Source: Ranitomeya imitator
Lineage: Eukaryota
Assembly: GCF_032444005.1 (NCBI RefSeq)
Contig: NC_091285.1
Coordinates: forward strand, 670,964,001-671,028,000
DNA: 64,000 bases
Direction of reading: 5' to 3'
A program made the position numbers and the translations under genes. The notes below the pieces were generated by a model, which saw nothing but the letters and a program-made list of their open reading frames with translations, searched no databases and was not told the origin of the DNA. Each line of letters begins with the position of its first letter. Positions within the stretch are counted from its first letter, which is position 1. Of the stretch, positions 1 to 64,000 are shown piece after piece.

Positions 1-304
1 CACATCATGTTGTGATGGTCGATTAAAAAAAAAGCAGAAATTAGAGCCTGGATGCCGGGCTTAAAAAAATATATCACAATTTATACTTTATATATGGTGG
101 ATCTATGAAGCCTTTGGTTCTGATGAGAAGGTCTGAACAGAATGGAAAGGTGGCGTTGGTGTAGCAGGGAGGATGCGTTAGCAACACAGCGGTACCAAAG
201 ACGCAACCATAATGTTTGCAGAGAAGATGAACTGATGGAGTGAAGCTAAGGAGCGAAAATGGAGTATTGGCAACATGGATGTAACAGAGTTAAGCAGCAG
301 ATTT

Positions 305-545
305 AGTGTATTGGAGACTTAGATGTCACAAAGCTGAGCCATTGAGGTGGAGTGGTGGAGACTTGGATGTCACAAAGTTGAGCCATAGAGTGGGAATGGT
401 GAAGACATGGATGTCACAAAGCTTAGCCACAGAATTGGAATGGTGGAGACGTGGATGCCACAGAGCTGAGCCACAGAGTTGGAGTGGTGGAGACTTGGAT
501 GTCACAAAGCTGAGCCACAGAGTTGGAGTGGTGGAAACTGACATA
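305..545. repeat. Degenerate 44-bp tandem repeat (GTCACAAAGCTGAGCCACAGAGTTGGAGTGGTGGAGACTTGGAT)
   Basis: GTCACAAAG recurs at 325, 369 and 413 (period 44); about 5 copies. Confidence 0.85.
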
Positions 546-1069
546 GCATATTGGAGATGAATTACTGGGCAGGAACTACACCTAGAGATGAGCGGATCTG
601 TGAAAGTTTGAGTTCTGGTATCCAACTGAACATTATGTCCAAAGTTTGATTCGGGTACCAGAACTTTACCCGAACATGAACCTGAACCCCACTGAAATGA
701 ACGAGTAGCCGAATTTTGGAGCTGGAAATCTCTCTCTCTTCCCAAACGTCCCTTGGAATTCCGAACATTAAAATGAACTTCCAGGAGAAGTTCGTGTTTG
801 GAGTTCAGCACCGGACACTTGGTACGCACTCCGAACTTAGAAATGAGCGACCCCGAACTTCACACTACAGCTACCTGAATACTAAGGCTGACTCAAGATG
901 CTGGAAACAGTTTTATGATGTCATCGGAAGGCATCAGGTTGCTGCAGAAATCCAACATGAGAAAAGGAATGAAATCGGCTGAGAGAGGAAGGCAATGAAG
1001 CACTTGGCAATGAAAGCAGGGTGGCAGAAAACCAGTATCTGCCTTTTCGGTCACTTCACAGAAGAGTCT

Positions 1070-4000
1070 GAAAGAGAAGAGAGAGAAGTTTGGCATGGAA
1101 GTGCTTAAGCTAAATTGAAGCATTAATGTCCTGTTTAGAAACCCAATTTCTTTCTTCAGGAACATATAACTTTCAGTCAATTAGATCGAATAGACTCCTA
1201 TGACCCACTTGCAGTCCAGGTTTTCATTAACATGATAATTCCTGCTAGAATCTTGGAGGGAAACATGGAAGGTTTAGAACTTGGTAGAGAGGACAAAGCG
1301 GCGAAGCATGACAGCTGTAGCAATCTTAAGAGTAGGAAGCAATTTCAGTCAAAGGGTGACTGCAATGATTTCTTTAACCACTTTGAATAGGTCAATGTAT
1401 CTAGGAGAAAACGTCATGAAGGGGACCTTCAGTTCAAAGTCCCTTGGAGAGAGCTGAACCTCATCACTGGGAGAAATATCTGGAGTAGGATGTCTAGAAT
1501 AATCTGCATTCTTTTTAGCCTTGGTCCCAGATCGGTCCGCGCATGTTTAGACAAACCCTTTCTATGAAAAAGATAGAGAAAACTGCACATCCTTAATCCT
1601 TGTATAAAAACATCCAAATTTTATTCCATCTTGATAAAAGAACAGCATATCATAGTATTGCATATATCCTACAGAAAACCTCTCATGCATGTCTGGCATG
1701 TAGCTTCCCTTTCCATGGTAGGAGGCAATGGAAGACAAGATTTCAGTCCAATCGTCTGGTCTCCGTAACCAAGTTGTTAACGGAAAATTTAGCCTAAAGG
1801 GGTTGTCCATTACCAGGACAACCCATTCTCAGTCCTCATGTTTGACCTCAAAAAAAAACAAAAAAAAAAAAACACCTATACTCACCTCCTGTGCCGGCGC
1901 TATTCCTGCGGTGTTGGCACTCGCGTTCCCAGGGCTCTCGTGTTGTTGTTATGACACATGAGCGCTGCGCCCAATCAGTGTTGGCATCACTGCTCCCGCC
2001 TTCGAACAAATCGAACATGAAGAAAGAATCAGGGCTCCGTGGACTTATTAGTTCTCTCAGTCTCATTATTGTTCTAAGAATGGTAAACATAAATTTAATC
2101 CAATAAAATTCTAAGTACTTTGTACAGAACTCTCCAAAAGGTAGAGTCAAAATGAACTCAGTCCAAGACAATGTAGGCAAGAAAATAACACAAACAAAAA
2201 ATATCCCACGAGGCAAAAGGCAAGCAAGACACTGGGACAAAGCCCCTATCTTGGACAATCAGTCCCACCACTATCCTTGGTCATGGATTTTGCTGCTGTC
2301 CGAGTCAGTAGACAATTAGGGACAGGGTTCCTGAGGAATGGACAGAGGTTGTAAATGTCTTAGAGGTGCCAGTTCAAAAACGTTTCAAGTAGGAAAATTT
2401 GGTACATGAAGCAACAGACTTCTTAACGTCTTGTCTTCACTTGGGACACCAGTACAAAAAAAAAGTAATGAATTCTGCAGTAAATATGATTAAAGGATAC
2501 CCAGAAAGGATTGAGGCCAAGAACAGACTTCCCAGTGAAGTTTTTCTAAAACAGAGGATTACCCCGTGAAGGAACATTGGGAGACATGGGTGCTAGAATG
2601 CACTTGGCTTCAATGACGTGGGTAGGAGTCTTCTCAGAGATAAAGGATTGACAGATCTGGGGAAATGCATCAGTTTAGTAATTTTTTTCCAGTAGAACAA
2701 TAAGAATAAAGTTAAAACTGAGAGAAGAAGAGCGACCGACATGCTTGGCGAGGATTCAATCTACCGCTCGATTCAAGACAAGATATTAGTTAGGTCAGTA
2801 TAGTCTCTTCAAACTTATCTCCATCCAGAAGCCGGAACTTCAAGCTAATATATGAGCAAGAAGTTCACGGTCAGAGACAAAACAGTTATTCTCTACCGGA
2901 GTAAACATTTTGAAGACGCAACAGCAAGGGCGATTCTTGGTCTCATTGGGCTGCTGCAAAAGCTTGGCTCATACTCCTTTGGAGGTAGCACATCCAAAAA
3001 TAAAATTGGCTAGCTAATGTCATGGTGATGCAGAATCGATGCCGAGAGGAAGTGAGTCTTGAAGACACTAAAGGCTTGTATTGTGGAATCTGACTAATTC
3101 CATAATTTGCCATTATGACTGAGAGCTATCAAAGAAGACATATTTGGGAATAATTCTTGATGAACTGCAATAATTGACTACAAACTTTTGAAGAGCTTGA
3201 AAGCCCACTTGTTGTCACCATATTTGAATTGCTGAAGACTTTTCAGGAGCCATTCATAGGATATAATAAATCCTAAGAATGGAAGCTCCTGGGACTCAAA
3301 CAGGCATTTCTCTAGCTTGCAAAAAAGCAAGTGAAAAACTAAACAAACATGAAGGCGGTCAAAGGCAGAAATATCAGTATATCGTCCAGGTACAAGAGTA
3401 GGTACCGATTCTGTACATCTCAGAAGATATTGTCCATGAAATGCTGAAACAGATCAGATGCAATGCATAGGCCGAAGGACACCGGAGGTGACCATCTCAA
3501 GGGTTGAATGCTCTTGCCCATTCATGCCTCTCTTGCGATTCAAGCCTGAGGATATGCGGTTTAGTAAAAAAATGGGAGCTCTTCATCTGATCTAAGAGTT
3601 ATTAGTAGTATTATTATTTACTATTATGGCGCCATTTATTCCATGGCGCTTTACATGTGAGGAGAGGTATACATAATAAAAACAAGTACAGTACTATACA
3701 AGTCACAATGGTACAGGAGGAGAGTGGATCCTGCCCGCGAGGGCTCAATCTCAACGGTGAGGATACAGTAGGTGAAGGTAACGCTGGTCGTGCAGTGGCT
3801 TGGTCGAGCGGTGGTTAATGCAGCTTGTAGGCTTGTCGGAAGAGGTGGGTCTTCAGGTTCTTTTGAAGGTTTCTATGGTAGGCGAGAGTCTGATATGTTG
3901 TGGTAGAAAGTTCCAGAGTAGGGGGGATGCGCGGGAGAAATCTTGTATACGATTGTGGGAAGAGGAGATAAGAGGGGAATAGAGAAAGAGATCTTGTGAG

Positions 4001-4790
4001 GATCGGAGGTTGCGTGTAGGTAAGTACCGGGAGATGAGGTCACAGATGTATGGTGAAGACAGGTTGTGGATGGCTTTCTATGTCATGGTTAGGGTTTTGA
4101 ACTGGAGTCTTTGGGTAATGGGGAGCCAGTGAAGGGATTGACAGAGGGGAGAGGTGGATTAGTCAGGCAGCAGAGTTTAGAATAGATTGGAGGGGTGCGA
4201 GAGTGTTAGAAGGGAGGCCACAGAGTAGGAGGTTGCAGTAGTCGAGGCGGGAGATGATGAGGGCATGGACTAGGGTTTTTGCAGATTCTTGGTTGAAGAG
4301 TTCAGAAATAATTGTCAGAAGACAGCAATCTTTAATTGTAGCCTTGTTTAAACTTTGTTATTCAATAGCGAATACTTCAATGGTGTAAGAGATCCATTCT
4401 TTAAAAAAAAAAAAAAAAAAGATGCAGATTTCTGAATGAAGCTCCTCTTCAAGGTGTATTTTAGATATCAAGACATTGTCTCCATTTCTGGAGGAGACTA
4501 AGGAAACATGCTACCTTTTAGTGATTCTTTATCTGGGAGGAAATGAATTTTCAAATAAAAGCCGACGATGTAGACCTATGGAGTTTTGTGGAGAGAATAA
4601 TGTCAGCAAAACCCTGATAAAGAGGTGAAAAGTCGAGGAATTACTTTTACATCACATTGCAAACAGGAGTACCCAACCAGGCAAACAATCAACTACTGTT
4701 CTAAAAGCAACTAAAATTAGTGCAAAAAACAGGGAGAATAGAAAAAGAAATATCTTCGCCTATTTAGAAGATTAAAAGTAGTCATTGTGC
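1070..4790 (-). mobile_element. Decayed Gypsy/Ty3 (chromovirus-type) LTR retrotransposon pol remnant, interrupted by later insertions
   Basis: Manual minus-strand translation gives RT motifs VSFGLCIASDLFQHFMDNIF and LYLDDILIF (~3370-3480), RNase H ..RLNPRQACRSLFFSQF (~2700-2790), integrase C-terminus FSPRYIDLFKVVKEI..LKLLPTLKI (~1320-1440) and chromodomain YVPEERNWVSKQDINAS..LKHFHAKL (~1090-1170). Many stops and frameshifts. Confidence 0.85.
3600..4287 (-). mobile_element. L2/CR1-group LINE 3' fragment with (TAT)n-type tail, inserted into the Gypsy
   Basis: Near-identical to the copies at 40727-41341 and 50470-51040. The minus strand encodes an ORF2 C-terminus (..RNLRSSQDLL..SSSHNRIQDFSRASP..KTHLFRQAY) followed by a short-tandem tail. 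Confidence 0.85.
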
Positions 4791-4849
4791 TGTTTAGTAT
4801 CTTCTTGCGTATGCTGAACAGGGACCACTGAAAGGTAAGAAGAATATTT

Positions 4850-5665
4850 TCTTAAGAGATTAGAAAGAAAGTTACAGACAAACATGTTAAACGGTAAAGG
4901 CTATAAGACCATCAAGGTCCATCAGTATCATATTACACCATCTGTCGCTGTCTTGGCCAAAGTGGACATCATAAAAGACGACCGAGGAGGAAACCACTGT
5001 TGAAAAAATCATATAAAGGCATAACTGGAATTTACCAAAATGCATATTTACCTGCCACAAAAGCTTCTGGGAGAATACCATTTGAATGGATGAGACAAAA
5101 CTGGAAGTTTTTTGGCGTCACATCAGCTCTATGTTCACAGACACAAAAATGAAGCCTACAAAGAAAAGAACATTGTTCCTACTGTGACACATGGAGGAGG
5201 CTCGGATATGTTTTGGGGCGGCTTTGCTGAATCTGGCACAAGTAGGTTTTTGTTGAATCTATGTAAGGTATAATAAAATCTCAAGATTATGAAGGCAATC
5301 TAGAGCCAAATGTGCTGCCGAGTGTCAGAAAGCTTGGCCTGAGTCGCAGTTCATGGGTCCTCCAACAGGATAATGACCCAAAACACCGATAAAAATATCA
5401 AAGAATGGCTGAGAGGAAAGCATTGTGGCTTCTATGAGCCCTGATCTAAAGCCTAGTGAGCATCTGTGGACGGAGCTGAGACCTGCAGTCTGGAGAAGGA
5501 GACTTCACACCTGAGACAGCGGGAGCAGTCTGCTCAAGAGAAGCTGCCAAAATACCTGTGGACGAGGGCAGAAGTCTCACTGAGCATTACAGAAATTGTG
5601 TGTTAGCCTCAAAGATTGTGACACAAAATATTAAGTTAAGAGGACCATCAATTTTGGCCACGCCA
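4850..5665 (+). mobile_element. Degenerate Tc1-like transposase remnant
   Basis: Fragments KGYKTI, W.DETKLEVFG, PTVTHGGGS..FWG, QQDNDPKH and a terminal TKY* are recognisable; frameshifts and deletions present. Confidence 0.85.
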
Positions 5666-6077
5666 ATGTCAGTAGCTTTTGTTTTCTCTGTAGAACCACA
5701 ATTCAGAAGAAATGTCTAATTTTCACTATTGACATTCAGTAAATTTAAAGTGAAAATTGCTTTTTTCAGTTTCACGTTATTTCAGTGACCACAGTGGGGA
5801 TTTCTTACATTAACAGAAGGTAAGAACAATTTTGTCCACGTGCGTACGTGCAGTCGTGGAAGTGAGCGTGCTGAACGACGCATTTCAGTCCTGTAAGTTG
5901 GGGTACAGCGCACGGCCATCTTTGGCCGTCCAACAGAATGAGTGGCCTAGAGGTGCGCTTGCTCCACTTCCGCTCCAATCAGATGGAGCTCTGCCCCGTT
6001 CTTGGGATCAAATCGAAGGAAATGATGTGCACTCTAAACAAAAGTAGAAGGGTGCAGGCTGAACGAAAAGTCCCAAT

Positions 6078-6572
6078 GTTCATGAAAAAACAGCCGCACT
6101 CAAATAGTTTGAAGATTTATGCCAAAAATATATCTTTATTTGTGCGTACAGACATCACCAGGTGCTTTATGACGAATATGGGTTGCGGACAATAAGGTTA
6201 ACGTTTCGACCAGGGGTGGCCTTTGTCAAAACCTCACTTGTGGTAAGGGTGCAGAGAGGAAAAAAGGAATCAGTCCAATAAAGGCGGTGCCTGTAAGAAC
6301 GTGGGGAAGCTATGGCCGAACCATTGGTGATGCTGTACGTCCCTACGTTCTTACAGGCACTGCCTTTGTTGGACTGATTCTTTTTTTCCTCTCTGCACCC
6401 TTACCACAAGTGAGGTTTTGACAAAGACCGCCCCCCAGTCGAAACGTTAACCTTATTGTCCGCAACCCATATACGTCATAAAGCACCTGGTGATGTCTGT
6501 ACGCACAAATAAAGATATAATATTTTTGGCATAAATCTTCAAACTACTTGAGTGCGGCTGTTTTTCATGAAC
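6078..6572. repeat. Long inverted repeat (arms 6078-6307 and 6340-6572, 32-nt spacer), probably Penelope-like-element derived
   Basis: The arms are reverse complements with only scattered mismatches (read directly). Each arm carries a TTGACAAA-stem-GAAACGTT motif of the kind found in Penelope-like pseudo-LTRs (family call is inference). Confidence 0.9.
6413..6453 (+). ncRNA. Putative minimal type I hammerhead-ribozyme-like motif (U3/A8 variant); second copy on the - strand at 6195-6234
   Basis: AGGTT [stem I] TTGACAA A GAC..GTC [stem II] GAA ACGT [palindromic stem III] T AACCT [stem I complement]. Activity untested. Confidence 0.45.
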
Positions 6573-7316
6573 ACCGTTCTTGGGATCGTCGGGACCCAGT
6601 GGTCAGACCCTGGGCGATCAATAAAGTATGAACATGGCACAAACCCTTTAAGCAGAAAAGTACAAATTAAACAAAATTGAAACGTTTCCGAAAAGATTGT
6701 TCAAGCTGATCTGGGTTCAGATACTTATTCTTACAAGAACTTTTCAGACATAATATAGGGCTCCAGTTAAATTTATGGCCTACAAGATCTGATTTTATCT
6801 TTGCTTAAATGCTAGCAAAAGTACAGAAAAATTCTCAAGGGTTTACGTACTTTTTTTTTTGAGCACCTCTGCATTTACATCTACACGTTAGTGATTGCTC
6901 TATCGCACTGGATGGATCAGGCTGCGCTACGTAACCTGTCGGCGATACTACCATCCCGCTCAGGATTTGGGAGCTACAATAGGAAGATGGCCGTGAACAC
7001 AAGGTTGCCCTGTCTCCCAGATATATGATGACAGGTGAAGTGCAGAGGAGGAAGACTCGGTCTGATCTTTCTACCAGACGTATGGAGGGAGGCGGAGGGG
7101 AAAGCTGCAGCTATGATTTCGTGACTGTCATGAACACCTAATCCTATATATTTCATTAGGTAAAAGGTATTCATCTGTCTGTAATCAGCCCAGGAATTCA
7201 GTTCCGATCCTTAGAACACCACCACCCCCATTTGCTTTCACATATTTAACCCTTTGCCGCTCTGAGTAACGCCAAAAAGCATAAGATGGTTTTCAAGTAT
7301 AAGTAAAATTCCTGCG

Positions 7317-7334
<18 letters not shown>

Positions 7335-7372
<38 letters not shown>

Positions 7373-7720
7373 ATGTAGGAATATTTCACACACTATATAT
7401 ATTATTTATTTATACACACAGTGCATGCACATAGATATTTCCTGGGGTAAACAATTATATAGACACACCCACAAAAAAAGATAATATACATACATGAAGA
7501 AGATCGATAGTTATATATAAATTACAGAGTGTATATATTAGAGTGCTTTTAGGAAAATTGCAGATAGAATGGATGGAATGATGGATAGATACATAGATAG
7601 ATCGATGATAGATAGATAATAGATAGCAGATGATAGATAATAAGTAGATCATAAATAGACAGATAGATAATAGACAGATCATAGATAGAAAATAGATAAT
7701 AGACAGATAATAGATATAGA
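7335..7720. repeat. (TA)n microsatellite (7335-7368) and degenerate (GATA)n tract (~7561-7720)
   Basis: Read directly. Confidence 0.85.
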
Positions 7721-8900
7721 ACCCTAACCCAATCCTCATGTATAAGGTTTTTACCGGCATATTAGACCGCAGCTTTCATAATGTCATGGAATCTGGGCCA
7801 TAAAAAGTTCCTATTTTCAGAGAATGTTTTTTACTATGTCAATAATACGAGACTGAAGAATAGATCTGCGCAATAAAAATGAATCTTTCACGCAATGAGC
7901 CATGTAAGTACGGAAGTGTATAGATAGATAGATATAAGGTAGCAGGAAGGATAGATAATAGATAATGATCTATCAACAAATAGCTGAATAGATAGGACAG
8001 ACACAATTATGAGACAGACCTACAGATAAAGTTTATTAGATGTATAAAAAGTTACCATAAGTCTTCCTATGATAGTACGTTCATATATATTATTATGGGT
8101 TTATTAAAGTAAGGTCTAAATATTGTTTATTATCTTCCTCTCCACATATTCTACAAAATATACACACACGTATACCACAGTACTACATGAAGCACATTCT
8201 TTGGTGTGGGTGGGTGACGCAGGTTTGAGAAATCAAAGAAATCCTACTTTAATTTTTCAAGCACTCCCCCCTACCCCCGTAAGCACCATGTGCTTTATAT
8301 GGAGAGATCCGGTACATGACAGGTTAAAAACCCTCCCCAGCCGCCACGTATAAATTTTAGGGGGACTGGAGTTTTGTTTTGCAGAGAGAGTGTGATACGG
8401 TATACAAGATGAGGTACGGGGAACCCCTCTGGGTCACCCTCCTGGTTGGACTGCTTGGATCTGTGGCCCCCGCAGCTTTGGACTCTACTGGGGGGATACA
8501 GGGTGGAGGACCATCTCAGCAAGGTATATTCATTTATTTATCATGAGTAGGGTATAATGCCCCCTAGTGGCAGAGTTACCATGAAAAAAAAAGAGACTGA
8601 CATACCTAAAAATGATGTCTGCTATATGTATATTTAATAAATAGAAAAACTTGTTCAGGTACAAAATTAAGAGAAATTTCTGCTTTAATAATATAATTAA
8701 AATATATTTGATAACGTCCCTTACGTTGAGTATTATATTGGTTTCCATGATGTGCCATGTTATGTTTTATAGTCTCTGTGCTACATACTTTCTTATATAG
8801 ATGTTATATATTAGATTATGCCACATTGTGCCACATGTGCTCGCTTGTGAGCTGGATATACATTATATGTCATATCTTCTGGGTCCCGCTATCTAATGTA

Positions 8901-9068
8901 CAGTGGGTACGGAAAGTATTAAGACCCCTTTACGTTTTTCACTCTTGGTTTCATTGCAGCCATTTGGGAACTTCAAAAAAATTATTTTTTTTTCTCATTA
9001 ATGTTCACTCTGCACCCCATCTTGACTGAAAGAACAAAACAAAAACAGAATGTAGTAATTTTTGCAAT
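8901..9068 (+). mobile_element. Tc1-like terminal fragment (left end)
   Basis: TA followed by CAGTGGGTACGGAAAGTATTAAGACCCCTT, a typical vertebrate Tc1 TIR start. Confidence 0.7.
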
Positions 9069-9483
9069 CAGAAGCTGATTGTGCAGGGCGCTAGCGATGG
9101 CGGCGATGTCTGTGCAGATATAAGACTACATGTGTCGTGTGATACTGAAATCTCTGTGACACGTTGCAACATTGGATGTATGGATTTCCTATGGCGTTTC
9201 GTTGTCACCTCCTGCAACATAAGGTGGCAAATGTTTCCAAATGTATTGGATTTTCAATTGCTGGTCACAAGCCACACTTATCATTGTTTTCAATGTAGGA
9301 CTTAATCTTGCAACTTGGCTATTTATTTACAGGAAAAAAGTCACAAAAAAGTTGCATGAGATAAAGTTGCACAGACATTTTTGTTCTGCAACTTTGCAGA
9401 GAACTGTTGTCGCATGACACGTCACCATGTAACCCCTTCGTAATGACAACTAATATCTACGTCCCCCATTTGTCTCTTTACAG

Positions 9484-9875
9484 ATGCTGGCAGTTTCTCG
9501 CTGTTATCAGATGGTGCCCCCCGCCCACGTTTTAGGAGGAGACTGCAGTCAGGACGACCTCGTATGGAGGATCGGGAATGCCGTCTGAAGACGCTGCTGC
9601 TGCGAGTTGGAGACCTCGGACTTGGCTATGACTCTGAAGAGACCGTCCTATTCAAGTACTGCGGTGGCGGATGTGCGCGATCCCGTACAAACCACGACCT
9701 GACTCTAACACTGCTTCTGCAGAAGAGCGACCTCCCTTCTCTTCTGGAGGAGAAAATATTTGGAGGGCCCTGCTGTCGCCCCACGCACTATGAAGACGTT
9801 GCCTTCCTGGATGACAGTCACCGGTGGCACACAGTGGAAAAGCTGTCGGCGGCAGCGTGTGGCTGTGTGGGGTAA
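9484..9875 (+). CDS. PSPN: Persephin (GDNF-family ligand), last coding exon with pro-region end and mature domain
   Basis: Acceptor tctctttacAG at 9482-9483, phase 1. Reads RPRFRRR (furin-type site), then CRLKTLLLRVGDLGLGYDSEETVLFKYCGGGC...GPCCRPTHYEDVAFLDDSHRWHTVEKLSAAACGCVG* with the cystine-knot cysteine pattern. Tail-to-tail with ALKBH7 as in human. Signal-peptide exon not located. Confidence 0.9.
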
Positions 9876-10157
9876 TGAGCCACCGGCGTAACGTAGAGCC
9901 ACTCAGTAGTGAACTTATTTATGAATGTAATCTGTTTGGCCCAGGCCAAGGTGCAACAAAGTGATAAAAGGCAAACCCGACTACAGAAAAAAAAAAAAAA
10001 AATGTAACAACTGCACAGAAACATGGCTCTGAAAGATGGGATCTGGTTTGCTGATAACTTTGCCCCCTTCTTGCTTAGATCCAGAAGGTAAAAACGCCCA
10101 TGTCCATATCCACCTGCCACTAGAGGAAGCACTGATAGCAGGACAGCTTGTTGCAGG

Positions 10158-10820
10158 GCACCAGGGCTCTCACTGGCATCGCTGGGCATCAAGGCTCTCA
10201 CTGGCATCGCAGGGCTCTCACTGGCATCGCTGAGCATCAGGGCTCTCACAGGCATCGCTGGGCATCTGGGCTCTCACAGGCATCGCTGGGCATCAGGGCT
10301 CTCACAGGCATCGCTGGGCATCTGGGCTCTCACAGGCATCGCTGAGCATCAGGGCTCTCACAGGCATCGCTGAGCATCAGGGCTCTCACAGGCATCGCTG
10401 AGCATCAGGGCTCTCACAGGCATCGCTGAGCATCAGGGCTCTCACAGGCATCGCTGGGCATCTGGGCTCTCACAGGCATCGCTGGGCATCAGGGCTCTCA
10501 CAGGCATCGCTGGGCATCAGGGCTCTCACAGGCATCGCTGAGCATCAGGGCTCTCACAGGCATCGCTGAGCATCAGGGCTCTCACAGGCATCGCTGGGCA
10601 TCTGGGCTCTCATAGGTATCGCTGAGCGTCAGGGCTCTCACAGGCATCGCTGAGCATCAGGGCTCTCACAGGCATCGCTGGGCATCAGGGCTCTCACAGG
10701 CATCGCTGGGCATCAGGGCTCTCACAGGCATCGCTGGGCATCAGGGCTCTCACAGGCATCGCTGGGCATCAGGCCTCTCACAGGTATCGCTGGGCATCAG
10801 GCCTCTCACTGGCATCGCAC
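10158..10820. repeat. 28-bp minisatellite (GGGCTCTCACAGGCATCGCTGAGCATCA), about 23 copies
   Basis: Period measured 10268 to 10296. Confidence 0.95.
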
Positions 10821-12228
10821 TGACCAGACTTTTCAGTTGGATATGATCAGTACTAGATATGATGTGAATCGATTTGGAGTATTTAACCCAGCGGATGGGA
10901 ATCCCAGGAACCGCCTCCTAACCGTTGCAATGTCACATGCACATCAAGACACAATGATGACATCATAACAGACCGGCTAATCCAATGAGTAGCAATGGAG
11001 GTCGTCTGGTCAGAGATGGCAGTTCTCACAGAACACATTTTGCAAATCGATTTGCACTCTCTCTAATTAGGACAGAGGGGTACAGAAATGATTCAATACA
11101 CTGACAACAAGCAGACTAGGTTTTGGACTCACACCATGACCGATCCCATAGACAGGTCATATTATATGCCCAGACGACCCCTTTATATGCATTTTGGAAA
11201 ACCTTTTTTGATAATGAGGTTGTTTTCTTTTTCAAGTTTTCCATATGACAATCTCTATAAAATAAAAAGAAAGAAATCTTGCCATTTTCACACTAGTCAC
11301 CAAGCCTAATAGTAGACTCATACATACTGCTCTGCTTGCAACACTTTTCAGCAGTTTCATTACCATCACAGATGGGATTACAATGACAAATAACTCCTCT
11401 ATATGCAGTAGATAACACAAGATCAACCAATCTCAGGTCACGTTCCCTTCACTATCGCAAAGTTCCTGTATACGATTAAGCGATCGCTTATCGTATGTCA
11501 ATCAGTCAGAGATGCTCGAATGCAGCCTGTGTCCATGTGGCTGCTGAAAACAACAGCAACTATGAGTCTAATATTAACCTTCATTGCAAGATTTCTGATT
11601 TTTTTTTTATAGATTGTGATATGAAAAACTGTGAACAAAAAATCCTTTGTGACACAATAGGTCGTTTTCTGATGACACATTACCTTTAAATAAAGACCTG
11701 TGAAGTACGGCTCTGAACCTTCTAGCAAACCTGTGATGAGTGGGGTGAGGACATTGCCACGTATCTGCCCTCATGCTCTTTTTATATAAGTAGTCTTGCT
11801 TTTAGCAGCCAGTAAGATGAAGAAAAAAAACTATTTATGTACAAATAACTTATTTATTTATTCCATTGTAGATCTGAGACAAATAAAATGCAATTGATAA
11901 AAAAAAAAAAAAAAAAATCTACGCAGATCTTCATTCTTTTTTTGCAACCAAAAATGGACGTCATTTAGTAGGATTGTCCTGATCACTGATGGAGACGGCA
12001 CTGTGGTGGGGTAGTAATAGTCCTACATGGGCCAAACGTCACCCCTTTATTACCCTTCCACTAGATACACAGAATTACCGTATATACAGGAAATCATCAT
12101 TAAAGCTTAGTTACCTTTAGAATTGTATCAACAACAGGTAAAACCATTTCTCTCCACTGGATCATAAGTTAGGACAGGGGTAAAAGTCAGAGCAAACCAT
12201 CAGCAGCGGTACTCTAGTCCTGAGACCA

Positions 12229-15171
12229 TCAGCTCTCGGGAAGATTTCTGCAGATTACGGAGATACGGCGATCTCGCGGCACCGGCATGCCATTGAAGAA
12301 GGACTCCTCTCCGCGCAGGATTTCATGTGTAAACTTGTAGCGAGCGGCACCGCTGAGATGAAAAGTGAACAAAGTGTGAGTGACGTCCAAATAAAAATAG
12401 ACAATGCAGCACGGCCATAGGATCTTACGGGTAGGTGGCCATACAACAGAGTTGGTGCAAATTGACTCAGAGGACTCGGTCCATTGACCACATCAGTAGT
12501 CTGTGACTGCTGGAGCCTTCACGACCACCTCTTACACAACGGCATGTGTCTCTCCTCTTGATTAGCCGGCCTGTCATGATGACATTGTTGCAGAGTGACG
12601 TCGCTGCAGGTCGGCTAATCAATAGAAAAGATGTGGATGCCATCAGGTAAGAGGCGGGTCTCCCATCCAGCAGCCACATATTACCCAGGTGGCCAACGGA
12701 CCAGGTCCTTCAATCGATCTGCACCAACTCTCCCATAAGCCTTTTAACCTAGCCATTCTCCAGCCCCCATTAGATCTGCATGGCTGCCTCTACTGTTAAT
12801 GTACATGCTCTCAATAGGGGATATCTTGCTGGCAGACACCTCTGGCAGCAGGTTTTCTTCTGAGAACAAACGATTGGGCATGTTAACATCTAACGTGTCC
12901 AATCCACCTTCCCTACTTCCAACATCTGCCATTAGAGGAAAGTCTGGACACCCCATACACTTTGCATAGACGGCTGGGTTCAGTCACCATTAGTGCAATG
13001 GGTACGGCCATTTTTAACAGGATCAGCTAACAATCTGCGAGGTCTTTCCCTAAAGGTACCTTCACACTGAACAACTTAACAACGATATCGCTAGCGATCT
13101 GTGACGTTGCAGCGTCCTGGATAGCGATATCGTTGTGTTTGACACGCAGCAGCGATCTGGATCCTGCTGTAACATCGTTGGTCGGAGCAGAAAGGCCAGA
13201 ACTTTATTTCGTCGCTGGATCACCCGCTGACATCGCTGAATCGGCATGTGTGACGCCGATTCAGCGATGTCTTCACTGGTAACCAGGGTAAATATCGGGT
13301 TACTAAGTGTAAATGTATTTACCAGTGTAAATGTAAAAAAAAAAAAAAAAAAAACAGTACATACTTACATTTCGGGGTCTGTCGCGTCCCCCGGCGTTCT
13401 GCTTCCCTGCACTGTGTCAGCGCCGGCTGGCCGTAAAGCAGAGCACAGCGGTGATGTCACCGCTGTGCTTTACGGCCGGCGCTTACACAGTGCAGGGAAG
13501 CTGACGCCGGGGGACGCGACAGACACCGGAATTTAAGTATGTAGTGTTTGTTTTTTTTACATTTACACTGGTAACCAGGGTAAATATCGGGTTACTAAGC
13601 GCGGCCCTGCGCTTAGTAACCCGATGTTTACCCTGGTTACCCGGGGACTTCGGCATCGTTGGTCGCTGGAGAGCTGTCTGTGTGACAGCTCTCCAGCGAC
13701 GCTGCAGCGATCGGCATCGTTGTCTAGATCGCTGCAGCGTCGCTAAATGTGACGGTACCTTAAGACACGAGTAGAGTAATGGAGCACACAAGCGTGAAGC
13801 CTGGACTACTGACCTCATTATATAAAGGCAGCGTCTGGGCAGCAATAGATCTGCGCGCTCCTCTCCATTTTCCACAGACACCAGGCGCATGACGCTGCTG
13901 GATAACAAGCAGATCCCGGCAATGGTGCCACCACAGAACTGGTGAAGGAGAGTCAGCGTGAGCTCAGTATAGGAGTCCTCTACTCAGTGCCAGGACCTAG
14001 CCTACCACACATCCTCACCTTCACGCTGTCCACGTGCGGTTTGATGTATCCATCTTTCTGAAGGTCTAAGACATGGACGAGGGACAGCTGGTTCTCTCCG
14101 GGGGGGAATGCCTTGTCTCTCACCCTCTGTATGACAGCGGAGGAGTCTGGGGACCAGTGCAGACGCTCAACCTCCCGGAAGCCATGGATCGCCTGCAGAG
14201 AGAGAAGATGTACATATGGTAAAGTAATGGCAGCGCAGCCCATCCACCATCTGCTGGCTATCGGGGGCGAGAAGAAGTCGGGCACTTATAGAGAAGTACT
14301 GAGGAGTGCAGCTGTGAATCCAGCACTTGGGATCAGGAAGAAAACACTTATTAGAAAGCAGCAGTAAGGTGCATGTCTGTAGGCAGCAGCAATCTGATCC
14401 ATCAGTCACCTGACAGGACACGTTGTCTTAAAGGTATAGTTACATCTTCATAAAAGGAGTATAGTCAGTTAAAAAAAAGCAATTTTGCAATTTACTGCTT
14501 GTTAAAATTATTAACCGTTCTTGAGATGTTAATACTTTTTTCTTTTGTTCGCAGCTCGTTGCCTTGGAGATCGACCACTGCTGCAAGACAGCAGAACACA
14601 CAGTGCTTACAAGCTATGAAGCAGCGGTGGTCGGTCTCCTAGGCAACGAGCTGCAAAAATAAAAGTGAATATCTCAAGAACGGCTGCAAATTTTAAGAAG
14701 CAGTAAACTGAAGACAAGCTGGAATTTACAAGAGCGGCCCGTCTGTGGCGCCGGGGATATCCCGATTTTAGGGCGAATACTGATAAGTGGCCCAAACACA
14801 TCACAGGGGATATGACCCTATTCAGACGTCTGCGGCAGAGGGGCGACATTGTGGGGAAGACGTCCCCGGGCACTCACGTCATCCCAATGGCCGCTCTCAT
14901 AGCGCTTCTTCCTCAGTACAGGCTCCAGCTCCCGGCACAGGGCGGCCTCCTCCTCGGCAGTAATGAAGTCCGGCTGCAGGGTGAGGCCGGGGGACAGCTG
15001 GGACAGCACGGCTGCGGAGGACGGAAACACCTGGTTATCCGGCAGCGGAGCCGCATAATGGAACCGGCACCAGATTCCCGGTGTTACCACAGCAAGACCC
15101 CGCGGCCTATTCACAGCGCAGAACCACCGCCGAAGGTTACCAAGGCAACAGCGACCACTGGACGCCGCCAT
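12229..15171 (-). CDS. ALKBH7: Alpha-ketoglutarate-dependent dioxygenase AlkB homolog 7, mitochondrial; exons 15171-14878, 14192-14019, 13938-13814, 12352-12229 (238 aa)
   Basis: All introns GT-AG with matching phases (0, 0, 2). Protein has an Arg-rich targeting sequence MAASSGRCC.., GHWDD/AIHGFRE, the Fe-binding HVD in [23 protein letters not shown] and [13 protein letters not shown]. Confidence 0.96.
13054..13760. mobile_element. PIF/Harbinger-type non-autonomous MITE in ALKBH7 intron 3
   Basis: TAA|AGGTACCTTCAC...GTGACGGTACCT|TAA (3-bp TSD) with internal hairpins; same family as 25332-26064. Confidence 0.85.
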
Positions 15172-15370
15172 CTTGTGACTGCGCACTGCATTCTGGGATG
15201 GGCAGGGAGCGCTACTCAGGAAGTGCCCGAAGTAACCAATCAGATCTCAGCTCTCTTTGTAGCAAGGCACTTTGGAAAATGAAATGTGTTACCTGATTGG
15301 TTGCCATTTTTATCATCTTCCCCCCCTCCTCACTGTAACTTGTTCATAGTTTATGGGACTTGTAGTCCTC
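15172..15370. promoter_or_regulatory. CpG-associated promoter of ALKBH7, likely bidirectional with the SSX2IP-like gene
   Basis: YY1-like AAGATGGCGGC over the ATG, ETS-like CAGGAAGTG (~15217), CCAAT boxes in both orientations (~15236, ~15296) and ZNF143-like GGGACTTGTAGTC at 15355-15367. Confidence 0.65.
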
Positions 15371-15599
15371 AATTCTTTACTTTTATAATCTTCCCAATTT
15401 ACCATGGAGAAATAATGCTCAGTGCACACATACTCTGTTTTATTGATAGCACTATACAATGATATTCTTGTCCACCAATCTCAAATTATTAGTGTAAGTA
15501 TCCAAAAGCCCATCACCCAAACACCAGTCTGTAATAATCTGAAATATAGCACAATCCTGGTGCTCCCCCAACATAGTAAAGGTATATCTGGTAAAATAG

Positions 15600-17262
15600 C
15601 ATCTGCAGTGCCCCCATAATAATAGCGATATCCAGAGTGCCCCCATAATAACAGCGATATCCACAGTACCCCCATAATATCACCGATATCCACAGTGCCC
15701 CCATAATAACAGCGATATCCACAGTGCCCCCATAATAACAGCGATATCCACAGTGCCCCCATAATAACAGCGATATCCACAGTGCCCCCATAATAACAGC
15801 GATATCCACAGTGCCCCCATAATAACAGCGATAGCCACAGTGCCCCCATAATAACAGCGATATCCACAGTGCCCCCATAATAACAGCGATATCCACAGTG
15901 CCCCCATAATAACAGCGATATCCACAGTGCCCCCATAATAACAGCGATATCCACAGTGCCCCCATAATAACAGCGATATCCACAGTGCCCCCATAATAAC
16001 AGCGATATCCACAGTGCCCCCATAATAACAGCGATATCCACAGTGCCCCCATAATAACAGCGATATCCACAGTGCCCCCATAATAACAGCGATATCCACA
16101 GTGCCCCCATAATAACAGCGATATCCACAGTGCCCCCATAATAACAGCGATATCCACAGTGCCCCCATAATAACAGCGATATCCACAGTGCCCCCATAAT
16201 AACAGCGATATCCACAGTGCCCCCATAATAACAGCGATATCCACAGTGCCCCATAATAACAGCGATATCCACAGTGCCCCCATAATAACAGCGATATCCA
16301 CAGTGCCCCCATAATAACAGCGATATCCACAGTGCCCCCATAATAACAGCGATATCCACAGTGCCCCCATAGTAACAGCGATATCCACAGTGCCCCCATA
16401 GTAACAGCGATATCCACAGTGCCCCATAGTAACAGCGATATCCACAGTGCCCCCATAATAACAGCGATATCCACAGTGCCCCCATAATAACAGCGATATC
16501 CACAGTACCCCCATAATAACAGCGATATCCACAGTGCCCCCATAATAACAGCGATATCCACAGTGCCCCCATAATAACAGCGATATCCACAGTGCCTCCA
16601 TAATAACAGCGATATCCACAGTGCCCCCATAATAACAGCGATATCCACAGTGCCTCCATAATAACAGCGATATCCACAGTGCCCCCATAATAACAGCGAT
16701 ATCCACAGTGCCCCCATAATAACAGTGATATCCACAGTGCCCCCATAATAACAGTGATATCCACAGTGCCCCCATAACAGTGATATCCACAGTGCCCCCA
16801 TAATAACAGTGATATCCACAGTGTCCCCATAATAACAGTGATATCCACAGTGCCCCCATAATAACAGTGATATCCACAGTGCCTCATAATAACAGTGATA
16901 TCCACAGTGCCCCCATAACAGTGATATCCACAGTGCCCCCATAATAACAGTGATATCCACAGTGTCCCCATAATAACAGTGATATCCACAGTGCCCCCAT
17001 AATAACAGTGATATCCACAGTGTCCCCATAATAACAGTGATATCCACAGTGCCCCCATAATAACAGTGATATCCACAGTGCCTCATAATAACAGTGATAT
17101 CCACAGTGCCCCCATAATAACAGTGATATCCACAGTGTCCCCATAATAACAGTGATATCCACAGTGCCCCATAATAACAGTGATATCCACAGTGTCTCCA
17201 TAATAACAGCGATATCCACAGTGCCCCCATAACAGTGATATCCACCGTGCCCCAATAACAGC
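15600..17262. repeat. 29-bp minisatellite (CAGTGCCCCCATAATAACAGCGATATCCA), about 57 copies
   Basis: Period measured 15722 to 15751; source of the spurious long ORFs here. Confidence 0.97.
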
Positions 17263-17439
17263 GGAGTACAGCACTTGACCATGTCCATCAGTCCCACGGG
17301 CAAAAACAAAGTGTGATAACGTTGTATGAACATCTCATAAAGCTCTGTTCACACGTTTGCTGCTTTTTTTCTTTGTAAGATCAAATAAAAAAATATTTTT
17401 TTAATTTGCCGTGACTCTACCATGATTCTCAACCATATC

Positions 17440-17530
17440 GGGGACAGTGATGATAATGTGTGCAAAACTGTAAAGCGCTGCGGAATATGTTAGCGCTATA
17501 TAAAAATAAAGATTATTATATTATTATAAT
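17440..17530 (+). mobile_element. LINE/SINE 3' tail fragment (..GCGCTGCGGAATATGTTAGCGCTATATAAAAATAAAG-(ATT)n)
   Basis: Reverse complement of 41350-41432. Confidence 0.6.
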
Positions 17531-18295
17531 GACCGCACCTCGTGAACGCAGCCTCAGGACACCTCCGCACAGGGTGGACTTGCTGCAGATTTCACCCTCT
17601 GCGGTGCCGCATACAGTGACGCCCGTGTTCCTGGCGCAGACCTATGGGGGGGCCGTAACGCTTCTATTTCACCTATGGAGATGGTGGTACGTTAGAGATG
17701 AGAGAATCCATTCACAAGACCTAGGGCCCTGTCTAGGTGTGTGATTACCTGTCAGGCCTAATTTTGCCTCAGCAGTTCAGGAGTTAATAGTGTGCAGCTG
17801 ATCCCCACAGGGCAATTAGAGGGAGTTGTTATATATCACCACAGACATGGCAGCCATTTTTCTGTAGTTTACTTTGACACTGGCGACCATAAGTCAGCAG
17901 CGTTGTAGAAGACAAATCTAATACTGCGCTGTAGCTGCGCCTTCTCCCAAGAGCTCACAATCAGCAGACACTGGTAAGGAGTGCTGTGTCTTATAGTCCC
18001 GTCAGTCGTTTTTTTTCCAAAACGTGGCAAAAACCTCAATGACCCCAAAGTGTGAACACTCCCTGTGCTGCCCTACTGCACGTGATGGCCTCACTGACTG
18101 CTATGGAAATTACTTCTATTGACCTTGGTTGTCATTTGTTTTAGTGCATTTGTATATGGAAATATTGTAGCTGGATGGTGTTTACTGTATAGAGTCCACG
18201 GACACTAATTACTAATGTGCCAGCTGCCGAAAATAACCGTCCTGTGTAGCCTAGGTGCCAGGGAAACATCAGGAAGCCTTGGAGGGGGATTATTG

Positions 18296-18905
18296 GAATA
18301 AGCGGTTACAGGGTAATAAGAGGATCAGGAGCTGGGTTACTGTAATAAGAGGTTACAGGGTAATAAGAGGATCAGGAGCCGGGTAACTGTAATAAGAGGT
18401 TACAGGGTAATAAGAGGATCAGGAGCCGGGTTACTGTAATAAGAGGTTACAGGGTAATAAGAGGATCAGGAGCCGGGTTACTGTAATAAGAGGTTACAGG
18501 GTAATAAGAGGATCAGGAGCCGGGTTACTGTAATAAGAGGTTACAGGGTAATAAGAGGATCAGGAGCCGGGTTACTGTAATAAGAGGTTACAGGGTAATA
18601 AGAGGATCAGGAGCCGGGTTACTGTAATAAGAGGTTACAGGGGTAATAAGAGGATCAGGAGCCGGGTTACTGTAATAAGAGGATCAGGAGCCGGGTTACT
18701 GTAATAAGAGGGTACAGGGGTAATAAGAGGATCAGGAGCCGGGTTACTGTAATAAGAGGGTACAGGGGTAATAAGAGGATCAGGAGCCGGGTTACTGTAA
18801 TAAGAGGTTACAGGGGTAATAAGAGGATCAGGAGCCGGGTTACTGTAATAAGAGGATCAGGAGTCGGGTTACTGTAATAAGAGGATCAGGAGCCGGGTTA
18901 CTATA
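18296..18905. repeat. 47-bp compound minisatellite (17 + 30 nt subunits sharing GTAATAAGAGG)
   Basis: Period measured 18428 to 18475. Confidence 0.95.
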
Positions 18906-19303
18906 ATATTAAAAAAAAATAAAAAAATCAGCGCAATAGTGAAGATTAAAACACACAAATGATGCCAGATTAACCACAATGTAACTGTGGAATCTTTTAT
19001 GGAAACTGGGGTTGCAATGCATATTGTCATGATTAAGTTATATTTTAATTATTTTTTTTTCACTCCAATTGGATTAGTTAGTGAATATTTAATTATATTT
19101 TTTGGAGAAATCATAAATATTGGTCTTCTTTGAATTCATTGGGTTACTGTAAAAAGTGTCACGAGCTGGGTTAATGTTTAGTTTTTCAAGTTTAGGGATA
19201 CTAGGAGACATTTTATGGATTTAGATTAACAATAACCCTAATGTCCATTTGTTTTTTTCCCTTTTTGTGACGATTCTCTGCCCTATAAGAGGTATTAGGA
19301 GCC

Positions 19304-22300
19304 ATGCATCGCTCGTCAGGGATGTCAGACAAAAATGTCCGTGAACTTCTGTCAGAGAATACGGAGCTGAAGAAATTCCATGAGCAGATGAGGAGAGAAG
19401 TGCAGGCCATCCTCGGCAGACATGAAGGCGTCCTCAGCGTGGTGACTAGAGATGTATGTCTGTCACGTCACAACCTCCTATTCCACCGTGAATGTCCACC
19501 TGTAAGTTTATTTTTACCTATGATATGTCGTTCAGGATTCAACAGCAGTAAACAAGCGTACGGGAGCCGGACGTACGAGACCCAACCGTGTTGGGGATGT
19601 TGGGTTAACAGCAAGCCTAAAGAAACAGTGGAACAGCCTCAAGCAGCTGGTGGAGATCCTGGAAGCTCGAGGTGAGGAGAAGAAACTAATTCTACTCATT
19701 GTGTGGAATTGATGGACACAGGCTTTGTAGCAATGTGTCCTTAGGCTGGCATAGCCAACAGTTCGATGTTTGATGCTTTTGTCAAGGCTTCACCTTATTT
19801 ACTTTTCTTCTCTGTAGCGACGCAGGCCAATGTGATTAGCGTGACTGACCATGAGAAGGAACTGACCCGACTCAAGAAGGAGGTAGAGGAGCTTAAAGAA
19901 GAGCTAGGACAGAGCCAGGAGTTGATCACTCAACAGCAACAGCTATTACAGGTCTGCGGGGTGCACGGATGGGGCGATACAGGATGTTGAGGGTTTCGTT
20001 TATTGCCTGATTGGCAATTTTGCATCATGGATCAGATAATATAGGTTATACGAAGATGGAAGTGTGCTTGTATAGGCCATTGAGATGGAGGGGGGTAATT
20101 TTTTCTTTTTTTTTTTTTTCTTTTAAGTGCATGGGTATTGGGATCAAGGGGGTATGGAAGCTTGATTGTTTGGCTGATGGCAAGAAAGCAGAGCCAGTGA
20201 CTGCAATGGTTGCTTGTGGAAAAAAGGAGCCAATGGCTGCAATGGTTGATGGTGGCAAAGTGGAGTCAATGGTGGCAGTGGTTGATGGGAAAGTGGAGCC
20301 AATGGTGGCAGTGGTTGACAATGAGAAAACAGAGCTTGTGGTGGCGATGGTTGATTGTGAGTAATAGGGTCCAATGGTTGACGGTGGGAAAGTGGAGACA
20401 ATTATGGCAATGGTTGACGGTGGGAAAGTGAAGCAATGGTGGCAATGGTTGACTTTATGAAAGCGGAGACAATGGCGGCAATGGTTGACGGTGGGAAAGT
20501 GAAGCCAATTTTGGCAATAGTTGAAAGTGGGAAAGAGAAGCCAATGGTGGCAATAGGCAGACTTCTGGACCCACTGAGCTCAGGTTGTAAGAGATCAAAA
20601 TACTTATACCAGTCTTTTCCAGGGCATAAATGCATATGGTGCCAGCCAAAAGGGAGTGATAACCAGTAAGGAAACCATTGTTAGAATATATTTATTAACC
20701 CTGTTCTGGAAACATTGAAGGTTTTTCTATCCATGTCTTGCCCAGGACCAGTTGATGCCACTGCCTGGTGAGGGTCAGCAATCTCCTCTCTGGGATGCAT
20801 ACTTCTTGGAAGAACAGCTGAGATTACAACAAGACCGTGCGGCCTTCGAGGAGCATAAGCTGGCCTTTCAGGATGAGCGGGATAAGTTTACGGAGGCGGC
20901 TATCCGTCTGGGAAGAGAGGTAACAGCAGAATCATTGCTTATGTAACCTCATTATGATAATAGGACGGGGCTCAACAACTTGATCTCCAAATGTTAGATC
21001 CATGTTGTCAGACTAAACTAATCTTCTGATAAAGTGGAAGTCAACTAGTCCATAGTTAAGATGAAACCAAATGTGGGGAGGATCTCCTCCCCCCCCCCCC
21101 TTCCCCATTGCTGCCATAGCCCTCAATTCTTGAGAACTACATAACCTGTCCGTCTTGGGATCTCTTCCATTTCCCAGCAGCAAGGCTTTGTTAACCAGTG
21201 AGTAATGTTTTCTGCAGCGTCTCCAGTTTAAGGCCGATCAGGCTCTTTTCATGAAGCAGCAGTTTTTGAGCATGACCCCTAGTCTGGGGACACCTCCGTG
21301 GAAGAAGACTCCTCCGTGGTCATCACTTAGTGAGTACGCTTATTTCCTGAGGTTGTGTATAGGGCATGGCAGGTATTTGGAACAAAATACTTGACAAGTT
21401 GGATTATAGCCTAATTGACTCTTTGTTTTTACGCTTCACCACGACAGCACCCACAATGAGAGAGGGACCCGCCCATAGGAACAGGAAACCTACAGAGATA
21501 AAAAGGGCGCTCCTCCTCTCCTCCTCAGTTGGTTTCCTGTTCTTATCGGAAATCCCTGGAATACCTACATGGACGGAGGTGGTTGGAGCACCTCCAGATT
21601 ACCTGAGCCTGTGCACTCGCCTGTGTGGTTTCCGTGCGAACAGCAGGGGCTGCGGCGTGAGTAGCAGCGTCGGGGGAGCCACTGCATGCTGCCTCCCCCC
21701 TCGTCTGATCACATTCCTGGCAGGTTCCGGGCAGCAGGCCCGACCTATGGAGTGGAGGACGCAGAAGCGGTCGCTTCTAGGAGGTGGCGCCGGCGGCATC
21801 TCCTGGGTAAGTGCGCTCTGCCTCACTGAACCGGAAGTAGTGGGATCACTTCTGGTTCACGGCCCCGGCGCGCTGGGAAAAAAAAAGCCGCACAGTTTAA
21901 ATTTGGAGCCGGGACACAGCAATCGTGCTCAGAATGGCGTCTCCGGTGCAGGAAGAGCATCCACTAGCAGTGGAGCAGGATAGCGCTGGCAAGGACAGCA
22001 GCGTAAAGGCTCAGTCTGCATCAAAGCCTTTGAGAAAGTGGTTGCTCTGCTAATGGGTCTGACACTCATACAAGAAGAAGTAGAGATACGGATCTACTTA
22101 GACTCCGCACAGCGTCTCCACCTCCAAGACCGGTATAATGAATGCTTCACTGGGTGAGTGTATATAATCCTCTACCTATAAGCTGATCCCTTCCTTCTCT
22201 ATCCCTCTCCCCATGGGCTAAGAAAACCAGTAAATCGAAGCATAAGGAGTGCACCGTGTGTACAGCCCCTGCCCGATTCATATCCAAAAAGGTTGTGTCC

Positions 22301-25300
22301 AAGCTGCATAAATCAAACCTTACAGGACGAGGCTGCGGTTACAAGCACTAATATCAGGGCCATAATTAGGCAGGAGATCCAATCTTTGGGATCAAAAAGC
22401 CTAAAAAAACAAGAAAGCAAAATCTTTCCCTCGTTTCTCGTTTAGAGTCTGAGGAGGGTTTAATCCGGTCCTCTAATACCTCGGGATCATCATCCAGTTC
22501 TTCTGAGGATGAGGGCGGCGCATGCTTTCCGCTTGATAGTATAGACAATCTTATAAAATCAGTGAGAAACACTATATGGGTTGTCCAGACACTAAAGGGG
22601 TAAGATCAGCTCAGGATATCATGTTCGCAAGCCTAGGTCGCAAAAAAACGGCTAGCTTTCCCAGTTGTTTCCGCCATCAAAGACCTTGTAAAAAAAAAAA
22701 ATGGGACAAACAAAGGAAGGGGTTTCTCCCATCCTCTTCTAAAAGGCGTTACCCCTTCAGTGATGGAGTTAAGTATGGTCCAAGGTTCCAAAAGTGGATG
22801 TGGCGGTGGCATCCACCTCGAAACAGTCATCTCTCCCTGTGGAAGATGCAGGAATCTTACTAGACCCATTAGACTGTAAAACCGAAGCTCTTCTTAAAAG
22901 GTCTTGGGTGACAAATACAGGAGCCTTTAAGCCCGCCATATCAAGTACATGTACAGCTAGGTCATTATTAGTATGGAAAGAACAGCTGGAGCAACAGGTA
23001 AAAGGCAAAGTGACGAGAGACAAAATCTTACAAGCAGTTCCATTGATTAGAAGTGCTGCGGCATTCTTAGCTGATGCTTCAGCAGATTCTCTAAGGCTGG
23101 CAGCAAGATCAGCGGGCCTTGTCAATGCAGCTCGTCTAGCCCTCTGACTGAAAGGATGGAAGGGGGATGCACAGTCTAAATCTAGATTATGTACAATCCC
23201 GTGCCAGGGTGAGTTCCTGTTTGGAAAGGTTCTTGATGACCTACTCAATAAAGCAGGAGAAAGAAGGAAGGGATTTCCTAAACAGTTTCTTCCTTCTTAT
23301 GGGAGAGCGTTTAGAAGACGGCCATTTAACAGAAGGAGGCCGTATGAGCCGCAAAGAGATCGTTGGGAAACTAAGGAAACAAAACCGAAAGGTGCCTTAT
23401 TCAGTAACCCCGAAACATCTAGACGTGGTAGATACCCTTAGTAATGAAATCCCGGTGGGTGGAAGACTGAAATTTTTCCATCGACAGTGGGAACACATAA
23501 CCTCAAATCAGTGGATCCTTTGCATAGTTAGATCTGGACTAAAATTAGAGTTCTTTAAGCTACCACAGGATACTTTTATTATAACATCAGTGAAAGCGCT
23601 GGAACAGCAAAAAGCGCTTCAGTTAGAAATTCGAAGCCTTTTGGCTAAGAATGTTCTCATAGAAGTACCAAGAAATCAGGAAGGGAGGGGATTTTATTCT
23701 CCTTTATTTCTGGTTCCAAAACTGGATGGTACTTTTCGTACTATAATAAATCTAAAAAAAAGAATTCCCTTTTACATGAACACACCTTTAAAATGGAATC
23801 AACAAGGTCTACTATTAAACTTTTGTTTCCTAGGTGCTTTATGACGGGTCTAGATTTGAAGGATGCGTACCATCTTCCCATTCATGCAGAACACCAACAA
23901 TACCTCAGAGTAGCGGTAAATCTACAGGGCCGGATCCGTCACTTCCAATTTACAGCCATGCCATTCGGCCTTTCCATGGCTCCTCAGGTTTTCACAAAAG
24001 TTATGCTCGAGGTGATGGCTTATCTGCGTCATCAGGATACGTTAATTGTGCCTTATCTAGATGACTTCCTAATAATTGGAAATTCAGCCTCACAATGTAA
24101 AGAACGCTTGACTAATACCATTTCATCGTTACAGGCTTTAGGTTGGATTGTGAACTTCAAAAAATCCAGACTACATCCGGAAACCCTTCAGTCCTTCCTA
24201 GGACTAATCTTGGACTCTGAAAGTCAAAGATGTCTCTTACCAGAAACCAAAAAAAAAAAACATAATCTCAAAAGTTACTATGGCAAGGTCTAATCCTCAA
24301 ATGTCCCTGAGATGCCATGTCTCTCTTGGGTTCACTCTCCTCCTGCATTCCTGCGGTTCAATGGGCCCAATATCATACTAGAGACTTACAACACCAGATT
24401 CTTTATACACAATCACATTGCCATGGTCATTTAAATACAAATATTACCCTGTCTAAAGACATGCTTGATTCACTCCTTTGGTGGTTAGATAAAACCCATT
24501 TGTCCAGAGGAATCTCATGGACGATAACACCCTCGAAATTAGTCACTACTGATGCAGGTCCAGAGGGGTGGAGGGCCCATCTGGATCAAAATATAGCTCA
24601 AGGCCGCTGGAATTCTGAAGAAATTCAGCAGTCCTCCAACTGGAAAGAACTAAATGCGGTTTATTATGCCTTGAATTTTTTCCTTCCCCAGCTCCGAGGA
24701 TCTCATATCAGAATCCTGTCAGACAATACGACGGTCGTCACATATTTAAATCGTCAAGGCGGAACGCGATCGGGAAGTCTGTGTTCAGTGGCAAACATCT
24801 TCAACTTGGCAGAACCCAATTTTCTATCACTCACAGCTCTCCATATCAGAGGAGTAGAAAACTCAAAGGCCGACTTCCTAAGTCGCCACACGCTCCGCCA
24901 GGGAGAATGGACTCTCAATCCTCAAATATTCAAGAGCATAGTGGACATATGGGGTCTTCCACAAATAGATTTGTTTGCAACCAGGAACAACAGACAGGTA
25001 CCAATATTCGCCTCCTTAAATACAGCAGATCATCCAGATATGATAGACTCGCTCCAGTATCCATGGAAATACGATCTGGCCTATGCTTTCCCACCAATGA
25101 TGTTAATCCCGTTAGTCATCAAAAAGATAAGGGAAGAGAAAGCAAGGGTGATATTGATAGCACCATTTTGACCAAAAAGGCCCTGCTTCTCCTGTCTTTG
25201 AGGGAAGTCAGTTTGCGATCCCTGGATTCTGCCAATGATCCCAGACCTACTGTCTCAGGGTCCATTCTACCACCAGCAAGTGAAAAGTCTTCACCTAACG

Positions 25301-28300
25301 GCGTGGAACTTGAGGCAAATACTAACGTTAAGGGTACCGTCACACAGTGGCACTTTGATCGCTAGGACGGCACGATCCGTGACGTTCCAGCGATATCGTT
25401 ACGATCTCGCTGTGTCTGACACGCTACTGCGATCAGGGACCCCGCTGAGAATCGTACGTCGTAGCAGATCGTCTGAAACTTTATTTTGTCGCTGGATCTC
25501 CCGCTGACATCGCTGAATCGGCGTGTGTGACACCAATTCAGCGATGTCTTCACTGGTAACCAGGGTAAACATCGGGTTACTAAGCGCAGGGCCGCGCTTA
25601 GTAACCCGATGTTTACCCTGGTTACCAGCGTAAACGTAAAAAAACAAACATTACATACTTACCTTCAGCTGTCTGTCCCCGGCGCTGTGCTTCTCTGCAC
25701 TCCTCCTGCATCCTGTGTCAGCGCCGGCCAGCCAGAAAGCACAGCGGTGACGTCACCGCTCTGCTTTACGGCTGACCGGCGCTGACAGTGCAGAGGAAAG
25801 CACAGCGCCGGAGGACAGACACAGAATGTAAGTATGTCATGTTTTGTTTTTTACGTTTACGCTGGCAACCAGGGTAAACATTGGGTTACTAAGCGCGGCC
25901 CTGCGCTTAATAACCCGATGTTTACCCTGGTTACCAGGGACTTCGGGATCGTTGGTCGCTGGAGAGCTGTCTGTGTGACAGCTCTCCAGTGACCAAACAG
26001 CAACGCTGCAGCGATCGACATCATTGTCGTATCGCTGCAGCGTCGTTTCAGTGTGACGGTACCTTAAGAGGGTTTTCTCGAGAGCTAATTAACACATTAC
26101 TGCTAAGTAGGAAGAAGTCTACAACTTTAATATATAGCAGAGTATGGAGAAAATTCCTCACCTTCTATACAAAACTTTTCTCTAGCAAGGTTCCTATTAA
26201 AGCTATCCTAGAATTTCTACAAAAAGACCGAGCTCATGGCCCATCAGTCAATACTTTAAGAGTTCAGGTATCTGCTTTAGGAGCCCTTTATAGTGCTAAC
26301 ATAGCTGGTGACAGGTGGATAGCAAGATTTATTGGAGCATGTGAAAGGTGTATGGAGCGCCCCCAGACACAGGGCCACGCGTTTCGGTACCGGGCCTCTC
26401 TGCTTCGGTTCTGAGGCTGTCACGGTGGCTAGACCCGGTCCATGACCCTGCTAAGGGGCGTCCAATGTTATGAAAGGTAATTCAGTACCACAATGGACAT
26501 AGAGGTCAGCGCACATACAGTGACCTGGCAATAACCCAAAAAACAAGAACGAGCTCTGAGACGTGGGAACTCTGTTGACCGCAATCCCTAATCCTCTCCA
26601 ACCACACTAAAGGCAGCCGTGGATTGCGCCTAACGCTCCCTATGCAACTCGGCACGGCCTGAGAAACTAGCTAGCCTGAAGATAGAAAATAAGCCTACCT
26701 TGCCTCAGAGAAATACCCCAAAGGAAAAGGCAGCCCCCACATATAATGACTGTGAGTTAAGATGAAAAGACAAACGTAGAGATGAAATAGATTTAGCAAA
26801 GTGAGGCCCAACTTTCTGAACAGAGCGAGGATAGGAAAGGTAACTTTGCGGTCAACACAAAACCCTACAAAAACCACGCAAAGGGGCAAAAAGACCCTCC
26901 GTACCGAACTAACGGCACGGAGGTACACCCTCTGCGTCCCAGAGCTTCCAGCAAGCAGAAAAAAACAAATTGACAAGCTGGACAGAAAAAAACAGAAAAC
27001 AAATGGCAAAGAGAAACTTAGCTATGCAGAGCAGCAGGCCACAGGAACGATCCAGGAGGAAACAGGTCCAATACTAGAACATTGACTGGAGGCCAGGATC
27101 AAAGCACTAGGTGGAGTTAAATAGAGCAGCACCTAACGACATCACCACATCACCTGAGGAAGGAAACTCAGAAGCCGCAGTACCACTTTCCTCCACCAAC
27201 GGAAGCTCACAGAGAGAACCAGCCGAAGTACCACTTGTGACCACAGGAGGGAGCTCTGCCACAGAATTCACAACAGTCCAATAAAGGTGGTGGTGGTACA
27301 GTCTGTCAGGGGTTCGTGACGCCACCTGTGGTGTTCGGTCAGGGTGACCGACGCTGCTGTGGGGTCCGCTGGGGTGATGGAATGGCGGCTGGATGGTGTA
27401 CCTTCCCACAGGTGAAGTATGTCCCCAGGGCTTCCCAGTGATGTAGGTGGCGATGGTGTGAGGTGCAGGCAATAACGAGGACACAAGGTTGCAGTCTCTT
27501 TACCTCTTTACTGAAGGCTTCAAGATCCTCAATCCAGAGTACGTTTAACAGGGCTATCAGAGACCGGCCGGTCCGATGGGCACTTCGAGTTTCCTTCGCA
27601 GATGGAAATCGTTGCCTACCACTAGCGCCTGTGTGTTGTAGTGTTACCCTGCTGAGCATTCGGAATAGTCCTCACAACTGCTGTTCTTGTTCGTTCGTTC
27701 GTTCGTTCTCTACAGCGCTCTTTCTCTTCAGTTCCAGATGTTGCTAGTTTCTCGTCCCCAGGTATATTTTGGCTAGGACGCACCCGTATGACGGGAAGGC
27801 TTGGAGGTCTTCCGGGACCCTAGAGACGCCCCTCTCCCAATGTTGCCCCCTATGTCTACGTAGGAAATTTAAGGTAGACAGCCAACCTATAATTAACTGT
27901 CCGGCGGAGTTTGAAGTAAGGCCTGAAGTCAGTTACTCCTACGGTGTTCCGGCCACAGACTACGCGCCTCAGTAAGATGTTGCCTCTCTCTCTCGGCACG
28001 ACTCTTACTGGCTCTCCTTTATGCTTGATCTCGTTTACACGGTTCCACAATATCCTTCCCTTTGTGTCTCTCTCCTGGATACCGCCGCAGGGTGTGCAGG
28101 CGCGGTTCCGTTACGTTCTGCTCTGTTCGCTAGGCACCTGCCAGGTTCCCACGCCTGACAGGGATCCCCTGTGCCTTCTCCCTGCAACACCCCCTGCCAC
28201 GGGATGTTGCCTGAATCCGACCCAGTGAGCTTCTGACTAACTTCCTCCCCAGCCCCTAATTTTACCAATGTGAGGAGTGGCCCAATAAATAAAGCCTTTT

Positions 28301-31300
28301 TCTCCCCCTAGTGGCCGGAGTGTGAAGTGTAATGTGTTCTGGTGATACCTGGTCAGGAGAATCCCTTCAGTGCCATCAGACGTACCATCGCTCCCCTTAG
28401 TGGCAGAGTGTCATACTGCAATGACCAGATCTCTACATTCTATTTCTCTGATAAATATAGCCAGAAGAATAGGAGACACCCAGGCCCTCTCCATAGACCC
28501 TCCATTCTTAATTACAAACCAGGACAGGGTAGTTCTCAAACCAGATCCATCATATCTCCCTAAAGTAGCAACACCCTACCATAGATCTCAAGAGATTTTT
28601 CTGCCTTCCTTTTATGATAATCCATCAAATCCACAGGAAGAGAAGCTACATATGTTGGATGTGAAAAGAACAGTCTTAAAGTATATAGAGAGAACCCAGT
28701 CCTGGAGACAGAGTAGGGCTCTGTTTATATCTTTTCAGGGTCACCGAAAAGGCCACGGGGTCACAAAGGCTACTTTGTCTCGCTGGATCAGAGATGCCAT
28801 CTGTCTAGCCTACCTAACTAAAGGCAAAGATCCTCCACAAGAAGTAAAAGCACATTCAGCTCGGGCCGTATCCTCCTCTTGGGCGGAGAATAAAGACATC
28901 TCCATCGAGCTTATACGTAAGGCCGCAACCTGGTCGTCGCCTTCAACATTTTATAGACATTATAGTCTTGATCTTTGATCTATCTTCTACATCTGACTTG
29001 GCATTCAGGAGAGCTGTCCTCAGCATGGTGATCCCACCCAGGTGAAGGTTCTCTGTAAATCTCTTTGTGGGTGCTGTCGTGGCGAAGGGTAAAAAGCTGG
29101 ATTACTTACCGGTAATATCCTTTTAATGAGCCACGACAGCACCCTGTCACTTCCCACCCTAGTTAGTTATGTATAGTTATTTATACAAAATATTCTCATG
29201 GGTGAATATAAATAAGATGAAATGTACAAACAAATTACGGACATATATACTAATTTAACAACGGTGGTTCCTCTTGTACTCTGAAACAACTGAGGAGGAG
29301 AGGGGGACCGCCCTTTTTATATCTGTAGGTTTCCAGGTCCCTCTCTCACTGTGGGTGCTGTCGTGGCTCATTAATAGGGCATTACCGGTAAGTAATCCGG
29401 CTTTTTCAAGGCTTGTGGGGCAGTGATTGGCATATATATATTCCAGAACCCATCAACTTAATTATTCCGGCCATACATTGTATATAAATATTGGACAAAC
29501 CGCAGATTTGGGCACAACTGGTCAACTGTATATCGAGTTTAGGGGTGTCCTGGCTCCCCGCTACATATGTTGGGTTAAAAAATAAAGCATTGGGCATGTT
29601 GAATTTCTACAAGCCCAATCCTTTGTCCTTTAGATCCAATACTGCCTGGCTTTTTACCTTCACTAGCTACAAGCCCAGCGGGTATGTGGGTGTGCGGAGA
29701 AATGGCTGTCCACTAAATGACCATTCGGCTGACATCCAAGGGGGTTATGACCACCTTTACTGATCAATTTTACAAATTTTTCTGTTGTAGGTCTGTTGGC
29801 CCAAATTTGGTTTTAAAGCATTAATAGCGTATACTGTATATTCACAGCTGCGGACACCCCAAATAATCCCTCCAGTAACCCCAAACAGCAAGCCACAGCC
29901 AATCAGTCCTGCGGCACTAAACCTCGCAGAAAGCTTCCTTCTGCAGATCCTGGGACCCCAAGCACGGCGGAGCTGTACAGGGTCCTGAGACTGGCGCCCC
30001 CCAGCAGGTGACGAGATCAGACATTACTTACCCAGCCATTATAAACTGATAGCAATAATAAGTCTACAGGAAATTACAATAATCGAAAATTGGCATCTGC
30101 CATATTGTGCACAGATTACCTGCGCTCACCTGTATGCATCAAAGGGTAGAGTAGAAATGCATCTTGTGTAGTCTGATCTGTTACTAATGCAGACCTAATC
30201 CTTCTCACAGCTGAGCGTTTGCTGCTTTATTTCCAGTCTACACAATGCTGTATAAGACTGATCTGTAGCTCAGAACAGGACGGAGATTTTCACTGCAGCA
30301 ACTGTTGTGGCTCATAAAGAAAAGACTACTGCAAAGTCATTTTTATTAATATATGTATACCTGCGTAATGTTGTTCCCAGGTCCATGAAGACTCATAGAT
30401 GTGAGAGCAGCTGTCGTCAAGACACAGAATCAGAGGAGAGTAGCCAGAGATGGAGTGACAGCCTGTCACCAAGTAGCGAGTGTNNNNNNNNNNNNNNNNN
30501 NNNNNNNNNNNNNNNNNNNNNNNNNNNNNNNNNNNNNNNNNNNNNNNNNNNNNNNNNNNNNNNNNNNNNNNNNNNNNNNNNNNNNNNNNNNNNNNNNNNN
30601 NNNNNNNNNNNNCAATAATATAACTACTATAATACTGCCCCTATGTACAGGAATATAACTACTGTAAGGCTGTGTGCACACGCTGCGGATCCGCAGTTTT
30701 CCGAAAGTTTACAGTACCATGTAAACCTAAGGGGAAAAAAACCGCTGTGCACATGCTGCGGAAAATGCAGCGCGGAAACGCTGCGGATTTTTTTCCGCAG
30801 CATGTCAATTGTTTGTGCGGATTCTGCAGCAGGTTTCAACCAGCACCAATAGGAAAGTGCTGGTGAAAACCCGCAGAAGAAACCGCTAGAAAATCCGCAG
30901 TGAAAACCGCAGTGGTTTTGCACTGCGGATTTTCCAAATCCGCTGCGGAAAAATCCGCAGGAAAATCCGCAGCATGGGCACATACCCTTATACTGCTCCC
31001 TATGTACAAGAATATACTATAATACTGTCACCTATGTACAAGAATATAACTACTATAATACTGCCTCTATGTACAAGAATATAACTACTATAATACTGCT
31101 CCTATGTACAAGAATATAACTACTATAATACTGCTCCTATGTACAAGAATATAACTACTATAATACTGCCCCTATGTACAAGAATATAACTACTATAATA
31201 CTGCCCCTATGTACAAGAATATAACTACTATAATACTGCTCCTATGTACAAGAATATAACTACTATAATACTGCCCCCATGTACAAGAATATAACTACTA

Positions 31301-33352
31301 TAATACTGCTCCTATGTACAAGTGTTGGGTTGAACAATTAATAAAATGTTCACTCTCTAGTTGCCTACTCCTGGCCTAATGGATATTGATCAGGTGCGCA
31401 CTAAAGAAATAAACATATGACACAGTCAGATGTAAACTCTCCTTGATCAATCTATGGCTCAGCTCCAAGGGGTTTATTTAGTCAGGACACAGATTTATAT
31501 AACCCCTGTAAAGGGGGCTCGGTTAACTTTAAAATGGGAGTGATCGGATGCATTCCATTGGTTAGTGGGTTGGGCAATGAGCAAGTCCATGGTCGGATCC
31601 ATGAGGTCATCAGGGTGGGTTGGTCCATGAGGTCATCAAGGTGGGCATCACTGTGGGTGGAACCATGAGGTCATCAGGGTGGGCGTTATCTTGGATACAA
31701 GCACATGGCTCTGATATAGGAAATGGCAGCCATCTTTAGGGTCTCACTTTAATCTGAGAAAGCTTAAGTAAGGTTAAACAATACACGTTATGGGTCACTT
31801 GTCTCAACCTCTTATGTCTTGAGGTTAATTAAGTATTTGATCTTATGGCTCTCCTCAACACAAGAATATAACTACTATAATACTGCCCCCTATGTACAAG
31901 AATATAACTACTATAATACTGCCCCCTATGTACAAGAATATAACTACTGTAATACTGCTCCTATGTACAAGAATATAACTACTATAATACTGCCCCTATG
32001 TACCGGAATATAACTGCTATACTACCGTAGCTTACAAGTTTAGACCTGTTTTGGATTTTTTTTCTCCCATAAATCCTTCTTTGATTTTTATGAACTCTCC
32101 TTCTAGCTCCAGAGCTGCACGCTCTTCCTCAGTTCGTGATTCCCTTTAAGCTGAGCATGACCCCTTATCTTCGCCCCAGGCCCACCCCAGTAAGCTTGCC
32201 TCGCAGCCACTCTGAGCCTCGCACACCCGCTACCGCAGAGCTCTTTAGAGCCTTGCATCTTACTCCAGCTGACAGGTGAGGGGTAAAAAAGAGAAACTGT
32301 AGGAAATGTTAGGGTTTTGTGCACCTCTGGGTGGCAGGGTAAATTTGGTGATGGGTGATATTTATTCTTGGGGAGGAAGTTTAGTTTTTGTGCTGACTTT
32401 TCTCTTTTGGGCTTGTAGCATACCTTCAGTGAAGAAGGGGCGTGGAGATGAATTAAGAAGATCCATCCTCCATCATTCCCACCGCAGAGCCAGTATCTCC
32501 AAGGCTGCGGAGTCGCCTTGTTGCAATGACGATGTCAGGAGACGTGAGGAAACTCCGCACTGTCCCTATGAGTTGGATTCTCTGTCTTCTGAAGATAGCA
32601 GACAGACGCACGGAGAAGCGGACACTCCCAATAGTGATGTGCTGTCCTCGACTAAGGAGAACTCTGAATGTTTTGACAATGACTCTTTGTACAGAGTGAC
32701 TCCTCTTCATGACGCCACCTACGTCTACCATGGAGAGAACGTACCTCATCTTAGGGTTGATGACCACTGCTGCAGCCAACATGGGGACCAAAGCTTGTGG
32801 CCATGTCAAGAGCTGGAGAATAAATTTTCCACTAGGGCTTCTTCTAATAGCACCATTAATAAAAAGCCAAAAGTGACCCTCCAGGATGACGACCGCAGAT
32901 CACGAGATACCCTTCATCCTCAGGATGCTTGCAGAAGTGGGTCACAAGAGAGACCACTCTTTAAAGACCAATGTAGAACCAGATCCAAGGAAGATGTTCG
33001 CCGTAGAAGTCTCCCCTGCCACCAGTCCAAAGTCATTCTCCATTTTGAAGATGATGGTACCATGGAAAGAAACAAGGCACCTCCTCATGGCACATCCAAG
33101 AGGAGAAGATCATTGGACTCTCTTCACAAACATGGCTGCAAAGCCCAGTCGAAAGAGAGCCATTCTCTCCATAAGAGATCATCTCGTCCCCACAGAGACT
33201 CCTTGTACACCTCAGGTCCGGGATGTTCACCCCTTCATTTACATCACTCATGTCCATCTGCTCGAAATGCTACACCATGCACTACTAAATATGTAGTGTC
33301 ATCAAATCTTTATGCTGACCTGTTCACCCATGTTCAGGATTGCTCCTTCTAA
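19304..33352 (+). CDS. SSX2IP/ADIP (afadin- and alpha-actinin-binding protein)-like coiled-coil protein; exons 19304(ATG; acceptor ~19290)-19453, 19536-19671, 19818-19951, 20746-20919, 21218-21329, 29848-30007, 30381-(gap at 30484), 32419-33352
   Basis: GT-AG junctions with continuous phases (0, 1, 0, 0, 1, 2). Peptides ENTELKKFHEQMRREV, LTASLKKQWNSLKQLVE, VISVTDHEKELTRLKKEV..ITQQQQLLQ, DAYFLEEQLRL..FTEAAIRLGRE and FMKQQFLSMT follow, in order, the recalled SSX2IP motifs (ENAELKK, LTNSIRKQW, VISRQDHEQE, FTEAAIRLGLE, KQQFLNMT). The link across the N-gap to the last exon is inferred. Confidence 0.82.
22215..23450 (+). pseudogene. DIRS ORF1 (gag-like with CxxC..CxxC zinc finger), frameshifted
   Basis: KSKHKECTVC / LCPSCI, then DVAVASTSKQSSLPVEDAGILLDPLDCKTEALLK..LVNAARLAL*; in-frame TGA at 23145-23147. 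Confidence 0.75.
23344..25171 (+). pseudogene. DIRS RT / RNase H / DAM-methylase-like ORF, frameshifted
   Basis: VGGRLKFF, GFYSPLFLVPK, LDLKDAY, AMPFGLSMAPQVFTK, PYLDDFLI, VTTDAG, SSNWKELNAV, SDNTTVVTYLNRQGGTRS, HIRGVENSKADFLSR, PQIDLFAT and YAFPP across ORFs 23167-23844, 23793-24293 and 24317-25171. Confidence 0.92.
25332..26064. mobile_element. PIF/Harbinger-type MITE inserted in the DIRS YR gene
   Basis: TAA|GGGTACCGTCACAC...GTGTGACGGTACCT|TAA. Removing it restores ATA CTA ACG TTA AGA GGG TTT (ILTLRGF). Confidence 0.92.
26353..28430. mobile_element. LTR-like element (starts TGGAGCGCCCCC) inserted in the DIRS YR gene, right end truncated
   Basis: 27843-28430 is homologous to 54930-55548, which ends ..GACCAGGTCTCTGGGGCGCTGTA (inverse of the left terminus); this copy stops at ..GACCAGATCTCT. 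Confidence 0.7.
26466..27275 (-). mobile_element. Solo LTR (810 bp, TGTT..AACA) nested in the previous element
   Basis: Flanked by the direct repeat GTCCAA at 26460-26465 and 27276-27281; TATTTAA TATA-like box on the - strand. Confidence 0.85.
30668..30987. mobile_element. Harbinger-like MITE (GGCTGTGTGCACAC.. / ..GCACATACCC) with internal CCGCAG repeats
   Basis: Imperfect TIRs with TAA and TTA flanks. Confidence 0.7.
31323..31860 (-). mobile_element. Solo LTR (538 bp, TGTTG..CAACA), ERV-like, 4-bp TSD CAAG
   Basis: CAAG at 31319-31322 and 31861-31864. On the - strand: U3-type repeats (CCATGAGGTCATCA x3), CCAAT, TATATAA and AATAAA in LTR order. Confidence 0.88.
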
Positions 33353-34572
33353 ATAATCTGAACTTGGGTAATTGGGAGAGACTTGATTACATTTATTTTT
33401 AGGACAAGACCCTCTAAATTATTGAGCCCCTTTATCTATAAAGGCTTGTCACCATTTTTGATGGGTCCTGGGTAATCAATTTGGATTAGGACTTCCTAGT
33501 TTGAAAGCACTTAAACGAGTTTCCAACCCTACATCCATAATGGCATCTTAGTTGGCACCACTCATGTTTTTAAGGAGTAATGACCCCCCCCCCCCCAAAA
33601 AAAAAAAGCTCTTATCTGTGTCTTGTACCCCCATTGATGTGCATTTTTTGTGAATGGGTAGTTATCATTTGGTGGAGGAACCCACTGTTTCTTGATCGCC
33701 TACCACAATTTTGAGGGCAGGAGTAAGGGAGTGCATTTCAAACTTTTTGTAGAGCATTGCGCACCATTTTTGCACATTCTGGAGCACTATGGGGTTTGGA
33801 TTTGTGTTTACAGAAATTACTGATATTATAAAATTGATGTCTGTATTAAAAATAATTAAAGCCATAGGCAATTCCCTAGTGTGCCTGATTCTTTGGGCCC
33901 TACTACGGAGCAGGTGTTGGTGATGAAGACCCATTGAGTGTTTATGGGTAGAACAGGATGAAGCTCATCACTACATAAGAGCATGCGTGATCACATACCA
34001 GGTCTAAGACCGGTGATATATGGTGATGAGACGGCAGATGACGGATGGGCTGGCGGCCGGGTGCTCACATACCAGCGTTCATTCATGTACTGGACCTCAT
34101 TCAGTAGTTGAGTTCACTGGTGGAGGAATCCCAGTTATGCGCGGGTCACATATTTGCTTTTATATCCATAATGAGCAAATCCTCTAATTTTTACGTATCC
34201 ACCCATTGCTTACTTAAAGGCACGCCAAGGCTCCATTAAGCCTCCAGATGTCAAGGCCCAACCACAATAATAATAAAAAAAAAAATATTAAAGGCTTTGG
34301 ACAAATTATTATTTTTTTTTTTTAAAGATCTGATAATAAAATTATTACAGGATGTTTCCCAACAATTGTCTGTAATTTGTGGGGAATCAGACAGCAAGTA
34401 TTACATGACAGCCATCAGTCAGATCAACAAATGCGCTGGATCCGCCAGAGCACGGGGGTGCGCAATTCACTTTCCCTAGGGGCCACATGAGTGTGACTGT
34501 TGTGGAGGCCGAACCTATAGGCTGAAATTGTTGTGGAGGCCGAACCTATAGGCTGAAATTGAGCACAATTAA

Positions 34573-36957
34573 TCTACTATATAATTGTCTAAGGGTCACT
34601 TCCATCTGTCACGGTTATTCATTCGCTGACTGGTCTTGCCAGCTGCCTGTCATGGCTGCTGCGACCAATCAGCGACGGGCACAGTCCGGAAGAAAATGGC
34701 CGCTCCTTACTTCAGTAAGTGCCTGTCGCCCGCATACTCCCCTCCGGTCACCGCTAACACAAGGTTAATGCCGGTGGTAACACACTCCGTTACCGCCGCT
34801 ATTAACCCTGTGTGTCCCCAACTTTTTACTATTGACGCTGCCTATGCGGCATCAATAGTAAAAAATGTAATGTTAAAAAAAAAAAAAAAAAAAAACCCTG
34901 CTATATTCACCCTCCGTAGTCGCTTGCACCGGCTGCCATCTTCCGTTGCAGGTTCCGGAGGTAAAGATGGTATGGGAGAAGGACCTGCCATGACGTCACG
35001 GTCATGTGACCGTGACGTCATCACAGGACCTGCGCTAGAAAACCTGCCATGACGTCACGGTCATGTGACCGCGATGTCATCACTGGTCCTGCGCTCATAC
35101 CAACCCTGGGACCGGAAGCTGCCATGGACTACAAGGCTCCCTCAGAAAGGTGAGTATATATTTATTTTTTAACCTGTGACAAACCTGGCTGGGCAACATA
35201 CTACGTGGATCTGTGCTGTATACTACGTCACTGGGCAATATACTACATGGCTCTGTGCTGTATACTACGTCACTGGGCAATATACTATGTGGCTGCGCAA
35301 TATACGTCACTAGGCAATATACGAGTCTGGGCAATACACTACGTCACTGGGCAATGTCCGGGATTGACATCTGCACCGTTGCAGCTACAGCCACAAAATT
35401 TTCCACAGTCACACGTCTGGACCCCGAGAGCGTCATAGGCTATGTTGTGAGGTGAAATTTTAACCCCACGCGTTCCAATTCACCAAACAATTTTGCCCCT
35501 ATCCTCCCTGTTGGAGGCGAATTGACAGCTGCCAGATGTGAACAAGGGGGACTTAAAGAGTTTAAAGCGTGAGAGCGATGGCGCCAAAGTGTATATACCG
35601 TACAGTTGCTAAGGTGGGGCCCCGACATGGGATACTCACCACACACGGGGATATGAACACACACATAAAATGTGCCACACACTACCATGTGCTTGAACAC
35701 ATATACCACCCTCAGCACACATTTCACCACACATACACCAACCTCACCACATAAGTCGAAACACAAAAGTCACCACTCAAAACTCGCCACATGCAAAACT
35801 AGGCTCACGCAAAACTCACCTCATGGAAAACTCGCCACACGCAAAACTTGCACACGCGGTAAAAATGCCACATGCAGAAAAGTTGCAACACATGCAAAAC
35901 TTGCACATACTCAAAATGTACCACAAATGTACCATATAGGAAATCCGGCAGCTGTCAGTCACATGACCTGTCTATAATGTGTATGTGTGAGCTAATATAT
36001 ACTGCCAGGGGGAGGGCTTCCTGTTGGCTTGAGATTTATCAGGCTGCCAATTTAGATTAAAAATACTGACCAAATAACATGTGAACGAGGTCTAATACAG
36101 GAGGAGATGACATACAGCAGGTATATACTACATACAGGAGGAAATGACATACAGGTATAAACTATATACAAAAGGAGATGACACAGGTATATACTATATA
36201 CAGGAGGAGGTGACATACAGGTATATACTACATACAGGAGATGACACAGGTATATACAGGAGGAGAGGACACAGGTATATACTATATACAGGAGGAGATG
36301 ACATACAGGTTTATACTATATAAAAGAGGAGATGACATACAGCAGGTATATACAGGGGAGATGACATACAGGCATATACTATATACAGGAGGTGACATAC
36401 AGGTATATACTATATATAGGTGAGATGACACAGGTATATACTATATACAGGAGGAGATGACACAGGTTTATACTATATAAAAGAGATGACATACAGCAGG
36501 TATATACTATATACAGGGGAGATGACATACAGGCATATACTATATACAGGAGGTGACATACAGGTATAGACTATATACAGAAGAGATCACATAGGTATAT
36601 ACAATATACAGGAGGAGATGACATACAGCAGGTATATACTATATACAGGGGAGATGACCTACAGGTATATACTATATACAGGAGATGACATACAGGTGTA
36701 TACTATATATAAGGGAGATGACAAACATGTACGGTTATATACTGAGAGGAAAATGTGAGGTGAAAATGAGGGGTGTGAGTGCAAAATGAGAGGAGTGAGG
36801 GAAAATAGTGGAGTGATCAGAAAATGACAGATATGAGGTCGAAATGTCAAGTGTTAGGGGGAATGAGAGGAGTGAGGGGGGAAAATGAGAGGTGTGAGGT
36901 GCTATAACTAACCACAGATATTTACTATGCACAGGCAACGCCGGGCTCTTCAGCTAG
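34573..36957 (+). mobile_element. Non-autonomous Helitron carrying internal tandem arrays
   Basis: 5' A|TCTACTATATAA.. and 3' ..GGCAACGCCGGGCTCTTCAGCTAG|T; inserted between A and T with no TSD. Confidence 0.75.
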
Positions 36958-37379
36958 TCTTAATATAAATTAGAATGTTAATATTGATTGTATCATTCCA
37001 TATACAAAAAAATTAAGTATGCGGATATCCCTCTATATTCTGTATGAGCCCCCCACAAAATCTCTATATATGCCATGTGAGCCCCCACCTGGCCTCCAAT
37101 CATACAGTGTGAGCGCTCTATATACACTGCTCAAAAAATAAAGGGAACACTCTAAAATCCCACATCCTAGATATCACTGAATGAAATATTCCAGTTGTAT
37201 ATCTTTATTTATTACATAGTGGAATGTGTTGAGAACAATAAAACCTAAAAATTATCTATGTAAATCACAACTAATATCACACAGAGGTCTGGAGTTGGAA
37301 TGATGCTCAAAATCAAAGTGGAAAATGAAGTTACAGGTTGATCCAACTTCAGTGGAAATGCCTCAATACAAGGAAATGC

Positions 37380-38405
37380 TCAGTAGTGTGTGTGGCCTCC
37401 ACGTGCCTGTATAATCTCCCTACAACGCCTGGGTATGCTCCTGATGAGGCGGTGGATGGTCTACTGAGGGATCTCCTCCCAGACCTGGACTAAAGCATCC
37501 GCCAACTCCTGGACAGTCTGTGGTGCAACGTGATGTTGGTGGATGGTGCGAGACATGATGTCCCAGATGTGTTCAATCGGATTCTGGTCTGGAGAACGGG
37601 CGGGCCAGACCATAGCTTCAATGCCTTCATCTTGCAGGAACTGCTGACACACTCCAGCCACATGAGATCTGGCATTGTCCTGCATTAGGAGGAACCCAGG
37701 GCCAACCGCACCAGCATATGGTCTCACAAGGCGTCTGAGGATCTCATCTCGATACCTAATGGCAGTCAAGCTACCTCTGGCGAGCACATGGAGGGCTGTG
37801 CGGCCCTCCAAAGACATGCCACCCCACACCATTACTGACCCACTGCCAATCTGGTCATGCTGAAGGATGTTGCAGGCAGCAGATCGCTCTTCACGGCGTC
37901 TCCAGACTCTGTCACGTCTGACACATGTGCTCAGTGTGAACCTGCTTTCATCTGTGAAGAGGACAGGGCGCCAGTGGCAAATTTGCCAATCCTGGTGTTC
38001 TGTGGCAAATGCCAAGCGTCCTGCAAAGTATTGGGCTGTGCGCACAACCCCCATCTGTGGATGTTGGGCACTCAGACCATCCTCATGGAGTCGGTTTCTA
38101 ACCGTTTGTGCATACACATGCACATGTGTGGCCTGCTGGAGGTTATTTTGCAGGGCTCTGGCAGTGCTCCTCCTGTTCCTCCTTGCACAAAGGCTAAGGT
38201 AGCGGTCCTGCTGCTGGGTTGTTGCCCTCCTACGGCCCCCTCCACGTTTCCTGGTGTACTGGCCTGTCTCCTGGTAGCACCTCCAGCCTCTGGACACTAC
38301 GCTGACAGACACAGCAAACCTACTTGCCACAGCTCGCATTGATGTGCCATCCTCGATGAGCTGCACTACCTGAGCCACTTATGTGGGTTGTAGAGTCCGT
38401 CTCAT
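37380..38405 (-). pseudogene. DD34E Tc1 transposase pseudogene (2 in-frame stops, frame otherwise intact)
   Basis: ATG at 38405, TAA at codon 9, TAG at 37461-37463, natural stop at 37380-37382; FTDESRF, QDNARSH and NPIEHIW motifs with 34 residues between the second D and E. Confidence 0.9.
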
Positions 38406-38484
38406 GCAACCACGAGTGTGAAAGCACAACCAACATTCAAAAGTGACCAAAACATTATACATATACATATATATTATATATATA

Positions 38485-40096
38485 CAGGTCCTTCTCAAAA
38501 AATTAGCATATAGTGTTAAATTTCATTATTTACCATAATGTAATGATTACAATTAAACTTTCATATATTATAGATTCATTATCCACCAACTGAAATTTGT
38601 CAGGTCTTTTATTGTTTTAATACTGATGATTTTGGCATACAACTCCTGATAACCCAAAAAACCTGTCTCAATAAATTAGCATATCAAGAAAAGGTTCTCT
38701 AAACGACCTATTACCCTAATCTTCTGAATCAACTAATTAACTCTAAACACATGCAAAAGATACCTGAGGCTTTTATAAACTCCCTGCCTGGTTCATTACT
38801 CAAAACCCCCATCATGGGTAAGACTAGCGACCTGACAGATGTCAAGAAGGCCATCACTGACACCCTCAAGCAAGAGGGTAAGACCCAGAAAGAAATTTCT
38901 CAACAAATAGGCTGTTCCCAGAGTGCTGTATCAAGGCACCTCAATGGTAAGTCTGTTGGAAGGAAACAATGTGGCAGAAAACGCTGTACAACGAGAAGAG
39001 GAGACCGGACCCTGAGGAAGATTGTGGAGAAGGACCGATTCCAGACCTTGGGGAACCTGAGGAAGCAGTGGACTGAGTCTGGTGTGGAAACATCCAGAGC
39101 CACCGTGCACAGGCGTGTGCAGGAAATGGGCTACAGGTGCCGCATTCCCCAGGTAAAGCCACTTTTGAACCATAAACAGCGGCAGAGGCGCCTGACCTGG
39201 GCTACAGAGAAGCAGCACTGGACTGTTGCTAAGTGGTCCCAAGTACTTTTTTCTGATGAAAGCAAATTTTGCATGTCATTCGGAAATCAAGGTGCCAGAG
39301 TCTGGAGGAAGACTGGGGAGAAGGAAATGCCAAAATGCCTGAAGTCCAGTGTCAAGTACCCACAGTCAGTGATGGTGTGGGGTGCCATGTCAGCTGCTGG
39401 TGTTGGTCCACTGTGTTTCATCAAGGGCAGGGTCAATGCAGCTAGCTATCAGGAGATTTTGGAGCACTTCATGCTTCCATCGGCTGAAATGCTTTATGGA
39501 GATGAAGATTTCATTTTTCAGCACGACCTGGCACCTGCTCACAGTGCCAAAACCACTGGTAAATGGTTTACTGACCATGGTATTACTGTGCTCAATTGGC
39601 CTGCCAACTCTCCTGACCTGAACCCCATAGAGAATCTGTGGGATATTGTGAAGAGAAAGTTGAGAGACGCAAGACCCAACACTCTGGATGAGCTTAAGGC
39701 CGCTATTGAAGCATCCTGGGCCTCCATAACATCTCAGCAGTGTCACAGGCTGATTGCCTCCATGCCACGCCGCATTGAAGCAGTCATTTCTGCCAAAGGA
39801 TTCCCGACCAAGTATTGAGTGCATAACTGATCATTATTATTTGATGGTTTTTTTGTTTGTTATTAAAAAACACTTTTATTTGATTGGATGGGTGAAATAT
39901 GCTAATTTATTGAGACAGGTTTTTTGGGTTATCAGGAGTTGTATGCCAAAATCATCAGTATTAAAACAATAAAAGACCTGACAAATTTCAGTTGGTGGAT
40001 AATGAATCTATAATATATGAAAGTTTAATTGTAATCATTACATTATGGTAAATAATGAAATTTAACACTATATGCTAATTTTTTGAGAAGGACCTG
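38485..40096 (+). mobile_element. Apparently intact Tc1 transposon, 1612 bp, 200-bp TIRs (IR/DR type), TA TSD
   Basis: TIRs 38485-38684 and 39897-40096 show no mismatch by eye; AATTAGCATAT repeats at both ends of each TIR; TA on both flanks. Confidence 0.95.
38814..39818 (+). CDS. Tc1 DD34E transposase, uninterrupted 334 aa
   Basis: MGKTSDLT.. with paired-like HTH (GCSQSAVSRH), GRKR motif, FSDESKF, FQHDLAPAH and NSPDLNPIENLW (34-residue D-E spacing counted), ending ..KGFPTKY*. Confidence 0.93.
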   Translation: MGKTSDLTDVKKAITDTLKQEGKTQKEISQQIGCSQSAVSRHLNGKSVGRKQCGRKRCTTRRGDRTLRKIVEKDRFQTLGNLRKQWTESGVETSRATVHRRVQEMGYRCRIPQVKPLLNHKQRQRRLTWATEKQHWTVAKWSQVLFSDESKFCMSFGNQGARVWRKTGEKEMPKCLKSSVKYPQSVMVWGAMSAAGVGPLCFIKGRVNAASYQEILEHFMLPSAEMLYGDEDFIFQHDLAPAHSAKTTGKWFTDHGITVLNWPANSPDLNPIENLWDIVKRKLRDARPNTLDELKAAIEASWASITSQQCHRLIASMPRRIEAVISAKGFPTKY

Positions 40097-40159
40097 TACA
40101 TATATATATATATATATATATTATGCTGTTTAAGTGTTCCCTTTATTTTTTTGAGATAA

Positions 40160-40204
<45 letters not shown>

Positions 40205-40726
40205 AAAAAAACACATGCTCACCCCACTCCTGTCTCTTGTGCACGGAGTCTCGGCAGCATGTGATGAAATGATGTCCTTGTACCTGCTGTCTCAGACGCT
40301 GATTTGTAGAAGATGGAGCTGACCAAGCAGAGCAATGGGGGAGCTGGCCATCGTATCAATGATTACTCATGTGTATGGGAGGGCTCGCTGCCTTCTTTTT
40401 CTATAGGGTCCTGGACAGGAGACCACTCTATATACAAAGGGCTTGTCTGAGATTTGGAAAAAAAACATTTCTGCTTTCTTCCAACACATGCTTGTGTTTA
40501 GTACTGCAGCCGCATCACCTCAATGAAGCTGTAATCCCACCTGTGACCCAAGGACAGGGATGGCGCTGTGCTGGAAGAGTTTTAATATTTAGTACGAACC
40601 TTTCATTTAAAAGGATTGTCTACCCGATTTTTTATTTTTTTTTTCCAGAATGCTGACCCATCCTTAAACTTTAAGTATCCGTGCAGCCCGGCTCTTACAC
40701 CACCCTGGTATAATAAAATCCACTAT

Positions 40727-41341
40727 ATTATTATTATTATTATTTATTTCTATAGCACCATTGATTCCATGGTGCTGTACATGAGAAGGGGTTACATACA
40801 AGTTACAAATATCACATACAGTAAACAAACTAACAATGACGGACTGATACAGAGGGGCGAGGACCCTGCCCTTGCGGGATGGTGGGGAAGGAGACAGTAG
40901 GTTGAGGGTTGCAGGAGCTCTGGTGTTGGTGAGGCGGTAGCTCCGGTGTTGGTGAGGCGGTAGCTCCGGTGTTGGTGAGGCGGTAGCTCCGGTGTTGGTG
41001 AGGCGGTAGCTCAGGTGTTGGTGAGGCGGTAGCTCCGGTGTTGGTGAGGCGGTAGCTCAGGTGTTGGTGAGGCGGTAGCTTCGTTGGTGATGAGGCAGCA
41101 GCGGGGTCAGTGCAGGCTGTAGGCTTTCCTGAAGAGATGGGTTTTCAGGTTCCGTCTGAAGGATCCAACTGTGGTTGATAGTTGGACGTGTTGGGGCAGA
41201 GAGTTCCAGAGGATGGGGGATATTCGGGAGAAGTCTTGGAGGCGATTGGATGAGGAGTGAATAAGTGTGGAGGAGAGAAGGAGGTCTTGGGAGGACCGGA
41301 GGTCACGTGAGGGAAGATATCGAGAGATTAGTTCAGAGATT
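40727..41341 (-). mobile_element. L2-group LINE 3' fragment with an internal 23-bp tandem expansion (~40915-41080)
   Basis: Homologous to 3600-4287; array unit GTAGCTCCGGTGTTGGTGAGGCG, period 40937 to 40960. Confidence 0.82.
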
Positions 41342-41344
41342 CAC

Positions 41345-41376
<32 letters not shown>

Positions 41377-41470
41377 CTTTATTTTTATATAGCGCTAACA
41401 TATTCCGCAGCGCTTTACAGTTTGCACACATTACTATATGAAAACAGTTACAGAAAAGGGAAAACTTTAA

Positions 41471-42189
41471 CCCCTTCGTGACCGCCAATACGTCTTTTTA
41501 CTGACCTGAAATATAAGAGACAGTTCGTGGCCTTAGCGTCTGACGGCTGTTGTAACCTGTTCAGAAGTTATCATCATTTAGGAGGTAAAAATACATATTT
41601 TCATTCCTGTCATGTCACTTTGCATTAATTCCTGAAAATCACCTGAAGGGTTAATAAACTACCTGACTGCAGTTTTCAATGTCCAGGGGTGCTGCTTTTA
41701 AAATGGTATAACTTTGGGGGGTTTCCAATATATAAGGCCCCAAAAGCCACTTCAAACCTGGAGAGGTCCCCAAAAAAAAAAAAAAATTTGTAAATTTACA
41801 TAGAAAAAAGGAAAAATTACAGCTACATCTTTAATCCTCCTAAAATGCTAACAAAATCAAATAACAGTATACAAATGGTGCTGATGTATATCCGACATGT
41901 GGTAAATGTTATTTATTAATGTTTTGCTGTGGTATGACTATCTTGATTAAAGAGATAATCATTCAAAGTTTGGAAATTGCATTTTTTTCTACATTTGTCA
42001 ATTTTTTTTATATTTTTTTTTTTATAAATAAGCAAAACATATCGGCCTAAATTTACCATTATCATAAAGTACAATGTGTCTCGAAAAAGCAGTCTCCAAA
42101 TCAATGGGATCTGTTGAAGCGTTCCAGAGTTATTACCACATAAAATGACACTGGTCAGATTTAAATAATTTGGCCCCGTCACTAAGGGG
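41471..42189. mobile_element. piggyBac-like non-autonomous element
   Basis: TTAA|CCCCTTCGTGAC...GTCACTAAGGGG|TTAA. Confidence 0.8.
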
Positions 42190-43059
42190 TTAAATAAATT
42201 TTAGTAATTAACTGTGGTCATAACAGAATGAAATAAAAAAAAAAAATTTGTGGGGGGGGAACTTATTTCCAACACAGAAAAGGTGAAGTAAAAGATTTAA
42301 CCTGTACAAACCAATTTGGGGTAAAACTTTGTACATTTTTGTTTTGTACGGTCAAAACAAGTCTCCTGTAATTCTAAGAGAAAAGTTAGCCAAAAAGTAC
42401 AAACCAAGAAGATGCACCAGCACGAAAAACTTCCAGAAACTTGACCAGACGATGGCGCTGCTCTACGCGGCTCCCGTCAGGAGTACCGGCCCTCTGATGA
42501 AATCCACGTAAAGGGCTTTTCCCATCGTCCCATATGTCGATAGTGCTAGTAAAATTAATTTATGGCTAGTGAGAGTAACACTTCTCTTTACCACTCGTTG
42601 CCTATGAGACCGACCACCGCTGATATTTCGTTTACTAGTGAAGCTGATCGGGATATGGAGGTAACGGCGCTCCCCAACGATCCTGTCCAGCTGTAAAATA
42701 GTGCTTACAAGCCCAATAGGGAAGAGCTTGTAAGCGCTGCACACTTTATGCTGTCTAGCAGCGGTGGCCGGAAAAAGAAACGACACCACAATATCTGAAG
42801 ATAATTTTATTTTCAATTTTTTTTCCTTTACCTGCCCTACAAGCCAGAAGCTATGGGGACCTGAGAAAGATCCCTCTGCCCAGTTCATACTGGTTGTGAG
42901 AAATCCGCCTTTTTTCTGCCAGCAGGGGGCAGTATAATGTGAATTATACACTAATGTCCAACAGTCCGGCCCCATCCAATGATCGGGGTCTCCTGTGGGT
43001 GAGGACGCTGCCAGGCTACGGCTCGGTGTGACCGGTCGCTGCACAGTCCTGCCTCTCCT

Positions 43060-47875
<4,816 letters not shown>

Positions 47876-47879
47876 GTTT

Positions 47880-48110
47880 TTGAAGACCTCCTGGTTAGCA
47901 GAAACAAATACCGGCCCCGGAAAAATGGCTCCAGTGACAGAGACACAAATTTCAGGAAAGAGATGCAAAGGGGGGAAGTGACGTCAGGCAGGGCTCTTTG
48001 AAGCCTGATTGGTCGCCGCCATGTCAGTTGCTGGCAAGTCATGTGGTGTGAGAGGCGTGTTGCTATGGTAACGAGCGCAGTGTACTGAACGCCTGTATAT
48101 TTACAGAGGC
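47880..48110. promoter_or_regulatory. CLPP promoter region
   Basis: CpG-rich; ETS/CRE-like GGAAGTGACGTCA (~47984-47996), CCAAT (TGATTGG ~48006), YY1-like GCCGCCAT and RFX X-box GTTGCTATGGTAAC at 48059-48072. Confidence 0.65.
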
Positions 48111-48334
48111 GGCTACTACTTGTTAACCGCAATTTTATTGTAGCTGTGTAGGTGACAAAGTGTCAGTGTGTGGCTATGGCGGACTAGAAGCAGATAGACG
48201 CTACTACGGATATCATTCATGACATGTTTTACTTCACCACCAGCAAGTTGGAGTAGTCACCCACTTCCTGTTTTGCATGTTACTAGGCAACAGCCAGAGC
48301 CTAGAAAAGATTGTGCCCAGAGTGAACTCCTGAC

Positions 48335-51300
48335 TGCGCCTGCACATCTCACCCGCACTTCTCACTGCTCGCCCGCACCTCTCACTGCTCGCCCGCACTT
48401 ATCACTGTTTGCCCGCACCACTCGCTCACACTTCTCATTCCTCGCCCGCACTTATCACTGTTTGCCCGCACCACTCGCTCACACTTCTCATTCCTCGCCC
48501 GCACTTATCACTGTTTGCCCGCACCACTCGCCCGCACTTCTCATTCCTCGCCCGCACCTCTCACTCCTCATTTGCCTGCACCTCTCACTGCTTGCCCGCA
48601 CCTCTCACCGCTCGCCCGCACTTATCACTGTTCACCCGCACCTCTCACCCGCACCTCTCACTGCTCGCCCGCACTTATCACTTCTCACCCGCACCTCTCA
48701 CCCGCACCTCTCACTGCTCGCCCGCACTTATCACTTCTCACCCGCACCTCTCACCCGCACCTCTCACTGCTCGCCCACAGCGCTCGTCCGCACCTCTCAC
48801 CGTTCGTCCGCACCTCTCACCCGCGCCTCTCACTACTCGCAAACGCCTCTAACAGCTCACCCGCACCTGTCACCCTCACTGCTCGCCCGCACTTATCACT
48901 GTTCACCCGCACCTCTCACTCCTCGCCAACACCGCTCGCCCGCACCTCTCACCGCTCGCCCGCACCTCTCACTCCTCGCCAACACCGCTCGCCCGCACCT
49001 CTCACCGCTCGCCCGCACCTCTCACCGCTCGCCCGCACCACTCGCCCACACCTCTAACTCCTCGCCCGCACCTCTCACCGCTCGCCCGCACTTATCACTG
49101 TTAGCCCGCACCTCTCACCGCTCGCCCGCACCACTCGCCCGCCCCTCTCACTCCTCGCCCGCACCACTAGCCCGCACCTCTCACTCATCGCCCGCACCTC
49201 TCCTCGCCCGCACCTCTCACTCCTCGCCTGCACCTCTCACTCCTCGCCCGCACCTCTCACCGCTCGCCCGCACCTCTCACTGCTCGCCCGCACTTATCAC
49301 TGTTCACCCGCACCTCTCACACGCACCTCTCACCCACACCTCTCACTGTTCGCCCGCACTTATCACTGTTCGCCCACACCTCTCACTCCTCGCCCACACC
49401 GCTCGCCCGCGCCTCTCACCGTTCGCCCGCATCTCTCACTGCTCGCCCACACCTTTAACAGCTCGCCCGCACCTCTCACCCTCACTGCTCGCCCGCACTT
49501 ATCACTGTTCACCCGCACCACTCGCCCGCACCTCTCACTCCTCGCCCACACCGCTCGCCCGCGCCTCTCACTGTTCGCTCGCACCTCTCACCCGTGCCTC
49601 TCACTACTCACAAACGCCTCTAACAGCTCGCCCGCACCTCTCACCGCTCGCCCGCACCTGTCACCCTCACTGCTCGCCCGCACTTATCACTGTTCACCCA
49701 CACCACTCGCCCACACCTCTCACTCCTCGCCCACAGCGCTCGTCCGCGCCTCTCACCGTTCGCCCGCACCTCTCACCCGCGCCTCTCATTGCTTGCCCAC
49801 GCCTTTAACAGCTCGCCCGCACCTCTCACCCTCACTGCTCGCCCGCACTTATCACTGTTCACCCGCACCACTCGCCCGCACCTCTCACTCCTCGCCAACA
49901 CCGCTCGCCCGCGCCTCTCACTACTTGCCCACGCCTCTCACCCTCACTGCTCGCCCGCACTTATCACTGTTCACCCACACCGCTCGCCCGTGCCTCTCAC
50001 CGTTCGCCCGCATCTCTCACTGCTCGCCCGCACCTCTCACCGCTCGCCCTTATCACTGTTTGCCCGCACCACTCGCCTGCACTTCTCATTCCTCGCCCGC
50101 ACCTCTCACCCCTCGTTTTCCCTCACCTCTCACTGGTCCCTGCAACTATCACCCCTTGTTTGCCCTCACCTCTCACCCACACTTCTCACCGCTCGCCCGC
50201 ACCTCTCACCGCTCGCCCGCACCTTTCACCGCTCGCCCGCACTTATCACTGCTTGCCCGCACCACTCGCCCACACTTCTCATTCCTCGCCCACACTTATC
50301 ACTGTTTGCCCGCACCACTCGCCCGCACTTCTCATTCCTCGCCCGCACCTCTCACTCCTCATTTGCCTGCACCTCTCACTGCTTGCCCGCACCTCTCACT
50401 GCTCGCCACGCCTCTCATCGCTCGCTCGTGCCACTCACTGCTCGCCTGTACTTATCACTGCTCGTCCGCACTTATTATTATTATTATACATTTTTATAGC
50501 GCCATTTATTCCATGGTGCTTTACATGTGAGGAGGGGTATACATAATAAAAACAAGTACAGAACAATATAAGTCAAAATGGTACAGGAGGAGAGAGGACC
50601 CTGCCCGCGAGGGCTCACAATCTACAAGGGATGGGTGAGAATACAGTAGGTGAGGATAGAACTGGTCGTGCAGTGGTTTGGTCGATCGGTGGTTACTGCA
50701 GGCTGTAGGCTTGTCGGAAGAGGTGGGTCTTCAGGTTCTTTTTGAAGGTTTCGATGGTAGGTGAGAGTCTGATGTGTTGTGGTAGAGGGTTCCAGATTAG
50801 GGGATGATGTGAGAGAGAAATCTTGGATGGGATTGTGGGAAGAGGAGATAAGAGGGGAGTAGAGAAGGAGATCTTGTGAGGATCGGAGGTTGCGTGCAGG
50901 AAAGTACCGGGAGACGAGGTCACAGATGTATGGAGGACAAAGGCTGTGGATGGCTTTGTATGTCATAGTAAGGGTTTTGAACTGGAGTGTCTGGACAATA
51001 GGAAACCAGTGAAGGGCTTGGCAGAGAGGAGAGGCTGGCGAATAACCCGTTCGCCCGCACCACTCGCCCGCACTTCTCACTCCTCGGCCACACCTCTCAC
51101 CACTCGCCTCTCACTGTTCGCCCGGACCTCTCACTGCTCACTTGCACTTATCACCACTCACCTACACTTTTCACTCCTCACCCGCACCTTTCACTCACCG
51201 CTCTCACCTCTCACCCATGCCTCTCACTGCTTGCTCACACCTCTCGCCGCTCACCTGCGGCTCTCACCCCTCACCCACGCCTCTCACCGCTCACCTGCAC

Positions 51301-52480
51301 CCCGCACCACTCACCCACGCCTCTCACCACTCGCCCGTGCCTCTCACTGCTTGCTCACGCCTCTCACCGCTCACCCGCACCTCACCGCTTGCCTGCGCCT
51401 CTCACCCCTCGCCCACGCCTCTCACTGCTTACCTGCGCCCCTCAACGCTCGCCCGCGCCGATCATGACTTGCCCGTGCCTCTCACCTGCCCCCTCACCGC
51501 TCGCTCGTGCCTCTCACCCCTCTCACTGCTTGCTCACGCCTCTCACCGCTCGCCCACACCTCACCGCTTGCCTGCGCCTCTCACCCCTCGCCCACACCTC
51601 TCACGTCTTACCTGCGCCCCTCACCGCTCGCCCCCGCCTCTCACCACTCGCCCGTGCCTCTCACCCCTATCACTGCTTGCTGACGCCTCTCACCGCTCGC
51701 CCGCACCTCACCGCTTGCTTGCGCCTCTCACCCCTCGCCCATACCTCTCACCCCTCGCCCACACCTCTCACTGCTTACCTGCACCCCTTAACGCTCGCCC
51801 GTGCCTCACCACTCGCCCGTGCCTCTCACCACTCTCACTGCTTGCTCACGCCTCTCACCGCTTGCCCGCGCCTCTCACCGCTTGCCCGCGCCTCTCACCC
51901 CTCGCCCACGCCTCACCGCTTACCTGCGCCTCTCACCACTTGCCCGCGCCTCTCACCACTCTCACTGCTTGCTCACGCCTCTCACCGCTCACCCGCACCT
52001 CACCGCTTGCCCGCGCCTCTCACCCCTCGCCCGCGCCTCTTGCCTGCAACCCTCACCACTCGCCCGCGCCTCTCACCACTCGCCCGTGCCTCTCACCACT
52101 CTAACTGCTTGCTCACGCCTCTCACCACTCGCCTGCACCCCTCACCACTCGCCCATGCCCTGGACGGCTCGCCTGTGCCTCTCACCGCTTTCACCACTCG
52201 CCCGCGCCTCTCACCACTCGCCCATGCCTCTCACTGCTTGCTCACGCCTCTCACCGCCCGCACCGCTTGCCCGCGCCCCTCACCCCTCGCCCACACCTCT
52301 CGCCTGCACCCCTCACCACTCGCCCGCGCCTCTCACCACTCGCCCGCGCCTCTCACCACTCTCACTGCTCGCCTGCACCCCTCACCACTTGCCCACGCCT
52401 CGGACCGCTCGCCTGTGCCTCTCACCGCTTTCACCACTCGCCCGTGCCTCTCACCGCTCGCCCGCACCTCTCACTGCTTA
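48335..52480. repeat. Highly degenerate C-rich ~20-bp tandem array (CCTCTCACTGCTCGCCCGCA), split by an L2 fragment
   Basis: Read directly; produces low-complexity H/P/L/S/A/R pseudo-ORFs in all frames. Confidence 0.92.
50470..51040 (-). mobile_element. L2-group LINE 3' fragment
   Basis: Minus ORF ..LHWFPIVQTLQFKTLTMTYKAIH..RNLRSSQDLLLYSPLISSSH..KTHLFRQAYSLQ*; homologous to 3600-4287. Confidence 0.87.
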
Positions 52481-53489
52481 CCCATTTTCAGTCTAAAACA
52501 TTTTTATGTAACAACATCGCGAGAGCCATGGATCTTTACTGTCCAGAGTTAGGGCTCGTGCGCTCCCTGACTGACGGGTGCCGGCCGATCCGTTATCCCA
52601 TAGCGCATTAACCCATTCAGCGGGGCAGTGCAGATGGGAGACTCACTGACAAAATCTGAAAGCCTCAGCCATTCACATCAATGGGTGTGAGAAATCCGAT
52701 GTCACAATGCGGAGATACAATATCGCATCTGATGTTTACGGATACATTACAATTTTGTAACAGGAACCGAAATGGTCTTGTGAGTGATTAATAACTCCTG
52801 TAAGAAACGGATCGTACATTGCTGACAAGTGAGAAAAAATCCAACCACTTTTCTGGATGAGAATGACACCGATTTTATACTGTGGTATGACCCCAGTAAC
52901 AATCGTCTATAGAGCACCTATACATCACCAATTCATGGACATCACACGTACCAACACATCACATCACTGGCTGCATACATAGGGTATCAATACAGCCCCA
53001 TACAGTAATCATACATTACTAATACATCACCCATACAGTAATCATACATTAGTAACACAGCCCCCATACATTGTTGCTGTGACGTGCGGTTTCGGTATGT
53101 GGTGGCAGCCTCTATTCCCAGCTGTGTATAAGAATGTCAGCGGTGCGGAGAATGGGAGCAGAGAGCCGGCGGAGGGTGCGCCTGCAAACAAAACCCTAAA
53201 ATATGCCCCAACAAAAACAGGCACAAAAAGGAATGACACCTCACACAATACCCACAGGAGGGTGTGAGCCCAGAGATAGCAGGGATTAGTCATCTGGGCC
53301 GGCACATACCTGAGAATATTATTTCTGCTCCGACCTCACATTCCCTGTGTCACTCATTATAGTAACCACCTCCATCGCGACTTATTCTCCGATTGCTGCA
53401 ATCAGAATAAATAGACTGCAGGCGATCCGCACACCACAGCCACTCATACTGGGGCAGATTTATTCCATCTCCCTCCTATGTGTAGCTTA

Positions 53490-53787
53490 GGCTACGTTCA
53501 CATTTGCGGTGTGTCGGGCGCAACCACGGCGACGCATGCGTCATGCTCCCCTATATTTAACATGGGGGCGCATGGACATGCGTTGTATTGCGTTTTGTGA
53601 CGCATGCGTCTTTTTTGGCGCAAGCGTCAGGGCGCAGAGGACGCAGCAAGTTGCATTTTTTTTGCGTCCACAATTGGCCAAAAATGGACGCATGCGTCAC
53701 AAAACAATGCGTTTTTGCATGCGTTTTGCATGCGTTGTGCGTTGCGTCGCCGACGCAACACACAACAACGCAAATGTGAACGTAGCC
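53490..53787. mobile_element. PIF/Harbinger MITE (298 bp), TTA TSD
   Basis: TTA|GGCTACGTTCACATTTGCG...CGCAAATGTGAACGTAGCC|TTA with perfect 19-bp TIRs. Confidence 0.92.
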
Positions 53788-54929
53788 TTAGCAGGGCGAC
53801 AGAGCAGAGATAAACGCGACAGCGGCTCTGACAACACATGGTTTGTTTGTAGTCTGTTACCATGGAGACGGTCGGTATTTATTTACGTCCAAAAAAGTTA
53901 TAGTAGGATTCTCAACCTTTGCATACTGTATAGTGATTATGTCCGAAGATTAAAAGGCATATTAACTTCTCCTCTGCATTTACAGAGTCACAGGCTCAGT
54001 CTACGACAGAAGACGTCTCCGACACTTACCCCCAGTTACACGTTTTAGGGGTCTGTCCACATATGTGATTATTTCACTCCAATGTTTAGAAGAGGAAACA
54101 TTGGAAGGAGTTTCACTAAACACAAACCCACTCTTCTTACTGTTTTCAGTGCACACAGCTCCAATGTGTTTCCATGGCTACAGACTACAAACAGTAGTCA
54201 GAGCTCCACTCCTCTTATTCTGTGGTTTTCTCCGCCTCGTCATGAACACAGAAGCGTGACATTTATTATGCTAGACTTCCGCGATATCTCGGCTCCCTAC
54301 GTGTAGAATGGCATTGTCACAAAGGTTTGGTGATACAGATCAAAGGCTGGGGGCATTGGGTCCCTGCCCGCACCCCGACGCTCGTGACAGGTTATCTGAT
54401 GGAGAGCAGACATAGAGGGTGAACATTAACAAGTCCCTGACAGTCCAGGAAGGGCAAACTGTGACTATGTGCATCCTAAAGAAGTGCTGATCAATACAAG
54501 ATGAGGACGCCATTATTCCATCTTTTCTCACCTTGCCCATCTCAGTGTCATTTCATACTGCAGTTCTGTGCCAGGCATGGCTGGGATTTGTAGTTTCCCT
54601 GCATTTGACATTACTGCTTGGATTCCCAGTATCCGAGAACGCCTCTCCCTCTGTAAACAGTGACCTGTAATGGCGCGGGCAGCGAGCAGCAGCTAAGTCT
54701 CCTGATGGCAAAGGTTGTATTTACACCAGGCTGGTTATCTCTTATCGGATTATTAGATTTTCTGTAGGCCGGATTAGCAGCCCATACATTTTTAATGCGC
54801 TGCTTTCAAACTTGATTACGGTTCCCATTATTGGGCCGCCCGGATCTACACAACGTCTGGATGGAGAGAAACCTGCGACATTTTAAAGCTTATTGAAAGA
54901 ATTGAGCAACGATTTACCCTAGAGATGCC

Positions 54930-55545
54930 CCTCTCCACGCTTGCCCCTATGTCTTCTTAGGTGATGTATGGTAGACAGCCAACCTATAATCAACTGTCCT
55001 GCCTCTGTTTGAAGTAATGCTTGGAGTCAGTTACTTCCTCGGCGTTCTGGCCACCGGCTACGCGCCTCAGTAGGATGTTGCCGATCTCGGGGTACGACTC
55101 CTGCTGGCTCACCTTTGTGCTTTGATCTCGTTTCTCACTTCTCCACAATATACTTCGCTTCATGTCTTTTCTTTAGATACCGCCGCAAGGTAGTGCAGGC
55201 GCGGTTCTGTAACGATCTGTCCTTGTCACTAAGTCACTGCCAGGTTCCCACGCCTGACAGGGACCCCTCTGAATCTTCCCCGCAACACCCCCTGCCACGG
55301 GATGTTGCCTGGACAAAACTTAACCCAGCCAGCTTCTGACTAACTTCCTATCCAACCCCCAGTTTTACCAAAGTGTGAGGAGTGGCCTAATAAATAGAAC
55401 CTTTTGCCCCCCTGGTGGCCGGAGTGTGAAATGTAATGTGTGACTGTGATACCTGGTCAGGTGAACTCCTTTAGTGCCATCAGACGTACCATAACTCCCC
55501 TTAGTGGCAGAGCGACATTACTGCAACGACCAGGTCTCTGGGGCG

Positions 55546-55548
<3 letters not shown>
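54930..55548. mobile_element. 3' half of the LTR-like family also found at 26353-28430, followed by (TA)n
   Basis: Colinear similarity with 27843-28430; ends GGGGCGCTGTA, then (TA)n to ~55586. Confidence 0.75.
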
Positions 55549-55591
<43 letters not shown>

Positions 55592-56284
55592 GGTTGTGCT
55601 TTAATTACTTTAATCTCTCTCTCTATCCTGTATATATCCACACAGATTAAGGTAATTAAAGGACAACCCAATATTTTCCTGCCCCACATAAAGCCAAAGC
55701 CCTGACGTAGACTCAGACAACCCATTTCAAATATGCTATCAAACCAGACCTACTGCCGACATCTCCGGTTCCCTGATCAGAATCATTCATCATTCCTTAC
55801 GGTATTATCAAAAAAAGTACATCTTCCCACTGTCCTCCTACTAAGACATCATTGGCCTCTTAGCCAATTTTCATTTTCCCTTCCCCTTCACAAGATTTTC
55901 ATTTTTCTGTTTACATTTCCGTTTTCCTACATTTTTCCAGTTTTGAACAACGCCATTCATTTTACCATATCATGTACTGAAAACCTGAAAAAAAAAGCAA
56001 ATGCAGTAAAATGACCAAAAAAAGAAGCTCATTTGTTATGCAGAAAAAATGACTCGGTAGCAGTATTCTCCAGTGCAGTACCATTACGGTGATAGCAGAC
56101 TTGTATTAGTTTAGTCTTAAAAAAAAAATTAGCTATTTGTAAAAAAATAAATAAATTGGCGTTTGTTGCCATTTTCTGACCCCCGTATATTTTCTATTTA
56201 GACTTATTTAACCGTCAGGTCCATAGTCCGATGGCCCGGATTTATTTTGAGGTTTTAAGTGGTATCAGAAATTATGTAAAGATC

Positions 56285-57765
56285 TCGGGTCTGGGTTCTA
56301 GTGTGGTGGCAGAATTTATTAGGGGCCTGGTCTGGGGTTGTAATGCATTAAGAAGGTCTAGTCTACAGTCTAAACACCTTTAGGGGTCTAGTATGGGAAA
56401 TTAATATAATGTGGGGTCTGGCCTGGGGACTGAACGTTTTTAAGGTTTCAGTTAGGGGTCTGAATACAGGTCTGGTCAAGGTTCAGTATTTATTTTCAGA
56501 TCTGAACTCATTTTTGGGTCTAGTCTGGAGTTGAAATATATTTAGTGGTCTGGTCTGGGGTCTGAATTTATTTAGGGTCCTGGATTGGGGACTAAGTGTA
56601 TTTAGGGGTCTGGTCTGGTCTTATTTAAGGTTCTAGTCGGGGATCTGAATTTATTTGAGGTTTTGTGGTCTGGATCTATGTACAGATCTGGTCAGAATTT
56701 AGTATTAATTCTGCTATCTGAACATTTAGGTCTGAATTTATTTATGGTTCTGGTCTGGGAACTGAATATATTAACGGGTCTGGTCTGGGGTCTAAGTTTA
56801 TTCGGAGGTCTAGTCTGGAATCTGAGTTTATTTAGGGGTCTGGTCTGGGGTCTGAACCTAATAAAGATTCTAATCATGGGATCCAAATTCATTTTGAGGT
56901 CTTGGGTCTGAATTTATTTTGGGTTTTATTATCTGAATTTATTTACAGGTCTGATAAGTGTTCATAACTCTAGCATATGGACTAATTTATGAAGCCAATC
57001 TGGGGTCAAAATGTACTTAGGGGTCTGGTCTGAGGTCTGAATTTATTTATGGTTCCAATCTGAGGACTGAGTATGTTTTGGGGCCTGGTCTGTTGTCTGA
57101 GTTTGTTAGGGGTCTAGTCTGGGATCTGAGTTTATTTAGGTGTCTAAGTTTATTTAATGGTCTGGTATGTGGTCTATATTACTCTCAGGTCTGAGCTTAT
57201 TTAGGAATATGGTCTGGGTTCTGCGTTTAGGTGTCTGGTCTGGGTAGTCTGAATTTATTTAGGGATCTGATCTGGGGATTGAGTTTATTTAGGTGTCTGA
57301 TCTGGGGTCAGAGTTTAGTTAAGGGTCTGATCTGGGTTCTGAGTTTATTTATGGGTCTGGTCTGGGGTCTGAGCTTATTTAAGGGTCTGGTCTGGGGTCT
57401 GAGTTTATTTAAGGGGCTGGTCTGGGGTCTGAGTTTATATAAGCATCAGGTCTGAGTTTATTTAGGTGTCTGGTCTGGGTAGTCTGAATTTACGTAGGGA
57501 TCTGATCCGGAAACTGAGTTTATTTAGGGGTCTCCACGGGGGTCAGAGTTTACTTATGGGTCTGGTCTGGGGTCTGAGTTTATATAAGCATCTGGTCTGG
57601 GGTCTGAGTTTATTTAGGTGTCTGGTCTGGGTAGTCTGAATTTATTTAAGGATCTGATCTGGGGACTGAGTTTATTTAGGGGTCTCCACGGGGGTCAGAG
57701 TTTACTTAGGGATCTGTTCTGGGGTCTGAGTTTATTTAAGGGTCTGGTGTGGGGTCTGAATTTAT
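56285..57765. repeat. Degenerate 30-bp tandem array (GGTCTGGTCTGGGGTCTGAGTTTATTTAAG)
   Basis: 30-bp periodicity visible at 57361-57420. Confidence 0.88.
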
Positions 57766-57838
57766 TTATATTACCAACATTTTATATTATACTGGCTCGC
57801 TATGGGTGCCTTTATCTGCCTGTGCCATTGATGCCCAG

Positions 57839-60800
57839 CAGGGCCGCCATCAGGGCATTACAGCCGTGACTGGCGTAAGGGGCCCGGTGAGCAGAGGGGG
57901 CCCGCATCGGGCCCCCTCTTACCTGCTCACCGGGCCCCTACCGGCAGCCGCAGGCTGAACCGGGCCCTTAGCGGCGGCCGGCGCTGCAGCTGTACGCTAT
58001 TGACATGCGGGCCCGCGCCCGCCGCACGTCAATAGTTAACAGCCGCCAGCCGCAGCGTGCAGGTCGCCGGCGTCTGACGTCATTGTCAGTCGCCGGCGAG
58101 TGCACAGTGCAGCTGCGTGGAGAGAGGAGCGCGGCAGGTAAGTAGAACTTTTTTTTTTTTCTATTAAGAGCGGAGAGCGGCGATCGGGGCCCGGGGGGGG
58201 GGGGGGTTTGGGCAGAAGGCAGCTGGACACAGAGGGGGCAGAAGGCAGCTGGACACAGGGGGGCAGAAGGCCGCTGGACACAGAGGGGGCAGAAGGCAGC
58301 TGGACACAGGGGGGCAGAAGGCCGCTGGACACAGGGGGGCAGAAGGCAGCTGGACACAGGGGGGCAGAAGGCCGCTGGACACAGGGGGGCAGAAGGCAGC
58401 TGGACACAGAGGGGGCAGAAGGCAGCTGGACACAGGGGGGCAGAAGGCCGCTGGACACAGGGGGGCAGAAGGCAGCTGGACACAGGGGGGCAGAAGGCCG
58501 CTGGACACAGAGGGGGCAGAAGGCAGCTGGACACAGGGGGGCAGAAGGCAGCTGGACACAGAGGGGGCAGAAGGCAGCTGGACACAGAGGGGGCAGAAGG
58601 CAGCTGGACACAGGGGGGCAGAAGGCAGCTGGACACAGAGGGGGCAGAAGGCAGCTGGACACAGGGGGGCAGAAGGCAGCTGGACACAGAGGGGGCAGAA
58701 GGCAGCTGGACACAGGGGGGCAGAAGGCAGCTGGACACAGAGGGGGCAGAAGGCAGCTGGACACAGGGGGGCAGAAGGCAGCTGGACACAGAGGGGGCAG
58801 AAGGCCGCTGGACACAGGGGGGCAGAAGGCCGCTGGACACAGAGGGGGCAGAAGGCCGCTGGACACAGAGGGGGCAGAAGGCAGCTGGACACGGGGGCAG
58901 AAGGCAGCTGGACACGGGGCAGAAGGCAGCTGGACACAGAGGGGGCAGAAGGCAGCTGGACACAGGGGGGCAGAAGGCAGCTGGACACGGGGCAGAAGGC
59001 AGCTGGACACAGAGGGGGCAGAAGGCAGCTGGACACAGAGGGGGCAGAAGGCAGCTGGACACAGAGCGGGCAGAAGGCAGCTGGACACAGAGGGGGCAGA
59101 AGGCAGCTGGACACAGAGGGGGCAGAAGGCAGCTGGACACAGGGGGGCAGAAGGCCGCTGGACACAGGGGGGCAGAAGGCAGCTGGACACAGGGGGGCAG
59201 TAAAGCTGGACACAGGGGGGCAGAAGGCAGCTGGACACAGAGGGGGCAGAAGGCAGCTGGACACAGAGGGGGCAGAAGGCAGCTGGACACAGGGGGGCAG
59301 AAGGCAGCTGGACACAGAGGGGGCAGAAGGCAGCTGGACACGGGGCAGAAGGCAGCTGGACACAGAGGGGGCAGAAGGCAGCTGGACACAGAGGGGGCAG
59401 AAGGCAGCTGGACACAGAGGGGGCAGAAGGCAGCTGGACACAGGGGGCAGAAGGCAGCTGGACACAGAGGGGGCAGAAGGCCGCTGGACACGGGGGGCAG
59501 AAGGCTGGACACGGGGGGCAGAAGGCTGGACACAGGGGGGCAGTAAAGCTGGACACAGGGGGGGCAGAAGGCTGGACACAGAGGGGGCAGTAAAGCTGGA
59601 CACAGAGGGGGCAGTAAATCTGGACACAGAGGGGGCAGTAAATCTGGACACAGAGGGGGCAGTAAATCTGGACACAGAGGGGGCAGTAAATCTGGACACA
59701 GAGGGGGCAGTAAATCTGGACACAGAGGGGGCAGTAAATCTGGACACAGGGGGCAGTAAATCTGGACACAGGGGGCAGTAAATCTGGACACAGAGGGGGC
59801 AGTAAATCTGGACACGGGGCAGTAAATCTGGACACAGAGGGGGCAGTAAAGCTGGACACGGGGGGGGGGGCAGAAAGCTGGACACATGGGGGGCAGAAAG
59901 CTGGACACATGGGGGGCAGAAAGCTGGACACATGGGGGGCAGAAAGCTGGACACATGGGGGGCAGAAAGCTGGACACATGGGGGGCAGAGTGCTGGACAG
60001 AGATGGGGCAGAGTGCTGGACAGAGATGGGGCAGAGTGCTGGACAGAGATGGGGCAGAGTGCTGGACAGAGATGGGGCAGAGTGCTGGGCAGAGATGGGG
60101 CAGAGTGCTGGACAGAGATGGGGCAGAGTGCTGGACAGAGATGGGGCAGAGTGCTGAACAGAGATGGGGCAGAGTGCTGGACAGAGATGGGGCAGAGTGC
60201 TGGACAGAGATGGTGCAGGATTGGAAACAGATGGGGCAGGATGGATACGATGGAGACAGATGGGGCAGGATGGGGAGATCATATGGGGTAGAATGGATAC
60301 TCATGAGGGCAGGATGAGAGAACATATGGCTGGAGCCTGAAATGAGACACACGGTGGCCAGGATGGCGAATATTACCATAGGGGCTAATTAAGGGATATT
60401 ATTATTGCAGTGATGTATTTATTTTATTTTTTGAGTATACTGTTTTAAATGGGGGGGGCGGTCCTGTTACTGTGTAGAGTGATACTATGTTGCCTTCTTC
60501 ATGTGGTGTAATGTAGAAGTTGGGAAAATTAAGTAATGTGTTCTACAAGCGGAACTCGAGATAACTGTTTTATTTCCTGCAGAGACGAGTCCTGGCTGGA
60601 TAAAGTGATGGCGGTCTGTGCTGGATGAAAGATGAAGGACTTCACCTAGAGACGTCACTGGTGAGTCAGTGTTACCTATACACTTACACTATACACTGTA
60701 TACTATATACAGAGGTCCTGTGTACAATGTCACCAGTGATCACTGTATTATCTATACATTATATACAGAGCTCCTGTGTGTAATGTCACCGGTGATCACT

Positions 60801-61445
60801 GTATTACCTGTACACAGACACTGCTTACTAATTACAGATCTCCTGTGCATAATGGCACTGATGGTGATAGTATTGTGGGTTTTTTTTGTATTACTGATCA
60901 GTATTGTAGTATTCAGTCATTGTTGGTAATATGTGGTCTGGTCATGATGTGGAGGTTATATGTGGTCTGGTCATGGTGTAGCGGTATTTGTTCCTTGTAT
61001 TTTATATTATTCGATCACTGTGGTGGTAATATGTCATCTGGTCATAGTGTTGTGGTATTTGTTCCTTGTATGTAGTATTATAGGTCATTTTAAAAATTGA
61101 AAAATAAATAAAAATATACCTAAATTGTATTGCATATTTTAACAAATATTTAGTAGGTTACAGTAGAGTAGGGCCCGGCCAAAAGTGTCTACCTTGTTGT
61201 GGTGGCGGCTTAAAAAATCTTTTGGCCAAAACAAAAGCTGCCTGCTATATGTGTGATCTGGTGATGGGAACTGTCAATGTGTGATAGGTGAGAAGTGGAG
61301 ATTTTCCAAGAGAGAGCGGTGGGACTGTGGACAGTTCGTGGGGTGGAGCCTGGAGGCGGGGCTGGGGTGGAGCCTGGGCGGAGTTTCAAGGGGGCCCCGA
61401 AAATTTTGCCAGTATGGGGCCCCGAAATTTCTAGTGGCAGCCCTG
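57839..61445. mobile_element. Non-autonomous hAT element (3607 bp) with internal minisatellites
   Basis: ATGCCCAG|CAGGGCCGCC...GGCAGCCCTG|ATGCCCAG: perfect 8-bp TSD, 10-bp imperfect TIR and subterminal GGGGCCC repeats. Confidence 0.93.
58208..60260. repeat. G-rich minisatellites inside the hAT: 22-26-bp GGACACAGAGGGGGCAGAAGGCAGCT grading into 23-bp GGACAGAGATGGGGCAGAGTGCT
   Basis: Periods measured 59057 to 59083 and 60001 to 60024. Confidence 0.95.
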
Positions 61446-62071
61446 ATGCCCAGTTACACTCCTTGAGTGCTCTACGCCAACCTGACCTGTCTGTCCACCT
61501 CAGAGAAGATCAAAGAGAAAGGGGAGGTGGAGGAGGCAGGTACTAAAAGCAGAAGCAGGGAGTATCCCACAAAACACATACAGAAGCATTGGAATGGAGA
61601 AAGGGACAATCAGTCTTTGCTTTCCAGCCTGTATCAGCTGTCTGACAGGGTGGAGGCGGCCATACTGTGAGTAATGGGTATATAAACCACTCCACCTGCT
61701 ATATATATACTGCCCGCGCTCAGTAATGTCCTCTACAAACACATCGCTCCTTTCGGGGACCTCGCCCTCTCAGCACACTCATTTTTTTTCCATGTGAAAA
61801 GAAGATCTTAGGTGGACCCAGAAGGGGATTTGAGCACTGAACCCGCCGTGTTTGATCCAGTGGCTTTTGTTCATGACTTATGTTCCTGAGTCTCGGGGTG
61901 GAGAGTTGTATATTTGACATGAGATTAGTGAATGATTGCTGATCACTTGTGAAAAGCGAAGAGAAAGGAAACTATGAGAGAGAAACTAGCACATAGGAAG
62001 AAGTGATAGCACTTAAAGGAGAACTCCAGCCATCGTGCAATGTGCCATAAAGGCAAGGAAATAGATCACAT

Positions 62072-64000
62072 GCTCATCACTGATCTGGAACATCACCCCT
62101 CACCCTATAACTGTGCTCATCACTGATCTGGTACATCACCCCTCACCCTATAACTGTGCTCATCACTGATCTGGAACATCACCCCTCACCCTATAACTGT
62201 GCTCATCACTGATCTGGTTCATCACCCCTCACCCTATAACTGTGCTCATCACTAATCTGGTTCATCACCCCTCACCCTATAACTGTGCTCATCACTGATC
62301 TGGTACATCACCCCTCACCCTATAACTGTGCTCATCACTGATCTGGAACATCACCCCTCACCCTATAACTGTGCTCATCACTGATCTGGAACATCACCCC
62401 TCACCCTATAACTGTGCTCATCACCGATCTGGTACATCACCCCTCACCCTATAACTGTGCTCATCACTGATCTGGTACATCACCCCTCACCCTATAACTG
62501 TGCTCATCACTGATCTGGTTCATCACCCCTCACCCTATAACTGTGCTCATCACAGATCTGGTACATCACCCCTCACCCTATAACTGTGCGCATCACTGAT
62601 CTGGTACATCACCCCTCACCCTATAAGTGTGGTCATCACTAATCTGGTACATCACCCCTCACCCTATAACTGTGCTCATCACTGATCTGGTACATCACCC
62701 CTCACCCTATAACTGTGCTCATCACTGATCTGGTACATCACCCCTCACCCTATAAGTGTGGTCATCACTAATCTGGTACATCACCCCTCACCCTATAACT
62801 GTGCTCATCACTGATCTGGAACATCACCCCTCACCCTATAACTGTGCTCATCACTGATCTGGTTCATCACCCCTCACCCTATAACTGTGCCCATCACTGA
62901 TCTGGTGCATCACCCCTCACCCTATAACTGTGCTCATCACTGATCTGGTACATCACCCCTCACCCTATAAGTGTGGTCATCACTAATCTGGTACATCACC
63001 CCTCACCCTATAACTGTGCTCATCACTGATCTGGTACATCACCCCTCACCCTATAACTGTGCTCATCACTGATCTGGTACATCACCCCTCACCCTATAAC
63101 TGTGCTCATCACAGATCTGGTACATCACTCCTCACCCTATAACTGTGCTCATCACTGATCTGGTACATCACCCCTCACCCTATAACTGTGCTCATCACCG
63201 ATCTGGTACATCACCCCTCACCCTATAACTGTGCTCATCACTGATCTGGTACATCACCCCTCACCCTATAAGTGTGGTCATCACTAATCTGGTACATCAC
63301 CCCTCACCCTATAACTGTGCTCATCACTGATCTGGTTCATCACCTCTCACCCTATAACTGTGCTCATCACTGATCTGGTACATCACCCCTCACCCTATAA
63401 CTGTGCTCATCACAGATCTGGTACATCACTCCTCACCCTATAACTGTACTCATCACTGATCTGGTACATCACCCCTCACCCTATAACTGTGCTCATCACT
63501 GATCTGGTACATCACCTCTCACCCTATAACTGTGCTCATCACTGATCTGGTACATCACCCCTCACCCTATAAGTGTGGTCATCACTAATCTGGTACATCA
63601 CCCCTCACCCTATAACTGTGCTCATCACTGATCTGGTACATCACCCCTCACCCTATAACTGTGCTCATCACAGATCTGGTACATCACCCCTCACCCTATA
63701 ACTGTGCTCATCACCGATCTGGCACATCACCCCTCACCCTATAACTGTGCCCATCACTGATCTGGTACATCACCCCTCACCCTATAACTGTGCTCATCAC
63801 CGATCTGGTACATCACCCCTCACCCTATAACTGTGCTCATCACCCCTCACCCTATAACTGTGCTCATCACTGATCTGGTTCATCACCCCTCACCCTATAA
63901 CTGTGCTCATCACTGATCTGGTTCATCACCCCTAACCCTATAACTGTGCCCATCACTGATCTGGTACATCACCCCTCACCCTATAACTGTGCTCATCACT
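62072..64000. repeat. 43-bp satellite (CTATAACTGTGCTCATCACTGATCTGGTACATCACCCCTCACC), continues past the window end
   Basis: Period measured 62105 to 62148. Confidence 0.97.

What the first reader, a model, noticed from the sequence alone, without database searches (positions are those of the whole stretch)
19304..33352. SSX2IP-like paralog that appears to lack the N-terminal ADIP domain, at a locus where the human syntenic block has no such gene
Seen: at least 7 in-phase GT-AG exons whose peptides track the C-terminal half of SSX2IP (centriolar-satellite/Msd1 family). They start at a good Kozak ATG (GGAGCCATGC, 19304). The 4 kb back to the ALKBH7 start is satellite and repeat DNA in which I find no ADIP-domain exons. 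Known (from recall): human SSX2IP is on 1p22, the human CLPP-ALKBH7-PSPN block on 19p13.3 has no such gene, and 1p21-31 and 19p13 share many whole-genome-duplication paralog pairs (PKN1/2, GIPC1/2, CNN1/3). Inference: this is an ancient ohnolog lost in mammals and remodelled into a truncated coiled-coil protein, which could act as a modulator or competitor of SSX2IP at centrosomes or cilia.
Basis: partly seen in the sequence, partly recalled or inferred. Interest (0 to 1): 0.78.

Follow-up and report, generated by a model that had tools for sequence, protein, structure and literature searches.

The report
Frog SSX2IP paralog without ADIP domain
This frog gene is a real, expressed and conserved copy of an old vertebrate duplicate of the centrosome gene SSX2IP; in amphibians it has lost the front (ADIP) half, and in frogs and the axolotl it has also been flipped, so that in frogs it lies head-to-head with its neighbour ALKBH7.

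Summary
It has a non-coding first exon (about 17890-17973) and nine in-phase GT-AG coding exons (19290-33352). The ATG is at 19304 and the CDS is 2070 nt (689 aa).

- **Assembly gap:** it starts two bases after the donor of exon X, so it is intronic. Ortholog proteins run across it with no residue missing.
- **Expression:** spliced RNA-like contigs of three related species confirm the exon A-E joints. They begin only 79-85 nt upstream of exon A, in exon 0, which has no ATG and an in-frame stop.
- **Orthologs:** 33 amphibian orthologs listed (28 anuran species, three salamanders, two caecilians), mostly named "uncharacterized protein", lack Pfam ADIP.
- **Identity:** trees, AU tests and synteny show it is not SSX2IP proper. 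It is the ortholog of an unstudied paralog that lies between CLPP and ALKBH7 and keeps ADIP in shark, turtle, python and platypus.
- **Inversion:** frogs and axolotl carry the gene inverted. In frogs it lies head-to-head with ALKBH7.
- **Selection:** dN/dS against Engystomops is 0.23.

The function is inferred only. The protein keeps the part of SSX2IP homologous to the γ-tubulin-complex-binding half, lacks most of the PCM1/satellite-targeting half, and has a long disordered tail. The gene is annotated in databases but I found no paper on it. Interest is moderate.

The parts
17890..17973 (+). Exon 0, non-coding 5' UTR exon (the start is approximate; donor GT at 17974-75)
   Evidence: Contigs of three related species carry 79-85 letters upstream of exon A. 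These letters match window 17945-17973. The exon holds no ATG and has an in-frame stop upstream of the ATG. Positions 17916-17979 are 81% conserved in Engystomops locus L003.
19290..19453 (+). Exon A with the start codon at 19304; homolog of turtle paralog exon 7
   Evidence: Acceptor AG at 19288-89 and donor GT. Joint seen in RNA-like contigs. tblastn with P0086 residues 268-311.
19536..19671 (+). Exon B
   Evidence: P0005 residues 51-105.
19818..19951 (+). Exon C
20746..20919 (+). Exon D, the most conserved part (FTEAAIRLGRE motif)
   Evidence: Exon D alone finds the anuran orthologs at E about 1e-22 and SSX2IP-family proteins at 1e-4 to 1e-6. It is 100% identical to Dendrobates tinctorius P0257.
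21218..21329 (+). Exon E (ends in phase 1)
29848..30007 (+). Exon F (first TAELYRVLRL motif); seen in frogs and salamanders only
   Evidence: The loose letters after exon E in three species match 29848 onward. P0005 residues 239-292. dN/dS 0.42.
30381..30481 (+). Exon X (acidic, serine-rich), ends in phase 1; donor GT 30482-83 abuts the gap
   Evidence: P0005 residues 281-326. Splice context. Per-exon identities.
30484..30612 (.). Assembly gap, intronic (intron X-G), flanked on the right by a 35-bp minisatellite
   Evidence: Not filled in.
32107..32275 (+). Exon G (second TAELFRAL motif); homolog of turtle exon 12
   Evidence: dN/dS 0.08.
32419..33352 (+). Exon H, last exon, 310 codons plus stop; predicted disordered tail that ends in the paralog-specific C-terminal motif
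   Evidence: 348-aa ORF. 64-84% identical to hyloid orthologs. dN/dS 0.22. Disorder predicted on the ortholog P0257.
12238..15186 (-). ALKBH7, divergent (head-to-head) neighbour; start exon inferred at 14818-15186
   Evidence: tblastn with the ALKBH7 part of P0100 hits 12238-14192 at E = 1.5e-28. ORFs.
15606..17258 (.). 29-bp satellite, 57 copies, between the two divergent genes
18290..18908 (.). 47/29-bp satellite inside intron 0
22500..29000 (+). Retroelement (reverse transcriptase; DIRS-like by my reading) inside intron E-F; limits are approximate
   Evidence: ORFs. RVT_1 at E = 5e-15.
43060..44983 (-). CLPP exons, convergent downstream neighbour
   Evidence: CLP_protease at E = 1.9e-29. 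ORFs.

Best explanation
**What it is (shown).** This is a ten-exon, expressed, selectively constrained protein-coding gene of a dendrobatid-like frog. It is the amphibian ortholog of an ancient jawed-vertebrate paralog of SSX2IP/ADIP/Msd1. In shark, turtle, python and platypus that paralog lies CLPP(+) > paralog(+), followed in the three amniotes by ALKBH7(+), and it carries an ADIP domain.

The frog gene keeps only the equivalents of ancestral exons 7-13. It has gained a non-coding first exon and two coding exons (F and X). Its last exon has grown from about 42 to about 310 codons.

The product (689 aa) starts at the position equivalent to SSX2IP residue about 256. It has four long helices in its first roughly 217 residues. 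The remaining roughly 470 residues are predicted disordered and carry three short conserved helical motifs: two TAEL[YF]R motifs and the C-terminal ADLLxQFLDxSF motif.

**How it arose (inferred from comparison).** The ADIP-coding 5' exons are missing in all three amphibian orders. A caecilian still has the ancestral orientation, whereas frogs and axolotl carry the gene inverted. In frogs it lies head-to-head with ALKBH7, so it is probably transcribed from the shared divergent promoter region.

**How it works (inferred, about one chance in three).** In human SSX2IP, residues 1-373 bind PCM1 and target the protein to centriolar satellites. Residues 373-614 bind the γ-tubulin complex and suffice for microtubule anchoring once they are brought to the centrosome. 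The frog protein is a natural counterpart of the second half. It probably dimerises through its coiled coil and binds the γ-tubulin complex or partners of that half without PCM1-dependent delivery. The new tail would supply its own targeting or regulation. It would then act either as a PCM1-independent anchoring factor or as a competitor of SSX2IP.
For: - **Gene model:** (all sites GT-AG, CDS 2070 nt).
- **Splicing and 5' end:**. The A-E joints appear in contigs of organisms A, B and C at about 93-95% identity, and in run X3 at 100%. The contigs start 79, 82 and 85 nt before exon A.
- **5' UTR:** no ATG, and an in-frame stop.
- **No ADIP:** Pfam ADIP is absent from six amphibian orthologs while positive controls score 52-145 bits. 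All 33 amphibian rows lack PF11559. No ADIP-like tblastn hit in the window.
- **Orthology:** trees; AU tests.
- **Synteny and orientation:**; neighbours in the window.
- **Exon-for-exon match to turtle exons 7-13:**
- **Constraint:** pooled dN/dS 0.23, with every exon below 0.5.
- **Homology to SSX2IP residues 264-591:** E = 1e-31.
- **Shared C-terminal motif:**
- **Fold:**
- **Domain map of human SSX2IP:** PMC3989863.
Against: - No experiment exists on this protein or on any member of its paralog clade (searches found no paper).
- The γ-tubulin-complex mapping comes from human SSX2IP, which is only about 35% identical over the shared part.
- The retained part also includes the equivalent of residues 264-373, which belong to the human 'N' construct. 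PCM1 binding is therefore not formally excluded.
- The caecilian state rests on two annotated models only. No DNA could be read, so the order of truncation and inversion is open.
- RNA support for the F-X-G-H joints in the window is indirect. It rests on contig lengths, loose ends and ortholog proteins.
- The runs are only guessed to be RNA, and their tissues are unknown.
- The C-terminal motif is degenerate in this species (ADLFTHVQDCSF) and in Dendrobates tinctorius.
Confidence: 0.8

Rival explanations
1. The ADIP exons exist but were missed. They could be hidden in collapsed satellite or in the assembly gap, or used from a distant alternative promoter, so the protein would really be full length.
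For: Two satellites and an N gap lie in or near the gene. Exon A has an acceptor, so it is not a first exon.
Against: - Transcript contigs of three species end 79-85 nt upstream, in a short exon with no ATG and an in-frame stop.
- The 28 anuran species listed give ADIP-less models, and every anuran model whose N-terminus I printed or aligned starts at the same Met, apart from the shorter isoform P0008 and the fragment P0006.
- The compact Engystomops locus (3.7 kb of coding exons, 3.3 kb from ALKBH7) has no room for such exons and no annotation of them.
- tblastn finds nothing.
- The gap lies downstream, in intron X-G.
Confidence: 0.04
2. It is the frog's true SSX2IP ortholog, or a recent amphibian duplicate of it.
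For: The best-characterised homolog is SSX2IP (35% identity).
Against: - Frogs have a separate ADIP-bearing SSX2IP inside the 100/100 SSX2IP clade.
- AU test p = 2e-54 against an amphibian duplicate, and p = 0.03 against a sister position to SSX2IP proper.
- Synteny with CLPP and ALKBH7 matches the amniote paralog.
Confidence: 0.01
3. It is a transcribed but decaying remnant with no function of its own.
For: Half of the ancestral protein is lost. Most of the product is predicted disordered. The C-terminal motif is eroded in this species.
Against: - The open frame is intact in 28 anuran species, including early-branching lineages such as Discoglossus, Bombina and pipids, and in three salamanders and two caecilians.
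- dN/dS is 0.23, with every exon below 0.5, including the new ones.
- 36 alignment columns are invariant across the three amphibian orders.
- Contig depth is high in three species.
Confidence: 0.03
4. It is functional but has taken on a new role. The retained coiled coil serves only as a dimerisation module, and the large new tail gives a role unrelated to γ-tubulin complexes or SSX2IP.
For: About 45% of the protein is a frog-specific tail under constraint, with conserved short motifs. Salamanders expanded a different region, and caecilians are only about 400 aa.
Against: The strongest conservation is in exactly the segment shared with SSX2IP and its C-terminal functional half. The invariant block is F188-E198 of P0257, the FTEAAIRLG motif.
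Confidence: 0.3
5. On origin: the inversion itself cut the gene in two in the common ancestor of frogs and salamanders, and caecilians lost or merely lack annotation of ADIP independently. The alternative is a single truncation in the amphibian stem followed later by inversion.
For: The inverted orientation coincides with the shortest N-termini, in frogs and axolotl. The caecilian keeps the ancestral orientation and about 55 more residues at the N-terminus.
Against: Two caecilian models also lack ADIP, so a single earlier loss is more parsimonious. No ADIP relic lies on the far side of the frog gene.
Confidence: 0.3

Closest known systems
SSX2IP / ADIP / hMsd1 (vertebrate centriolar-satellite and microtubule-anchoring protein)
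   Same: Homologous over SSX2IP residues about 264-591 (35% identity, E = 1e-31). The shared part includes the conserved coiled coils, the FTEAAIRLG block and a TSELF-type motif.
   Different: - A separate ancient clade.
- Lacks residues 1 to about 260, including the ADIP domain.
- Has a roughly 310-aa extra tail and a different C-terminus.
- Different chromosomal block.
[quoted passage not shown]
   Same: - Same clade (98/96).
- Same neighbours.
- One-to-one match of exons 7-13.
- Shared C-terminal DLLxxFLDxSF motif in tetrapods.
   Different: Those genes keep the ADIP domain and lie on the same strand as CLPP and ALKBH7. The frog gene has no ADIP, is inverted, and has extra exons F and X and a much larger last exon. 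None of these genes has been studied, as far as my searches show.
Anuran 'uncharacterized protein LOC...' models, for example Dendrobates tinctorius P0257, Xenopus tropicalis LOC100036665, X. laevis LOC108711716 and Rana temporaria LOC120933388
   Same: Direct orthologs. They share the start Met, the exon set and the length: 689 aa in D. tinctorius, at 83-100% identity per exon.
   Different: Species differences only. The databases give no name or family link. One model is mis-named 'serine/threonine-protein kinase fray2-like'.
The experimental truncation hMsd1-C (residues 373-614) of Hori et al. 2014
   Same: Keeps the γ-tubulin-complex-binding half and lacks most of the PCM1-binding half (PMC3989863).
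   Different: That is an artificial construct of the other paralog, and it delocalises unless fused to a PACT domain. The frog protein is natural, starts about 110 residues earlier and has its own long tail.

Membership tests
Pfam ADIP family (PF11559) | An ADIP domain of about 150 residues near the N-terminus | tested here: not met
   No exon of the window and none of six amphibian orthologs hits PF11559. The Anolis paralog scores 81.8 bits, frog SSX2IP 145 bits and platypus 52.7 bits. No tblastn hit in the window.
SSX2IP/Msd1 superfamily, by descent | Significant sequence homology of the C-terminal coiled-coil region | tested here: met
   Ortholog P0005 against marsupial SSX2IP gives E = 1e-31 over residues 264-591. 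Exon D alone finds family members.
SSX2IP proper (orthogroup of human SSX2IP) | Falls inside the SSX2IP clade | tested here: not met
   The frog protein is outside the 100/100 clade that holds the frogs' own SSX2IP. AU p = 0.03 and 2e-54.
CLPP-ALKBH7-linked SSX2IP paralog | Groups with the amniote paralogs in a tree | tested here: met
   Support 98/96 on the full-length tree and SH-aLRT 94 on the C-terminal columns only.
CLPP-ALKBH7-linked SSX2IP paralog | Lies between CLPP and ALKBH7 | tested here: met
   Window order: ALKBH7(-), gene(+), CLPP(-). The same neighbours occur in python, turtle, platypus, Discoglossus and Engystomops. The orientation is inverted in frogs and axolotl.
CLPP-ALKBH7-linked SSX2IP paralog | C-terminal motif DLLxxFLDxSF | tested here: inconclusive
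   The motif is present in nearly all amphibian and turtle members. The window reads ADLFTHVQDCSF, so the ends are kept and the middle is changed.
CLPP-ALKBH7-linked SSX2IP paralog | Shared exon boundaries | tested here: met
   Window exons A, B, C, D, E, G and H correspond to turtle exons 7-13. The exon D and E limits fall at the same residues, 403-461 and 461-499. Boundaries come from tblastn, so they are good to within a few residues.
Microtubule-anchoring factors that bind the γ-tubulin complex | Binding to the γ-tubulin complex, and centrosome or basal-body localisation | not testable with these tools
   Only the homology to the mapped human region is available.

The most novel reading that the evidence does not exclude
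Amphibians have kept, through the whole radiation of the group, a naturally 'headless' version of an unstudied second SSX2IP gene. It would be a γ-tubulin-complex-binding coiled coil freed from PCM1/centriolar-satellite delivery and given a new disordered tail. In frogs it would be rewired by an inversion onto the ALKBH7 divergent promoter. It would act as a satellite-independent microtubule-anchoring factor, or as a built-in antagonist of SSX2IP, in eggs, early embryos or multiciliated cells. In that case Xenopus work on SSX2IP has so far missed a partner.
Probability: 0.25. Interest if true: 0.6.

Novelty: new variant of a known kind. Interest (0 to 1): 0.45.

Why it matters
SSX2IP is a well-studied factor for centrosome maturation and cilia, and Xenopus is one of its main experimental systems. 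This work shows three things:

- Vertebrates ancestrally had a second SSX2IP gene, lying between CLPP and ALKBH7. My searches found no paper on it.
- Amphibians converted it into a protein that keeps only the half shown in human cells to bind the γ-tubulin complex.
- The remodelling is old and selectively maintained, and it is tied to a visible genomic rearrangement.

This gives a natural separation-of-function allele that can be tested directly in Xenopus. It is also a clean example of domain loss with promoter replacement. It is not a new kind of system: the gene is already annotated, though unnamed, in many frog genomes.

Tried and rejected
- **Pfam on single exons:** only sub-threshold coiled-coil noise such as Cnn_1N and NEMO. 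Not used.
- **The look-up of sequencing runs:** no run on record as RNA, and runs with the window's own species label held none of the words. Expression therefore rests on spliced contigs of relatives and one low-depth 100% match (X3).
- **Mutually exclusive exons F and G:** I first thought this because their phases do not fit. Rejected once exon X was found by comparison with P0005.
- **Inversion as the single cause of ADIP loss:** weakened by the caecilian, which has the ancestral orientation but no ADIP.
- **Exon 0 derived from a repeat:** the GCCATTTT-containing stretch looked similar near 31720, but blastn found no repeat copy of exon 0 in the window.
- **Teleost 'b' genes as fish orthologs of the paralog:** rejected. 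The two characiform extra copies that I tested, Hoplias and Pygocentrus, fall inside SSX2IP proper.
- **Look-ups with no result:** loci for Hymenochirus, Polypterus, X. laevis and Geotrypetes.
- **Literature searches with no result:** paralog names and LOC numbers. The 2015 Wdr8 paper has no domain mapping.
Full report
**1. Map of the window**

- A TGF-beta-type exon (persephin-like) lies at 9564-9875 on the plus strand.
- ALKBH7 is on the minus strand. tblastn confirms exons at 12238-14192, and a start exon is inferred at 14818-15186.
- A 29-bp satellite follows at 15606-17258, and a 47/29-bp satellite at 18290-18908.
- The gene in question lies on the plus strand from about 17890 to 33352.
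- Two Tc1-like transposase ORFs lie at 37.5-39.8 kb.
- CLPP exons are on the minus strand at 43.0-45.0 kb.

**2. Gene model**

Translation and splice-site inspection give nine coding exons, all bounded by AG and GT and all in phase:

| Exon | Coordinates | Note |
|---|---|---|
| A | 19290-19453 | ATG at 19304 |
| B | 19536-19671 | |
| C | 19818-19951 | |
| D | 20746-20919 | |
| E | 21218-21329 | |
| F | 29848-30007 | |
| X | 30381-30481 | |
| G | 32107-32275 | |
| H | 32419-33352 | ends in the stop codon |

The CDS is 2070 nt, or 689 aa. I first took F and G for mutually exclusive exons because their phases do not fit. Comparison with the Engystomops ortholog then revealed exon X between them, which restores the frame.

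In scripts I joined exons only to check phase and length. I sent no joined protein to any search, fold or tree. Those steps were done exon by exon, by reference, or with database orthologs as proxies.

**3. The assembly gap**

Exon X ends at 30481 in phase 1. The GT at 30482-83 is the last sequence before the N run (30484-30612). Exon G starts in phase 1.

The orthologs P0005 and P0257 align to X and G with exactly one residue between them, the split codon. The gap is therefore intronic and no coding sequence need be missing. Only the first two bases of the donor are visible.

A 35-bp minisatellite lies just right of the gap and is a likely cause of it.

**4. Transcript evidence**

One read-laying run was possible, on 18909-21399.

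- Contigs of three related organisms (about 93-95% identical) and one 100%-identical low-depth contig skip exactly the predicted introns between A, B, C, D and E, with GT..AG ends.
- The three long contigs (806, 2486 and 3203 nt) carry only 79, 85 and 82 letters upstream of exon A.
- Those letters match window 17945-17973, directly before a GTAAGG donor. This defines a non-coding exon 0.
- The letters after exon E match 29848 onward, the start of exon F.

The mature 5' UTR has no ATG and has an in-frame stop 23 codons before the start codon, so the protein cannot extend upstream in this transcript. The 3' part of exon 0 is 81% conserved in Engystomops.

The runs are only guessed to be RNA, but intron-less GT..AG-bounded contigs in three species are best read as mRNA.

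**5. Relatives**

Exon D alone, searched against 1.8 billion representatives, finds frog proteins of 640-720 aa at E about 1e-22. In these, the exon sits at residue about 144, the same offset as here. It finds SSX2IP-family proteins more weakly, with the exon at residue about 340-460.

The frog proteins are database models named "uncharacterized protein". A search with the Engystomops ortholog lists 28 anuran species, three salamanders and two caecilians, none with PF11559. Direct Pfam scans confirm this, with positive controls.

The closest matches are Dendrobates tinctorius (689 aa, 83-100% per exon) and Phyllobates, so the window comes from a dendrobatid-like frog.

tblastn with ten ADIP-bearing relatives finds no ADIP-like stretch in the 64 kb on either strand, while the downstream exons are found easily.

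**6. Orthology**

A search with the Anolis "A-like" protein shows a second family of ADIP-bearing genes. It occurs in squamates, turtles, alligator, platypus, coelacanth and sharks, beside SSX2IP proper. It also occurs in bichir, sturgeon and paddlefish.

- In a careful ML tree, SSX2IP proper is a 100/100 clade that includes the frogs' own SSX2IP. The frog proteins and axolotl join the amniote paralogs at 98/96.
- Using only the columns shared with the frog protein gives the same picture.
- The two characiform extra copies that I tested, Hoplias and Pygocentrus, fall inside SSX2IP proper.
- The AU test rejects an amphibian duplicate of SSX2IP (p = 2e-54) and, weakly, a position as sister to SSX2IP proper (p = 0.03).
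- Both clades contain cartilaginous and bony fishes, so the duplication predates jawed vertebrates.

**7. Synteny and orientation**

| Species | Arrangement |
|---|---|
| Python, green turtle | CLPP(+) > paralog with ADIP(+) > ALKBH7(+); in turtle then PSPN(-) |
| Platypus | CLPP(+) > paralog(+) > a 261-aa gene(+) > PSPN(-) > GTF2F1(-) |
| Whale shark | CLPP(+) > paralog(+) |
| Caecilian Rhinatrema | short paralog(+) > ALKBH7(+) > PSPN(-), the ancestral orientation |
| Axolotl | gene(+) convergent with CLPP(-) |
| Discoglossus | PSPN(+), ALKBH7(-), gene(+), CLPP(-); the 5' ends of ALKBH7 and the gene overlap |
| Engystomops | ALKBH7(-), then 3.3 kb, then gene(+) |

The window has the same arrangement as the two frogs. 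The gene is therefore inverted in frogs and axolotl, and it sits head-to-head with ALKBH7 in the frogs.

**8. What was lost and gained**

Window exons A, B, C, D, E, G and H match turtle exons 7-13 one for one. Exons 1-6 are gone. F and X are additions, and F repeats the TAEL motif of G. The last exon grew from 42 to 310 codons.

The N-terminal limit is graded:
- Caecilian models start at the conserved MKRKE just after ADIP.
- Salamander models start later.
- Frog models start inside the exon-7 equivalent.

A single ADIP loss in the amphibian stem, followed by inversion and further trimming in the frog-salamander lineage, is the most parsimonious reading. The caecilian state rests on annotation alone.

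**9. Constraint and fold**

Nei-Gojobori counts, taken exon by exon against the Engystomops locus and then pooled, give dS 0.68, dN 0.155 and dN/dS 0.23. Every exon is below 0.5.

Across 29 amphibian sequences, 36 columns are invariant. They are concentrated in the exon C-D coiled coil (the FTEAAIRLG block) and the first TAELY motif.

AlphaFold on the Dendrobates ortholog gives four confident long helices: residues 5-44, 72-98, 106-143 and 154-217. The rest has low confidence, apart from short helices at the two TAEL motifs and the C-terminal motif.

The C-terminal motif (ADLLxQFLDxSF) is shared from caecilians to turtles and is absent from SSX2IP proper. It is partly eroded in this species and in D. 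tinctorius.

**10. Function (inferred)**

The ortholog aligns with SSX2IP residues 264-591. In human cells, residues 1-373 bind PCM1 and localise to centriolar satellites. Residues 373-614 bind the γ-tubulin complex, are delocalised on their own, and rescue microtubule anchoring, spindle orientation and ciliogenesis when targeted by a PACT domain (PMC3989863).

The amphibian protein is thus a natural counterpart of the γ-tubulin-complex-binding half with a new tail. I propose that it binds the same or related partners without satellite delivery, either as an independent anchoring factor or as a competitor of SSX2IP. This is inference from about 35% identity to a different paralog. I give it about one chance in three.

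**11. Novelty**

The gene exists in many annotations without a name. I found no paper on the paralog clade or on the LOC identifiers. The finding is a new variant of a known family rather than a new kind of thing.

Noticed in passing
window 22500-29000 (+), inside intron E-F: A retroelement of about 6.5 kb with broken ORFs. RVT_1 scores E = 5e-15 at 23793-24290. A C-terminal ORF (28370-28978) looks like a tyrosine recombinase, so the element is probably DIRS-like.
   Followed up: partly
window 37461-38378 (-) and 38751-39818 (+): Two Tc1/mariner-type transposase ORFs (DDE_3 and HTH_Tnp_Tc3_2) lie between the gene and CLPP.
   Followed up: partly
window 30613-30670, 30990-31322, 31860-32025: A 35-bp minisatellite (ACAAGAATATAACTACTATAATACTGCCCCTATGT) flanks the assembly gap on its right side and recurs twice in the same intron. 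It is a likely reason for the gap.
   Followed up: no
window 18102-18175, matching L003 9018-9088: A 74-bp stretch in intron 0 is 84% conserved between this frog and Engystomops. That is as conserved as exon 0 itself, and the function is unknown.
   Followed up: no
window 19323-19349 (exon A): Transcript contigs of related organisms A and B lack 27 nt here, an in-frame loss of nine codons. Organism C appears to use an acceptor 9 nt further downstream, still before the ATG.
   Followed up: no
window 33314-33349 (end of exon H): The otherwise near-invariant C-terminal motif ADLLTQFLDCSF reads ADLFTHVQDCSF here and ADLLTPVSDCSF in Dendrobates tinctorius. Phyllobates keeps the consensus.
   Followed up: partly
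proteins P0263 (Dendrobates tinctorius X4) and P0272 (Xenopus tropicalis): Annotated isoforms in two distant frogs skip exactly exon D (58 aa, in frame), the most conserved block. This may be a regulated alternative isoform.
   Followed up: no
protein P0100 (Alligator mississippiensis): This gene model fuses the SSX2IP paralog with ALKBH7 (PF11559 plus PF13532). It is probably a read-through annotation artefact, and it also shows that the two genes are adjacent on one strand in alligator.
   Followed up: partly
protein P0250 (Dendropsophus ebraccatus): The ortholog is named 'serine/threonine-protein kinase fray2-like' in the database. Nothing in the sequence supports that name.
   Followed up: no
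window 48200-52600 (+) and 57970-60380 (-): Two long GC-rich, strand-skewed low-complexity repeat blocks give spurious ORFs of 300-800 aa.
   Followed up: no
window 17454-17530 and 41357-41433: A 78-bp element is repeated at 96% identity in inverted orientation, upstream of exon 0 and near CLPP. It is probably a short interspersed repeat.
   Followed up: no
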